Of a DNA stretch of 51,425 nucleotides, positions 1 through 51,425 are shown in pieces; the first letter of the stretch is position 1, and each line of letters opens with the position of its first letter. The stretch spans positions 1-51,425 of the IMG/VR virus record IMGVR_UViG_3300037297_000175; one strand, given 5' to 3'. Position numbers and translations under genes: made by a program. The notes beneath the pieces are model-generated. The model had not been told where the DNA came from and made no database searches. It saw only the letters and a program-made list of their open reading frames with translations. The stretch is from a virus (Duplodnaviria; Caudoviricetes).

Positions 1-25
1 GCTCCTGAAATCAATAGAGGAATGC

Positions 26-361
26 ATGCCGCTCTTCGAGCATTTCAGAGAGCAGGGCTCGTCGTATAGTGAAATAAACGCATGGGACGCGGTGGCAGGC
101 CGGATGGTTAAAAATATCATCGTTACAGGTATGGCCTGCAAGAGAAGATACAATAGAATCAAAGACAAAAAGAAAGATAGTTGGAAGCTTGCCACTGAAA
201 AGATTAATGCCTACGAGCGCGACATTTCAGAGGCAACGTTCGACAATACCTCAGAGATGCTCAAAAAAATGGAAGCGTTGTTACAGGTGGTGAATCAAAA
301 CACCCTGAAGCTCCAGGGAATAGATCGAGATCTCGAAGAGATCATGAAGATGTGGGAGTAA
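26..361 (+). CDS. Putative Myb/SANT-like DNA-binding protein with C-terminal coiled coil (frame open to window edge; lies on the divergent branch)
   Basis: AWDAVAGRM...TGMACKRRYNRIK resembles a Myb/SANT helix pattern; heptad-like C-terminus. Confidence 0.4.
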   Translation: MPLFEHFREQGSSYSEINAWDAVAGRMVKNIIVTGMACKRRYNRIKDKKKDSWKLATEKINAYERDISEATFDNTSEMLKKMEALLQVVNQNTLKLQGIDRDLEEIMKMWE

Positions 362-363
362 GG

Positions 364-519
364 ATGTGGCACTTCATGTATTGCGGCCACTGCCCAATAT
401 ACAACTGTACCCACTGCCGTTGCTCTTGGACGTGGGAGCGGCGATGGATGACGGACCTTTGTAATCGAGAGGTAGGTGAGAAAAGAAGAACTGCCGGGCC
501 TACGAATGGGGCGCTGTGA
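364..519 (+). CDS. Small Cys-rich protein (51 aa)
   Basis: Read manually: MWHFMYCGHCPIYNCTHCRC...; shares CGxCxxYNxxHCRC with 37303-37488. Confidence 0.5.
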   Translation: MWHFMYCGHCPIYNCTHCRCSWTWERRWMTDLCNREVGEKRRTAGPTNGAL

Positions 520-558
520 TTTATGGGCAGTTGGAATTGAACTTTAAGAGGAGGAACG

Positions 559-1239
559 ATGAAATACCTAACCTTCAAACGGGAGATGGCGCGCGCCTAT
601 GCAGATGGTCGGAAGCGGATGACACGAAGAGTCCTAAAGGTTCGGAAGCAAGGTGGAAAGATGGGACATCCTGAGCCTCCATGGCAAGTCGAAGAGGATG
701 GAAAGCTATACTATCAGGACGAATACGGTGATTATCATCCAGCCGATGATTTCTGTCCCTACGGTCAACCCGGAGATCAGCTCATACTCGGGACGACTTG
801 GGCTGTTCCAAGGGAATTTGATCACTTAAAGCCAAGTGAGTTGCCATTTTCAGTCAATGGTCTTCTAAATGGTGTTATGCCCATCCCTATATGGTCGTAC
901 TTCGAGTCGTACTTCGATTCGGACGAGAAGCCGGATTGGTTCGGAAAGCTGAGACCAGGTCGATTTCTTCCAAGCAAATTCCGAAATCGGATGCCGCGCG
1001 AGACGTTGAAGATCGTACGCGCTGAACGGGTGCAGGACATCACGAATGAAGAGGCGATCTTGGAGGGGATATTCGAGACACCCCGTGAACCAGGGTTTGA
1101 TTGCTGGTCAACGTACGGCATGCGTGACTACTACCCAACGCCACGAGATGCATTCAGGGCGCTTTGGGATTCGATTAACGATAAGAGACATGGATGCTCT
1201 TATTCGGAGAATCCTTGGATTTTCGTTATTGGCTGGTGA
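559..1239 (+). CDS. ASCH-like conserved phage protein
   Basis: GAGGAGG RBS; motifs GRKRMTRR, CPYGQPGD, ERVQDITNEEAILEG, FRALWDSIN, NPW. Confidence 0.75.
   Translation: MKYLTFKREMARAYADGRKRMTRRVLKVRKQGGKMGHPEPPWQVEEDGKLYYQDEYGDYHPADDFCPYGQPGDQLILGTTWAVPREFDHLKPSELPFSVNGLLNGVMPIPIWSYFESYFDSDEKPDWFGKLRPGRFLPSKFRNRMPRETLKIVRAERVQDITNEEAILEGIFETPREPGFDCWSTYGMRDYYPTPRDAFRALWDSINDKRHGCSYSENPWIFVIGW
574..751 (+). repeat. Copy 1 of 178-bp near-identical repeat shared with the window end; 625-751 is a 127-bp exact match
   Basis: Direct comparison with 51248-51425 shows mismatches only at 604, 606 and 624. Confidence 0.95.
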
Positions 1240-1242
1240 ATT

Positions 1243-1743
1243 TTGGGTAACTATAAACACGGCATGTCTGGTACTAGAGTGCACAATATATGGATGGGAA
1301 TGCATGATAGATGCAAAAATAAAAGACTAGATCGCCATACATATAAAAAGATAACTGTTTGCGAGAGATGGAATAAGTTTGAGAATTTCTTTGAAGACAT
1401 GGGGAATCCACCAACAAACAAGCACTCAATAGATAGAATCGACAATGACGGTAACTATTGCCCTGAAAACTGTAGATGGGCAACGTATACAGAACAGGCG
1501 CGGAATAAAAGCAACAATACTATACTAGAGTACGATGGCAAAAGAATGACCATTGCCGAATGGTCTGAGTATAATGGCATTAAAGCAGCGACTATCTGCC
1601 GAAGGATATATGTTCAGAGGTGGCCATTGTCAGAGGCTCTTACCAGGGAGCCAATAAAAAAATTACCAGAGATAAAGCCATGGGTAGAAGCCAGAATGAG
1701 TCGAACAACATGGTATAGAAGAAAGAAAAATGGACAAATTTAA
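1243..1743 (+). CDS. Free-standing HNH homing endonuclease
   Basis: HGMSGTRVHNIWMGMHDRC, ITVCERW, SIDRIDNDGNYCPENCRWAT motifs; AT-rich relative to flanks. Confidence 0.85.
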   Translation: MGNYKHGMSGTRVHNIWMGMHDRCKNKRLDRHTYKKITVCERWNKFENFFEDMGNPPTNKHSIDRIDNDGNYCPENCRWATYTEQARNKSNNTILEYDGKRMTIAEWSEYNGIKAATICRRIYVQRWPLSEALTREPIKKLPEIKPWVEARMSRTTWYRRKKNGQI

Positions 1744-1744
1744 A

Positions 1745-1777
1745 AGTAACCCGTGGAATTGGGCTTTAGGATGGTGA
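1745..1777 (+). pseudogene. Displaced alternative 3' end of the ASCH-like gene (SNPWNWALGW*)
   Basis: AGT AAC CCG TGG AAT TGG GCT TTA GGA TGG TGA parallels ENPWIFVIGW* at 1207-1239. Confidence 0.7.
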
Positions 1778-1778
1778 G

Positions 1779-1982
1779 ATGAAAACCGTGAAAATAACGA
1801 TTGAGGTAGAGGTGCCGGATGATGCAACACAGGCAGCTGTAGACGACATTGGTCAACCGTGGTCATTTAGTGGTAATGCAGAAATTTTTGATTGCGACAG
1901 TTTCGGTCAAATTTGGACCGGAAAAAACTGCACCCAATGTCGTGTAATCAACTGGCGCGAAACACTCACGGAGGTGAAGTGA
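1779..1982 (+). CDS. Hypothetical phage protein
   Basis: ORF tightly packed in the operon; TITIEVEVPDD..AVDDIG..W pattern. Confidence 0.6.
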   Translation: MKTVKITIEVEVPDDATQAAVDDIGQPWSFSGNAEIFDCDSFGQIWTGKNCTQCRVINWRETLTEVK

Positions 1983-2206
1983 TGATCATACCGGATCCAA
2001 TTGAGATAATGAAACAAAGACAAGAGGAATCCATGGACAGAATCGTAATCATAAATGATGTAGAATGCTACCCATGCGATGATTGCGGGAAAGCGACGCC
2101 ACTCGATGACATCGTATGCATGGACCCATTAGGTGTGTCAGGCGGCATCTATGGAGATTGCTTGGATAGATGGATAGAAGAAAGGGAAAAAAATGAGACC
2201 GGATAA
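1979..2206 (+). CDS. Hypothetical protein with CxxC
   Basis: GGAGG RBS and GTGA overlap with the previous stop. Confidence 0.55.
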   Translation: MMIIPDPIEIMKQRQEESMDRIVIINDVECYPCDDCGKATPLDDIVCMDPLGVSGGIYGDCLDRWIEEREKNETG

Positions 2207-2537
2207 GCCAGGGTATTGGTGGTACAAAACGTCTGATGGCAGGGAAAGAATCGCTGATATTGCGAGCGGGTTTTCTTTCGAATTGTGCGTCATTAATAAC
2301 CATCGTCCAGTTTGTGTTTCGGTGTTCGAATGTTCGTCAGAATTTGATAAATGGCTCGGCCAGGTGCGCCCGCCGAAGAAGGTGAGGCGAATTAAAGTTG
2401 ATGTTGTGAAAGAGTTGCTGTCTGGATACAGAAATGCTGTAGAGGTTTATTACGGCACAGAAGAAGACGATCACGGTGATTTGGTAAAATACGACGACGT
2501 CAAAGAGTACTTGATTGGAGAAGATGATGGAGAATAG
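2193..2537 (+). CDS. Hypothetical protein, RPDKPG-domain paralog 1
   Basis: N-terminal RPDKPGYWW...WLGQVRPPK. Confidence 0.6.
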   Translation: MRPDKPGYWWYKTSDGRERIADIASGFSFELCVINNHRPVCVSVFECSSEFDKWLGQVRPPKKVRRIKVDVVKELLSGYRNAVEVYYGTEEDDHGDLVKYDDVKEYLIGEDDGE

Positions 2538-2940
2538 ACCGGACAAACCAGGATGCTACTGGTGGGAAGACGACTGCGGACGATATCACGTCGCAGAGTT
2601 TGACGAGGAAATGAAGACCCTTGATTCTTGCGATACTGGTTTTGTTAGTCCAGAAAAGTTTGAAGACTCGGTCTGTTTTATTCGATGGGTAGGCCCGGCG
2701 CACCCGCCGAAGTTGGAACCAACAACCGTACACGAAATGGTGAGCCAATGGCTCGTAAGAAATGGGGCCGATGGGCTCTGGAACGAAGAAGGGCCTTGCG
2801 GTTGTGATGGAACTGCACCGTGCGGCGACGGTCCATATACGGAGTGTAAAGCGGCGGTAGCTGTAGATGAGGATGGTAATGGTGTTGACTTTATATACTA
2901 TCCTGTAACTATACTACCTTATTGGGACTCCAATGGCTGA
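2524..2940 (+). CDS. Hypothetical protein, RPDKPG-domain paralog 2 with Cys-rich C-terminal domain
   Basis: RPDKPGCYWW...WVGPAHPPK, then GADGLWNEEGPCGC. Confidence 0.6.
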   Translation: MMENRPDKPGCYWWEDDCGRYHVAEFDEEMKTLDSCDTGFVSPEKFEDSVCFIRWVGPAHPPKLEPTTVHEMVSQWLVRNGADGLWNEEGPCGCDGTAPCGDGPYTECKAAVAVDEDGNGVDFIYYPVTILPYWDSNG

Positions 2941-3883
2941 CAAATCGAATATAGAGTGGTGTGATGCCACGTGGAACCCGGTGGTTGGTTGCTCGAAGGT
3001 GTCGGATGGGTGCGCGAATTGCTACGCAGAGCAGATGGTGAACAGGTTTACTCATTTAACGGGAGTTCACAGATATTCAGACCAGACGGGCGAAAGATAT
3101 TGTGATGGCCTTGGATGGGACGGAAGCGCCCACTTCATGCCGCACAAACTTGAGCAACCGTTTCATTGGCGGAAACCTCGCAAGATCTTTGTCTGCAGCA
3201 TGGGGGACCTGTTCCACGAGAGCCTCACCAACGAGCAGATCGCGGCCGTGTTCGGCGTGATGGCCGCTACGCCGCAGCATCAGTACGTGGTTCTGACGAA
3301 GCGGCTACAGCGGGCGATGAAGTGGTTCAACTGGGTAGATAGTATTCGGCATCCACGATACGGGGAAATAGAACCGTCTGTCGAGTGTGCTTTTCAACTT
3401 CTTAGGCAAGCGGAGCCTGATGGGGATGGACCTATTCACTGCAAGTACGGGCCGAATCCAGATGCTAAATGGCCCCTTGAAAATGTCATCATGTGCGCCA
3501 GCGTGGAAAATCAGCCGACAGTAGATGAGCGGGCACCACTCCTCTTTCAGATTCCTGCGAAATGGCACGGGGTGAGCGTTGAGCCGATGCTTGAGTCGAT
3601 CGATTTATACATGGATATGTATGAGAGCGAGACAGGATATTGGCACGCTCATGACTGTCCAAATTATTGTGATTATGCGTGTGACGGCTTTACCTCAGAA
3701 GGCGGAATAGATCTCGTCATCTGCGGTGCCGAGACCGGGCCTGGTAAACGGCCGTTCAAAGACGAGTGGGCACTGGACTTGAGAGACCAGTGTCGAGAGG
3801 CAGACACTCCCTTCTTCTTTAAAAAGGACGGAAACGGAAATGGGACGCTCTGCGGTGTCGAATATCATGAGTGGGTGAAGTAA
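2933..3883 (+). CDS. Phage Gp37/Gp68 (DUF5131) family protein
   Basis: IEWCDATWNPVVGCSKVSDGCANCYA, IFVCSMGDLFHE, LTKR, SVEPML, GAETG, PFFFK. Confidence 0.9.
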   Translation: MADKSNIEWCDATWNPVVGCSKVSDGCANCYAEQMVNRFTHLTGVHRYSDQTGERYCDGLGWDGSAHFMPHKLEQPFHWRKPRKIFVCSMGDLFHESLTNEQIAAVFGVMAATPQHQYVVLTKRLQRAMKWFNWVDSIRHPRYGEIEPSVECAFQLLRQAEPDGDGPIHCKYGPNPDAKWPLENVIMCASVENQPTVDERAPLLFQIPAKWHGVSVEPMLESIDLYMDMYESETGYWHAHDCPNYCDYACDGFTSEGGIDLVICGAETGPGKRPFKDEWALDLRDQCREADTPFFFKKDGNGNGTLCGVEYHEWVK

Positions 3884-4017
3884 TGGACGATTATTGTGAT
3901 ATTTGTAAATGGAGATACTCAAGATATTGCTGGCTGCTTGGTTGTGTTTACAGTTAAGTGGCCGACTGAATAACAAATAGGCCGAACCCCTATTTGCCCA
4001 ATGGTGGGTGGCTCTTT

Positions 4018-4120
4018 ATGCCGCGCCGCGAAACAACATGCAGCAAACCATGAGTTTGATGCCAGCAAAAAAGCGACGATATCGTTTGTTCGATTTTAAT
4101 CAGCGGCGCGGCATTTTTTA
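4018..4120 (+). other. Long-range 12-bp inverted repeat followed by a T-run; possible structured RNA or terminator
   Basis: ATGCCGCGCCGC (4018-4029) pairs with GCGGCGCGGCAT (4103-4114), then TTTTT. Confidence 0.45.
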
Positions 4121-4138
4121 AACGAAAGGAAAATCGTC

Positions 4139-4393
4139 ATGAACAATCCTGTATCAAAAAATCATAGACACTTGCTTGAGCACACCCTTGGTGGACCAGA
4201 CCCCGCAAAATGGTACCGAAATCATTTCGTGGCTGGCGACGGACACACTGATTTGCCAGCACTGAGAGAGATGGAAGACCTCGGGTTTATGAAAGAGGTT
4301 CCCGCTCCTACTTTTTGTCCGGACAGTATCGTCTTTGTGGTGACCGAAAAGGGCAAAGAAGAGTTGAGAAAGGAACCATCGAGTAAGCCCTAA
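4139..4393 (+). CDS. Conserved small phage protein (winged-helix-like)
   Basis: AAAGGA RBS; LLEHTLG..YRNHFVAG...FVVTEKGKE. Confidence 0.65.
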   Translation: MNNPVSKNHRHLLEHTLGGPDPAKWYRNHFVAGDGHTDLPALREMEDLGFMKEVPAPTFCPDSIVFVVTEKGKEELRKEPSSKP

Positions 4394-4400
4394 ACCACAC

Positions 4401-5864
4401 CTATCTCATCCCGGGATTGGTGATACGGCAGAGAAAACCGCTCCGTGAAACAAACCACATATCCATGCCGTCAAAGAGCAATCGGCCTGGTTCGTCTCCT
4501 GTGACGATGCCTGTCGGTATATTGGTCAACACCATGCTGGCCGTATAATCCTGTTGCGATGTCGACGTGTTTGATTTCATAAATTGTGTCAACGGAATTT
4601 TTGCAAACGCAAGTCTTGCCTCGTCATACACTTCGCTCTGTTGATGTATTTGCAACCACAGGTTGTATCCGTCGCATCCGGATACAACATTATAATCTTG
4701 GACATCAGAATACCATTCATGATTATCGATTGTTATACAATACTTTATCTCATCTTCAGATTTTACTAGAAGATGAAAAGATCCAGTTGGACCAGCACAC
4801 ACCACGGTTCCATATGACCCGCCGAAATTGCAAATCGCCTTGGGAAGATAGTTATAAAAAGCAGAAAGAGCGGAATATATAACGCCGCCAGTGTAATCAC
4901 TTACCGTTGGATCTACTATTTTTGCCGAACAAAGACGAACATCATGATTTGTTCCATTGATGACTCGTGACAACCAATAGACATGGCTTCCATCGGAAAC
5001 GATCCTACCATTAGATGAAGAAACAGGCGATGAAACACCATTTCCGCTCCCTTTTGCCACGGATCCTGTACCTGCACGGGGTACAATAGCGACGCCGCAT
5101 TTGCCTGAGATATTGTCGCTCGATACAGCCAGATGCAAAGAACTTGCAATGATAATCTTGGAGTACTCCTCGTCCGTCGAGTAATCCATATTAAGATTAT
5201 AATTCCATTGTGGCACATATCCGCTGGAGCTCTGGGTGTAGAAACTTGTTACCCAATAGGTATTGCTTGTCGCCCTCCAGAGGACATAAAGACTCTCTCC
5301 GTCACAGCAGATACTCCTGATACTCTCCACTGTTCCAGCCGAAAATTCTAAATCCAACGCTGATCCTACGCCTGGGAAATTATCGTACCGGAATGGACCT
5401 ATAATTGGCAGTACACTGTCTGAATCTGTAAGCACATACAGGATGGGGAGTTGTGTTGTGCGACTGACACCGACACATGAATCTCGAATTACTACTCCAG
5501 GTATAACCGCAGTCAGATCCAGGAAATTGGGATATACGTCTGGCCTGGAAATGGATGTATAGGACTTAAATAAGCCTTCACAGACATCTTGCATCGACCA
5601 CATAGGGGGCTTGGTATTTCTGTTGAGTTGATATTGGAGCGCCTGCAGGTATTGGCTCGAAAGTGCTGTATCATCGCTACCCAACCAGCTCATGCCGGCA
5701 TCCGCCATGAGCTTTTGAAAATATCCATCGATGTTCCGTGCCCAGGCATGCTCGAGCGGTGTACCAGGATTGATTCCGTCTTTGTTCAGAAAAGTCCCAC
5801 CTGGATATTCCGGACTGGGGATTGTCGCCTGTGAGCCGTATGCCTGTGTTAATGACTTTGCCAT
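4401..5864 (-). CDS. Tail fibre / receptor-binding protein
   Basis: N-terminal GTPLEHAWARNIDGYFQKLMADAG..DDTALSSQYLQAL resembles baseplate-attachment domains of Mu-type fibres; beta-propeller-like C-terminus (xxDG..LW repeats). Confidence 0.7.
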   Translation of the reverse strand: MAKSLTQAYGSQATIPSPEYPGGTFLNKDGINPGTPLEHAWARNIDGYFQKLMADAGMSWLGSDDTALSSQYLQALQYQLNRNTKPPMWSMQDVCEGLFKSYTSISRPDVYPNFLDLTAVIPGVVIRDSCVGVSRTTQLPILYVLTDSDSVLPIIGPFRYDNFPGVGSALDLEFSAGTVESIRSICCDGESLYVLWRATSNTYWVTSFYTQSSSGYVPQWNYNLNMDYSTDEEYSKIIIASSLHLAVSSDNISGKCGVAIVPRAGTGSVAKGSGNGVSSPVSSSNGRIVSDGSHVYWLSRVINGTNHDVRLCSAKIVDPTVSDYTGGVIYSALSAFYNYLPKAICNFGGSYGTVVCAGPTGSFHLLVKSEDEIKYCITIDNHEWYSDVQDYNVVSGCDGYNLWLQIHQQSEVYDEARLAFAKIPLTQFMKSNTSTSQQDYTASMVLTNIPTGIVTGDEPGRLLFDGMDMWFVSRSGFLCRITNPGMR

Positions 5865-5868
5865 ATCT

Positions 5869-6111
5869 CTACCTCATATGAGCAGCAATAGCCGAAGCAG
5901 CTGCTACGATAGGACCAATGATGGAGATCCATGTTCCGATGTTCCAACGTCGACGCTGTTCGTGCCGGAGCTGGCACGCCTCGAGCTTCTCATCAACCCT
6001 TGTGTTGACGCTGTGCTCGAGGCTGTGTATGGCCTCGGTGAATTTGAGATCTAGCGTCGTCATGGCGAGCTCAACGATCAGTTCAATCTCTCTGCGTCGT
6101 TCGTCGGTCAT
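5869..6111 (-). CDS. Putative holin-like protein (coiled coil plus C-terminal TM helix)
   Basis: Hydrophobic C-terminus WNIGTWISIIGPIVAAASAIAA; late-operon position. Confidence 0.45.
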   Translation of the reverse strand: MTDERRREIELIVELAMTTLDLKFTEAIHSLEHSVNTRVDEKLEACQLRHEQRRRWNIGTWISIIGPIVAAASAIAAHMR

Positions 6112-6115
6112 TGAT

Positions 6116-6388
6116 TTATCCGGTTTCCTCGTCGTCGACGGCCGCATCAGACTCCGCGATCAGCTCTTCCAGGATCTTGATGGCACCGCTGATATACAGG
6201 ATCTGCTGGTCGGCGCTTCGGAGTTGCTGATCCAGGGTGGCCCGCTGTTGCCGGCCCTTATCGAGCTCACCCTGAAGCTTTTTCAGTTCGCCTTTCAACA
6301 ACGACACTTTGATGACGCGTGATTCGTCCGTAACCATGTTTTTCTTGAGCTCTTGAAGAGCCGCTTCTCTCTGCTCGTTTGCTTTCAT
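6116..6388 (-). CDS. Small coiled-coil protein, possible fibre chaperone
   Basis: Heptad-rich; ends ILYISGAIKILEEL; GGAGAAGG RBS. Confidence 0.55.
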   Translation of the reverse strand: MKANEQREAALQELKKNMVTDESRVIKVSLLKGELKKLQGELDKGRQQRATLDQQLRSADQQILYISGAIKILEELIAESDAAVDDEETG

Positions 6389-6402
6389 TTGCTTACCTTC
6401 TC

Positions 6403-7116
6403 CTAACAAAGCATCGACTCGGAAATCCATGGCTTCCGTCCGTCGATGGTAAACGTCGACACGGATGCGTGCGCACTGTGCCGGATGATTGATTCCTTCT
6501 GTCCATATGCCTTGATCCGATAGGGTAACTCCTGCCAGTCTGGAATTACCCAGTTGCCTCGCAATGTGGATTCAAAACATCTCAATGGAATTTGATGGTC
6601 CGTTTGAAAATACTGAATCGGCTGCATCGCTAGAATGGCGAGCTCGGTAGAACGCCGAGAAAGCGCGTAAGCGCCCAGTGTCCTGGCCGACCATATCTGC
6701 CCGTCTGGATACAGAGAAAGGCGGCAGCCAGGGTGTGAGGAGCCGATGAGATAGTACCAGTCGCAGTCGTCGGGCACCTCGATTTCTGACAGATCTCCAA
6801 CGGGTTCGGTGTCGTCCTCGATGATGATAGTCCACTGTTCATCGGTGGCGAGGAAGTGCTCCATCGCCCGGAGATGAGAGCAATTGCATCCGTACGTCGT
6901 CGGGAACATTTTGAAGTGCCTGGATAACGGATCTATATCCTCGGGGACGTCTCCCCAGCGCGGTCGCCCCTCCTCGTCAAACGCACCATCGGACCACTGC
7001 ATGCCATCGACTGCAGGGATCCGTGTCAGGTCACAAAACGCCGATGACACGTGTTCCCATCGGTCCGTAGACCGGTCGAGGTTTATGCATCGAATTTTCA
7101 TGTCTTGTAAGATCAT
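6403..7116 (-). CDS. Glycosyltransferase family 25
   Basis: CINLDRSTDRW, RIPAVDG, GCNCSHLRAM, IIIEDD, AYALSRR motifs. Confidence 0.85.
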   Translation of the reverse strand: MILQDMKIRCINLDRSTDRWEHVSSAFCDLTRIPAVDGMQWSDGAFDEEGRPRWGDVPEDIDPLSRHFKMFPTTYGCNCSHLRAMEHFLATDEQWTIIIEDDTEPVGDLSEIEVPDDCDWYYLIGSSHPGCRLSLYPDGQIWSARTLGAYALSRRSTELAILAMQPIQYFQTDHQIPLRCFESTLRGNWVIPDWQELPYRIKAYGQKESIIRHSAHASVSTFTIDGRKPWISESMLC

Positions 7117-8865
7117 CTAGCTGCTCTTAATCATAGACGTTTGAGATGTGAATCCTCTCAGGCGCGCCACATGCGTCAAGACCTCTGAACCGGACAAGTC
7201 AGTCACGATCACTCGAACGTTAAATCCAGTATTCCCATTATTGGTCATAGTAATCGTGGATGTCCATGTTGCACTGTCTGATTTAATCTCAATCTGATTT
7301 GCCGTTTCATAGTCCCATGCCATATATCCAGCATTGTTCCAACAAATTATTCTACGGGAACAAATACTATATCCATTATCGACGTGGTCAGCAGCAAATA
7401 TAGACGATATCAGTTCTATCTCAAAGATCGCCATAACTCCATCTGGAAGAAGTATCGATATCCCGCTCCCTCCAAATGTGTCGTGTAAATTAATAGACTC
7501 ATTTCCTGTGGTTACGCCAACCTGAATCAGACCATCAATCCCCTGTGCAGTACCATCTATACTATTGTGTCGATCCATTCCCCAGTGTCTAGCGCCGGCG
7601 GCCATGGTCGTCACATAGCGACCTCTCGCCATCGCGTAGTCATGAGTCACCGTCAAATCTGCTCCAACCGCGCTGGAGTACTGACTCTCTGCATCGATTG
7701 TGCTCCCTATGAAGAAGCCACCAGAAGCATCGAGAACAAGATCTTCACCAATTGCAACCAATTTATCGCCTAATGAAGAGCCATGACCAGAACCTTGTCC
7801 TATAGTTAGGCTATCGCCAACCACAAGACTGTTGTCTGCGTCTACGGTCGACCCGCTCCCCATGATGAGCGAATCGCTCATGTCGCCATTCAACGCCAAG
7901 CTGGCCCCCATGGCGATTACTCTTTGAGTTGTCGGAACAGCGGTGACCGTGTTTCCTCCTACGATACGATCCCAGGATAAGAGCAAGCCTTTGGTGTTGA
8001 CCTGATCGGCGGCCATAATAGCAATAGTTGGGTCATCTCGAGCTGGTATAGCAAAATTGTGTGGAGTAGGAGAAACAGCGCCTATGTCAGCAATTATTAG
8101 TGTCCTAGATGTCGTATCAGTCCCAATCACAAGAGCGCCTTGCGTCTGAGTAGAATCATACTCGATTCTGGCATCGCTTGAATTGCCTAAACAAATCTGT
8201 AGGTCATCTTTAATAAATATTCCTGCATTAATATTTACCCATCCATCAAATTCAGCATTTTCGTCTACCTCCAGCTTGCCACCCACGAAAAGACTATTCT
8301 CGGTCACGCCGATCTTGTCTGGACCAGTACCAATGAGTAGTTGACTATTGCTGTTAAAAGTCAAAGCGCTGCTTTGCTCAAACGTCCCTGATCCTCCACG
8401 ATTTCCGAATAGCACCTGCTCGGCAGCCAATCCGGCCAGTGCGCTATTGTCATAGAGCCAGCTAATAGCCGACATCAAAGAGACGTTGCCAAAGTCACTC
8501 AAGAAATCCGATGCCTCAGAAGCGTCATCGGCGAACCTGGCTTTGATGCCGCCGGCGCTCAATAGATCATCGCTGAACTCAAGCTTGCCATCACTCGTGA
8601 CGCTGTTTGAAACCGACAGGGTCGCGACATCGAACATCTCATCGAAATGCCATGAAAATTGACCATCGAGGATGCGAAATGCCTTTACGCGTGCCGGTTC
8701 ATCCTTGGCGAGCAGTTTTGTGATATATCCGTTTTGATCCCTGGCACACACCATGATGTGCCCAAGATCGGCATCAGCACTGCCATCAAAGCCAATTTGC
8801 TTGTTCTGGTACGTTGTTGGCGCGTCCGCGATATGAAAAATCCTTCGTTCAACTAAGTCGCCCAT
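7117..8865 (-). CDS. Second tail fibre / tailspike with YadA-head-like beta-roll repeats
   Basis: ~14-aa repeats (SLIMG, SLVVG, VAIG, SAVG); follows the baseplate wedge gene. Confidence 0.65.
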   Translation of the reverse strand: MGDLVERRIFHIADAPTTYQNKQIGFDGSADADLGHIMVCARDQNGYITKLLAKDEPARVKAFRILDGQFSWHFDEMFDVATLSVSNSVTSDGKLEFSDDLLSAGGIKARFADDASEASDFLSDFGNVSLMSAISWLYDNSALAGLAAEQVLFGNRGGSGTFEQSSALTFNSNSQLLIGTGPDKIGVTENSLFVGGKLEVDENAEFDGWVNINAGIFIKDDLQICLGNSSDARIEYDSTQTQGALVIGTDTTSRTLIIADIGAVSPTPHNFAIPARDDPTIAIMAADQVNTKGLLLSWDRIVGGNTVTAVPTTQRVIAMGASLALNGDMSDSLIMGSGSTVDADNSLVVGDSLTIGQGSGHGSSLGDKLVAIGEDLVLDASGGFFIGSTIDAESQYSSAVGADLTVTHDYAMARGRYVTTMAAGARHWGMDRHNSIDGTAQGIDGLIQVGVTTGNESINLHDTFGGSGISILLPDGVMAIFEIELISSIFAADHVDNGYSICSRRIICWNNAGYMAWDYETANQIEIKSDSATWTSTITMTNNGNTGFNVRVIVTDLSGSEVLTHVARLRGFTSQTSMIKSS

Positions 8866-8873
8866 GCATCACC

Positions 8874-9677
8874 TCATGAATAGTCCTGAATCTCCTCGTC
8901 CGTGGGCGTGACCACGTCCTGGAATTCAAACTCTGTCGGATACGTCACGTCTTGAATGTCGTAATCCTCGCCATCCGGATACGAAATCACCCTCAGAATG
9001 CACCTGGTATGAGCCGGCTTGAGCTTGAAGATAATCCGCATCAGGGGCCGAAGCTTCGACTCCGGAATGTAGGCGTACTCCGGCCAAGTCTCCCCGCACA
9101 CGTACCAGTAGACCGAGTACTCCTCCTCGACATTCGGACACGGATAGCGCTTGAGCCGGCGCACGTATCCGTCATAGTCGCCGAACTGAACGGAGTTATC
9201 GCCCACGAACTCGGTCCCGTCTCCGAACTGGTACAGGTAGTTCTTCACAATCTCGTACAGGTCGTTGACCAGCACGTAGGATGTATCAATAAGGTTGTTC
9301 GGAGAAAACGGATTTCGCGCCTCAACCGGGTCGCTCCCGGGCACCCACCATTCGTGGACATAGCAGTTGTCACAGATGGACTGGATTGCATCCTGGATAT
9401 AAGCAGGGTCCTGCCCGCCGAAAGCCCGCCACTCGAGCTCTAGATTAGGAGGGGACAAATCGTTTGGACTCCCGAATTGCTCCGACCAGTCGTGGAGATA
9501 GCTGGTCTGGAGCGGGAGCATCTCCAGGAAGACACTGGCGATGTGGTTGCGAGCGTTCAGGGGAAGGATGGACAGGCCGTGAAAGAACTTCTTCAGCGTC
9601 TTATCCGGAATCAGGTTCCACGCCCTCGACCGAGGGAGGAGCCTGTCAAACACCCTTACCCAGTCGTTCAGCTCCAT
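8874..9677 (-). CDS. Baseplate wedge protein (Mu gp48/YmfQ-like)
   Basis: RLLPRSRAW, LHDWSEQFG, GGQDPAYIQ, KLKPAHT; follows baseplate J. Confidence 0.75.
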   Translation of the reverse strand: MELNDWVRVFDRLLPRSRAWNLIPDKTLKKFFHGLSILPLNARNHIASVFLEMLPLQTSYLHDWSEQFGSPNDLSPPNLELEWRAFGGQDPAYIQDAIQSICDNCYVHEWWVPGSDPVEARNPFSPNNLIDTSYVLVNDLYEIVKNYLYQFGDGTEFVGDNSVQFGDYDGYVRRLKRYPCPNVEEEYSVYWYVCGETWPEYAYIPESKLRPLMRIIFKLKPAHTRCILRVISYPDGEDYDIQDVTYPTEFEFQDVVTPTDEEIQDYS

Positions 9678-10864
9678 GTCAGTGTCCCAAGCTTTGCTTT
9701 CTCGCCTTCCTGAAGTGGGTAGACTTCCACGTCGACTCCGCCCGTACTGATTGAGATACTGCCGATGGATCCATTGTACCCTGCCGCGATACGGCTCACG
9801 ATGCCACCTATTTCCATTTTGGAAACAACATCCTTCTTCGGTGGGAGTACCGTGTAGCCCACTTGCCCGCCCGGTTCGCGGTCGTAGAAGAATTCGGTGA
9901 GGCCGTCTTCGATGGCGGTTTTGGCGGCTTCGGTTGTCTCATCACTATCGGTGGTGATTTGAGATATTTCTACGTCGAAAGCAGTGCGAGTGATTGGCCA
10001 CACAGTGACCTCAGCGTTGATGTTCCGACGGTTTGAAAGGCCGGCGCCATCGCCCTCAATATGGTCTTCCACTTCCAATATTAGAGCTGGCGTGGGTGCG
10101 CCATCAGGGGTGCTGTCGCCTTCGATAAAAACAAAAACTTGGCCGGCTCGACTATTTGGTATACCCGGATGCTCCCACGCTGAATAAGGATAGGCATTCC
10201 GGACCCCGGTGACCTCCTCTGCCCAGTTCTTGTAATCGGCGTATGCCCCACCCTGTGGTCGAGCCAACCAGCGCTCGAGAACGCGCTCACGGTAAGCCTC
10301 CGTTGTCTCCGGGTCTACGCCTGCCGTTCCATCGGCGGAGACCGTTACCTCCTTCTCAACGGCATCAGGTGGGCTCACGAAGTAAAGCTCGGTCCCTAGG
10401 TCAACATTCCCGAGCACCCCAGGCCGTGTCGCCCTTATCGTCGCGTAAACCGTCGGCGCGTTGAGGGACACATTCCCTACGACCACATAAATCATCTGGG
10501 TATCCGGGTTGGCGATACGCTCACCGCTCACAAGGGTGCCCCCTTGGGTGAGCACGGTGATCTTTACCGTGCGCTCAGCCCGCTGCCCGGTCTTCTGGTA
10601 GATCCCCACCAACTCCCCGTGGGCCTGGAGGGGGTTGATGGTCTTTCCGTTGAAGTTCACGGGCTTGTTGCTCGCAGTCTTCACGAACATCTGGAGCAGG
10701 TTCCATCCGGCGAACTCGTACAGGAGGACAAATACACCACCCAAGGCTTTCGCGAGCACACGACAAAAGCTCTTGGGGAGCAGTGGGATAGTGGTGTTCA
10801 AACTCGTTTCCATCTGGGCGATGATTTCATCAGCGATTTCGTTTGCCTTTTTTTGGGAAATCAT
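9668..10864 (-). CDS. Baseplate J-like protein (Mu gp47)
   Basis: GVDPETTEAYRERVL..PQGGAYADYKNWA motif. Confidence 0.9.
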   Translation of the reverse strand: MISQKKANEIADEIIAQMETSLNTTIPLLPKSFCRVLAKALGGVFVLLYEFAGWNLLQMFVKTASNKPVNFNGKTINPLQAHGELVGIYQKTGQRAERTVKITVLTQGGTLVSGERIANPDTQMIYVVVGNVSLNAPTVYATIRATRPGVLGNVDLGTELYFVSPPDAVEKEVTVSADGTAGVDPETTEAYRERVLERWLARPQGGAYADYKNWAEEVTGVRNAYPYSAWEHPGIPNSRAGQVFVFIEGDSTPDGAPTPALILEVEDHIEGDGAGLSNRRNINAEVTVWPITRTAFDVEISQITTDSDETTEAAKTAIEDGLTEFFYDREPGGQVGYTVLPPKKDVVSKMEIGGIVSRIAAGYNGSIGSISISTGGVDVEVYPLQEGEKAKLGTLTWS

Positions 10865-11352
10865 AGTTCAACTCCTACGTTGATGGTGTACGGGGTGCCC
10901 CACTTCGCCATGACATCGGCTCGCAGGTTTACCCTCTTGGGGGACGGCGCCGTTGCCGATACGGATACGGATGCGAGCACCTCTTTCGGCATACCATCCT
11001 TGATGTCATCGGTCGCGGCCTTCTCTATCTGGGGCAGTAGAGCACTCGTGACGGGCCTGCCATCCAAGAGCGATTGGAGTTTCCCACGATACTGACGCTC
11101 CTTGGGCTCCCCCTCGTTCCCCCACCACTGCTTGTGCGCCGTGGCCTGGCTGCCGTCGTCGTCCTCGTTGCCACCGAACCAGCAATGATAGACAGCCGTC
11201 TCGATGAACTTGGTCATCACGATAAAGCTGCTGACTATGGGTTCACTGCCAGACAAATAGGAGCGCCTCTCCTCCTTGATATCCCCGCCGTTTGGCCCGT
11301 CGAAGTGATAGACATCGCCTTGTTGAATTGCATTGGTGCCGTAGTCTATCAT
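10861..11352 (-). CDS. Baseplate protein, Mu gp46-like (sheath initiator)
   Basis: ETAVY...FGGN...WWGN motif; gene order. Confidence 0.75.
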   Translation of the reverse strand: MIDYGTNAIQQGDVYHFDGPNGGDIKEERRSYLSGSEPIVSSFIVMTKFIETAVYHCWFGGNEDDDGSQATAHKQWWGNEGEPKERQYRGKLQSLLDGRPVTSALLPQIEKAATDDIKDGMPKEVLASVSVSATAPSPKRVNLRADVMAKWGTPYTINVGVEL

Positions 11353-11729
11353 TACACTGCCTTCACCTTCGTTTGACCTGAATCAATCACCTCGACTGGT
11401 CCTGATACAGATCCCGTGCCACCGCCAGAGAGTGTTCCTGATGCGCTCATGGTGCCTGAATCGCCAAGTCTGATAACGAGTGCTCCGCCGGCTTTCACTT
11501 TTTTGGCAGTCGCATTGATAACGCCACCGCCAGCTATTGTCCCATCGACAAATCCCGGAGAGCTGCCGCCACTGAAGGTGTACCCCAGTGGGGTGACAAA
11601 GATACCCTCTCCTTCGGCCCTTGCCTTGGCATCTGGCGTACTGGTGATGATGAATTCCCCGCCAGAGATTGGCGAACTACTGCCATGTCCAATCACACCA
11701 TTGGCGTTCATGATCAGCTCCAGGCTCAT
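11352..11729 (-). CDS. Putative spike-tip (PAAR-like) protein
   Basis: Gly-rich, KVKAGGALVIRLGDSG; directly after the spike gene. Confidence 0.55.
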   Translation of the reverse strand: MSLELIMNANGVIGHGSSSPISGGEFIITSTPDAKARAEGEGIFVTPLGYTFSGGSSPGFVDGTIAGGGVINATAKKVKAGGALVIRLGDSGTMSASGTLSGGGTGSVSGPVEVIDSGQTKVKAV

Positions 11730-12103
11730 GGGTCCACCGTGAAATGGCCGTTTACATCAAACTGCCCATTTGCTTTGAGTCCGAACACGCCATTGTCGTT
11801 TTCGGCTACGATGTCACCATCCGGATACAACCAAATCTTTGCCACGATCTCTCCCAATTTGTTGCGGGCGAAGATGACCCCCTCCCCGCGCTCCGTGGAC
11901 GCATCTCCATGGAGAACCGCCGAAACGACCACCTCTTGGCCGACCCTATGGCAAAGGACAGAATCCTCAGGCAATGGGTAGAACTCCGCTCCGGAGGCGG
12001 ACATCACCCGGGCTGTCACCGCCTGCCCGGTCCCCGTCTCCACGATGGCCGTGATCTGCCCGTCTTCGATGGCGACCTCCTTGATGTGCCCGATCATTGC
12101 CAT
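11726..12103 (-). CDS. Baseplate spike, Mu gp45-like
   Basis: OB-fold-like N-terminus (SGAEFYPLPED), GEGVIFAR, beta-strand tail; gene order. Confidence 0.7.
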   Translation of the reverse strand: MAMIGHIKEVAIEDGQITAIVETGTGQAVTARVMSASGAEFYPLPEDSVLCHRVGQEVVVSAVLHGDASTERGEGVIFARNKLGEIVAKIWLYPDGDIVAENDNGVFGLKANGQFDVNGHFTVDP

Positions 12104-13308
12104 GGCATGCGCTCCGGTATCGTCCCGCTGTACACTCCCGGCAGGACAAGGTTCAGAGAGGCCGAGTGAACGCCAGCGCTACGCTTCAGGGTGACCATCG
12201 CGACCAGGAGCTCAAACGGCTCTGGGATGAAATCCTCTTCGCTCTTGAGCGAAACGAGCTGCCCCGGTTGGTACGTTTGCCCGAGGTCATTCTGCCACGT
12301 CGCGACTTCGGCGTTGCATGACACCAACTCGGCGAACATGCGTCCAGCAACTGAGTTCGTCGCCTTCTCCAACTCCCCCTTGTCGATGTCTTCGGCATCG
12401 AAGGAGTATGCTCTCACCACATCTGTGGCGTGGGGATTCTTTACGGTGAACTTCGCCCCGAGTGCCCACTTCCGGCTCTTTGCGGGCACGATACCCGTCA
12501 CCGAAGAGTAGTACTTTGACTCGTCGAAGGAGACCGTCATCGCCTCGGTGGGGTGCTTTCCCTTCTCAAGGAACGATACCACCTCGCCACCGTTCTCTTC
12601 CCTGTGGAGGACAAGCTCTCCTGAAGCGCTACTCGAGATGACAAGCCCCCTCTGGCTGGCTAACCCGGAGAGGAATGGGAGAATACCTTGTCCCGGCTCG
12701 ATGTCGACTCTTTTGAACCGTGCCGATGTCGGCGTGTCAAAACGAACGGAGATGCCGTGCTCTCCGCAGAGGTCTTCTGTGATCTGCTCGAGCAAAGCAT
12801 CCTTCCACTCAAGGGGGAACTTCTCAATAGAGGGCGTGCAGAGCTCGAGAACCCCCGGGTTCGAATAGCACGATATGTCCAGAATCTTGACCGATGGATC
12901 GTTGTTCAACCGCGGTGACTCACACCGACCGGTGAAGAGTCGCTCACCGAGGTGGTCAACAGTGATTCGTTGGCTGCCGAGGGGCATGAAAATCTCCCGG
13001 GTCTCCGACTCGTTCGGGACGGAGAATGCGCATTTCGATATCGCGTCAATCGCAAGAGCGAGCTCGAAGTTGTCGAAGGTCCCAATCCTGGTCCCCTCCA
13101 CGCGGATGTCGAGCGCTTCGGTGCTGGTGACTTCCGAGGGCCCGCGCGCCATCGGGACTTGAATCACCGTGCCGGCGGCAATCGGCTCCTGAACCGCTGG
13201 ATTGGCGCGCTTGATGGCGGCTGCATCGGTGTCATTGCCGGTGGTCTGCCTGGCAACCAGGTCCCATGACTCCCCGCCTCGGGCTTTATACGTGCCAGAC
13301 AATCTCAC
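12094..13308 (-). CDS. Baseplate hub (Mu gp44-like) with N-terminal LysM-like domain
   Basis: YKARGGESWDLVA..IKRANP..GTVIQVP, then hub motifs GLVISSSASGELVL and YQPGQLV. Confidence 0.8.
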   Translation of the reverse strand: MRLSGTYKARGGESWDLVARQTTGNDTDAAAIKRANPAVQEPIAAGTVIQVPMARGPSEVTSTEALDIRVEGTRIGTFDNFELALAIDAISKCAFSVPNESETREIFMPLGSQRITVDHLGERLFTGRCESPRLNNDPSVKILDISCYSNPGVLELCTPSIEKFPLEWKDALLEQITEDLCGEHGISVRFDTPTSARFKRVDIEPGQGILPFLSGLASQRGLVISSSASGELVLHREENGGEVVSFLEKGKHPTEAMTVSFDESKYYSSVTGIVPAKSRKWALGAKFTVKNPHATDVVRAYSFDAEDIDKGELEKATNSVAGRMFAELVSCNAEVATWQNDLGQTYQPGQLVSLKSEEDFIPEPFELLVAMVTLKRSAGVHSASLNLVLPGVYSGTIPERMPWQ

Positions 13309-14536
13309 GTCCTTTCGGTATTAGAAAAAACTCGTCTCCGACCAGGTCATTCAGGTTGACGAAATGGTCGAGCACGTCGAACGCGGTGGTCCCGTAGAGC
13401 TCGTAGCAAAGGTCAAGCGGTGTCCGGTCCGAGGCGAGCGGTTCCCGCATCTCCGTCTTTGCCTCGAATGACCGCGCGATTAGTCCGGATGCCACCGAGG
13501 AGAGGAGCTGGTTCAACTCGGCGAGCCCATCCCCGGTGTCGGTATTCGCCTCGGATATGGTGGTGAGCTCCAAGCTATCGAAGTTGTCGTCATGCCACGC
13601 CTGGTAATCCTCGCGCAACGCCAGCAGCTTCTCTGCGGCGTTGATGTAGTCGGCCTTGGTCAGATACTCGGTGGACTCAGCAAGCAGCATTGCCGTGTTG
13701 CCGAGGTAGCTCTGGGCCATCATCTTGTTCAGATGGAAGAGGTTGATCGTCTCTTTCGCGTACTTGCTCGGCTCGGCGAGGGTGCCGGTAAAGATGTCCT
13801 GGGCAAGGTTCTGATAGGCCAGCGCCTTGGAGTTGGTCAAGCTGGCCTGCCGGCGCGGCTCACCGATGAGGAGCTGGGTCTGCCTCGCCAGCGCGAGGGG
13901 TTCACCGAGGAGCGTGTCCATGCCGCGGTTGATGGAGTCACCGGTATCCTCGATGGCCTCGTTGACCTTGGCCACGGCACCGCTGGCCTTCTTGATCGCG
14001 TCAGACATCTTCTTCAAGGCGCTTTTCAGCTTGTTTCTGAAAGACGCCTTGTCAACCGGATCGGTGAGCTGTATGTTGTTGGAGAAGTCTACCGCCGATG
14101 CTTCCATGAGCGAATCGAATACCTGGGCGTTGCCCCCGGTCTCCCCGATCTGCAAGCCCACGGTCTCGTAAAACTCCACATCGTAGACGACCTGCCCGGC
14201 CCCGCTCTTCAATGGGTCGAGGCGCGTCACCTGGCCAACGGGAACGACCGTGATGTCCCCGAAGACCGGATGGGTTAGCACTCCCTCTCCGTCCTCGAGA
14301 ACGGCCGACAGGAACGCCTCTGCTTTCGCCTCGTAGTTCCTGCCGCTGAGATAGCATCTCATCGGGAAGCGTCCCGAGGTGCGACCGTTGCTCTGAACGT
14401 AGGTACCGTTTCCAACTGCGGATTCGAAGACGGACGTCTTCTTGTCTACCGATGATTCGATATCCTCGTAGTCAAACGTGACTATCTGGCCGCTTGGGCT
14501 TTTGTAGGAGCCCTGCTGGAGGTCATCAAGGCTCAC
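13286..14536 (-). CDS. DNA circularisation protein-like (Mu gp43)
   Basis: GEGVLTHPVFGDITV, VEFYET, C-terminal LCYELYG; follows the tape measure. Confidence 0.8.
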   Translation of the reverse strand: MSLDDLQQGSYKSPSGQIVTFDYEDIESSVDKKTSVFESAVGNGTYVQSNGRTSGRFPMRCYLSGRNYEAKAEAFLSAVLEDGEGVLTHPVFGDITVVPVGQVTRLDPLKSGAGQVVYDVEFYETVGLQIGETGGNAQVFDSLMEASAVDFSNNIQLTDPVDKASFRNKLKSALKKMSDAIKKASGAVAKVNEAIEDTGDSINRGMDTLLGEPLALARQTQLLIGEPRRQASLTNSKALAYQNLAQDIFTGTLAEPSKYAKETINLFHLNKMMAQSYLGNTAMLLAESTEYLTKADYINAAEKLLALREDYQAWHDDNFDSLELTTISEANTDTGDGLAELNQLLSSVASGLIARSFEAKTEMREPLASDRTPLDLCYELYGTTAFDVLDHFVNLNDLVGDEFFLIPKGREIVWHV

Positions 14537-16242
14537 GGCATGGCCCCGGTGTGGACGAGTTTCAGACGGCCGCTAGAGCCCTTGGTGACGGTGGCGCGTT
14601 TTCCGGTTGTTTCATCCTTGATTGTGATTTCGACCTCTTCTTTGTGGGAAGAAACAGATTTCGTCACATATGGCGATTGAGTCGACATGCTCCATTCATC
14701 AGAAACCGGTGCGTCACCAGAATATCGTTCAATATTTTCTTGTTGCTGCCTGAAGTACTTGGCGCTCTGTAGCGCCGCCTTACCCTCTCTGGCCCTTGTT
14801 ATTGCTTCCACCATTTGTATTTGACTAATCGCACCAGCACCATAATGCGATAGGGATGCGACATGAAAAGGAGTTGGCATTTTCTTTTCAAGATCAATCG
14901 CCTTGTCTGCCTTTTCTATATCGGATTGAAGCATGGCAGTATTTCGCTTGGACAAATCTTTTGACAGGGTGTCTTCTAGCTCGTCACGGAGTCTCAACGC
15001 TTCACCGCGTGCCGCTATTAATGGATCTACGAGTTTTTCATACAGAATTGTCCCTATCGCCCATCCCGCAACAAACGCACCGAGTCCTACTAGAGCAGTT
15101 TGAAAAACGCCAACTGCAGCCGTTGATGTACCGATCTTCATCGGCAGGGTCTTACCCATGAATGCGCCAACCGCCTTGAGCGGACCAAGGTTGATGTTGG
15201 CAAGCGTATTGAATAGTGTCATCGCGCCATTGGCAATTTTAACAGCACCAGTTATCGCGTAGAAAGTGCCCACGAGATATGCGATCTTTGGCCCCCAGTA
15301 GACAATTTTTTCAAGATAGTCTGGTATCTTTTTAATGAATTCATCAAGCTTGGTTTTTATGATCGCCTTATTCTGAATGATCCATTGTCTGGCCTGCCTT
15401 GATACGTCGATGAGATAATCCGTTGTATCTTTCAGGATAGGTGCCAAAACCGTACCGAGCTCGGCAGCTGCTAGCCCAACGTTGTCTTTCAGCGTCGAGA
15501 CTTTTCCGGACAGAGTCTCTGAGGCAATCTTCATCCCTTCAAAGAAGATGCCGCCCTTTCCGGTCATTTTCTTAAATGCTTTTGTTAGGTCCTCTGTGGA
15601 TATTTTCCCGGCAGAAATCGCTTTGAATAACTTCGTGCCGCTTTTTCCGACAACCGAGCCCAGATCATTGAAAATAGGAACACCAGCCTCAGCAATCATA
15701 TTGAGGCTTTCCATATCGACCTTTCCTTTCAGGAGAGCCTTGTTGTATCCTCGAACGATGGAGTCCATCTTCTGGGCGTTCCCTCCGGCTGTGTCACCGA
15801 GCATTCGGATGGTCTCAATCGTTTTTTGTATATCTCCACCCATGTTGGGCAAGAGCTGCTTTGCCGCGCCGGCGAGATTCTCAAATTGAAAAGGCGTCGT
15901 CGCGGCTGTCTCATTTAGGGCCTTAACCATCTCGGTGGCCTTCTTTGCGCCTCCTAATAGTGGCGTGAAAGCCGCCTCAGCATCCTCGATTTTCGAGAAC
16001 TGCTGCATGACCTTCCATGTTGCGCCAGCAAGCGCCGTGATGCCAGCTGCCGCAAGGAAAGCCCCTCGCCGTATTCCCGTGGTTAAAGTTTTGGACACAC
16101 GAGACATCGTTCTGTCAAGTCGACGCATCGCCATTGATCCACGTGCCGTTAACTTCATTAGCCTGTTTTGGATCTTGCTAATCGCCTGAGTGGACTTATC
16201 AACCGCTCGAAACGTCGTCTTGATGTCGAAATTCTGCGGCAT
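14533..16242 (-). CDS. Tape measure protein
   Basis: AATTPFQFENL, LGDTAGG, EAGVPIF, SETLSGKVSTLKDN; helical and Ala/Gly-rich. Confidence 0.9.
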   Translation of the reverse strand: MPQNFDIKTTFRAVDKSTQAISKIQNRLMKLTARGSMAMRRLDRTMSRVSKTLTTGIRRGAFLAAAGITALAGATWKVMQQFSKIEDAEAAFTPLLGGAKKATEMVKALNETAATTPFQFENLAGAAKQLLPNMGGDIQKTIETIRMLGDTAGGNAQKMDSIVRGYNKALLKGKVDMESLNMIAEAGVPIFNDLGSVVGKSGTKLFKAISAGKISTEDLTKAFKKMTGKGGIFFEGMKIASETLSGKVSTLKDNVGLAAAELGTVLAPILKDTTDYLIDVSRQARQWIIQNKAIIKTKLDEFIKKIPDYLEKIVYWGPKIAYLVGTFYAITGAVKIANGAMTLFNTLANINLGPLKAVGAFMGKTLPMKIGTSTAAVGVFQTALVGLGAFVAGWAIGTILYEKLVDPLIAARGEALRLRDELEDTLSKDLSKRNTAMLQSDIEKADKAIDLEKKMPTPFHVASLSHYGAGAISQIQMVEAITRAREGKAALQSAKYFRQQQENIERYSGDAPVSDEWSMSTQSPYVTKSVSSHKEEVEITIKDETTGKRATVTKGSSGRLKLVHTGAMP

Positions 16243-16454
16243 TACTTCCTCGGCTTCGTATCCTCGATCAGTTGAGCACGGATCCCATCATAGAAGAACT
16301 CAATCTCATCCAGGTCCAATGTCCTGGGGTCCGGAAGGCCCGGATAGCTCATGCAGATCTGGAGAAACATTTCGGTCACGACGTTTGCCCGCGTGTGCCT
16401 TGGAATTCCATCTCTGCCTGGTGCCAATATCACTTCTTGTCCTCTCCTGACCAA
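16242..16454 (-). CDS. Tail assembly chaperone downstream ORF (probable frameshift extension)
   Basis: Between chaperone and TMP, weak TTG start; YPGLPDPRTLDLDEIEFFY; frame stays open back into the upstream gene. Confidence 0.6.
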   Translation of the reverse strand: MVRRGQEVILAPGRDGIPRHTRANVVTEMFLQICMSYPGLPDPRTLDLDEIEFFYDGIRAQLIEDTKPRK

Positions 16455-16473
16455 TGTCGGCCCGGTTATCTGT

Positions 16474-16878
16474 TCAAGCCAGAAACAAACTGAAAACCAA
16501 ACTCACAGTCTCGAAATCGGCATAGTCCAGGCTGTTCAGTCTTACGGGGGCGATTCCGAGAGTGTCCCCCATCATGGCCAGCGTTTTTGCGCTTGCATCG
16601 CCCTGCTTGTACTTGTCCATTGCCCTCAAAGCGGTGACCTTTGGACGCTTCGTGAACTCAATGCGTGGTAGATCCTCTGATTGCGTCAGCACCGTTGGCC
16701 AACCCTCTTCGTTCACTTCGATGTCGCCACGTTTCACATGGTAGATGAACAAATCGCGACTGCTGCTTACATCCGTGCGATCGGAAAAGTCCCTTGGCTT
16801 CTCCATGTCCAACCGTGCAACGGTTGCAAACCGATTGAAATCTTGCTCTGCGATTTCTTTGCAAATTTTTTCAGTCAT
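16474..16878 (-). CDS. Tail assembly chaperone
   Basis: Position after the tube gene; size; LNSLDYADFETV. Confidence 0.7.
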   Translation of the reverse strand: MTEKICKEIAEQDFNRFATVARLDMEKPRDFSDRTDVSSSRDLFIYHVKRGDIEVNEEGWPTVLTQSEDLPRIEFTKRPKVTALRAMDKYKQGDASAKTLAMMGDTLGIAPVRLNSLDYADFETVSLVFSLFLA

Positions 16879-16955
16879 CTCAATGCCTTTCTAAAAGGTG
16901 CCCCGGCATACGGCGAGAAAGGCAAGTAAAACGCCACCGGGACACATGATGCCTT

Positions 16956-17336
16956 TCACAGTTTCTTGATCATGCCACTTCCACCGGCGCTCAGCGTGAC
17001 TGAGGCCGTCGCTGGGTTTGCCTCGATTGTTCCCGTAATGTTCCCATTGCCGATGTAGTTGATACCGCCCGCATAGGTGATCACAACCTCGCCGCCTCCC
17101 TTCTTTTGGAAGTCAACTAGGTACTCATGATCTCCATTCTCGATGTCGAACGTAAGCTTTACCGAAGAAATTGACCACGGGACAGGTGTCCGAAGTTCGC
17201 GGTGAGTAAAATTGCCGTTCATCTCGTGGGTAATCTCGATCCCGCCCATGACCACGGTAGGGTCCGAATCGACAGTTACCGGCAGCTCACGGCCGCCAAA
17301 GGAAACACTTTCAAGGGGTCCACCTGTTGCCGTCAT
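16956..17336 (-). CDS. Tail tube protein
   Basis: 126-aa beta-rich protein directly after the sheath gene. Confidence 0.75.
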   Translation of the reverse strand: MTATGGPLESVSFGGRELPVTVDSDPTVVMGGIEITHEMNGNFTHRELRTPVPWSISSVKLTFDIENGDHEYLVDFQKKGGGEVVITYAGGINYIGNGNITGTIEANPATASVTLSAGGSGMIKKL

Positions 17337-18823
17337 GATTGACCTCCGTAATTAAATCCAGACGCGAAATCGATTGAAATCACGTTGGCGTTGCCGGCCA
17401 GTTTGGCCACCATCTTGACATCGAGCCGTTTTGGATTTGTAAGGCCGATATCGGCGCTGCTGTTTTCTTTTGCGAAATCCGGATCGGCTATGATGGCGTC
17501 CAACGCCAGTACGTCGATGATTCGATAGAGAGCTGCCACCGCGTGCTTCGGTTTTCTTGCCTCGGGATTGGTTGATACCTGGTTGTTCGGAATCAACGGT
17601 TTCCCATCCCACTTGGAACCGTTGAACTCCAGGTCCAGCTCGTTGATGACCGTGCTCCGCTTCGCGAAGTCGACCACGTAGCGGAATCCCGGGGGCTCCT
17701 CCCCGGTCGGATGGTAGCAGGTCACGACATCGCCGATCTGCACCACCCCGTCTTTCACCTGGACCGTGGAGCAGCCCATCTTGACCGCGGCATCGCGCTG
17801 TGCACTCGTCCACTGGTCGCCATCGGCCGCTGGGGTAAGCCCGGTGCACGGCAATGATCCATAGTCGTGAGCCGGGTTCTGGTTGTCCATCTTGGCGATC
17901 TCTCGCACCTGATCCGCAGCGATGACAAACGGCAGGTCATGAGATCCTGAGTTTGTCAAAATAGCGTTGGTACGGTCCGTTTTTCTGGCGTCGGTGACGG
18001 CCGTGACCGCGCTCCATGATGCGTTGCAGCCGGTGAACACGCACAGTGGCTTGTGCACCTCGGGGTCGCGGCGGCCCTCGCCGAATAGCGCGAACTCGTC
18101 CAACTCGTCGCTGTCGGTGTAGTCGAGGGAGTTGATGGCGTGCGTCTCCCACGTATTGCCGACTTGCGCGAGCGCTGCCGAGATGTCCGGAGTTCCAGCG
18201 CCATTCGCTGGCTGAACAATGGTGAAAGAGGTCTCGGTGTCAATTGGAGACACCACCTCGACATAAACATTGTTCCCGCTGGCGCCCTCCCATTTGACCT
18301 CCAGGTTGCAAACTCCGGTTCCATCTGTTGCGGCAGCCGGCATACCAAGGATGGCGTTGATTGCAGCCACGATCTTTGTAGCTATCGTGGCATCGGTATC
18401 CGTGGACACGACAGAGAACTTGTCAGACAGAATGTTCCCAATCTTTACTTGATGCTCCTGTGTCTTCGTGAGCGTGCCAGGAACAGGCGTGATTGACCCT
18501 GTGGCCTGAACCCCGCCCGTGGCAGGCTGAGCTAGAGGATATAGGGTTACCTCTATAGAACCAACTCCACCGCCATACTTAGGGAATAGCGATTGTACCA
18601 TCAGATGGGCGGGCGACCCCCATCCCTCGACCTCGCCGACTTCTTCGGCGGAGAATACCCTCCGCTTTGTCGTCGAATAAGTATTGGCCTCGTTCCCTTG
18701 GGCAAAAACGGGTATTCTTGTCGGTCGGTATCGCGTACCGGCGGCGCCGAGGACCTGGTGATACGATCTGATCGCAACCCCTCGGGCAACTCTGTCGGGC
18801 GGATATGCATAGGTTACTGGCAT
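17333..18823 (-). CDS. Contractile tail sheath protein (Mu gpL-like)
   Basis: GWGSPAHLMV, KWEGASGN, GAGTPDISAALA, VTCYH motifs. Confidence 0.9.
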   Translation of the reverse strand: MPVTYAYPPDRVARGVAIRSYHQVLGAAGTRYRPTRIPVFAQGNEANTYSTTKRRVFSAEEVGEVEGWGSPAHLMVQSLFPKYGGGVGSIEVTLYPLAQPATGGVQATGSITPVPGTLTKTQEHQVKIGNILSDKFSVVSTDTDATIATKIVAAINAILGMPAAATDGTGVCNLEVKWEGASGNNVYVEVVSPIDTETSFTIVQPANGAGTPDISAALAQVGNTWETHAINSLDYTDSDELDEFALFGEGRRDPEVHKPLCVFTGCNASWSAVTAVTDARKTDRTNAILTNSGSHDLPFVIAADQVREIAKMDNQNPAHDYGSLPCTGLTPAADGDQWTSAQRDAAVKMGCSTVQVKDGVVQIGDVVTCYHPTGEEPPGFRYVVDFAKRSTVINELDLEFNGSKWDGKPLIPNNQVSTNPEARKPKHAVAALYRIIDVLALDAIIADPDFAKENSSADIGLTNPKRLDVKMVAKLAGNANVISIDFASGFNYGGQS

Positions 18824-18825
18824 TC

Positions 18826-20895
18826 TTACACCTCGCGTCTTAGCTCTGCACGGACAAGGCCGTCAGGCTCATGATAAACTTTGATATTGATGAGCTCCAG
18901 AGTCGGTGGCTCCTCAAGGTCGATTGTTTCATTGTGATGCACTTCAAGCGCAACCCGAAGCCCCATTACGTTCTGGACCGCAGGATTCCCCGATTGGGGC
19001 TGGAATGGGGTTAAGTCCGATACCCAACGACTCCATACCGGTTCTCCATCATTTGAAAAACCGAGTCGTCTATATTTGGGATGCATCAGGAATCGGCGGA
19101 TGAGTCTACCAACCTTATGCACACCCTTGGCTGAAGATTCATCCCCGGGAGCGTGGCCGTCGACTGTCGCCCTAGATGGTGCCCAAGTGTAGCAGTCAAC
19201 ATTATACTGACTTTTCGCCGCCTGCCTCGTAATACTGTTGGACGTTGGCTTGTCGAACGTGCTTGAGTCGTACCAAACGTTGACGATTGGTGTCTTGTCC
19301 GCGCCGTCTCGGTAGAGCTCCCACGGGTCGATACGTTCGGCGTAGACCAGAAACTTCCAGTCATCCGGATCATATCCAGCAGCGGCCGCAAGGGCCTGTT
19401 GAGACGCCGTCTCGAGCGCCAAGATCTCGGCAATCCTGTCTCTGACAATCTCGAATCCATCCATGTCTGTCACCAATGGGATTATCCACTCTCGCGTAAA
19501 TGGATACTCGGAAGCGTTCATTACCGATGCAGGCGACCATATCGCGGCACTCGCTTTGTTTTCTTGGGTCGCGATGGCATTAATCATCGACGCCGGCGAG
19601 TAGATGACTGCGGAAGCGTAGTTGAGGATTGCGTTGATGGCCACCGCGTGCGCGACGGACGCAGGGGAGCTGAAATCGGCCGTTGCGATGTTTTGCTGGG
19701 TCGCCGATGCGGATGCTTGCGAGGCTGGCGACGAGATGTTCGCCGATGCAATGTTGACTGCGGCATTGGTCGCCGTAGCGCTGGCCTCGGATGCCGGCGA
19801 GAAAAAAGATGCTGACGCATCGTTTGCCTGAGTAGCGTTGGCGCTATATTCTGGTGCTGGCGAATAGGCATTGCCTGATGCGATGTTAGCGCTCGACGCC
19901 GTTGCCGCTACCTTAGATGCCGGCGACAGGAAATCTGCTGACGCCTCATTTGCTTGGGTGGCGCCTGCACTGTGCTCCGATGCTGGTGAATAGGCTTCAC
20001 CAGATGCGCTATTGACGCTCGTCGTCGAAGCCTCCGCCTCCGAGGCCGGAGAGAACGCCGATGCTGATGCTTGGTTTGACTGTGTGCCGGTAGACGCCGA
20101 TATCGACGCGGGGGATTGGATATTGCCCGTGCATGCATTTGTGGACGCGGACAGCGTGACCGAAAATCCTACAGAGTTTCTCTGGCCGCTATCTGTCGTT
20201 ACAAAAGCATAGACGGTTCCTGCCGATAGACCGCCCTGGACGACGGTGCCGGTGATGGTGTCGTCTACCCATGTGGATACCGTCTGCTCTACCTTGATCG
20301 TGGCGGAATCGTAGTTGATGTTGTCACAGAGCTCGAACTTCCCGCCACCTTGTGCCGTTTCAAAGTCCGATCCGGTACCTGATAGCGATCCTCCAGGTGT
20401 GATGGGGTTGCCCGAGTTGACGCCGCTGATCGATGGGGGAATATACCCCCATGCCTGCATTCCAACAGTATGCCCATAGGTGCTCGGAAGATTAATCGAA
20501 GGATCAGACGCCGCCCACGTGGAGTATGTCGCAGCGACATACCTCAGAGTGCCGCCAGCGCTAGAAGACAATGTACCGTTGGTATCGCAGTTGCCACCGA
20601 GCCAAACCTCGTCGTTCTGCGTGACGGCAAAGTCGTCTATTGGAACTTCATTCCAAGATGAACCTGCACATGCATACCCGTCGTCATTGGATGCCAGAAG
20701 GTCGCCGGGGTGATCGGATCCGTTGTCGAGATGGGCGGCTACTTTGAGATTTCCGGATGAGATTGAATAATTTCGAATGTACTTTACAACGCCTGTGTAC
20801 AGAACCGTGTACTTGTTCGCCCCATAGTAATTGGGTAGCCTCGATGCGGTCGGCACCAAAGACCACTCGTTCCCTATGAGGCGTCGTAGCGGCAT
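18826..20895 (-). CDS. Tail completion/terminator-like C-terminal domain fused to a long N-terminal beta domain and 21-aa repeat region
   Basis: TAATG overlap supports a start at 20895; C-terminal DGFEIVRDRIAEILALE...PIVNVWYD; immediately upstream of the sheath gene. Confidence 0.65.
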   Translation of the reverse strand: MPLRRLIGNEWSLVPTASRLPNYYGANKYTVLYTGVVKYIRNYSISSGNLKVAAHLDNGSDHPGDLLASNDDGYACAGSSWNEVPIDDFAVTQNDEVWLGGNCDTNGTLSSSAGGTLRYVAATYSTWAASDPSINLPSTYGHTVGMQAWGYIPPSISGVNSGNPITPGGSLSGTGSDFETAQGGGKFELCDNINYDSATIKVEQTVSTWVDDTITGTVVQGGLSAGTVYAFVTTDSGQRNSVGFSVTLSASTNACTGNIQSPASISASTGTQSNQASASAFSPASEAEASTTSVNSASGEAYSPASEHSAGATQANEASADFLSPASKVAATASSANIASGNAYSPAPEYSANATQANDASASFFSPASEASATATNAAVNIASANISSPASQASASATQQNIATADFSSPASVAHAVAINAILNYASAVIYSPASMINAIATQENKASAAIWSPASVMNASEYPFTREWIIPLVTDMDGFEIVRDRIAEILALETASQQALAAAAGYDPDDWKFLVYAERIDPWELYRDGADKTPIVNVWYDSSTFDKPTSNSITRQAAKSQYNVDCYTWAPSRATVDGHAPGDESSAKGVHKVGRLIRRFLMHPKYRRLGFSNDGEPVWSRWVSDLTPFQPQSGNPAVQNVMGLRVALEVHHNETIDLEEPPTLELINIKVYHEPDGLVRAELRREV
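19515..20160 (-). repeat. Ten coding repeats of ~21 aa with an SPAS core (boundaries approximate)
   Basis: SPAS or SPAP occurs 10 times at 21-23 aa spacing. Confidence 0.85.
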
Positions 20896-21227
20896 TACCC
20901 AAGCATCGCTTTCAGTTGATTGATTTGGGTGACATTGTTCTGGCACCCAGAGCAGAGCTCTTCGTATGTCGTGTATCCAGCAGCCGCGCAGGTCTCGCAC
21001 CGATTAAAGTTGCGATTGGACAAATCCAGGATGCGGGCGATCTCGTCGGCGAAGCGGGAGTCACTTGGATTCACCCAGATACCGCCCGTCTCCTCGCGCG
21101 AGCTCTCGTTGTTCTCGCTGCAAAGCTGGATACAGATTTTTCCACGCCACTTCTCCCGGACATACCATGGGACACTGGTCAGCTCGAATGTGTGTCCGAC
21201 ATCGAGCTTTTGGTAGATGGATTTCAT
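20895..21227 (-). CDS. Hypothetical protein with two CxxC motifs in the neck module
   Basis: AAGGAGG RBS; CETC...CSGC. Confidence 0.6.
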   Translation of the reverse strand: MKSIYQKLDVGHTFELTSVPWYVREKWRGKICIQLCSENNESSREETGGIWVNPSDSRFADEIARILDLSNRNFNRCETCAAAGYTTYEELCSGCQNNVTQINQLKAMLG

Positions 21228-21236
21228 CGAACCTCC

Positions 21237-21662
21237 TTACGGTGTCGGATCGTAGGTTTCGCGCTGGGTGACCGTTGGTGCCGCGCTGAACGTCACCGGA
21301 ATGTCCGTGGCGAGGGTCAACGAGGTCAATTCGAATTCCTCACCAGAGCCCGTTGCTCCAACGGATCCTGTCTCTCGCACGTTGCCGTCCTTGTCGCATA
21401 TGGCGACCTTCGCGACAGTGCCTGCGGCCGATGGCAACTGCTGATAGCCAACCCATGACGCCTCGCCATCCGGTGGATTGAACGTGCTCACGGCATCAAC
21501 AGCATCAGCGACGGCCTTGGTCGTGTCGAGATTGATGACCAATAGATCGGCGTCACCTGATGTCCGGTATCTCAGGGTTGGGTAGGTGCCCGATCCTGCA
21601 TCAAAAAGCGCATTGCCGGCATTTCTCATGGCGTTGCGCATTGGCATGCTTAATGTACTCAT
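21237..21662 (-). CDS. Putative minor virion structural protein
   Basis: MRNAM..LFDAGSG...AAGTVAKVAICDKDG...GSVGATGSG pattern. Confidence 0.6.
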   Translation of the reverse strand: MSTLSMPMRNAMRNAGNALFDAGSGTYPTLRYRTSGDADLLVINLDTTKAVADAVDAVSTFNPPDGEASWVGYQQLPSAAGTVAKVAICDKDGNVRETGSVGATGSGEEFELTSLTLATDIPVTFSAAPTVTQRETYDPTP

Positions 21663-21665
21663 ACT

Positions 21666-22049
21666 TTATTCACTTTCATACAACTCAAGAAAGAGCGTGT
21701 TCAGTCCGGCCCCGTTGTCCGGGTTGGATTCCGAGACCTTGAATTTCCCTGGAATGCCGTTGACATCGACGGTGTCCACCACCCATGGCCTGGAATCCTT
21801 GTCGGCAATACCTCGTATCCCCTCAAAGCCCACGACCAGCAGTTCGGAGATGAGCACGGAGATGGAGGATTGCCTCCCGGTCACGTACTGACCGGTCCCC
21901 GGGTCTATGGCGAGGTGGATGTCGTTTCCGAAAACTCGAAACGCATGGAAGGCGCCAGCGGGGCTCGTGATGGTACACAGATCCCCGCCTGTTTCTTCGT
22001 CGTTCATGATCTCGATCAGGTCGAGATGCGCTTCATCTCGAAGGGACAT
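21666..22049 (-). CDS. Head-tail joining protein (FII-like)
   Basis: IDPGTGQYVTGRQSSI motif; position after the capsid genes. Confidence 0.65.
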   Translation of the reverse strand: MSLRDEAHLDLIEIMNDEETGGDLCTITSPAGAFHAFRVFGNDIHLAIDPGTGQYVTGRQSSISVLISELLVVGFEGIRGIADKDSRPWVVDTVDVNGIPGKFKVSESNPDNGAGLNTLFLELYESE

Positions 22050-22358
22050 CTACTTCTTGGCCGCCTCCTTGAGCTTCAATTCGTAGTCGGCCTTAGTGAC
22101 GACATCGCCCCGTTCAACAAGATCTAGAAAAATCGCATTGGAATCGCCACGGAAGCATTTTGGAGTAACTGCGCAACCAGCGTCTATGATACCTTTGAGG
22201 GTTCCACAAATCGAACGCCCCGGCGCGACCACGTACTCGCTTTGTTTCGCGTCCGTCTTGTCATCTGGGTTTCGCATTACGTCGTCCTTCGACGCATCAA
22301 TACCCGTGGCGGTATCGGTGACAGATTCAGGCGATGGCATATGTTTTGATTTACCCAT
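22050..22358 (-). CDS. Hypothetical head-region protein (lambda FI position)
   Basis: Directly after the major capsid gene. Confidence 0.5.
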   Translation of the reverse strand: MGKSKHMPSPESVTDTATGIDASKDDVMRNPDDKTDAKQSEYVVAPGRSICGTLKGIIDAGCAVTPKCFRGDSNAIFLDLVERGDVVTKADYELKLKEAAKK

Positions 22359-22360
22359 GG

Positions 22361-23464
22361 CTAGAATCCTTTCGTGGTTAGGGTCCCGAATCGGTCAATC
22401 GTGATCGGTGCCAAAGCAATGCGGGTTCCTACACCGAAATTGAACACCTCATAATCCTCAGAGAACCACATGTTGTAAGAAAGATCGGCAAGCTTATTTG
22501 GATCTGCCATTCGTCCGCCCTGTACCAGTCGAGCCGCCTCCTGGTTGATACCGAACTTGTTCAGTTTCCCGAACGTCGCATCAAGCCTCGGCTCGGCTTC
22601 ACTGATCACCTTGTTGTCGGGCACGTATTTGGTAGCGGCTCCTGTCGACGGATCGTCATAGTACCCATCGTATGTGTACAGATCCACCTCGTGTCCACGC
22701 ACCTTGAGTACACCCTTGAAGATGAAATCCGCGGGCAATCTCGGATGGATTGGATCTCGACTATCGTCCAGACGGTAGATTTCACCCGTGTACGAGCTGG
22801 ACGCGCCGGCTTTGAATTGGTCCGTGTTTTTCATATCGTCAAAACACTTTGAATTCATAACGGAGCGCATGACCCTCTTTTTGCCATTGGTGGAAATCAC
22901 ATCATAGTGGTCCGCCATGTCAGTGAACGGAACCGCAGATCCAGTAGTCGTCCATGCCACCGATGCATTCGGAAAGTGCGTCGTTCTTGGCCCGAAGTCC
23001 TCAGTGAAAACCACCCCGTTCTCATCTGATAAGGACACCGTGGCAGATAGAAGCACCTGAGAGCCGTAGAGCTCGATTGCCAGCTTGATCATTTGCTGGA
23101 GCTCCATCACTGTAGGGGCAACCTTTGTTCGGATTTGCTCCATGATCGCTGGATTTTCATAGATTGTTTTGCCGATAGTGCGCCCCTGCATCACTTCATC
23201 AGCTCCGATTGTGAGCGCCTCCTTGTAGACTGTCGGGACAATCTCCTTGATAGTGAAGCTCTTCAGCGAATTCTTTCGATATCCCACACTGGGATCTCGA
23301 ACGGGAAGCGCGATCTTGCGGGATGTCCGCATCACATGGAACTCCACCTTCGTTTTGTTGTGGATTCCACCAACTGGAACCTTGAACAAGCTGGAAAGAC
23401 CAGCCGGCCCTTCATCTGCCTCGATGAACGGTTCCAGCAATTGAATCGTATCAGAAACGGCCAT
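22361..23464 (-). CDS. Major capsid protein (lambda gpE-like)
   Basis: 367 aa; DFG...HFP..W, LYTYDGYY, KYVPDNKV; gene order after protease and decoration genes. Confidence 0.85.
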   Translation of the reverse strand: MAVSDTIQLLEPFIEADEGPAGLSSLFKVPVGGIHNKTKVEFHVMRTSRKIALPVRDPSVGYRKNSLKSFTIKEIVPTVYKEALTIGADEVMQGRTIGKTIYENPAIMEQIRTKVAPTVMELQQMIKLAIELYGSQVLLSATVSLSDENGVVFTEDFGPRTTHFPNASVAWTTTGSAVPFTDMADHYDVISTNGKKRVMRSVMNSKCFDDMKNTDQFKAGASSSYTGEIYRLDDSRDPIHPRLPADFIFKGVLKVRGHEVDLYTYDGYYDDPSTGAATKYVPDNKVISEAEPRLDATFGKLNKFGINQEAARLVQGGRMADPNKLADLSYNMWFSEDYEVFNFGVGTRIALAPITIDRFGTLTTKGF

Positions 23465-23473
23465 TTTGCCCTC

Positions 23474-24160
23474 CTACCAGCTCTCTGTCCCGCCGAGGTC
23501 TCTTACTGCCTCGAACGTGATACCGCTGTTTTTGATGAGTTTGTCGAAGACGAGCGTATCAATTGCCGTGCTGTCATCGAGTTTCGAAAGTTTTGTCTTG
23601 TTCAAGTGACCACCTTTGATCACCCGGACACTGAGATCGCCGCTTGCCGCGAATGTCAGCGAATGCGGCAGAACCGCTGTTGGCTCGTTCAATCCGTTTG
23701 AGCCAGAGTCACTGTATGGCCCCATCTTCTTGGTGCTCGTGTTCCTGGCCAAAAGAGTTCCCTTTGGCCAAGTGGCGCTTTGGCCCGTTCCAGCAACGGC
23801 CGCATCCCATGTGAGTGTTGCGGTACTGGAGGCGTCGATAGCGATGGAGCTGCCCAATCCAGTGGAGTCGGATGTGATCTTCACATGTCCGGTGTCGACC
23901 TCTACAGAGCATCCGTCGAGCTGCGCATTGGCCTGTGCGGCAATAAGCGCGGCCGTGTTTGTCGTCCCATCGAACGTGACCGTCTGGTTGGCGCCACCAT
24001 CCACCGAGACAACAAGGGTCTTGGTGTCCTGATCCACCGTCTCGTTCGTTGCGGACGTGATACTCCCCGCTGTTCCTGTCAGGTCTGCTGTGATGAGCTC
24101 TGGCTCATAGTCGCATTTCCCCAGGACGAGATCGTCTCTTGTTTCGTGAGTCGTAATCAT
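23474..24160 (-). CDS. Head decoration protein (gpD-like) with an inserted domain
   Basis: GTLLARNTSTKKMGPY..GSNG..PTAVL core; ATGA overlap with the protease gene. Confidence 0.7.
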   Translation of the reverse strand: MITTHETRDDLVLGKCDYEPELITADLTGTAGSITSATNETVDQDTKTLVVSVDGGANQTVTFDGTTNTAALIAAQANAQLDGCSVEVDTGHVKITSDSTGLGSSIAIDASSTATLTWDAAVAGTGQSATWPKGTLLARNTSTKKMGPYSDSGSNGLNEPTAVLPHSLTFAASGDLSVRVIKGGHLNKTKLSKLDDSTAIDTLVFDKLIKNSGITFEAVRDLGGTESW

Positions 24161-25269
24161 TCCACCACCCATCCTTTGTGTTTGGCCAAAAAGGCTTGTC
24201 GGTCCTTCTCGTCCTGGCTGGCTGTCAATGCAGCGGCATCGCCAGCGGTATTGATCTCGGGCGGGCTGTCGTCCTGTCGAGCCTGGATCATGTTGCGCTT
24301 CATGGCGGCTGACATGTGCTGCGCCTTCACCATTTCGGTGATGCCCTCTCCGTCCTTGATCGCCTTGTGAGCCGCCTCGACATCGCCGCTTCCTTCCGCG
24401 AGGATAAGGTGAGCACAGGCGCGCTCGTGCTCCTCTTTTGAGCCCGCCTCTTTGCCCGCGTTGAAAACAGCGTCATACGTGGCCCGGTGCTCTTCCTTCA
24501 GTGTTTTCGGGTCCATCTTGTCTCCTATCTTTGCCGCCTTGGATTCGGCGGGCTGGTTGTTCATGATTCCGTCAATCATCTTCTTCTGGAGGGCGGTCCT
24601 GGCGGTCATTACGGCCCCTTGGCCGTAGTCTCGCTTGACTTTGTCGACAGTGGTCTTGCGGCCAGCTGCAATCATCTCTGCATACACCTCATAAAAGTCG
24701 TCGAGCTCCTCCTCGACAACCTTCTTCCCCTCTTCGGTGGTCACATCCGGCCGTTTGTTCCGACTGTCACTATTGGTGATGTCGATGATTCTGTCGGACA
24801 CGTACATCGCTGTTGCGATGCCGACACTTCCAACTGCCGAGACTTCGCTTTCAGCGACGATTTCACCTGTTTGAGACGCCAGCATGTAGGCTGCGGAGGC
24901 CAAGGTGTCGCCGGCAATCGTCCTTGTCGGGACGCTCGCCGAAGCAATCGCCTTCATCGCGTCATACAGTCCGTCGACGTACCCACCAGGGCTGTCGATT
25001 TCAAAATCAATTTGTTTGGCGCCCTTGTACTGGGCCTCGGCGACGTCGGAAATGATCTCCGAGTAGACCGCATAGTCCTCATCCCAGTAATCAAGCCAAG
25101 AGTTGCGCTTGGGATATAGCGGCCCCTTTATCTTGATGGTCGCGACACCATTCTTGACCTGCACCGGATCGCGGTCTTTCGATTTTGCCTCGGGCAAGGG
25201 CTGTCCGACAACACTGGCGAACAGGTATGCAAGTCTCTCGACTTCGTCTTGGAGCATCAGTAGCTTCAT
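24157..25269 (-). CDS. Capsid maturation protease (S49) with C-terminal scaffold region
   Basis: IDSPGG, ASAAYMLAS, VGSVG; possible internal start at MDPKTLK. Confidence 0.9.
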   Translation of the reverse strand: MKLLMLQDEVERLAYLFASVVGQPLPEAKSKDRDPVQVKNGVATIKIKGPLYPKRNSWLDYWDEDYAVYSEIISDVAEAQYKGAKQIDFEIDSPGGYVDGLYDAMKAIASASVPTRTIAGDTLASAAYMLASQTGEIVAESEVSAVGSVGIATAMYVSDRIIDITNSDSRNKRPDVTTEEGKKVVEEELDDFYEVYAEMIAAGRKTTVDKVKRDYGQGAVMTARTALQKKMIDGIMNNQPAESKAAKIGDKMDPKTLKEEHRATYDAVFNAGKEAGSKEEHERACAHLILAEGSGDVEAAHKAIKDGEGITEMVKAQHMSAAMKRNMIQARQDDSPPEINTAGDAAALTASQDEKDRQAFLAKHKGWVVE

Positions 25270-26924
25270 GCCGCGGCCTCCTCCTCGACCATGTCCGTTG
25301 GATCGAAGACTCCCATGCCGAGCGCTTTCATCGCATCGGTGACGTTTTTCTCGCCAAACTCGCGCTGTGCCTCGAGGATGGGACGCATCGCCTTTACCTT
25401 CATGCGGTTTTCCTTCTCCAGTTTGCGGATCGTCTTGTCGAACTTGGAACCAGTGAGCGCCCTCGAGGCGTGGCTGTTTGTCTCCCATCCCTCGGAGACC
25501 ATTGCCTTGTGAGCATTGACCTCTTTGAGAATGTCGACTGATGGCTTGATAGATCCAATCCAATCGATTGACAGCCAAGCCTGTTTGACGTCGTATTTCA
25601 TCGGGTCGGACAGCGCCTCGAGGAACCCTGGCGCCTCGATTTTTCCAAGCAGTAGCTCGGATATAAACCACTCCTCGACGAGATTCTGGCAGTGCTGAGA
25701 AGCAAACCGTGCCCGCTTCTCGTCGAGCACCATAATGAATTCGCGTAGAGCAGCTTGGGATGCAGAGTAGTTGCTGCTGAAGCTAAGCAATAAGATCTCA
25801 GGAGGAATTTCCATTGCCCATGAGAGGCCAGCTACAATGGCCGACTCGAACGACGCGAAATTCACATCCGTTCCATGGACAGAATACGGGACTGGTTCCT
25901 CGCCCGGTTGCAGTGAGCCAAACCATACCCCTGGCAGGATCCTGTTGACCTCCACGGGCCTCGTTTCGCCCGTCGTGTCATCTGTGACGCTGTCCTTGCG
26001 CACGGCGCCGTTGCCGATGTGAGGAATCATCTTGGCTTCTTGGGCGCGTTTGATGAACCCAATGATCATCGCATTGATCGATGATTTGAGCTGGGCGCTG
26101 TCCCTATTTTTTTGAATTTCATTTAGCGGCTGGATCGCCATGCCAAGCCCCGGCATTCCGCGCACATCATCCTCGCGCTTGTTCGGACCGTAGACAAGCC
26201 AAGCGGTGTGGCGACCCGACTTCGGCCCGTGCGCAGGCACGTAGACATAGCTGTTGTTGAAAATGTGATCGGTTCCCTGATAGACCCAGAACCCGAGGTG
26301 CTTGCCGTTCTTGTCTAGCTTCACACCGTCGATGACATCCTTGTCTAAGGCGTGCTCGGGTGGGGTCTGCACACGGTTGCCAGAGACAATCTGAATCTGC
26401 GGGAGCCCCGTTGGTTTGTGCTGTCGATTGATAACGAGGCAATCACCGTCAATAAACGCCTCTTGGTAGATCTGGGCTTGTTGCTCACCGTCGATTCTGT
26501 ATCCTTTGCAATCGATAATTTCTTTCGACTTGCAATAGAGCCTGTATCGATTCTCCATTTTGTCTGCCCAGTCGACAAGGGAGTCTTCTGGCGCGCCGAT
26601 AACAGATTCTTCTGGCGTAAAATCCGGCTCCAATCCTTTGTGGATCACATTAGTTACGAGGCGATTTACAATTCCGATAGCATAGGTGTTCGTCCGGAAT
26701 AGGGCTCCACTTCGGGCTCGAAGTGTCCAGTAGTCGAGTGACGCGATCTCATCGATTTGGCCGGAAACACCTCCCCAGAAATTCGCCCCATCGTACGTGC
26801 CTGTCGGTGGAGAAATGAATTGAGATTGGGCTTGAATCGGAACCGGTTCGGGTTCTTCAGCTGCTGGCGAATCGGGCCAGATCCAGGGGAGCTCCTCTTC
26901 CTCGATGCGACGGCCCCAGCTCAT
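25266..26924 (-). CDS. Portal protein, lambda family
   Basis: LRARSGALFRTN, IDGVKLDKNGK..GFWV, VRGMP, NYSASQAAL. Confidence 0.92.
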   Translation of the reverse strand: MSWGRRIEEEELPWIWPDSPAAEEPEPVPIQAQSQFISPPTGTYDGANFWGGVSGQIDEIASLDYWTLRARSGALFRTNTYAIGIVNRLVTNVIHKGLEPDFTPEESVIGAPEDSLVDWADKMENRYRLYCKSKEIIDCKGYRIDGEQQAQIYQEAFIDGDCLVINRQHKPTGLPQIQIVSGNRVQTPPEHALDKDVIDGVKLDKNGKHLGFWVYQGTDHIFNNSYVYVPAHGPKSGRHTAWLVYGPNKREDDVRGMPGLGMAIQPLNEIQKNRDSAQLKSSINAMIIGFIKRAQEAKMIPHIGNGAVRKDSVTDDTTGETRPVEVNRILPGVWFGSLQPGEEPVPYSVHGTDVNFASFESAIVAGLSWAMEIPPEILLLSFSSNYSASQAALREFIMVLDEKRARFASQHCQNLVEEWFISELLLGKIEAPGFLEALSDPMKYDVKQAWLSIDWIGSIKPSVDILKEVNAHKAMVSEGWETNSHASRALTGSKFDKTIRKLEKENRMKVKAMRPILEAQREFGEKNVTDAMKALGMGVFDPTDMVEEEAAA

Positions 26925-27184
26925 GCGGACCTCACCAGGGTTGTACCGCTGCCGTTGAGACGAGCATCGAGCCAATCCAAGCGGAGATAGAGCTTGTCCA
27001 GCTCGGCGCTTAGCCGCGATATATCCTTCTTGGTTACCGTCTGTCGAGTCTGGCCGGTGTCAATCGTATAGCTCTGGAATTTTCCAGTAGACAGCGCAAG
27101 AATAGCGTCCTCGATGGCCTCGATGGCCGTTTTGGTTTTATCGATCCGAGATTGGAGCCATGTTGCGGTTATTGCTGATGCCAT
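26921..27184 (-). CDS. Head completion protein (gpW-like)
   Basis: AILALSTGKFQSYTIDTGQTRQTVT; directly upstream of the portal gene. Confidence 0.8.
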   Translation of the reverse strand: MASAITATWLQSRIDKTKTAIEAIEDAILALSTGKFQSYTIDTGQTRQTVTKKDISRLSAELDKLYLRLDWLDARLNGSGTTLVRSA

Positions 27185-27324
27185 GTCTCATAGCCCAAAA
27201 TTGAGACAAAAATGTCTCTCTGAGACAAGTATGTCTCATTAGTGTCTCACTGGTCAAGCGGGAATGCATAAAAATGTATCACTTGCATAATTATATAATA
27301 AATACAGCTATTTAGATTGTCTCA
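27184..27324. promoter_or_regulatory. TGAGACA/TGTCTCA operator-like array upstream of the head operon, with a possible minus-strand TTGACC-N18-CATACT promoter
   Basis: Copies at 27184, 27202, 27213 (one mismatch), 27221, 27232, 27243 and 27318. Confidence 0.6.
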
Positions 27325-27356
27325 AAAAAAGATTTTGCCTGATTCACTTTTTTTGC

Positions 27357-27385
27357 TGGACACATCCGGATGTGTCCGATATAGT
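27357..27385 (+). promoter_or_regulatory. Sigma70-type promoter overlapped by a perfect 20-bp palindrome
   Basis: TGGACA-N17-TATAGT; GGACACATCCGGATGTGTCC at 27358-27377; AT-rich region upstream. Confidence 0.75.
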
Positions 27386-27432
27386 AGGTACAGATGGTCG
27401 CAATGAAGCGACCATGAGCAAAGGAGAGAAAG

Positions 27433-27600
27433 ATGAAAAACTTGATAGGGTATGAGGCAATCGAAGCAAAAAAGAACAATGATAGCGTAGTCCTCAACAA
27501 GCATGCAGACCCCATAGAAGACGCGCGTTATGACATCTCAGTAGCAGATGCTGAGGAAATCGCCAGCGAAGACCCCAGTCTCATCTACGTTGCAGACTGA
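27433..27600 (+). CDS. Small acidic protein (55 aa), cassette gene 1
   Basis: Read manually: MKNLIGYEAIEAKKNNDSVVLNKHADPIEDARYDISVADAEEIASEDPSLIYVAD; AAAGGAG RBS. Confidence 0.75.
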   Translation: MKNLIGYEAIEAKKNNDSVVLNKHADPIEDARYDISVADAEEIASEDPSLIYVAD

Positions 27601-27602
27601 AC

Positions 27603-27676
27603 CGACCCCCATCCCGCCCGCCAACCATGGCGGACGGGAGTGGAGGCCGATTCGGCCAGAAAAGGAGCAAAAAATG
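27603..27676 (+). repeat. Intergenic hairpin-RBS leader, copy 1
   Basis: CGACCCCCA..hairpin..CGGGAGTGGAGGCCGATTCGGC..AAAGGAG..ATG. Confidence 0.85.
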
Positions 27677-28042
27677 CATTATTGTGTCAATAGATACGGG
27701 TGTCCCGTTCACCATCACGGGAGAGATGACCGACGATGCTCGTGTCGACCTTATTGGGTCGACGAACCAGGCTGTCGAGAGTTGCTCGATGGCGTTGAGT
27801 CCTCTAAAGCATGGAGGGAAGATCATGATCCTTGCGAATGTGCCATACACGGTGGTGATTGTATAGGAATATCCTCATCAATCGAGGCGCATCATCGCGC
27901 CGAGAGAGACTGGTGGCGAGATGCCGTAGATAAAGCCATCCGTAATGGGTGGCTCGGCGACGAAAATTGTCTATATTGGCATGTATCGTGGGAAACAGAA
28001 AACCGATACTGCAAAGAAGAAATTAAGCGTAGAGGGTTGTAA
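27674..28042 (+). CDS. Cys/His/Trp-rich hypothetical protein, cassette gene 2
   Basis: AAAAGGAG RBS before ATG 27674. Confidence 0.65.
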   Translation: MHYCVNRYGCPVHHHGRDDRRCSCRPYWVDEPGCRELLDGVESSKAWREDHDPCECAIHGGDCIGISSSIEAHHRAERDWWRDAVDKAIRNGWLGDENCLYWHVSWETENRYCKEEIKRRGL

Positions 28043-28043
28043 T

Positions 28044-28116
28044 CGACCCCCACCCTGTCTCAGATACCTCTGGGGCGGGAGTGGAGGCCGATTCGGCAAA
28101 AAAGGAGTAGAAAATG
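28044..28116 (+). repeat. Intergenic hairpin-RBS leader, copy 2
   Basis: Identical 9-nt and 22-nt blocks with copy 1; stem sequence differs but still pairs. Confidence 0.85.
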
Positions 28117-28296
28117 GATTTTTTCTATAAGACAGACGGAGAAAGCGGGATAATTCAGGCATCCTCGATTGAGGATGCTCGTGACAAAATGATTATCGAG
28201 GCCGGCCTTACGCCGGCAGCAATCAAGAATGGAGCATGGGGCTGGGTGGAGGATTGCGATGGCGTCCGAATCTACGTCGCCGAAGAAAACATATAG
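28114..28296 (+). CDS. Small acidic protein (60 aa), cassette gene 3
   Basis: AAAGGAG RBS; MDFFYKTDGESG... Confidence 0.7.
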   Translation: MDFFYKTDGESGIIQASSIEDARDKMIIEAGLTPAAIKNGAWGWVEDCDGVRIYVAEENI

Positions 28297-28330
28297 TGGC
28301 CGATTATCAGCCAAGCAAAGGAGTGTAAAG

Positions 28331-28819
28331 ATGGGAGAATTCTTAGATCAAGTGATGGCCGGAGGGCCGTCGCTGATGGATTTGAATGAAAAACAACAGC
28401 GTGTCGTAAGTTGCTTGAAAGAAGATCCGTCAGGCTGGGCTTGGCAATTGTCCAGAGAGAAAATATTAAATCCATTACGAGAGGCGGTGAAAGAAGAACT
28501 TCTTTCAGATTCCTCTTGTAAACTGGATTGTGCATTTCTAACCTACGATATGTTGATTGAGTCGTGCGCCAGCGAAGACGACTCGGAGTCCTGGGCCCGA
28601 AAATTAATTGCATGGATGAGTCCAGCCCTTCCTCAATTACATTTCGGGCCAAGGGGATGGCATGCGGCTTTCCGACATGCTGTGGTATCTGAAGCTAAGT
28701 GGTTGCGAGAGCATGAAAAAAACCAAAAAGATGTTAGGATTAACAGTCCAAGCCTTCCTCCTTGGGAAAACAAGGCATGCCTTGTACTGGCGGAGTTGGT
28801 GGAGGCGGAGACAATATGA
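28331..28819 (+). CDS. Hypothetical protein, cassette gene 4
   Basis: Shortened leader (GGCCGATT..AAAGGAG) before ATG 28331. Confidence 0.65.
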   Translation: MGEFLDQVMAGGPSLMDLNEKQQRVVSCLKEDPSGWAWQLSREKILNPLREAVKEELLSDSSCKLDCAFLTYDMLIESCASEDDSESWARKLIAWMSPALPQLHFGPRGWHAAFRHAVVSEAKWLREHEKNQKDVRINSPSLPPWENKACLVLAELVEAETI

Positions 28820-28889
28820 CAGACTACGTCCGAATGGAGAATCATCACAGGAATCACAGGTTGCCGTGGTCGCGGCCAAGGGGTGAGAG

Positions 28890-29168
28890 ATGAGCACCGA
28901 CGCGGCCGTCACGGCCGCTCGCCTACTACTCGAAGCGAACGTCCCGAGCGGCATCACCCAAGAGCGGATCGACCGGCTCGCCGAGGTGATAAAGGGAATC
29001 ACCGAAGATGAGCTTTCACGGCTCAGAATCGAGACATGTGCCCACGGGGGAGGGGACCCGGAGCGATACGGGAAACGGAGGAAGCGCGCCGGGCGGGCTG
29101 TCAAGATAGGGACCGCTGGCGTACATCCTGGTGAGAAAGGCGTCCAGATCTGGGCGGTATGGGCTTAG
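28890..29168 (+). CDS. Hypothetical protein, last cassette gene, convergent with TerL
   Basis: ORF track; basic C-terminal half. Confidence 0.55.
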   Translation: MSTDAAVTAARLLLEANVPSGITQERIDRLAEVIKGITEDELSRLRIETCAHGGGDPERYGKRRKRAGRAVKIGTAGVHPGEKGVQIWAVWA

Positions 29169-31150
29169 GCCGCCTCACGCCAGAACACCCCATTCTTGCA
29201 GTATTCCCAGAACTGGTACCAATCCACGCCATCCTCGAGCTCGTATACTTTTACACACACAAGATAGGCGAGTATCTCCACCGAGGCGTGCCCGTACACG
29301 AGGAGGTCCCAGAGCTCATTATCAGCGCCACTCGGCCGGTGCCATACATACCCTTTCCGGCCGTTCTGGAGATCAACCTCTTTTTTGTATTCACGGGTGA
29401 GCTCCTTGATCTCATCATCGGTAGCATCTACCGGCAAATTGAGGACATATGGGCGTTGGGTGCCGTGCTCTGGTCGCCACCTACGGCGCAGCGCTGGTCC
29501 GCATCGGTCTTTGTATTCGTCGACGGTAATCAAATAGTACAGCGCACCAGATTTCGTTTTTGATTCCTTGAACGGCTGGATGGTACTGGACTTCGGCGAT
29601 TTGTCAGTCCCCATAATGGGATAAACCATGTGATCCCATTGAGAGCAAAAATCAACCACCACGTCGGTATTGTACCGAGCATCAATTAGACTCAATGCCA
29701 ACCGGTATTCTCGCCCTCGGTCATCTACCCATGTCTCTGCGTCAATGACATCTCTGAGTTGATCCCATCCCTCCGCGTCGATGCTTTCAAACCCGGTCTC
29801 TGTCTCGTCGATAATTTGGTAGTAGTCGATCTGCCACGGATTAAAACCAAACCCGTCGCCCTGTGTCCACCCCCAAATCGCAACATTGAGATGCGATTTG
29901 TGAACATCCACGGTCATGGTCAGAAACAGTACGCCAGATACGCAGTATTCTTCGATTTTCTTATTTGGTATCTGTCCCTTGGTGTAGAACTGCCGTCGGT
30001 GACCGGATACGACGCGGAATGTGATCTTGTCCCCTTCCTCCTCGAATGTCTGCGCGAGAAAGTTGTTGTAAAGCCTGCGAAGAGCCTTCCTACTCTTCGT
30101 GCGTCCCGTCTTGATGTCCATGGCCTCGAGGTACATCGATACGCCTTTTGACCACCTTGTTCGGCGAGACATGAGGCCGGTGATATGGTAGCTCCTGATT
30201 CCTGGCTCAACCGGAACGGCAGTAGGCTCCCAAAAGGCATTATCCTTCGCGATAAACCTGATTTTGTCGTGCTCTGTATGTGGATTATCGCAGTATTTAC
30301 AGTGGTACCGAACGCTGTTTATGTCGAGCTGGTCACCATTCATATCCCATTTCAGACCATACTTCTTTCCTGTGTCCTTGTTCGTTCCGGAGAACCGCAG
30401 CTCCTGTGCCTCTCCGCACCTCAGACACCGAACCTTGTATTTCCTCCGGTCACCTCTGTTGTATTGCTCTTCAATCCGTGATGCCCCCCTCGTTGTAGGC
30501 GTGCACCCAATGAAAATCTTTCTGACATCATCAAATGCAGTTGTCCTATCACGAAAAAGCTGGATTGGGTCGCCGTCCGGGTTGTCCGGATAGGCGTCTA
30601 CCTCGTCGAGCAGTAGCCCTAAAGCAGGGATCTCTCTCATCATGTGGGCTTTCTGCCCGCCTCTCGGGATCATGTGGCCGCCGCCGACCCACTGCATGTG
30701 ATCCTTGGTGACACCGCGTTTTCTACTGTTCCCGATGTCATGACTTTGAAAGATGCCTCCGAGCCCGGATAACTGAAACATCGGTATGAACGATGAATCA
30801 ATAATCTCCCTGGCAGCGTCGATTGTGACGTTCGAGTAAATGACGGGAGCGGTCCGGATATGAACAGCGAAATAAAAAACGATTGCCCTCAAGATTGTCG
30901 AGTAAGCGGATTGCACACACTTCAGGACAGATACTTCACGGACATCCTCTCGAACATCAAAGCAGTTCAGGGGCTCAATCCAGTACGGAGTACGGTCAAA
31001 TCGGATGTAGCCCGGGTCTTTCGTCTCTGACGACGGCAGGAAGCGCATGCTCTCGTTGCACTCAACCGGTGTCATCTGCTGAATATGGTCCGTGAGGTCC
31101 AACGCCGTCTCGGACGCCCACTGCCTTCCAATTGTGTCGATATTACACAT
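29165..31150 (-). CDS. Terminase large subunit, lambda gpA family
   Basis: RTPYW, LLDEVDAY (Walker B), GCTPT, CxxC pairs, MTVDVH, NELWDLLVY. Confidence 0.93.
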   Translation of the reverse strand: MCNIDTIGRQWASETALDLTDHIQQMTPVECNESMRFLPSSETKDPGYIRFDRTPYWIEPLNCFDVREDVREVSVLKCVQSAYSTILRAIVFYFAVHIRTAPVIYSNVTIDAAREIIDSSFIPMFQLSGLGGIFQSHDIGNSRKRGVTKDHMQWVGGGHMIPRGGQKAHMMREIPALGLLLDEVDAYPDNPDGDPIQLFRDRTTAFDDVRKIFIGCTPTTRGASRIEEQYNRGDRRKYKVRCLRCGEAQELRFSGTNKDTGKKYGLKWDMNGDQLDINSVRYHCKYCDNPHTEHDKIRFIAKDNAFWEPTAVPVEPGIRSYHITGLMSRRTRWSKGVSMYLEAMDIKTGRTKSRKALRRLYNNFLAQTFEEEGDKITFRVVSGHRRQFYTKGQIPNKKIEEYCVSGVLFLTMTVDVHKSHLNVAIWGWTQGDGFGFNPWQIDYYQIIDETETGFESIDAEGWDQLRDVIDAETWVDDRGREYRLALSLIDARYNTDVVVDFCSQWDHMVYPIMGTDKSPKSSTIQPFKESKTKSGALYYLITVDEYKDRCGPALRRRWRPEHGTQRPYVLNLPVDATDDEIKELTREYKKEVDLQNGRKGYVWHRPSGADNELWDLLVYGHASVEILAYLVCVKVYELEDGVDWYQFWEYCKNGVFWREAA

Positions 31151-31772
31151 CTTCGAACAGCGCCCTTTTGATGTCACGCTTCAGCGGTTTAACAAGGGAG
31201 GAGATCTCTTCCCGGATGGCCACCTCTACTTCTTCGCGGGCGACACCCTTCTCTCCTCTCTCCTCCGCCTCGAGACCGGACCGAACAAGGGAGAACGCCG
31301 TTGAGGTGATCGTCTTGGCTCCATCTGTGAGTAGCCGTACAAGGAATGTTTCTAGTGGGTTCCATACGCCACGGATCATAATCTCCCTTGCAACTAGGCG
31401 CCCCTCAATCTGGGCATTCTTGAGTTCAAGTTGCTGGGCCTGTGCTGCCAGTTTTCGTCGCTCAAGGACGAGCTTGTCCATAGCACCTGAGATGTCGTCT
31501 TCGCTTGGGAGGGGAAAAGGTGGACGGTCAATAGATGGGCGCCCCCGCGGCGCTGACTTCTTTTTCGGACCTGGCTTCTTATTAGCTTTGCTTGGCTTCT
31601 TCTTTTTTGACCGCTCCTTCTTAGCGGCAATGTAGGCGCCACACTCCGGCGCTTCTGCGTCAATCGTGCCGTCTGGCAATACAGGGATCCGGTTCTCCCG
31701 TATCGCCTTCGAGACGGCCGCTTTCGAGACGCCAGCCAGATCCGCGAAGTCCTTTTTCGAAACACGGCCCAT
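31143..31772 (-). CDS. Terminase small subunit
   Basis: N-terminal HTH SKKDFADLAGVSKAAVSKAI; ELKNAQIEGRLV; upstream of TerL. Confidence 0.8.
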   Translation of the reverse strand: MGRVSKKDFADLAGVSKAAVSKAIRENRIPVLPDGTIDAEAPECGAYIAAKKERSKKKKPSKANKKPGPKKKSAPRGRPSIDRPPFPLPSEDDISGAMDKLVLERRKLAAQAQQLELKNAQIEGRLVAREIMIRGVWNPLETFLVRLLTDGAKTITSTAFSLVRSGLEAEERGEKGVAREEVEVAIREEISSLVKPLKRDIKRALFEDV

Positions 31773-31790
31773 ATCCCCATTGTCTGCATG

Positions 31791-31996
31791 GTTAACCGGG
31801 TTGTCAATTGGTTAACTGACAGGTTAACTAACCGTCAACTCTCAGTTTCTTGTCTTGTAAATAAGATAAGGCTGCGTGAAATTTCACGGGAAGTTAACTG
31901 TATTTTAGGTTAACTGGATTTTTTTCATGGGACAGCGCGAGACCCGACGTACGCATATAAACACGGCAGGGGGGTGGGGGGGGTGTCACAGGACCC
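31791..31996 (-). other. Candidate lambda-like cos region (cosQ-like, cosN-like and GTTAAC array)
   Basis: GGGTCCT at 31996-31990; GCG-TACGTCGGGTCT-CGC at 31954-31937; five GTTAAC copies; just upstream of TerS. Confidence 0.5.
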
Positions 31997-32225
31997 GCTC
32001 GAAAAAGCGTGGTAGCTGCTTGCGCTTAACGGCCAGCTGAATATCCTCCATCGTGACTTTGCCCGCTACAATGGCGGATACGACGCGCTGTACCGCTTCC
32101 CTTGGTTCCTCACTGGCGCGATACTCTTGGGGTTCTCGAAACTGCTCAAACATGGTGTACTCGGTTGGTCTAGTCATTATCATCTGTCGAACCTTCCTGC
32201 TGCGCAGGTCGCCCGCCCTCAGCAC
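31986..32225 (-). CDS. Hypothetical protein
   Basis: ORF track; start uncertain. Confidence 0.4.
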   Translation of the reverse strand: MLRAGDLRSRKVRQMIMTRPTEYTMFEQFREPQEYRASEEPREAVQRVVSAIVAGKVTMEDIQLAVKRKQLPRFFERVL

Positions 32226-32404
32226 CCCACAGTGTATATGAGGTTCACGGGTTCGACAAGAATTCCTAGGGCGGTGTCGGTATCAGTGCGTTTCAGAGGG
32301 GGATGCCACACGCTCTCGAAAGTGCTACATGCTGTCATTATCCATCGATTTGGCGATTTGTTCGTTATACATGGCCGGCGCCTTAATCGTCGCTTGCGCA
32401 TCAT
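32219..32404 (-). CDS. Small basic hypothetical protein
   Basis: ATGA-coupled ORF. Confidence 0.35.
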   Translation of the reverse strand: MMRKRRLRRRPCITNKSPNRWIMTACSTFESVWHPPLKRTDTDTALGILVEPVNLIYTVGC

Positions 32405-32592
32405 CTCTGACTAAACGTTATTTCGTCGAGCATCGCAGTCGCCTTCCTGGATAGTGAAAAGTACGGGCGGTTCACTGTGCGCTCCACTCGTTTTATCCTG
32501 CACCACGGCATTATGCCAAACTCAGCTGCGTAAAACTCCACGAAGAGAGGGTGGTTTCGGCAAAGCAGTTTTTTTCTCAGTCGCTTGCGCAT
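32401..32592 (-). CDS. Small basic hypothetical protein
   Basis: MRKRLRKK start after the previous stop. Confidence 0.4.
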   Translation of the reverse strand: MRKRLRKKLLCRNHPLFVEFYAAEFGIMPWCRIKRVERTVNRPYFSLSRKATAMLDEITFSQR

Positions 32593-32596
32593 TCGC

Positions 32597-32860
32597 CTAC
32601 CAAATCTCCCAGCTATCCGGATCCGCAATCCTCTGCAGGGCTGCAATGGCCTCCTCGTCTAACGGCTCGTCAATCCACGGGTCATAGTCACCATCGTCAT
32701 CGATGAGCCCGTCAGTATACTCTATGGACAGCAGTAATGGACACTGACGAGTCAGCAGCAGCGTAGAAAAGCCAACCGAACAGCCCTTGAGAATTGGTGG
32801 CGTCAGTCGTTTCACCGGTGGGGCTGGTGGGAGCGGAGGATTGGGTTGCTTTCTGCTCAT
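32597..32860 (-). CDS. Hypothetical protein
   Basis: AAAGG RBS; Pro-rich N-terminus and acidic C-terminus. Confidence 0.4.
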   Translation of the reverse strand: MSRKQPNPPLPPAPPVKRLTPPILKGCSVGFSTLLLTRQCPLLLSIEYTDGLIDDDGDYDPWIDEPLDEEAIAALQRIADPDSWEIW

Positions 32861-32878
32861 GGTTTGCCTTTCTCGCCG

Positions 32879-33100
32879 TCAGGGTGTAGGGCAACTCTCC
32901 GGTTCTCTCAAGCGGTGATACGGGCAATACGGGCAGCCCGGCCCCACCGAGGCGCTCTCCTCACAGAGAAACCCATGGACAGCCCTGCGAGCGGAGAGCA
33001 GGTCCGTATACGACCCCTTGAGCCGCTCCTTGACCACGTCGATAACTCGGTAAATAGACTCGATTTCGACAATTATGTACCTTTTTGTCCTGTTGTGCAT
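32879..33100 (-). CDS. Hypothetical protein
   Basis: ORF track; C-terminal CPYCPY. Confidence 0.4.
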   Translation of the reverse strand: MHNRTKRYIIVEIESIYRVIDVVKERLKGSYTDLLSARRAVHGFLCEESASVGPGCPYCPYHRLREPESCPTP

Positions 33101-33140
33101 GTTTTCATTTTCTTTCTCTGCCTTTCTGGTTTGGTATCTG

Positions 33141-33512
33141 CTATCTCCTGTCGCTTATGGCGGTCACTATTCCGTCGTCGCAAGTGATCTGGTACGCAAT
33201 ACGTCGCTTGCCTTCTGCTCGCCACTTGAACACTTCACGGCTGCACTTTACCAGTTGCTTCTGATCGACCATATCTGGCTGACCAAGAGCATCCAAGACC
33301 TGCTCACTGGTCATTCCTATCCACATTTCACCTTCGGCCAGTCGCTCACCGTCTTCTTTGCCGTACTTTTCGATGAGCATTTTCTTTTTTTCTTCATCTT
33401 TCTTGAGGCTCATTTTTACGGCAATGATAACCCAGAGGATTACGCCTCCAATGATGAGTCCCAAGAACAATAAAAAATTGCTAAAGATCCATCCTATTGC
33501 GTCCCATATCAT
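33141..33512 (-). CDS. Membrane protein with SmpA/BamE-like domain
   Basis: N-terminal TM helix; WIGMTSEQVLDALGQPD. Confidence 0.6.
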   Translation of the reverse strand: MIWDAIGWIFSNFLLFLGLIIGGVILWVIIAVKMSLKKDEEKKKMLIEKYGKEDGERLAEGEMWIGMTSEQVLDALGQPDMVDQKQLVKCSREVFKWRAEGKRRIAYQITCDDGIVTAISDRR

Positions 33513-33514
33513 GA

Positions 33515-34102
33515 CTATTCTATCCCGCCGCAGCACTCGCCAATCTTCATGAGTACTTCACCTATGCCGATATCGGTCAGGTAACCGCATAGGTAGCCGC
33601 TTTTAATAATACCGCCCTTTTTCTGGCATTGTTCGGCGACTATAAACTCATTGTTGCCATCTATACACTCATAAGCCGGGTTATCCGTCGGACAAAGTGG
33701 AGGCATTTGACAACAACCACCATGTTCGCAGTCTGGTGATATGAAAGTATCACCGTTATAATCGACGCAATACTGATACCAGAGTCCACTCATTGAACTA
33801 CTGTCATCATTGCAATACCGCCCATCCTCCTCGTTGCACGAATCCCCATCCGTAGGAACGTCTGCGTCCGTATCGGTGTCCGCATCAGAATCAGTGTCAG
33901 AATCAGTGTCGGTATCGCTATCGGTGTCGCTGTCCGAGTCAGTATCAGTATCAGAATCCGTGTCCGTATCCGTGTCGGTGTCGGTGTCCCCATCACCCCC
34001 CGGATCGCTCTCCGTCTCGCTGTCGTCAAACTCCTTGTTCGGCTCGGTGTCGCACCCCGTAACCACCCAAAAAATCACCAAAATCCATGTTTTTACTTTC
34101 AT
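33515..34102 (-). CDS. Lipoprotein with Asp/Thr/Ser repeat linker and Cys-rich domain
   Basis: Signal peptide with VTGC lipobox; (DT/DS)n tract; many Cys. Confidence 0.8.
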   Translation of the reverse strand: MKVKTWILVIFWVVTGCDTEPNKEFDDSETESDPGGDGDTDTDTDTDTDSDTDTDSDSDTDSDTDTDSDTDSDADTDTDADVPTDGDSCNEEDGRYCNDDSSSMSGLWYQYCVDYNGDTFISPDCEHGGCCQMPPLCPTDNPAYECIDGNNEFIVAEQCQKKGGIIKSGYLCGYLTDIGIGEVLMKIGECCGGIE

Positions 34103-34159
34103 TTTCTTGCCTTTTTCTCAATGCTTCCCCGTGTTAAGATCGACGTGGAGGTGAAGCTT

Positions 34160-34906
34160 TTGTTCAAAATTGTACTGGATATGAGACCGATTGAACAGCT
34201 CGAAAATGACCTGGACAAATTCGGGAAGCACGCCCTTCCCTATGCCGTCCGGGACACGCTGAACAATGCGGCCTACAAGACCCACAGCTTGGCTCAACGG
34301 AATGTTGGCCGAAAGTTCACAGAACGGAACACATTTACCCGACGATCCGTTAAATTCAAAAAAACCCGTGCCAGGCACATTGACCAGATGGAAACTATAG
34401 TGGGCTCTACCCAGGAGTACATGGCCAAGCAAGAGCAAGGGTTTATTCAGACCAGTCGTGGTCGCCACGGGGTCGCCATCCCCACCAGCGCGGCCGCAGA
34501 CCAGGGACAGGCCCGGAAGCGCACCCGGAAAATCAAGGAGCGAAACTGGCTGAACAAAATACGACCGCCATCTGTGCGAGTAAGGGGTAAAGGACGGACT
34601 ATTGTGGCCGTCAGAAAGGCGATGGATAGTGGCAGCCGGGTTGTCTTCATCACCAAGCGCCATGATCCATGGGGGCGCCCAACGGGATTCTATCGGGTTC
34701 TCGGCAAAAAGAAAAAAGGCTCCGGATGGCCGAAGGGGGCCAAACTCCAGATGATCTACTCTGCCGAGCGCCCCACTGTGCGGACCTCGCCTCATCGCTG
34801 GCTCGAACCGGCCGTGGCGGTCATCGTTAAAAAGCTCGACACGATCTATCGAGATGCCGTGATTCGGCAGATCAAAATCAATCGCTCGTTCCGGGATAGG
34901 GGCTGA
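34160..34906 (+). CDS. Tail completion protein, lambda gpZ-like, isolated on the opposite strand
   Basis: GGAGG plus TTG start; ALPYAVRDTLNNAAY..FTERNTFT..VGS...QEQG...WLEPA; very basic. Confidence 0.65.
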   Translation: MFKIVLDMRPIEQLENDLDKFGKHALPYAVRDTLNNAAYKTHSLAQRNVGRKFTERNTFTRRSVKFKKTRARHIDQMETIVGSTQEYMAKQEQGFIQTSRGRHGVAIPTSAAADQGQARKRTRKIKERNWLNKIRPPSVRVRGKGRTIVAVRKAMDSGSRVVFITKRHDPWGRPTGFYRVLGKKKKGSGWPKGAKLQMIYSAERPTVRTSPHRWLEPAVAVIVKKLDTIYRDAVIRQIKINRSFRDRG

Positions 34907-35001
34907 TGTCGCTACGGTACCGGGACGACATTTAGGTATCGCCATGAGCTCCGGACGACGTCGGCGCCGAGCGACACACGAGGACCTTGGCGACACCGCC
35001 A

Positions 35002-35694
35002 TCACCGGGCGACACTCCCGCAAGCTGCTCTGGACGACACCCCGTCCAGGTCCTCGACGACAGTGTCGTCTTCGGCCGGAGACGACGCAAACTCTCGCCA
35101 AGCCGCCGACACAACCCCAGTGCCAGGAAACAAATCGTCAAACATGTCGTTCGGCGCCGCGGCAAGCGCCTGGAACAGGAATGCACAGAATGCGATCGGT
35201 TTTCGCCCCATGAGCGTCCCACCAAACCTGGCCGGTTGAGCTGAGATCCAGTCGCGGATCCCGGAGTGAACGACGCGAGCCTGTTTCACGACCAGTGGCT
35301 CCCATGTCGAGTGTAGACCTCGAGTCCTCGGCGACGCTCCAATTGGCTTCACCCACGCGCACACCCTGACTTCAGGCGGGCAGAGGGGGAGTATGTCGCG
35401 CAAGGCCTTCGACGACGTTGACAGCGCCCACCCATCGTATGTCGCTAGATCCCGGACGAGACGCACATGGTCTACCTCGCCCCGGTAGGTGTCCTCGTAC
35501 TGGTAGTACTTCTTTGCCAGACCTGGGTATGGCGGGTCGGCGTAGGCCAGCCGCTTCGGTTCCCGGGCTGTCGCCTCGAGGTGTGAGAGACGCCGAAACC
35601 GATATGCAGCCTGCCTGCACCGTTTGGAACAGTAAGTTTGGTGTTTCTTGACGGGAACTTTATCGCACCATTTGCAGAGCTGTTGAGTCATCAA
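35002..35694 (-). CDS. Putative amino-DNA methyltransferase with N-terminal zinc ribbon
   Basis: CxxC..YCSKRC; YADPPY; DLFPGTG. Confidence 0.7.
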   Translation of the reverse strand: MMTQQLCKWCDKVPVKKHQTYCSKRCRQAAYRFRRLSHLEATAREPKRLAYADPPYPGLAKKYYQYEDTYRGEVDHVRLVRDLATYDGWALSTSSKALRDILPLCPPEVRVCAWVKPIGASPRTRGLHSTWEPLVVKQARVVHSGIRDWISAQPARFGGTLMGRKPIAFCAFLFQALAAAPNDMFDDLFPGTGVVSAAWREFASSPAEDDTVVEDLDGVSSRAACGSVAR

Positions 35695-36038
35695 TTGGTG
35701 CCTCGACCGGTCACATGTTCAGGATAGACGTAAGTTATCTCGTCTTCCCCTACCAATGCAACCCGGTTGCCAGTCTCGTTGGCCACCCACTGCGCGTGCT
35801 CTTGCACTTGCAATTGTACCGTCCTGTCGCGCTCCCAGAGGTCATCAAACGGCTCCAGGGTAACAGGGAGAAGATAGTCAACCACATTGACAATCGGGGT
35901 GCCCAGATCAAAGCCGGTGACTATCCCTTCCATGCCCTCTTTGATGTCGGCTATCTTTTTACCTCTGCCAATCTTCCAATAGACCGGGAAGTCCCTTTTC
36001 GCCCGAACGTGCATGCCGAGCTCAATCTTCGTCGTCAT
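35691..36038 (-). CDS. Hypothetical protein (SH3-like)
   Basis: GGAGG RBS before MTTKIELG. Confidence 0.55.
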   Translation of the reverse strand: MTTKIELGMHVRAKRDFPVYWKIGRGKKIADIKEGMEGIVTGFDLGTPIVNVVDYLLPVTLEPFDDLWERDRTVQLQVQEHAQWVANETGNRVALVGEDEITYVYPEHVTGRGTN

Positions 36039-36261
36039 CGTAGAAATCCTCCATATTGCCGTGTATCGGTAAAAAGCCATCACAAGACCGATCTTGATGA
36101 ATCCGGTCTGCGTAGTGCTCACTCTCTGGGTTCTCGCAATCTCCCTCATTGCCTGAGCCGCATAGAAGAAGTAGGAGCATTCCCAGCAAGACTTTTTTCT
36201 CTTCATGATGTCTCCCTTGAAAAACACCAGGAGGGGCCATCCCCTCCCAGCGCAGTCAAAC

Positions 36262-36615
36262 CTACAGAGCCGAAGCCCTCTCCGCACGGTCCAACTGTCC
36301 ACTCCAGTCCCGAACACATTTAAGAATCCCCGGGACATCCACAGCCTTCATGACGCAGTCAACCGGTAGCAATCCCGACATCAGCGCGATGTCGCAGTAG
36401 GGCTCAAACTCCACTCCTTCAGGTATGCGGCTCGTGATATGTTCCTTGACGATCTGCTTCACGAATCCAGCGCACTGCTCGTTGTTGAAGCAGCCGACCT
36501 CCACCAGGTGGGCCTCCACTGCGTCACACTTCGGCGCTGCAAGATCGGGGGTGATCCTCGCGCCGCTGCATCCCAGAAATACAAACATCAGTCCAATTAT
36601 AAATAGCACTTTCAT
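36262..36615 (-). CDS. Cys-rich lipoprotein
   Basis: MKVLFIIGLMFVFLGC lipobox; AAGGAGG RBS. Confidence 0.75.
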   Translation of the reverse strand: MKVLFIIGLMFVFLGCSGARITPDLAAPKCDAVEAHLVEVGCFNNEQCAGFVKQIVKEHITSRIPEGVEFEPYCDIALMSGLLPVDCVMKAVDVPGILKCVRDWSGQLDRAERASAL

Positions 36616-36661
36616 GCTTCCTCCTTGCCCCGTTGGGGCGGTTGATTAATTGTTGAGTATT

Positions 36662-37306
36662 TCACACCGCAAGCACTCCTTGCGCAAGACGCTGAATAGC
36701 TGACCGACAATACGTCTCTTCTATTTCAACACCAACAGCTCGATACCCAAGCGCCTTTGCCGCAACCAGTGTTGTCCCAGATCCAGCAAACGGATCCAGG
36801 ATTACACCGCGATGGCAACAGGATATTAAGTCCATCATTAGAGACACGGGCTTTTCCATTGGATGCCATCTTGATTTTCTTCGTCCTACGCAGCCCGCTA
36901 CAGCCAAATGTCGCAACACGGATCCTCTTCGCCTTCCAAAGAAACCTCTTCCGATTACATATATCTCCTCATGGTTTGGCTTCCATGGCAACGAAAGATC
37001 CCCCATGCCAACATGTTCACCTTTCTCCCATATAAGTAAGTGTCGAGTATTTATCGGGCGAGCAATTCTCCATGTTCCAAACACAAGAGCAGGGCGTTCA
37101 CCCCATGCGTCAAGCAGTGTGTCGCGGGCAACGGTATCCAGATCGCCATTTATTGAGCAGTCACCTAACCGTCCTTTCTTTCCACTGCTAAACCCTATCC
37201 CATATGGCGGGTCGGTAACCAGTACATCAGCGTATATCGAGTCAAACACATCCCGGAAATCGCAATTAAAAATTGTAATCCCTGATTCCTCGTAATAGGG
37301 TTTCAC
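36662..37306 (-). CDS. N4/N6 DNA methyltransferase (beta class)
   Basis: TDPPYG, HPMEKP, LDPFAGSGTT; GTGA overlap start. Confidence 0.9.
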   Translation of the reverse strand: MKPYYEESGITIFNCDFRDVFDSIYADVLVTDPPYGIGFSSGKKGRLGDCSINGDLDTVARDTLLDAWGERPALVFGTWRIARPINTRHLLIWEKGEHVGMGDLSLPWKPNHEEIYVIGRGFFGRRRGSVLRHLAVAGCVGRRKSRWHPMEKPVSLMMDLISCCHRGVILDPFAGSGTTLVAAKALGYRAVGVEIEETYCRSAIQRLAQGVLAV

Positions 37307-37488
37307 TTTTCTATCTCCTCTCCGTGCGCATTCCAGCACGCTTTAATATTTCCGACATACCAATGACAGCATGATGCATCCGTATTGAACGGCCTGATCT
37401 CGCATCCTGTAAAGTCGTTGAGAGTGCAACGGCAATGAATCCAGTTGTACCAAGCGCACTGTCCACAGAATATTGAGATACGACTCAT
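37303..37488 (-). CDS. Small Cys-rich protein
   Basis: FCGQCAWYNWIHCRC; coupled overlaps at both ends. Confidence 0.55.
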   Translation of the reverse strand: MSRISIFCGQCAWYNWIHCRCTLNDFTGCEIRPFNTDASCCHWYVGNIKACWNAHGEEIEK

Positions 37489-37751
37489 GTTGACCCTCGC
37501 TGTATGATTGTTTCAATCGCCAGAATCAGCCGGGCCACCGCGTGCGCCCAGTGGGGCTCACCGGTCTCTTCATCGTCTCCATGTTGCGCCAGATGAGCAA
37601 GTGCATGTTTGATGTGTTCTTGCGCGCTGGCTTCGTCTTCGGCGTGCTTCTCGTCTCCATGAATCAGTAATTGAAGGACACTTGTGCAGGCCTTCCAGTT
37701 ATGTTCTAGGTAGTGATAAATTCTCCCCCACTGGTGATTGGTGATAATCAT
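37485..37751 (-). CDS. DUF5664 (dATP/dGTP diphosphohydrolase-like) small protein
   Basis: HGDEKH...HALAHL..DEETGEPHWAHAVARL. Confidence 0.55.
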   Translation of the reverse strand: MIITNHQWGRIYHYLEHNWKACTSVLQLLIHGDEKHAEDEASAQEHIKHALAHLAQHGDDEETGEPHWAHAVARLILAIETIIQRGST

Positions 37752-38200
37752 TGGAATGAACCCCCCTTCGCAATACTCCCCCATCCCATGGCGTACTCAA
37801 TGGTCGGTTGATCTTCCTCTTCGTCGTATCCAAGAAAACACTTTAGACAGAGCTTCTTCCCCTTCCATTTTTCGAGCTTCCCCTTCGCTCCGCACTCGTC
37901 GCATCGGCCGTTCCCAGTTCTCTTATATTCGTGGATGTAGCCCTCGACTATCGCGCGCTTTATTCCGAGCTCTCTGGCAATCTCCATCGGTGTCGAACCT
38001 AGATCGGCAAGTCTTCCTACGGCAATTACATTGTCTCTGTGGTTTGTCTTCGGGGAGTACCCGCTGTTGTGCAGGTAAACGTTCACCGTGCTCTTGGCGA
38101 TGCCGAGTATCTCCATGATCTCTTCGCGGCTCTTGCCCTCTCGGAACAGCCTTATCGTTTCTTTCATGCGATAGTGCTTCATCTCTTTTGACCCACTCAT
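37748..38200 (-). CDS. Tandem-HTH transcription regulator with zinc ribbon
   Basis: SREEIMEILGIAKSTVNVYL; TPMEIARELGIKRAIVEGYI; CDEC..CLKC. Confidence 0.7.
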   Translation of the reverse strand: MSGSKEMKHYRMKETIRLFREGKSREEIMEILGIAKSTVNVYLHNSGYSPKTNHRDNVIAVGRLADLGSTPMEIARELGIKRAIVEGYIHEYKRTGNGRCDECGAKGKLEKWKGKKLCLKCFLGYDEEEDQPTIEYAMGWGSIAKGGSFQ

Positions 38201-38595
38201 TATGGTTTACTCCTCTGGCATTTGTTGATATTCCAGTATTCCACCGCTTCATCTGGCGTCGGAAATGCAGGTGAGCACAATCCACAGGAACCACATTTAA
38301 TGAAGTACTCCTTTTTGCCGGGCACCTTGTATGGCCTGGATGATCCATCACAGTATTTGCAATGTTCTGCTCGATTTGATACATCTGGTACATCTTCTTC
38401 TATCAATTGGCCAAGCATCTCATATAGTGTTTCTTTGTTGTCGAAGATGAATGAAATTGGGGAATCCTTCCACGATCCACGCTTCGACATCAGCAGTTCC
38501 ATGTCACGCCAAATGACATTGGAAAGTTTTTCATCGCCGTGACCACATCCATCAATCGAACTAACCCATACTTCTTTTCTTTTCGCTGTTGCCAT
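38200..38595 (-). CDS. Protein with C-terminal Lar-like (restriction alleviation) zinc domain
   Basis: CKYCDG...IKCGSCG...EAVEYWN. Confidence 0.65.
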   Translation of the reverse strand: MATAKRKEVWVSSIDGCGHGDEKLSNVIWRDMELLMSKRGSWKDSPISFIFDNKETLYEMLGQLIEEDVPDVSNRAEHCKYCDGSSRPYKVPGKKEYFIKCGSCGLCSPAFPTPDEAVEYWNINKCQRSKP

Positions 38596-38797
38596 CTTCC
38601 TGCCTTTCAAAGTCGTACCCATCAATTTTTCTAACTATCCCCCACACCTCTCGCTTGCTCACGTTCGGCCACCGCAACTTGCATTCCTCGTGAATCCATT
38701 GAAGTAGAAACCTCAGTTCGTGACGGTTGTTCGGTTTCCCAGTGCGGGATTCTTGGAGCTCAACGAGACGATGTATATGTTTATCAACCGACATCAT
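38561..38797 (-). CDS. Hypothetical protein
   Basis: Packed ORF. Confidence 0.45.
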   Translation of the reverse strand: MMSVDKHIHRLVELQESRTGKPNNRHELRFLLQWIHEECKLRWPNVSKREVWGIVRKIDGYDFERQEDGNSEKKRSMG

Positions 38798-39197
38798 TCA
38801 AGCTGAACACGATCCCACGACAGAAAATTTCGCCGTCTTCAATCACGTCAAACGTCGCATGGGGAATGTCGGTTTCGAACGTCCAAGCGATGTCTCCATC
38901 ACACCATTTCACGTGTATCTTTGTTGCCTGTTCTTTCTTTTTCGCATAGTACGGACATCTATCGTCATCACATTCGTTGGTGACAATCCCGTCCTTGTTT
39001 AGTGGAACGGTAGCTCCTTCCCATGCGCCAAACTCGTCATTGATTGCGCCCCGGAATTCGCAGAGGTCATCGGACGCGCCAAAGACGATCACGAGACCGT
39101 TCTCTGCGGCAATCCTCCCCATGTCATTTGGGACTTCATGTCGATACTCTCGATTGTTCAACAGTGTAGCCAATTCTTCTTTTGTAAAATCTTTCAT
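38784..39197 (-). CDS. Conserved phage protein
   Basis: LNNREY..GLVIVFGASDDLCEFRGAI..TDIPHATFDV..FCRGIVF. Confidence 0.7.
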   Translation of the reverse strand: MKDFTKEELATLLNNREYRHEVPNDMGRIAAENGLVIVFGASDDLCEFRGAINDEFGAWEGATVPLNKDGIVTNECDDDRCPYYAKKKEQATKIHVKWCDGDIAWTFETDIPHATFDVIEDGEIFCRGIVFSLNDVG

Positions 39198-39224
39198 TTG
39201 TTTGCCTTTCTTGTTAAATATTTT

Positions 39225-39590
39225 TCATATACTCCCACTACCCATCGTGAAATCCGGAAGCGGATCGCCATCCAAACAACAGAACAGATGCAGACACCTC
39301 GGGTGAATGTTGACGTGCTCCTTCGCTTCTGGAAGCACCATGATCGCTTTCCTGTCGTCTCCTATCCAGTGGCGCTTAAGGTAGGTCAATTCGTCGTATG
39401 TCGGCATTCTGCGCCTGTGAGATATCGACAGGTGCAGCCAGAATTTCCCGTCACCGTATTGCGCGAATGAGGCGATCACCGCAAGGTTCTTTTTATTGTT
39501 GCGCCATACTCCATGATAGTTGCGCGATGAAATTTTAGCCCAGCCAGGTGGCAGATTCCTTCCAGTCAATGGTAATCCTTGATCCATCAC
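39225..39590 (-). CDS. Conserved phage protein
   Basis: WLHLSISHRRRMPTYDEL..EHVNIHPRCLHL. Confidence 0.7.
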   Translation of the reverse strand: MMDQGLPLTGRNLPPGWAKISSRNYHGVWRNNKKNLAVIASFAQYGDGKFWLHLSISHRRRMPTYDELTYLKRHWIGDDRKAIMVLPEAKEHVNIHPRCLHLFCCLDGDPLPDFTMGSGSI

Positions 39591-39594
39591 TGCC

Positions 39595-39795
39595 TCACTG
39601 TTCCTCTTGAGGAGCGAACATGTGCACCGCGACCATGCCAGCTACTGCTGTCGCAGTCTTGAACGCTTCAAATTTCAATTGCGCAATGGCGTTTATCTTC
39701 TCAAGAAAATCCATTTCTTCGTTCAGAATCTGCTCGATTTCCGGTTTTATCTTCTCCAGGATTGCGCCGTAGTAGTAATCAATCCCCTTTTCCAT
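39595..39795 (-). CDS. Hypothetical protein
   Basis: Packed ORF. Confidence 0.5.
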   Translation of the reverse strand: MEKGIDYYYGAILEKIKPEIEQILNEEMDFLEKINAIAQLKFEAFKTATAVAGMVAVHMFAPQEEQ

Positions 39796-40258
39796 TTTCT
39801 TTCTCTTTCTGGACTCTTCCTCTGAGCCTTTCCAGCCGCCGCAGTCTAAACGCCGTTATCCGTCTCGCCCTCGGTGTCCCCATGCACCGACCAGATGCAT
39901 ATCTCCACAGACCACGCTCAAGGCTCCCACAGAAACGCCTATCCATATCGATGAGCATCGCCCCGCACATTACCTGCCCCCGCGCTGTGGACAAATCGTG
40001 CTCGCCCTCACAGGCTTTCAGGTGCTTGCCGTGAACCTGAAAGAGACCGACCTCTCCTAGTGCCCCCTCGGCGTCCACCCGAAATGATGACTCGTAGAAC
40101 GACCAGGTGACGAGTAGAGACGGTTCGATGTTGTATCGTTCGCCCGCGTCGACAAAGTGACGTGACATCGTATCCCGCGCATTGGCGTCACGGTACAGGA
40201 GACGATTGGGAGTAGTGGATAACAGGATGAATATTATTGCCGATACCGAGGTCATCAT
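39779..40258 (-). CDS. SLT-type lytic transglycosylase with hydrophobic N-terminus (candidate SAR endolysin)
   Basis: YNIEPSLL..ESSF..GEVGLFQV..YASG. Confidence 0.75.
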   Translation of the reverse strand: MMTSVSAIIFILLSTTPNRLLYRDANARDTMSRHFVDAGERYNIEPSLLVTWSFYESSFRVDAEGALGEVGLFQVHGKHLKACEGEHDLSTARGQVMCGAMLIDMDRRFCGSLERGLWRYASGRCMGTPRARRITAFRLRRLERLRGRVQKEKENGKGD

Positions 40259-40268
40259 GCAGCACCTC

Positions 40269-40571
40269 CTAAAACTTCGGATCCTTCATTGGACCACCGG
40301 GTGACTTGGATTCCGCTTTCTTATTTGCTTTAGGCGGGGGTGCTACGGCCTCCACCTGCTGCTCGTCAAACCACTCTGGCTCCAACGGCTTCCCGTCCTT
40401 GAGTGTTTTGGATTGGACACTGACTCGAATACAACCGTTAAGCCAAAAGGTGAGGCCGATCACCACCCCTTCATATCCGGTGATCGTATCTCGAACTTCC
40501 TGTCTTAGTGCGAATCTGCTTTTCAAAGTTGCCATCTTATATCCTTTCTTTTTGGTGTCTGGAATAATCAT
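40269..40571 (-). CDS. Conserved small phage protein
   Basis: VRDTITGYEGVV..WLNGC..WFDE..GGP. Confidence 0.7.
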   Translation of the reverse strand: MIIPDTKKKGYKMATLKSRFALRQEVRDTITGYEGVVIGLTFWLNGCIRVSVQSKTLKDGKPLEPEWFDEQQVEAVAPPPKANKKAESKSPGGPMKDPKF

Positions 40572-40699
40572 AGCGCCCTCCAGATCTGTTCGATTAGAGC
40601 TGTTATCGATGCCAGAGCCCCGAAGCCAAACAGGAACACCAGCATCCAGAACATGATTTCAATTCTCGACTTTTTGGTTTTTGTTTTTATTAGTCGCAT
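40568..40699 (-). CDS. Small single-TM protein (43 aa)
   Basis: Read manually; TAATG and ATGA overlaps; MFWMLVFLFGFGALASITALI. Confidence 0.5.
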   Translation of the reverse strand: MRLIKTKTKKSRIEIMFWMLVFLFGFGALASITALIEQIWRAL

Positions 40700-41328
40700 T
40701 ATTGCTGCATCTCCTTTCTTCGCACGTATCCATCCAAGATACTGCCGATCTCTTCTGGAGTGCCTCGATGCGCAACAGACTGTGGCAACACGCCCGTGGT
40801 TCTCTTCTCTGGCAACGCAGGCGCCGTCAGATTAGCCGCTCTCGCGACAGCCGGCATGGTAACCGCCCTCCGCTTTTCATCCTGGCAGAGCGCCTTATAG
40901 TGGCTCAGGAAAACATGCCGTGTTGATTCGATACTCGAAGCGGTATTGATCGCCCAAGTACCGCCAGCGACATTTAGAGATCTCTTTTCTTTCGCACTGA
41001 GATCTACGTGATCCCTTCTGGCAAAGGCGCAAACCCTCTCCCAAGCTTCTGTGGGCGATATTGGGCTCAGTTCTCCACGAGCGATGTCAATAGCCCTGTC
41101 ACGCACCTGGCCGGGAGTGGGTGGCCACTCACGAGGCTCTGCAAGCAGATCCATTGCCGCTGCGAGCACGGATGTCTCGTTGATGTCCTTCAGCAGTAAA
41201 AACCAGGTTTCCCTTGTCACGTCCGATGGTGCCTTTATCCGTTCACCACCGAACGCAGCTATCATCCTAGAAAAAATCATCTCTATCGTTTCTGGTGATA
41301 CCCTCTGATTCCCTCTTGAGTCTTTCAT
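40699..41328 (-). CDS. Helicase loader/inhibitor-like (G39P-type) replication protein
   Basis: TWFLLLKDI..WPPTPGQVR..PTEAWERV; follows the initiator. Confidence 0.65.
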   Translation of the reverse strand: MKDSRGNQRVSPETIEMIFSRMIAAFGGERIKAPSDVTRETWFLLLKDINETSVLAAAMDLLAEPREWPPTPGQVRDRAIDIARGELSPISPTEAWERVCAFARRDHVDLSAKEKRSLNVAGGTWAINTASSIESTRHVFLSHYKALCQDEKRRAVTMPAVARAANLTAPALPEKRTTGVLPQSVAHRGTPEEIGSILDGYVRRKEMQQ

Positions 41329-42238
41329 CTCTGGACCTCTTTAATTTTTCGAGCTCTTGCTCTGTTTTGTTCAGTTTTGGTTTTGACTGTTCGGCCTGTT
41401 TCCGGATCGTGTTCTTCAGGCAGTTCATCAACCACTGGTGCAGCTTGTTTCGGCCGTTGATGTCATACACCGGGTCGTTGGGTGATTTGCTCGTTGAGAT
41501 GTCTTCGAGCCATCGCATCTGATCACCGTCGAGCTGCACAAGGTAGATTTTCGCTTGCTGCACCCATGCGATGGCGTCCTGGGTTGAGCAATCGGGCCAC
41601 GCGGTCAAAATGAATCTTGCGATATTTTGGTCTTCCAAGCTCGGAAGAAACTTCAATGCTTCATCGATTGGCTGTAGATCGACTTTCGATGTCTCCTCAA
41701 CTTGATCCTTCGATGTATTATATATATTTTTTCTTCCCTCTGTATCTGTATCTGTATCTGTAGTGTGTAACGCCTGGTAACAACCGGTAACATCATGTAA
41801 CGCGTTACCAGCGTTACGTAACGCGTTACCAGCGTTACCATCATTACATGGTGTATTACCGGCTTTCTGTTCCTTTAGGCGCTCCCGGTATCGCTTTTGC
41901 TTCTCTGCATTCTTTCGATTGCGGTCTTCTGGGGAATCTTTTTCCTGATAGATCTCATGATTCAAGATCTCCCATCCGCCTGGAACATCAGAAATCCTGC
42001 GCCCCTCATTGTTGGGTGTCCGACTGTACGGATCTGGCGAAGAAAGTCGTAACAGTGCTTCTTCGCACTGTGGAATTCCGACGCGGGCAGCATCGGCGAG
42101 CCCAGGGATGGAAGCCTCGACCATGCCGTCGCGGTCCTTCATGGCGAGCATTGTTATCCAGACAAGCCGTACGTGATCTGGCTCACGCCAAATAGTCGAA
42201 TGGATAATAGACGAGAACAGCTTGGAGTATCCACTCAT
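41267..42238 (-). CDS. Replication initiator (replisome organiser)
   Basis: YSKLFSSII.STIW..WITMLA..SPDPYSR..GGWEILNH; internal iterons. Confidence 0.8.
   Translation of the reverse strand: MSGYSKLFSSIIHSTIWREPDHVRLVWITMLAMKDRDGMVEASIPGLADAARVGIPQCEEALLRLSSPDPYSRTPNNEGRRISDVPGGWEILNHEIYQEKDSPEDRNRKNAEKQKRYRERLKEQKAGNTPCNDGNAGNALRNAGNALHDVTGCYQALHTTDTDTDTEGRKNIYNTSKDQVEETSKVDLQPIDEALKFLPSLEDQNIARFILTAWPDCSTQDAIAWVQQAKIYLVQLDGDQMRWLEDISTSKSPNDPVYDINGRNKLHQWLMNCLKNTIRKQAEQSKPKLNKTEQELEKLKRSRDERLKRESEGITRNDRDDFF
41716..41860. other. Candidate replication origin (iterons plus AT-rich tract)
   Basis: GTAAC at 41767, 41777, 41787, 41797 (10-bp period); 21-bp tandem GTAACGCGTTACCAGCGTTAC twice; AT tract at 41716-41733. 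Confidence 0.7.
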
Positions 42239-42255
42239 GGTCGATGCCTTCCCAG

Positions 42256-42474
42256 CTACACCATTGAGGTGTCACTTGGCTGTTCGGTTTCGATTGGAAA
42301 CGTGCTCGCGTCTATCCATTCCTCGATGTCAGATTCTCTATATCGAACCGTGCATCGAATGCCGCTTCCGAGTTTGCGACCCTTGAGCCTTCCTTCTCGT
42401 GTCCATTTACGAATTGTTTCAATATGGACCGATAATTTATCGGCCACTTCTTGTGCGGTGAGCAGTTTTGACAT
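42256..42474 (-). CDS. Excisionase/Cox-like HTH_17 protein
   Basis: LLTAQEVADKLSVHIETIRKW..G.L..VRYRESDIEEW; AGGAGG RBS; adjacent to attP. Confidence 0.8.
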   Translation of the reverse strand: MSKLLTAQEVADKLSVHIETIRKWTREGRLKGRKLGSGIRCTVRYRESDIEEWIDASTFPIETEQPSDTSMV

Positions 42475-42652
42475 ATCGGCATACCTCCTGCGCAATAGCG
42501 CAAATTAACTGCTCAAAACATATCGCCGGCGGGTTGGAAAATATCCTTTTGATTTCTGGGGCGAATTCAAAAGCAAAAAACTGGTGGCATTGCTGCTCCA
42601 AATATATAAAACAAATGGCGGCCAAAAAATGCATTGGCCACCCATAAAATGT

Positions 42653-42681
42653 TTGACAGCCGGATTTTCGGTGAGTAGGGT
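42653..42681 (+). promoter_or_regulatory. Candidate promoter reading across attP toward int
   Basis: TTGACA-N17-TAGGGT. Confidence 0.5.
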
Positions 42682-42732
42682 TAGGATATGCTCAGGAATG
42701 GCGCAAATCAGGAATTTTTAGCGGCCCGAGTC

Positions 42733-42777
42733 CTACGGAACCGAGGGTCAGGTGTTCGAATCGCCTCGGGCGCGCCA
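42733..42777 (+). other. attP: attP core: 3' half of tRNA-Arg(ACG)
   Basis: CT-ACG-GA anticodon loop, ACCGA, T-arm AGGTG-TTCGAAT-CGCCT, CGGGCGC-G-CCA; 5' half absent; next to int. Confidence 0.85.
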
Positions 42778-43037
42778 GTTTTTCTCTTAGAAATATCCAA
42801 CAATTACAGGACCATACTGAAAATATTTTCAGGGATGGTCCATGGCCTCAGAACGTCAATCTCGCTCCAAAACTACACATTTTCTGTCGATTTTAATCGT
42901 TTACTGAAAATCTGGCAATTCCTGGAAATTTGCATGATTTTCGAAATGATACATGCTTATCATCTGCGAAACAAATCGAAGGCTTGGCGGGGAATTCAGG
43001 TGGCACTGGTGCGCCAAATCAACAGGAAAGGTGTGAG

Positions 43038-44147
43038 ATGAGCAAGCATATAAGACAGTCAAAACCCGCCAAGCGTGGTAAACGCTGGCAAATCCGATGG
43101 ATCGATGAAAACGGAAAAAGAAGAAGTCAAACGTGGGACAACTACGAGGATGCCGAGCACGCCTTGGCGACCCATAAGCTTCAAGTGATGGAGGTGCGTC
43201 GAGGCCTCCGGGTGCGTCCGCCAAAGGGCCGCAGCTTTGAGGAGCTTTGCCAGAGATGGCTGGAAGTCCGAACGACTCGGAAGCGCACCCGGAAAGACGA
43301 CACATCAATCATCGGGGTGCATCTGCGGCCGACTTTCGGTCGCTTAGATATCGCCCAGATCACTTCGGAGCACATTGACCTTTTTTCGGCAGCGCTGTCG
43401 GCAAAGCGCGCGCCACAGACTGTTCGGAACGTCCTGATATTGCTTGGCGCCATGCTTAGACAAGCCGTAGAATGGGGGTGGCTCCAGTTTGTACCCAGGA
43501 TACAACTGCCGAGGGTTCGACTGTTTGAGAGCGCCTACAGGTGGCTTCGTACAGAAGATGAGCGAGATCAATTTTTGCGCGCTGCGAAGCTGTATCACCT
43601 GCCGGTGGTCTATCACATGTACGCAACCGCAGTGCATACTGGAATGCGCGCCGGCGAGCTTGCGGGCTTGCGGTGGCAGGACGTAGACCTCAACCGTCGC
43701 ATAATCACCGTTCAGCGATCATACGATGGCCCAACGAAAGCCGGCGATATACGACATATCCCGATTGGCGACGGCCTGCTTCCTATTCTCAGGGAGTGGC
43801 GGCTGGCCTGTGGTAACCGGTTCGTGTTCCCCAATGCAGCCGGCCAGATGTGGGATCCGCGCGGTCGTATTTTCAAGACAATGTTCCATAAGGTGCTGCA
43901 ACTGGGCGGGTTCCCACCAAAGTACATCACTTTTCATTCCTTGCGGCACACATTCGCGAGTCATTTCGTGATGAACGGCGGCGACCTGGAGGGTCTCCAG
44001 CAAATCCTCGGCCACAAGGATTCGAAAATGACCCAGCGATACGCCCATTGGCGCCCCGATGCCTTTGACAAGTATCGAGGAATCATGGGGCCAGTAAAGT
44101 GCGGCGATGGCGAGGTGGTCGAGATGCGCAAGAAGGAGGAGGCATGA
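43038..44147 (+). CDS. int: Tyrosine integrase
   Basis: TGMRAGEL, TKAG, HSLRH, LGH, RY catalytic residues; N-terminal arm-binding WQIRW. Confidence 0.93.
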   Translation: MSKHIRQSKPAKRGKRWQIRWIDENGKRRSQTWDNYEDAEHALATHKLQVMEVRRGLRVRPPKGRSFEELCQRWLEVRTTRKRTRKDDTSIIGVHLRPTFGRLDIAQITSEHIDLFSAALSAKRAPQTVRNVLILLGAMLRQAVEWGWLQFVPRIQLPRVRLFESAYRWLRTEDERDQFLRAAKLYHLPVVYHMYATAVHTGMRAGELAGLRWQDVDLNRRIITVQRSYDGPTKAGDIRHIPIGDGLLPILREWRLACGNRFVFPNAAGQMWDPRGRIFKTMFHKVLQLGGFPPKYITFHSLRHTFASHFVMNGGDLEGLQQILGHKDSKMTQRYAHWRPDAFDKYRGIMGPVKCGDGEVVEMRKKEEA

Positions 44148-44383
44148 AGATAGAAAGCATGCGGGCAATCATGGATGAACGCGAGCTCATTGCGAAATAC
44201 CTCAGTATGATCGCAGAAGATCACCGAACACAGGCTTCCGAAATTCGGACGTGTATCAAGCATGACTCAACCGAAATAGGATTTGATAGTTGGCACGCCC
44301 ACATGCACGAGATGCAGGCTGGCGAACTCGATCACATTGCATTCAAGATCCTATTCGGTCGCTACCTTGGGAGTGGCGAATGA
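44144..44383 (+). CDS. Hypothetical protein coupled to int
   Basis: ATGA overlap; GGAGG RBS. Confidence 0.55.
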   Translation: MKIESMRAIMDERELIAKYLSMIAEDHRTQASEIRTCIKHDSTEIGFDSWHAHMHEMQAGELDHIAFKILFGRYLGSGE

Positions 44384-45072
44384 ACACCGCCACCGCCACG
44401 CGCCCCAGCGACGAGCTGCTCGACGACTTCGCCCTCGCAGCGATGGACTTCGACGGCCTCGATGAAGGTCCGGCAGCTAAGGCTCTCCGAAAAGCGTTCA
44501 GCGCAATCCGGGAAGCCGTCATGATTGCCCGCCAGGAAGAGCAGGCGGCAGCGTGGTGGACGAAGAAGGTAAACGACTGGGTAGCCTGGTCGCGAATAAA
44601 AAAGCAGAAGACACGGCGACGTGCTGCGTCTCTGATATGTAGAGACTTCGACGATATTCCCACCGCTATCGATTTCCTCACGTGCCCCCCATTGGACAGT
44701 CTTTCTCTCCTTTCCCTGTCCGATGGGGGGCGCATCCCCACCAACGCCTACGAAGCTTTCGCCGCACGTCGGCGAGGGGCACTGGCCGATGAGCTCGAAC
44801 TCGCTGAGAGGCGAGGCCCGGTGGAGCGATACACCTACCGGTTGCGCATGCTGCGCGGACTGGGTGAGTCGAGAACGAAGATATACCGATGGCGAAGCCT
44901 TGCAGCTCAATGCGGGTTCCGTCTTCTCAACAAGTCCGCTGATACACCCCAGGAGGCGCCCCTGGGGATTCAGATTGAACCACTCGTCCGCGTTCGTCGG
45001 ACGACAACACCGGGGGTGAACAATGACGCACTATCTAGTGACGGTATGGCGCGGGCCAGAGATGGTCCGTGA
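44380..45072 (+). CDS. Hypothetical protein
   Basis: ATGA overlap. Confidence 0.55.
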   Translation: MNTATATRPSDELLDDFALAAMDFDGLDEGPAAKALRKAFSAIREAVMIARQEEQAAAWWTKKVNDWVAWSRIKKQKTRRRAASLICRDFDDIPTAIDFLTCPPLDSLSLLSLSDGGRIPTNAYEAFAARRRGALADELELAERRGPVERYTYRLRMLRGLGESRTKIYRWRSLAAQCGFRLLNKSADTPQEAPLGIQIEPLVRVRRTTTPGVNNDALSSDGMARARDGP

Positions 45073-45217
45073 GCTTTGGAACGAAATCGAAAAACATGGC
45101 CAGTGTGAGACTTCTGCAAAAGTTTACGCACTGCAACTCGAGCGAGATTTCGATGATTTCGAATACACGGTCCGACCAGTAACGGATCAGGAGCTACAGG
45201 AGGCAATAACCGCATGA
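45023..45217 (+). CDS. Hypothetical protein
   Basis: GGGGGTG RBS; packed. Confidence 0.5.
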   Translation: MTHYLVTVWRGPEMVRELWNEIEKHGQCETSAKVYALQLERDFDDFEYTVRPVTDQELQEAITA

Positions 45218-45396
45218 GGGATAGATATTACGTAATCACAGGAAGCGATGAATTTTGGTGCCCGACAAGGGCGTGCGCCAAGGAGACACAGCGAGTATTT
45301 GGCGGCGAGATCATCACTGCCGCAGAAAGGGATAGCAGATGGGCACAACAAGCAAGGAAGTTAAGGACAGCATTGCCATGCATCTCACAACGATAG
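45214..45396 (+). CDS. Hypothetical protein
   Basis: ATGA overlap. Confidence 0.5.
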   Translation: MRDRYYVITGSDEFWCPTRACAKETQRVFGGEIITAAERDSRWAQQARKLRTALPCISQR

Positions 45397-45602
45397 TTTC
45401 GGAGGCAATCGATTACTTCGAGGCCAGCGACGAAAGGATCGGGGAGGCAGTAGAGAAATTCAATCGAGCCAGGACAGGCATTCTAATGGCGATGCGGGAA
45501 TCGAACGAGATTACCCCCGGGAATCCTGTAGCGGTGAAGCTGTATGGGGCTTGCAACTTCATCGAGGAAGGTATCGAGCTGTTGACGGGGGTGAAGGCAT
45601 GA
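45378..45602 (+). CDS. Hypothetical protein
   Basis: AAGGA RBS. Confidence 0.5.
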   Translation: MHLTTIVSEAIDYFEASDERIGEAVEKFNRARTGILMAMRESNEITPGNPVAVKLYGACNFIEEGIELLTGVKA

Positions 45603-45826
45603 AGACCATGAAGCGGCTCTACAAGAAGCACACGCGCGAGCTGGTTCGTATCGGATGGAAAGATGAAACAGGGCCAGATCGAACACCAATTCTAAAATGG
45701 AGACCACGTAAAGGCCCGCATCCATCGCTGAAGACCTTTATTCGTGGAATCAGTCAATCTGAACTATCCAAAAACAAAATCAGCCTTAGTCCAAAGGTAA
45801 AGAAAATACGTGAGGTCCACAAATGA
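45599..45826 (+). CDS. Small basic hypothetical protein
   Basis: ATGA overlaps at both ends. Confidence 0.5.
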   Translation: MKTMKRLYKKHTRELVRIGWKDETGPDRTPILKWRPRKGPHPSLKTFIRGISQSELSKNKISLSPKVKKIREVHK

Positions 45827-46626
45827 ACCATCAGATATACGAAGAAATGGACGCCCTCAACTGGAGCACGCTAAAGCAAATGTCTACCTCGCCAGCGTTC
45901 ACAAAGCACCAGGCCGACCATCCCGAAGAAGCGAAAGACACGGACTCATTTCGTCTCGGGCGGGCAGTACACTGTGCGGTGTTGGAGCCGGAGAGGTTTC
46001 TGGATGAGTACATCGTGCAGCCCGACTTCGGAAACATGCGCACAAAGGCAGCCCGGGAGGCCAGAGATGGATGGCTGGCTGGCTTGCCCAAGGGTGCCGA
46101 GGTTATCAGTGGCGAAGAGTTCGAGGCGGCGACGAGGGCGGCCACGGCGGTTCATGCGCATCAGTACGCCATGGAATTACTGCGCGGCGCGAAGACAGAA
46201 CGCATTGTGCAGTGGACGCATCCAGGAACTGGAATTAAATGCAAGGGACGTCTGGACGCGATCACCGATAGGGTTGTGGACCTGAAGACAACTCGGCGTC
46301 CGACAGTGCGTGAGATCCTACGGGATGCCGCGAACTATGACTACCATGGCCAGCTCGCATGGTACCACGACGCAGCAATTCGAGCCGGGCTGATCGACGG
46401 ACACGTGCTCCCGGCAATGATTGCGATCCACATACAAAAGGGAAGCTCCTTCATTGACATCGCCGTTTTCAGTATGGGGTACGCCCCCGAGACACTGGAT
46501 GCCGGCCGCGCACTATACGAAGATCTGATCTCGCAATACGCGGGATGTCAATCAACAGAATGGTGGCCAGGTATGGCTCCGGAGGTGGTTCCATGGGAGC
46601 TCCCTTCATGGAAGATGGAGGGTTAG
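45823..46626 (+). CDS. RecE/exonuclease VIII-like PD-(D/E)xK nuclease (DUF3799)
   Basis: LNWSTLK, LGRAVHCAVLEP, CKGRLD..VDLKTT, YHGQLAWY. Confidence 0.88.
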   Translation: MNHQIYEEMDALNWSTLKQMSTSPAFTKHQADHPEEAKDTDSFRLGRAVHCAVLEPERFLDEYIVQPDFGNMRTKAAREARDGWLAGLPKGAEVISGEEFEAATRAATAVHAHQYAMELLRGAKTERIVQWTHPGTGIKCKGRLDAITDRVVDLKTTRRPTVREILRDAANYDYHGQLAWYHDAAIRAGLIDGHVLPAMIAIHIQKGSSFIDIAVFSMGYAPETLDAGRALYEDLISQYAGCQSTEWWPGMAPEVVPWELPSWKMEG

Positions 46627-46830
46627 ATGGAACGAAAAAGGAATATCATGACGGCACCAATGGTTGCGCGCATCTGTGAGTGTGATCTGAAAACAATCCA
46701 CAATTGGGTGAACAGCGGGAAGATGAATGCCTTCCGGACACCGGGCAGGCATCTCCGGTTCACCAAGGCCGATGTCGTTTCGTTCTTGCGGAAATACGGC
46801 TTCGTCGTTCCCGGGGAGTTGCTGAAATGA
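46627..46830 (+). CDS. HTH_17/MerR-like DNA-binding protein
   Basis: TAPMVARIC..KTIHNW..G..AFRTPGRHLRF. Confidence 0.8.
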   Translation: MERKRNIMTAPMVARICECDLKTIHNWVNSGKMNAFRTPGRHLRFTKADVVSFLRKYGFVVPGELLK

Positions 46831-47756
46831 CTGACTCGCACGCGATAACCACGACTGCGCCTGCGCAGATCGAGCAACAAACGAAAATGCATCCGCTGGC
46901 TATTGCCGCAATGCAAAATGATATCGACCCAGAGAGGCTGGAAAAACTCATGGCGCTTCAGGAGCGACATGAAGCACGGGAGGCGAAAAAAGCCTACACG
47001 GAATCAATGGCGCTGCTCAAGTCTGAGTTGCCAGCCGTCCTTGAACGGGATCAGAAGGTCGACTACGTCAATCGAAAAGGCATCAGGGTAACCTACACTC
47101 ACACCAGCGCAGCGTTGGCGGTGAGCGTTATTGTTCCAATCCTCTCCAAGTATGGTTTCTCGCATACCTGGATCCCCGCAACTGAAGGTGGTCTTGTCAG
47201 GGTTACCTGTCGAATAACACACCGCGATGGTCACAGCGAAGAAGCGCACCTGGAATCACCGCCAGACACCTCTGGGAACAAAGGGCCAGCGCAAGCCATA
47301 GCTTCGACGCAGACGTTGCTCAGCCGGTATACGTTATTGGGGCTGCTCGGCATCGCCACCGCAGACATGAAAGAGCCACGCCAATCAAGCGACGACAAAG
47401 TTGACGCCGCGAAAAACCTCCAGGCCGTCGCCACACTCAAACAATGCGACGTGACACTGGAGCAGGCGTGTAATCATGTCGGCAAGGACGTGCGGCAATG
47501 GACATTGGCGGATTTGGAAAAACTCAGAGAGCTCGTGAGGGCCAACCGAAAGCAACCAGCCGCCGAACCTGCCAAAACCGCAACCGACGAGTCGCGAGAG
47601 ATCGAACAGCTCCGCATAGAAGTAATCGACAAGGCCCGTGTAAAGTGGGGCGATGACGCCCTGACCAGTCTCGACAAACTCCTTCAGTCGAACGGGACAT
47701 CGTTTTCTGAGGCTGGATTGGATGCTCTCAACTGGGCGATGGAGGAAATGGAATGA
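46827..47756 (+). CDS. ERF-family single-strand annealing protein
   Basis: LEKLMALQER, PILSKYGFS, VTCRITHRDGHSEE, QAIASTQT..RYTL. Confidence 0.85.
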   Translation: MTDSHAITTTAPAQIEQQTKMHPLAIAAMQNDIDPERLEKLMALQERHEAREAKKAYTESMALLKSELPAVLERDQKVDYVNRKGIRVTYTHTSAALAVSVIVPILSKYGFSHTWIPATEGGLVRVTCRITHRDGHSEEAHLESPPDTSGNKGPAQAIASTQTLLSRYTLLGLLGIATADMKEPRQSSDDKVDAAKNLQAVATLKQCDVTLEQACNHVGKDVRQWTLADLEKLRELVRANRKQPAAEPAKTATDESREIEQLRIEVIDKARVKWGDDALTSLDKLLQSNGTSFSEAGLDALNWAMEEME

Positions 47757-48346
47757 ATACCGAACTGGCAACAATCGTAAAACAGTCCGGAATTGAACGG
47801 GCAAAACACGAAAAGCGTTTAGAAGAACAGCGCAAAGCAGAGGAGGAGCGCATTGCCCGGGAGAAAGCCGAGGCCGAAGAGCGCGCACGGATCGAGGCTG
47901 AGAATGCCCGCTTGCGGGCAGAGGCCAAAGAGCGGGAGCGTCAGCTTGCCGAAGAGCGGGAGAAGCGCGAAGCCGCAGAGAGAGCCGCGAGGGAAGCAAG
48001 GGAGGCCGCAGAGCGGGCGGAGCGGGAGAAGCGCGAAGAAGAAGCCAGGAAGGCTCGTGAAGAGGCAGAGGCGGCACAACGCGAGCTCAGGGAGAAACGG
48101 GAAGCTGAGGAGCGTGCCAAACGAGAAGAAGCGGCTCGCATTGAAGCACAGCGTAAGGCGGAGGAGGAAGAGAAGAAGCGCCTTGAGGCCGCTGGCGACA
48201 AAGAGAAACTGACTGCATTTTTCGAGCAGATCAGAGCGGTTCATACACCGTCTCTGAAGAGTGATACGGCAAATGAAATCATGGGGTTTTGGGACGAGTG
48301 TCTTGAGGCCTGCATCGAACTAACAAAAAACTTTCATAGGAGATAG
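47753..48346 (+). CDS. Charged coiled-coil protein
   Basis: E/R/A/K-rich; ends AAGDKEKL. Confidence 0.7.
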   Translation: MNTELATIVKQSGIERAKHEKRLEEQRKAEEERIAREKAEAEERARIEAENARLRAEAKERERQLAEEREKREAAERAAREAREAAERAEREKREEEARKAREEAEAAQRELREKREAEERAKREEAARIEAQRKAEEEEKKRLEAAGDKEKLTAFFEQIRAVHTPSLKSDTANEIMGFWDECLEACIELTKNFHRR

Positions 48347-48351
48347 GTAAG

Positions 48352-48705
48352 ATGAGTTGGGAACCAGTAGATGTGAATCTCATCAATCATGGCGATGTGG
48401 TGGGCCAGGTGAATCACCACATCAATGAAGCCGTCAAGGACGCCCTCGACCCGAACAAGCCGGCAAACAAGGTCCGAAGGGTGACCTTGAAGATCGAGAT
48501 CTTGCCGACAGAAGATAGGCAACAGGCGGCAATCAAAGCCACCGTCGAAACGAAATTCCCGCCCGATGTTCCCGGTGTCGACATGTTGACGATCTACCGA
48601 GATGGGAAGCGCGGATTCATCAACACCGATGAACAGCTTGATATTTTTGACCCAAAAACGGGCGAAGTACCGAGCCTGATAAGAACGGAGAAAACCAATG
48701 ATTAG
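48352..48705 (+). CDS. Conserved phage protein (replication-terminator-like family)
   Basis: DPNKPANKVRRVTLKIEILPTEDR. Confidence 0.65.
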   Translation: MSWEPVDVNLINHGDVVGQVNHHINEAVKDALDPNKPANKVRRVTLKIEILPTEDRQQAAIKATVETKFPPDVPGVDMLTIYRDGKRGFINTDEQLDIFDPKTGEVPSLIRTEKTND

Positions 48706-49393
48706 AGAGGCAATAGATAGAATTTTGGACCTACAGCGACCACCGACATTTAAAGACTGTGAGGGTGTTGAGCGAAGCACCAATAACAAGGGTGTGATAT
48801 CGCCGACAGAGATTCCGCCTACTGAGGGCTCGACGCTTGATGGGGCCATTGCGGCAGCCGAGGATCATCACTATATACAGTGTTCAATGAACAAAGTCAT
48901 CGTCTTTGGCTTCGAGCATTACAACAACCGAATGTTCCGACGCGATGTGCACATCGCAAAGCCGATCCTGCCCGACAACTTTCGATTTGGCCATGCAATG
49001 GATATCGAGAGTTTCATTATCAACACCTCAGATTTCTTCATCCGAGATGACCCCTACAAGCAGATGATTGCCGCCATCTCCTGTATCACCGACGTGCAAG
49101 AGCAGGTCATCGATGATGACGGAATATCTCAGACCGTCTCATACAAGGCCAGGGTGGGGCGCAAAGGTGAAGGAAAGCTTGAACCATTCGTGACGCTTCG
49201 TGCCTATCGCACATTCCGGGAGGTTGAACAACAGCCCGAGGCGACTTATCTGATCCGAATCGGCAAAGGACGGGACGGCCCTACGATTACGCTCCATGAG
49301 GCAAGCGGCTACGACTGGAAGATCAAATGCACCAACGCTGTCTACCAATACATCCGGGGGCACGTAGGCGACGACGTGACGGTAATCAGGTGA
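48698..49393 (+). CDS. Conserved phage protein, partner of the upstream gene
   Basis: DDGISQTV..VTLRAYRTFREVEQ..LHEASG..WK. Confidence 0.7.
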   Translation: MIREAIDRILDLQRPPTFKDCEGVERSTNNKGVISPTEIPPTEGSTLDGAIAAAEDHHYIQCSMNKVIVFGFEHYNNRMFRRDVHIAKPILPDNFRFGHAMDIESFIINTSDFFIRDDPYKQMIAAISCITDVQEQVIDDDGISQTVSYKARVGRKGEGKLEPFVTLRAYRTFREVEQQPEATYLIRIGKGRDGPTITLHEASGYDWKIKCTNAVYQYIRGHVGDDVTVIR

Positions 49394-49397
49394 TGCT

Positions 49398-49622
49398 ATG
49401 CAGCAAGTGGAAGGATACATAGCTGAAATAAGAAGCGAAGTCAGGGAATGCCTCGGATGCGGAAACCTCGTCGTTGGCGGTTCAAGCTGGTGCATGAACT
49501 GCGTCAGGGCGGCTGAAGGCCCTCGAAAGATTTTCGGCATAACAGCTGTAGGTTGGATGGTCATCTTCGTTGCGAATATGATCTGCGCTGCCGCAGCCGT
49601 GGCAATCGCCCTGCTCGCATAG
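49398..49622 (+). CDS. Zinc ribbon plus TM small protein
   Basis: CLGC..CMNC then a hydrophobic tail. Confidence 0.5.
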   Translation: MQQVEGYIAEIRSEVRECLGCGNLVVGGSSWCMNCVRAAEGPRKIFGITAVGWMVIFVANMICAAAAVAIALLA

Positions 49623-49652
49623 AACTATTATCGGAAGTAAGGAGTAGATGAA

Positions 49653-49742
49653 ATGGATGATTTGACACTACCAATAATCGCGATAGTGGCTTCGGTTATA
49701 TCACTCGCGTACAGTATTTACAGAACATATAAACCATTTTAG
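49653..49742 (+). CDS. 29-aa single-TM peptide
   Basis: AAGGAG RBS at 8-nt spacing; MDDLTLPIIAIVASVISLAYSIYRTYKPF. Confidence 0.45.
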   Translation: MDDLTLPIIAIVASVISLAYSIYRTYKPF

Positions 49743-49972
49743 CCGATAACTTCTGAACATTATCGGTAAAGGATCGATAGACACAAATTCTACGAACGGA
49801 TCGCAATCTGCCTCGACAGTCGCATGTCGCAACGAGACTCCGAGGAGGTTGCGGCCCGTGAGTTTTTCGCATCGTGCAATCTGCCGACCATAGAGGACAA
49901 GGCCGATGCTGACCGGCTCGGGTGGTCGAAGTTGAAGATATTTCGCACGATGAATCAGGAAGGATTTACGAA

Positions 49973-50317
49973 ATGGAGATAGCACACAAAGACTGGATAG
50001 AAGAAGCAAAGAAACGTTACGAAACATCAGACGATATTGCTTTCAAGTGTCCATCATGTGGACACATCGCCACGGTAAAAGAATGGAAAGACGCCGGGGC
50101 TGATGAGGGAGAGATCGGATTCTCGTGCATCGGTAGACGCATTGGCGCAAAGCGTGAGGCACTTGATTCGCAAAGCAAAAAAGGACCATGCAACTATGCC
50201 GGAGGAGGGCTGATTCGCCTTAATCCGGTCAAGATTGTTTTTGACGAAGGAAACGCGACGTCGGTTTTTGATTTTGCTGATGACCCGCTGTGTGTAGGCA
50301 ACCAAAGCCTACCGTGA
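49973..50317 (+). CDS. VVA0879-family protein
   Basis: FKCPSCGH..FSCIGR..GPCNYAGGGL..LNPV..FDFA. Confidence 0.75.
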   Translation: MEIAHKDWIEEAKKRYETSDDIAFKCPSCGHIATVKEWKDAGADEGEIGFSCIGRRIGAKREALDSQSKKGPCNYAGGGLIRLNPVKIVFDEGNATSVFDFADDPLCVGNQSLP

Positions 50318-50337
50318 TTACAAGGAGAGGCATCCCG

Positions 50338-51225
50338 ATGAAAACCCGTAAACAATGGCTGAAAGAACGGAAACGTTTCATCACCGCCTCGGACGTAGCC
50401 GCAGTGCTTGGAGTGGCGACCGCATTCAAAAACATCCTCGACGTTTACATGGACAAAACAACCGAGGACGTCAAGGAGAACGACAGCCCGATTCTGCGAT
50501 ACGGCCATTACATGGAGCCTTTCACGGCCGAGCTCTACGCCGAGCAGACAGGCCGTGAGGTGCGCGACCCGGGGGCAACGGAGATCGCCGTCCACCCAGA
50601 CATCCCTTGGCTTGGGGCCACATTGGATCGAGAGACGCTTGTGGACGGCCGCTGGATACCACTGGAGATAAAGCAGGTCAATGACCCTCGCTACATCTTT
50701 CGTGCGGCTGAGTGGGCAGAGGAGCCGCCCGAACAGTACTGGATACAGTGTCAGACACAGGCGGCCTGTAAACAAATGGACTTGTGCGCTATCACCGGTC
50801 AGTTCCCGGGGTGCATGCTCGCCAACGCCGATCTGGAGTTTGACGGGGAGTTTTTCGAACTGGCGTATCCGGTGCTCGATGAGTTTTGGAACTACAATGT
50901 AAAGAAGCGGATCCCTCCCGAGGTGCCCGACCATCCGAAGGCACTGGATTCTCTGAAGCGACTCTATCCAAAGGAGAACGGCTGGACCGTCACCCTCAAT
51001 GACAACGCGCTCCAGTTGGCCAACGATATGCGCGCCCTCAGAGCGGAAGCGCGCGAGAACGACAAAGAGGCAAAGCGGATCGAAGCGATACTGAGAGGGC
51101 AGATGGGAGAGGCTTCTTATGGCTCTTTGAGAGACGGAACAGTCCTTCAACTTACCACGGTCAATCGGAAGGGCTACACCGTTGAGCCCAAAAGTTTCCG
51201 TCAGATGACAAGAAAGAGATACTGA
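50338..51225 (+). CDS. YqaJ/lambda-exonuclease family protein
   Basis: WLKERKRFITASDVAAVLG, GHYMEP, HPDIPWLGATLD, LEIK, YWIQCQTQ. Confidence 0.9.
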   Translation: MKTRKQWLKERKRFITASDVAAVLGVATAFKNILDVYMDKTTEDVKENDSPILRYGHYMEPFTAELYAEQTGREVRDPGATEIAVHPDIPWLGATLDRETLVDGRWIPLEIKQVNDPRYIFRAAEWAEEPPEQYWIQCQTQAACKQMDLCAITGQFPGCMLANADLEFDGEFFELAYPVLDEFWNYNVKKRIPPEVPDHPKALDSLKRLYPKENGWTVTLNDNALQLANDMRALRAEARENDKEAKRIEAILRGQMGEASYGSLRDGTVLQLTTVNRKGYTVEPKSFRQMTRKRY

Positions 51226-51226
51226 G

Positions 51227-51425
51227 ATGAAAACAACATACATCACATTCAAACGGGAGATGGCGCGCGCCTATGCAAAGGGTCGGAAGCGGATGACGCG
51301 AAGAGTCCTAAAGGTTCGGAAGCAAGGTGGAAAGATGGGACATCCTGAGCCTCCATGGCAAGTCGAAGAGGATGGAAAGCTATACTATCAGGACGAATAC
51401 GGTGATTATCATCCAGCCGATGATT
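51227..51425 (+). CDS. 5' part of the ASCH-like gene (alternative allele), continuing at 752 on the circle
   Basis: MKTTYITFKREMARAYAKGRKRMTRR versus MKYLTFKREMARAYADGRKRMTRR at 559. Confidence 0.85.
   Translation, partial: MKTTYITFKREMARAYAKGRKRMTRRVLKVRKQGGKMGHPEPPWQVEEDGKLYYQDEYGDYHPADD
51248..51425 (+). repeat. Copy 2 of the 178-bp repeat; 51299-51425 is identical to 625-751
   Basis: Direct comparison. Confidence 0.95.

Follow-up and report, generated by a model that had tools for sequence, protein, structure and literature searches.

Conserved intergenic cassettes that combine a stem-loop with an SD sequence, named PeSLs, are described in T4-like phages, where they mediate gene-by-gene shuffling (Arbiol et al. 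2010, PMC2839356; Comeau et al. 2014, PMC4122927). As presented in the first of these papers, a PeSL consists of a sigma-70 promoter and a terminator stem-loop, and each ORF is a transcription unit of its own (PMC2839356). Cluster K mycobacteriophages carry start-associated sequences, SAS and ESAS, with an inverted repeat and an SD motif (Pope et al. 2011, PMC3203893), and the account given there describes their function as thought to be translational. Judging by these descriptions, the PeSLs and the ESAS appear to be the closest precedents of the element analysed here. The first-pass annotation of the locus, which had named the element the best candidate for an undescribed system, went too far, as both of these have already been described.

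Hairpins between the cistrons of T7 early mRNA are sites of RNase III, and cleavage leaves a 3' hairpin on the upstream message. These sites are not known as repeated homology anchors for cassette exchange. Bacterial operons, e.g. malE-malF, contain REPs and other stem-loops that stabilise mRNA. REPs form genome-wide families of the host and occur in both orientations. The idealised substrate of E. coli RNase III is described as a mostly regular helix of 22 bp, about two helical turns (PMC3867540).

The phage and its accessory operon

The window, that is, the whole analysed stretch of 51,425 nucleotides (IMG/VR record IMGVR_UViG_3300037297_000175), is a whole temperate lambda-like phage. The terL and portal genes of the element-bearing temperate phages are of the lambda type. 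An operon of five ORFan genes lies between terL and a gpW-like gene, on the strand opposite to its neighbours, and has its own candidate promoter. The latter is of the sigma-70 type (TGGACA-17-TATAGT, positions 27357..27385, plus strand) and is predicted from a consensus match alone (10 of 12 positions). It is the top promoter-like site of the region 27000-29400 and the sole strong one on the plus strand, situated upstream of gene 1. Inside the promoter spacer there is a perfect 10+10 palindrome, GGACACATCC/GGATGTGTCC (27358-27377), a possible operator.

All genes of the operon are on the plus strand. Gene 1 (27433..27600) encodes an acidic protein of 55 aa with 13 D/E against 5 K/R residues. 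It is followed by gene 2 (27674..28042; 122 aa, Cys/His-rich), which is a swappable cassette, gene 3 (28114..28296; 60 aa), gene 4 (28331..28819; 162 aa), and the final gene 5 (28890..29168; 92 aa), whose last 4 nt overlap the end of terL (29165-31177, minus strand). No Pfam families were found for the five array proteins of the window and for nine out of ten other array proteins. Elsewhere the window encodes an ERF protein (PF04404, 46704-47756) beside a PD-(D/E)XK or RecE-like exonuclease (45823-46626). The same Erf and exonuclease pair is carried by the related phage L004. The sole tyrosine recombinase (integrase) of the window, at 42930-44147, is 14 kb from the array.

Architecture of the element

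The spacers following genes 1 and 2 contain two copies of an element of ~75 nt. Both fold as a 15-bp and a 5-bp hairpin. The upstream stop codon is followed by the C-rich box CGACCCCCA, hairpin P1 (15 bp, with a bulged A and a freely varying tip), hairpin P2 (5 bp), an A-rich single-stranded linker, the SD box and the start codon, in this order.

Copy E1 (27601..27673, plus strand) matches the covariance model (CM) with 92.6 bits. Its 5' box is at 27602-27611, P1 at 27609-27643 (15 bp), P2 at 27645-27657 (GGCCG-AUU-CGGCC, then the A-rich linker) and the SD box GGAG at 27664-27667. Copy E2 (28043..28113, plus strand; 83.3 bits) has the corresponding parts at 28043-28052, 28050-28084, 28086-28098 and 28104-28107 (GGAG). 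Its P1 retains the bulged A, differs from that of E1 at the tip, and contains three U-G pairs. The predicted folding energy of E1 is -32.8 kcal/mol (z -4.0, none of 200 shuffles as good), and that of E2 is -30.3 kcal/mol (z -2.8, 2 of 200 shuffles as good). The two copies share the 5' box repeat (27600-27614 and 28041-28055) and a 31-nt repeat with 90% identity (27632-27662 and 28073-28103). The window has exactly two occurrences of the 22-mer CGGGAGTGGAGGCCGATTCGGC (27635-27656 and 28076-28097), which was not found in 100 shuffles even with three mismatches allowed. All this agrees with the first-pass annotation, which had reported two spacers sharing CGACCCCCA and this 22-mer, and a second stem pairing through G-U. 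The first spacer is real as well, but its end had to be corrected: gene 2 starts at 27674, which places the spacer at 27601-27673.

Neither 27601-27673 nor 28043-28113 contains a promoter-like site. None of the four terminator-like sites of the region 27000-29400 falls on the plus strand of E1 or E2, and P1 is not followed by a U/T-rich tail. No Rfam family matched the window at the gathering threshold; at lax thresholds all matches were at chance level (E 1.5-9). The possibility that the spacers are coding was rejected, as a stop codon directly precedes every copy, and the lengths of 71-79 nt put the element in varying frames relative to the next start.

Leader hairpins had also been proposed for genes 1 and 4. 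The one in front of gene 1 is real: an 8-bp hairpin ATGGTCGC/GCGACCAT (27394..27415, plus strand) lies a few bases past the predicted transcript start and is followed by GAGCAAAGGAG and the ATG at 27433 (-13.7 kcal/mol, z -5.5, none of 200 shuffles as good). A hairpin occupies this place in eight of nine arrays, with three unrelated stem sequences, and L005 retains it by means of a U-G pair. The gene 4 leader (28297..28330, plus strand) folds no better than chance in the window (-5.1 kcal/mol, z -0.15, 84 of 200 shuffles as good), yet it is a remnant of the element with the 3' box, a P2-like hairpin and the SD box only. Compared with the first copy of L004, it is recognisable as the 3' half, AGTGG..CCGATT..GCCAAGCAAAGGAG. 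The leader folds better in L003 (-8.6 kcal/mol, z -2.1), and the homologous regions of L007 and L008, assigned by blastn, match the covariance model.

Distribution of the element

Covariance model and pattern searches produced 22 full copies in nine phage or metagenome records, plus truncated copies and seven P2+SD remnants. The records are the window, L003, L004/L040, L005, L007, L008, L013, L014 and L049; the carriers are phages from wetland metagenomes. Thus the element is not a one-off duplication confined to this phage. Clustering with BLASTP of the 21 ORFs behind full copies showed 14 unrelated ORF families downstream of these copies, none of them with a Pfam assignment. The remnants and all 21 copies in the alignment are co-oriented with the genes and have a fixed register relative to the stop codon and the SD box. 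Whole-record scans of five related phages, two of them 100% complete, placed every match in a single array of ~2 kb. Matches of the covariance model on the opposite strand of real copies (e.g. 27576-27650 of the window, minus strand) reflect the palindrome in reverse and do not enter the counts.

No match was obtained by blastn of the locus against the INPHARED phages, and the strict element pattern has no matches in GTDB, in one genome each of 185,579 prokaryote species. One of the three metagenome pattern matches, L006, was a chance match without SD or gene context, and was dropped. The P2+SD pattern was found in 23 stretches of IMG/VR. Five of these belong to known records, and L049 represents a further, new array. 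An identical P2-SD segment of 24 nt is shared by L034 and L043, with a weak model score of 19 bits. Eight matches (L030-L032, L035-L037, L039, L042) come from a single coding sequence found in GC-rich phages, and were excluded. The remaining ones, L033, L038 and L044-L048, may or may not represent the element.

Gene 1, which belongs to no Pfam or PHROG family, directly precedes an element in all nine element-bearing records; in three of them it has an extended form of ~100 aa. Its homologues are 18 small 'hypothetical' proteins, and its loci are 17 viral ones and four from MAGs. Element copies are found also upstream of gene 1 in L004 and L049. Phage L009 has a close homologue of gene 1 without the element. 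Distant homologues in GC-rich phages (L020, L021) are followed by a similar C-rich box and hairpin.

Conservation of the structure

In a MAFFT alignment of 21 copies, 89.3% of cells are paired (91.1% in P1), compared with 34-50% in slid controls. Pair counts were made without three poorly aligned copies (L013, L008 5584-5648, and L007 1175-1239). Six pairs have changed on both sides, in 18 cells versus 5.6 +/- 2.1 in shuffles. The covariation score is 0.286 versus 0.187 +/- 0.013 and was reached by none of 500 shuffles, a control that overstates the significance, since descent and recombination connect the copies. The double-sided changes are confined to four P1 pairs near the loop and two P2 pairs. 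Two further analyses of this kind gave similar results. The loci range from 37% to about 50% GC, and pairing is kept by compensatory change across the diverged copies. These numbers uphold the original suggestion of selection on RNA structure.

The loops of P1 have 4-6 nt. RNAalifold recovers P1 unaided; instead of P2 it favours pairing of the 5' box with GGAGGCC. Other hairpins (GCCAA/TTGGC, TGCC/GGCA) replace P2 in L014. The stem base and the flanks show strong sequence conservation, more than a pure structure element needs.

P1 contains 54 G-U cells versus 13 A-C cells, and its pairing is 91.1% when read on the plus strand versus 78.1% on the minus strand. After exclusion of two near-fixed wobble columns, 27 G-U versus 13 A-C cells remain. 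P2 has no such asymmetry (6 G-U, 7 A-C). This favours maintenance of P1 by compensatory and G-U changes that pair on the plus (mRNA) strand, although G-T pairs are tolerated in single-stranded DNA hairpins too, and thus the strand bias does not strictly exclude a role at the DNA level.

Two short Logan contigs come from RNA libraries of two metatranscriptome runs, and may represent DNA carry-over. One is identical to the window over 28154-28488, and the other contains the 3' box of the element with a different stem and a different downstream gene.

Gene exchange between arrays

The arrays of the window, L003 and L005 are all located between terL and the gpW-like gene, unlike that of L004, which lies between baseplate/tail genes and the exonuclease-Erf module. 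Similarity between arrays is uneven. The window and L004 have 114/170 identical nucleotides in gene 1, 365/369 in gene 2 and 31/42 in the E2 stem. The window and L005 have 129/168 in gene 1, 521/523 in the gene 4 region and 349/349 in gene 5. L003 and L005 contain an unrelated gene of 79-81 aa in place of gene 2, gene 3 of L003 is fused in frame behind another small gene, and an extra 83-aa gene is inserted between the element and gene 3 in L004 and L005. Deletion derivatives were observed in L049 and L007.

The homology blocks stop inside the elements at scattered positions: in the 5' box, the P1 arm, the 3' box and the SD box. BLAST blocks end at 27607, 27667, 27676, 28101, 28112 and 28122. 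DNA contigs from other wetland runs have 27633 joined to 28112 and 27673 to 28109, with other sequence between them. One more junction, in the phage L004/L040, lies inside gene 4, at a chance match of 8 nt: the 3' end of gene 4 is fused at GTGGAGGC to the 3' box of an element, followed by P2, the SD box and a new gene. A similar 11-mer inside gene 4 of the window belongs to a repeat (28799-28809). Scattered junctions, with one at a chance match, are typical of exchange driven by homology. All three copies within L004 have the same P1, apparently as a result of homogenisation.

On this evidence, the repeated swaps, losses and gains at the elements fit homologous exchange in a phage that encodes Erf and an exonuclease, and the original reading of the elements as homology anchors fits the ends of the blocks. 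The term integrase-free is correct as far as integron-type machinery is concerned, which is absent, but the phage has an ordinary tyrosine integrase along with the Erf/exonuclease module.

Discussion

Taken together, the element is probably an intercistronic linker of ~75 nt in a promoter-driven accessory operon, combining RNA punctuation with DNA homology for the exchange of ORFs. At the RNA level, the module would punctuate the polycistronic transcript. P1 may protect the 3' end of the upstream cistron or serve as its processing hairpin, and P2 with the A-rich linker and the SD box may form a portable 5' leader of the downstream cistron. The leader of gene 1, at the 5' end of the transcript, would follow the same hairpin-linker-SD logic as the P2 leader. 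With such a module around each cistron, any inserted ORF would therefore be expressed as an autonomous unit. At the DNA level, the invariant flanks of 16-32 nt could provide short homologies used by the Erf-type annealing protein or by host recombination, and exchange at these flanks would swap, delete or insert single ORFs. The array would then behave like an integron without site-specific recombination.

One further idea, namely that the hairpins act as an insulator keeping the SD box open, gained no support from a folding test. The predicted unpaired probability of the SD-AUG region is 0.72 in the native sequence, 0.67 when the core is shuffled (p 0.011) and 0.72 when it is deleted (p 0.85), so that deletion of the core causes no loss of accessibility.

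A more far-reaching version, which we regard as rather doubtful, is an integron-like platform without an integrase. A single promoter would drive the array, and the RNA linker would turn each captured ORF into a self-sufficient and stably expressed message. As DNA, the same linker would be a landing pad for the Erf-type protein, excision might proceed via mini-circles, and the whole array would itself be mobile among genome locations. ORFan genes would be captured, excised and reshuffled between co-infecting phages, and would form a quickly exchanged pool with roles in host takeover or anti-defence.

Other explanations can be weighed against the same data. It is unlikely that the element is a transcription attenuator with P1 as a terminator-like hairpin, expression falling along the array, and the flanks hitch-hiking. 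P1 is GC-rich, has 15 bp and directly follows each stop codon; moreover, the PeSL stem-loops are described as strong terminators (PMC2839356), and the cited account of attC hairpins mentions a proposal that they terminate transcripts (PMC8876359). However, there is no U tract after P1, the terminator-like sites of 27000-29400 avoid the plus strand of E1 and E2, and the conserved P2 and A-rich/SD part is not explained by termination. Furthermore, no promoter-like site follows the elements, and thus efficient termination would silence genes 2-5. A less probable candidate is an RNA operator. A sequence-specific RNA-binding protein or endonuclease, of the phage or of the host, would recognise the stem base, the bulged A and the flanks and co-regulate the cassettes, e.g. 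by translational repression or by cutting in the manner of Cas6/Csy4. Consistent with this, there is hardly any variation in CGACCCCCA, the stem base, the bulged A and AGTGG, in contrast to the tip. Furthermore, gene 1, extended or not, stands directly before an element in 9/9 records, and a similar C-rich box and hairpin follow its distant homologues in GC-rich phages. But the same conservation is expected if recombination keeps the flanks alike, no domain for RNA binding or nuclease activity is recognisable in any array protein, and the product of gene 1 is strongly acidic.

The element could also act as DNA, a folded single strand or a cruciform being the substrate of a site-specific recombinase in the fashion of attC, with the RNA structure as a by-product. 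This seems very improbable. The layout does resemble an integron, in that ORFs without promoters of their own follow a single promoter and are separated by imperfect palindromes, which have conserved bases, a variable centre and an extrahelical base; the strand bias suits a single-stranded DNA substrate as well, and the phage encodes a tyrosine recombinase. On the other hand, the attC core GTTRRRY/RYYYAAC is present in none of 16 copies, the integrase reaches 54.2 bits with the integron-integrase model TIGR02249, whose cut-off is 265 bits, and is encoded far from the array, and the junctions are scattered rather than fixed at one point, one of them being inside gene 4. The least probable explanation is a selfish palindrome, similar to REP or MITE, that has spread within the array, or neutral, functionless leftovers of spacer duplications. 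The element is indeed a short, imperfect, intergenic palindrome in multiple copies, some of them truncated. Such an origin does not agree with the common orientation and fixed register of all copies, with one array per phage and zero matches to the strict pattern among the prokaryote species, and with compensatory change that maintains pairing in diverged copies.

If the reading as an exchangeable intercistronic linker is true, gene-by-gene shuffling at conserved regulatory linkers is not peculiar to T4-like phages. Temperate lambda-like phages would do it too, with promoter-less, operon-internal linkers made of structured RNA. The element would be a defined RNA motif, absent from Rfam, that helps to locate variable arrays of accessory genes in phages from metagenomes. 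It would also be a natural case of a portable linker through which a single operon can express unrelated ORFs, and a concrete substrate on which to study how mosaic genomes arise by short homologies and phage annealing proteins. The cassettes, 14 ORFan families so far, would be candidates for host-interaction functions.

Comparison with known systems

Like the RNase III sites of T7, the element is a hairpin between cistrons of a phage polycistronic mRNA. P1, with 15 bp and a 1-nt bulge, is shorter than the idealised 22-bp substrate described for E. coli RNase III. Four more pairs with mismatches are possible, and the helix reaches about 20 bp only if this weak extension forms. Similarly to the REP stabilisers, the element places a stable hairpin behind a stop codon within an operon, where it could shield the upstream cistron from 3' exonucleases. 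Unlike REPs, the element is phage-specific, restricted to the array and coupled to an SD module.

The array has in common with integron arrays, as portrayed in PMC8876359, one upstream promoter, promoterless ORFs and, between these, imperfect palindromes with conserved bases and a variable centre, and arrays differ by whole cassettes. It differs in the lack of the GTTRRRY core (0/16 copies), of an integron integrase and of a fixed junction position. Moreover, the element, unlike attC, supplies the SD box of the next gene.

The SAS and ESAS, as characterised in the cited parts of PMC3203893, are likewise conserved SD-containing sequences just upstream of start codons, in one orientation, and in about half of the SAS cases an imperfect inverted repeat with a variable spacer precedes the SD motif. 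The SAS 13-mer GGGATAGGAGCCC has no matches in the window with up to two mismatches. The ESAS arms are conserved 17-bp consensus half-sites, whereas the tip of P1 covaries freely. The SAS occur throughout the genome in association with particular gene families, and those parts of PMC3203893 do not report them as exchange points.

PeSLs differ from the element, which has no promoter or terminator tail, lies inside one operon, and consists of two hairpins and a fixed 27-nt core. It is carried by temperate phages with one array per genome, versus about 50 copies given for PeSLs. At the same time, the PeSLs as described in the papers cited above share with it a conserved intergenic module of about 100 bp or less, which extends from the upstream stop codon as far as the SD box and start of the ORFan behind it, includes a stem-loop with G-T pairs, and is concentrated in plastic regions. 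In both cases, the elements are the places where related phages differ by indels and replacements, and the proposed mechanism is homologous recombination between neighbouring copies.

The accessory operon and its surroundings

The window, an entire IMG/VR virus record of 51,425 b with a completeness rating of 99%, is a temperate tailed phage. It encodes a lambda-type large terminase, terL (29165-31177, minus strand; GpA_ATPase and GpA_nuclease), a lambda-family portal (25266-26975, minus), a gpW-like head-tail adaptor (26921-27184, minus; phrog_118), a tyrosine integrase (42930-44147) and an ERF-family annealing protein (46704-47756), whose gene adjoins that of a PD-(D/E)XK / RecE-like exonuclease (45823-46626). 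Two DNA methyltransferase-like genes (a weak D12-class match, 35002-35694, and an N6_N4_Mtase match, 36662-37339) and a DUF5131 gene (2933-3883) were also observed.

In lambda, gpW directly follows terL. In the window, an operon of five small genes on the opposite, plus strand is inserted between them: g1 (27433-27600), g2 (27674-28042), g3 (28114-28296), g4 (28331-28819) and g5 (28890-29168). None of the five belongs to a Pfam or PHROG family. Just 5' of the operon is a candidate promoter TGGACA-17-TATAGT (27357-27385), by consensus match the top promoter-like site of the region.

The spacer of this promoter is occupied by a perfect 10+10 palindrome GGACACATCC/GGATGTGTCC (27358-27377) that looks like an operator. 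The palindrome has one change in record L005 and is absent from arrays with the other promoter type, TTGACA-17-TAAAAT (L007, L009, L013). The stretch that separates the gpW-like gene's start from the operon promoter (27184-27330) contains at least six heptamers TGTCTCA/TGAGACA in both orientations and two weak minus-strand promoter-like sites (27323-27295 and 27257-27228). This block, also kept in L003 and L005, is probably a regulator-binding region for divergent promoters. At the other end, g5 and terL are convergent and overlap by 4 nt (29165-29168) with no terminator in between. Thus late terS-terL transcripts would cross the whole accessory operon antisense, unless stopped at a weak minus-strand terminator-like site (28313-28297), which is the reverse reading of the g4-leader hairpin.

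The element and its distribution

The spacers upstream of g2 and g3 are two full copies, E1 (27601-27673) and E2 (28043-28113), of an element comprising a stop codon, a C-rich 5' box, hairpins P1 and P2, an A-rich linker and a Shine-Dalgarno (SD) box. The first-pass annotation had described these spacers as alike, and indeed both contain CGACCCCCA; the exact 22-mer occurs twice in the window and never in 100 shuffles. Both copies fold into a 15-bp P1 with a bulged A, one base, and a 5-bp P2 (GGCCG-AUU-CGGCC), followed by an A-rich stretch, GGAG and ATG. The P1 stems differ in sequence and still pair, as had been claimed, with three U-G pairs in E2. Hairpin leaders had also been proposed for g1 and g4. 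The former is significant (z -5.5), whereas the latter is not in the window (z -0.15). By its sequence, the g4 leader is clearly a remnant of the 3' half of the element.

Further copies were sought by scanning for exact and degenerate patterns, by using the g1 protein as a search anchor, and with a covariance model that was trained on 13 copies. The element is no one-off duplication: 22 full copies were found in nine records, namely two in the window, two each in L003, L005 and L007, three each in L004, L008 and L014, four in L049, and one in L013. In the L013 copy (4324-4407), 11 nt of the 3' arm of P1 are duplicated in tandem (GTCGGTGGAAT twice). Truncated copies were observed in L007 (1175-1239), L008 (5584-5648) and L049 (10408-10470), and seven leaders retain just the 3' box, P2 and the SD box. 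One of three metagenome pattern matches (L006) was dropped as a chance match. All nine records come from wetland, sediment and rhizosphere metagenomes, and the family is small so far. The strict pattern had no match in prokaryotes (one genome for each of 185,579 species), INPHARED contained no locus similar to the array locus, and no Rfam family matched the element.

Every copy is parallel to the genes, starts at the upstream stop codon or at most 2 nt from it, and ends at the next start. When five related records, among them two complete genomes, were scanned over their full length with the covariance model, each phage had all its matches within a single array of about 2 kb.

Conservation of the fold

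Pair statistics were computed on a MAFFT alignment of 21 copies that was not fitted to any structure. Standard pairs occupy 89.3% of cells (P1 91.1%, P2 83.8%), and when the partner columns are slid by 1-3 positions, pairing falls to 34-50%. The covariation put forward earlier was borne out: six pairs (four in P1 and two in P2, and only these) change on both sides, in 18 cells versus 5.6 +/- 2.1 in shuffles, and the score is 0.286 versus 0.187 +/- 0.013, reached by none of 500 shuffles, a control that is generous because the copies have common ancestry. Alignments of 13 and 16 copies give the same picture. The distal half of P1 varies (CGCCA/TGGCG, TCAGA/TCTGG, CTCGA/TCGAG, GTCAC/GTGAT, among others); hardly any change is seen in the stem base, the bulged A or the flanks. 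P1 was found unaided by RNAalifold, which favours an extension of P1 (5' box with GGAGGCC) over P2. L014 has other hairpins at the P2 position (GCCAA/TTGGC, TGCC/GGCA).

The pairs also indicate the strand. The 315 cells of P1 include 54 G-U and 13 A-C combinations (27 and 13 without two almost fixed wobble columns), and therefore P1 would pair in 91.1% of cells as plus-strand RNA and in 78.1% as minus-strand RNA. P2 has no such bias (6 G-U, 7 A-C). A hairpin-linker-SD leader is present at the 5' end of the transcript, before g1, in eight of nine arrays, with three unrelated stem sequences; in L005 its hairpin is preserved via a U-G pair. The strand bias of P1, the co-orientation with genes in a fixed stop/SD register and the analogous 5'-end leader point to folding of the mRNA. 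A hairpin in single-stranded DNA is the conceivable, less favoured alternative.

Arrays and cassette exchange

The arrays differ in gene content. With E for a full element, e' for a remnant and P for a promoter-like spacer, they read g1, E, g2, E, g3, e', g4, g5 in the window; g1, E, gY, E, gN::g3, e', g4, g5 in L003; g1, E, gY, E, gK-g3, e', g4, g5 in L005; gZ, E, gM, P, g1, E, g2, E, gK-g3, e', g4::P2-SD, gM', ... in L004/L040; and g1, E, gL, E, (gY or gX), ..., gI, E, gE in L007 and L008. L049 has five element copies, one of them before an extended g1. The ORFs behind full copies (n=21) form 14 BLASTP clusters. The array occupies the terL-gpW interval in the window, L003 and L005; in the complete L004 phage its neighbours are baseplate/tail genes on one side and the exonuclease-Erf module on the other.

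Some cassette genes are unusual. In L003 (2334-2726, minus) a g3 homologue is fused in frame behind an 81-aa gene that is standalone in L049, giving a 131-aa product; thus recombination in the array also makes chimeric genes. The g1 product (55 aa) has an additional C-terminal segment (..KPTEFLVYMDAPRHW..) in L008 (5995-6309, minus), L013 (4001-4321) and L049 (11123-11416, minus), where it reaches about 100 aa. The g1 family is small but widespread and consists of acidic ORFan proteins; MAGs labelled Azospirillaceae, Polyangiaceae and Bryobacteraceae contain distant homologues. In two GC-rich phages (63-65% GC), the interval between a distant g1 homologue and the next SD box contains a C-rich box, CCCCCACCC or TCGACCCCA, and then a GCCCGC..GCGGGC hairpin (L020, 782-870; L021, just past 4120). 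This arrangement, which scores weakly with the model in L020 (16.8 bits), is possibly a more ancient relative of the element. A cassette gene of L014 (4266-5012) encodes a 249-aa protein built of VRGDLSx-type repeats, and about 3 kb downstream of the reverse-oriented L008 array is a gene for a protein with pentapeptide-like repeats (..LKGANLKGANL..).

Identity shifts abruptly at the elements. Between the window and L004, g1 matches at 114/170 positions, g2 at 365/369 and the E2 stem at 31/42; between the window and L005, g1 matches at 129/168, the g4 region at 521/523 and g5 at 349/349. Blocks of BLAST similarity stop at 27607, 27667, 27676, 28101, 28112 and 28122. In DNA contigs from other wetland runs, 27633 is joined to 28112 and 27673 to 28109 with different sequence between, and further loose ends begin with additional stem variants. 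The junctions are scattered and do not fall at one point: the site is the 5' box in L009, a P1 arm in the type II copies of L007/L008, the P1-P2 interval in L049, CGA in the L007 remnant, and the SD region for window E2 versus L004/L005, while in L040 it is a fortuitous 8-nt match GTGGAGGC within g4. The window and L004 share the g2 cassette, but the P1 stems around it differ from each other in the window, whereas all three L004 copies have one identical P1; the L004 copies look homogenised among themselves. Rad52-like phage recombinases have a role in relaxed recombination, according to part of PMC3945230. Junctions scattered over short identical tracts, together with the phage-encoded Erf/exonuclease pair, fit homology-driven exchange.

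Possible functions

The two-hairpin/SD linker is conserved, its pairing is under selection on the mRNA strand, it is confined to one accessory operon, and exchange boundaries fall inside it. That it is a real structured linker marking such boundaries is highly probable. Rival readings take it for an attenuator, for the operator of an RNA-binding protein, for a site of the attC kind or for a selfish palindrome; the attC reading failed three defining tests. Opening of the SD box by the hairpins, a simple alternative RNA role, gained no support from a folding test: accessibility is 0.72 versus 0.72 with the hairpins deleted (p 0.85).

We favour, with moderate confidence, a structured linker that combines an exchange anchor with a role in RNA processing, stabilisation or as a leader. 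P1 would be a 3' protective or processing hairpin of the upstream cistron, and P2 with the A-rich linker and the SD box a portable leader of the downstream one, so that every ORF would be an autonomous expression unit. The invariant flanks would serve as recombination anchors. Processing or stabilisation as the specific RNA role is a tentative assignment, with slightly less than an even chance.

Comparison with known systems

The analysis confirms a genuine intercistronic element that is structured and recurs among phages. No description of an identical one was found in open-access text. As presented in parts of PMC2839356 and PMC4122927, the promoter-early stem-loop cassettes (PeSLs) of T4-like phages resemble it in being shuffling points and in spanning the interval from stop to start. 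However, compared with PeSLs as they appear in part of PMC2839356, the element has no promoter and no terminator tail, and therefore is not a member of that class. Its layout resembles that of the ESAS of cluster K mycobacteriophages as described in part of PMC3203893; in contrast to the start-associated sequences (SAS/ESAS) of that account, the element has no SAS motif, and its arms covary and are not bound to a consensus. The concept has precedent, PeSLs and SAS/ESAS being the nearest, and these arrays, as read from sequence, are a clear example, from temperate phages, of cassettes being exchanged at conserved linkers.
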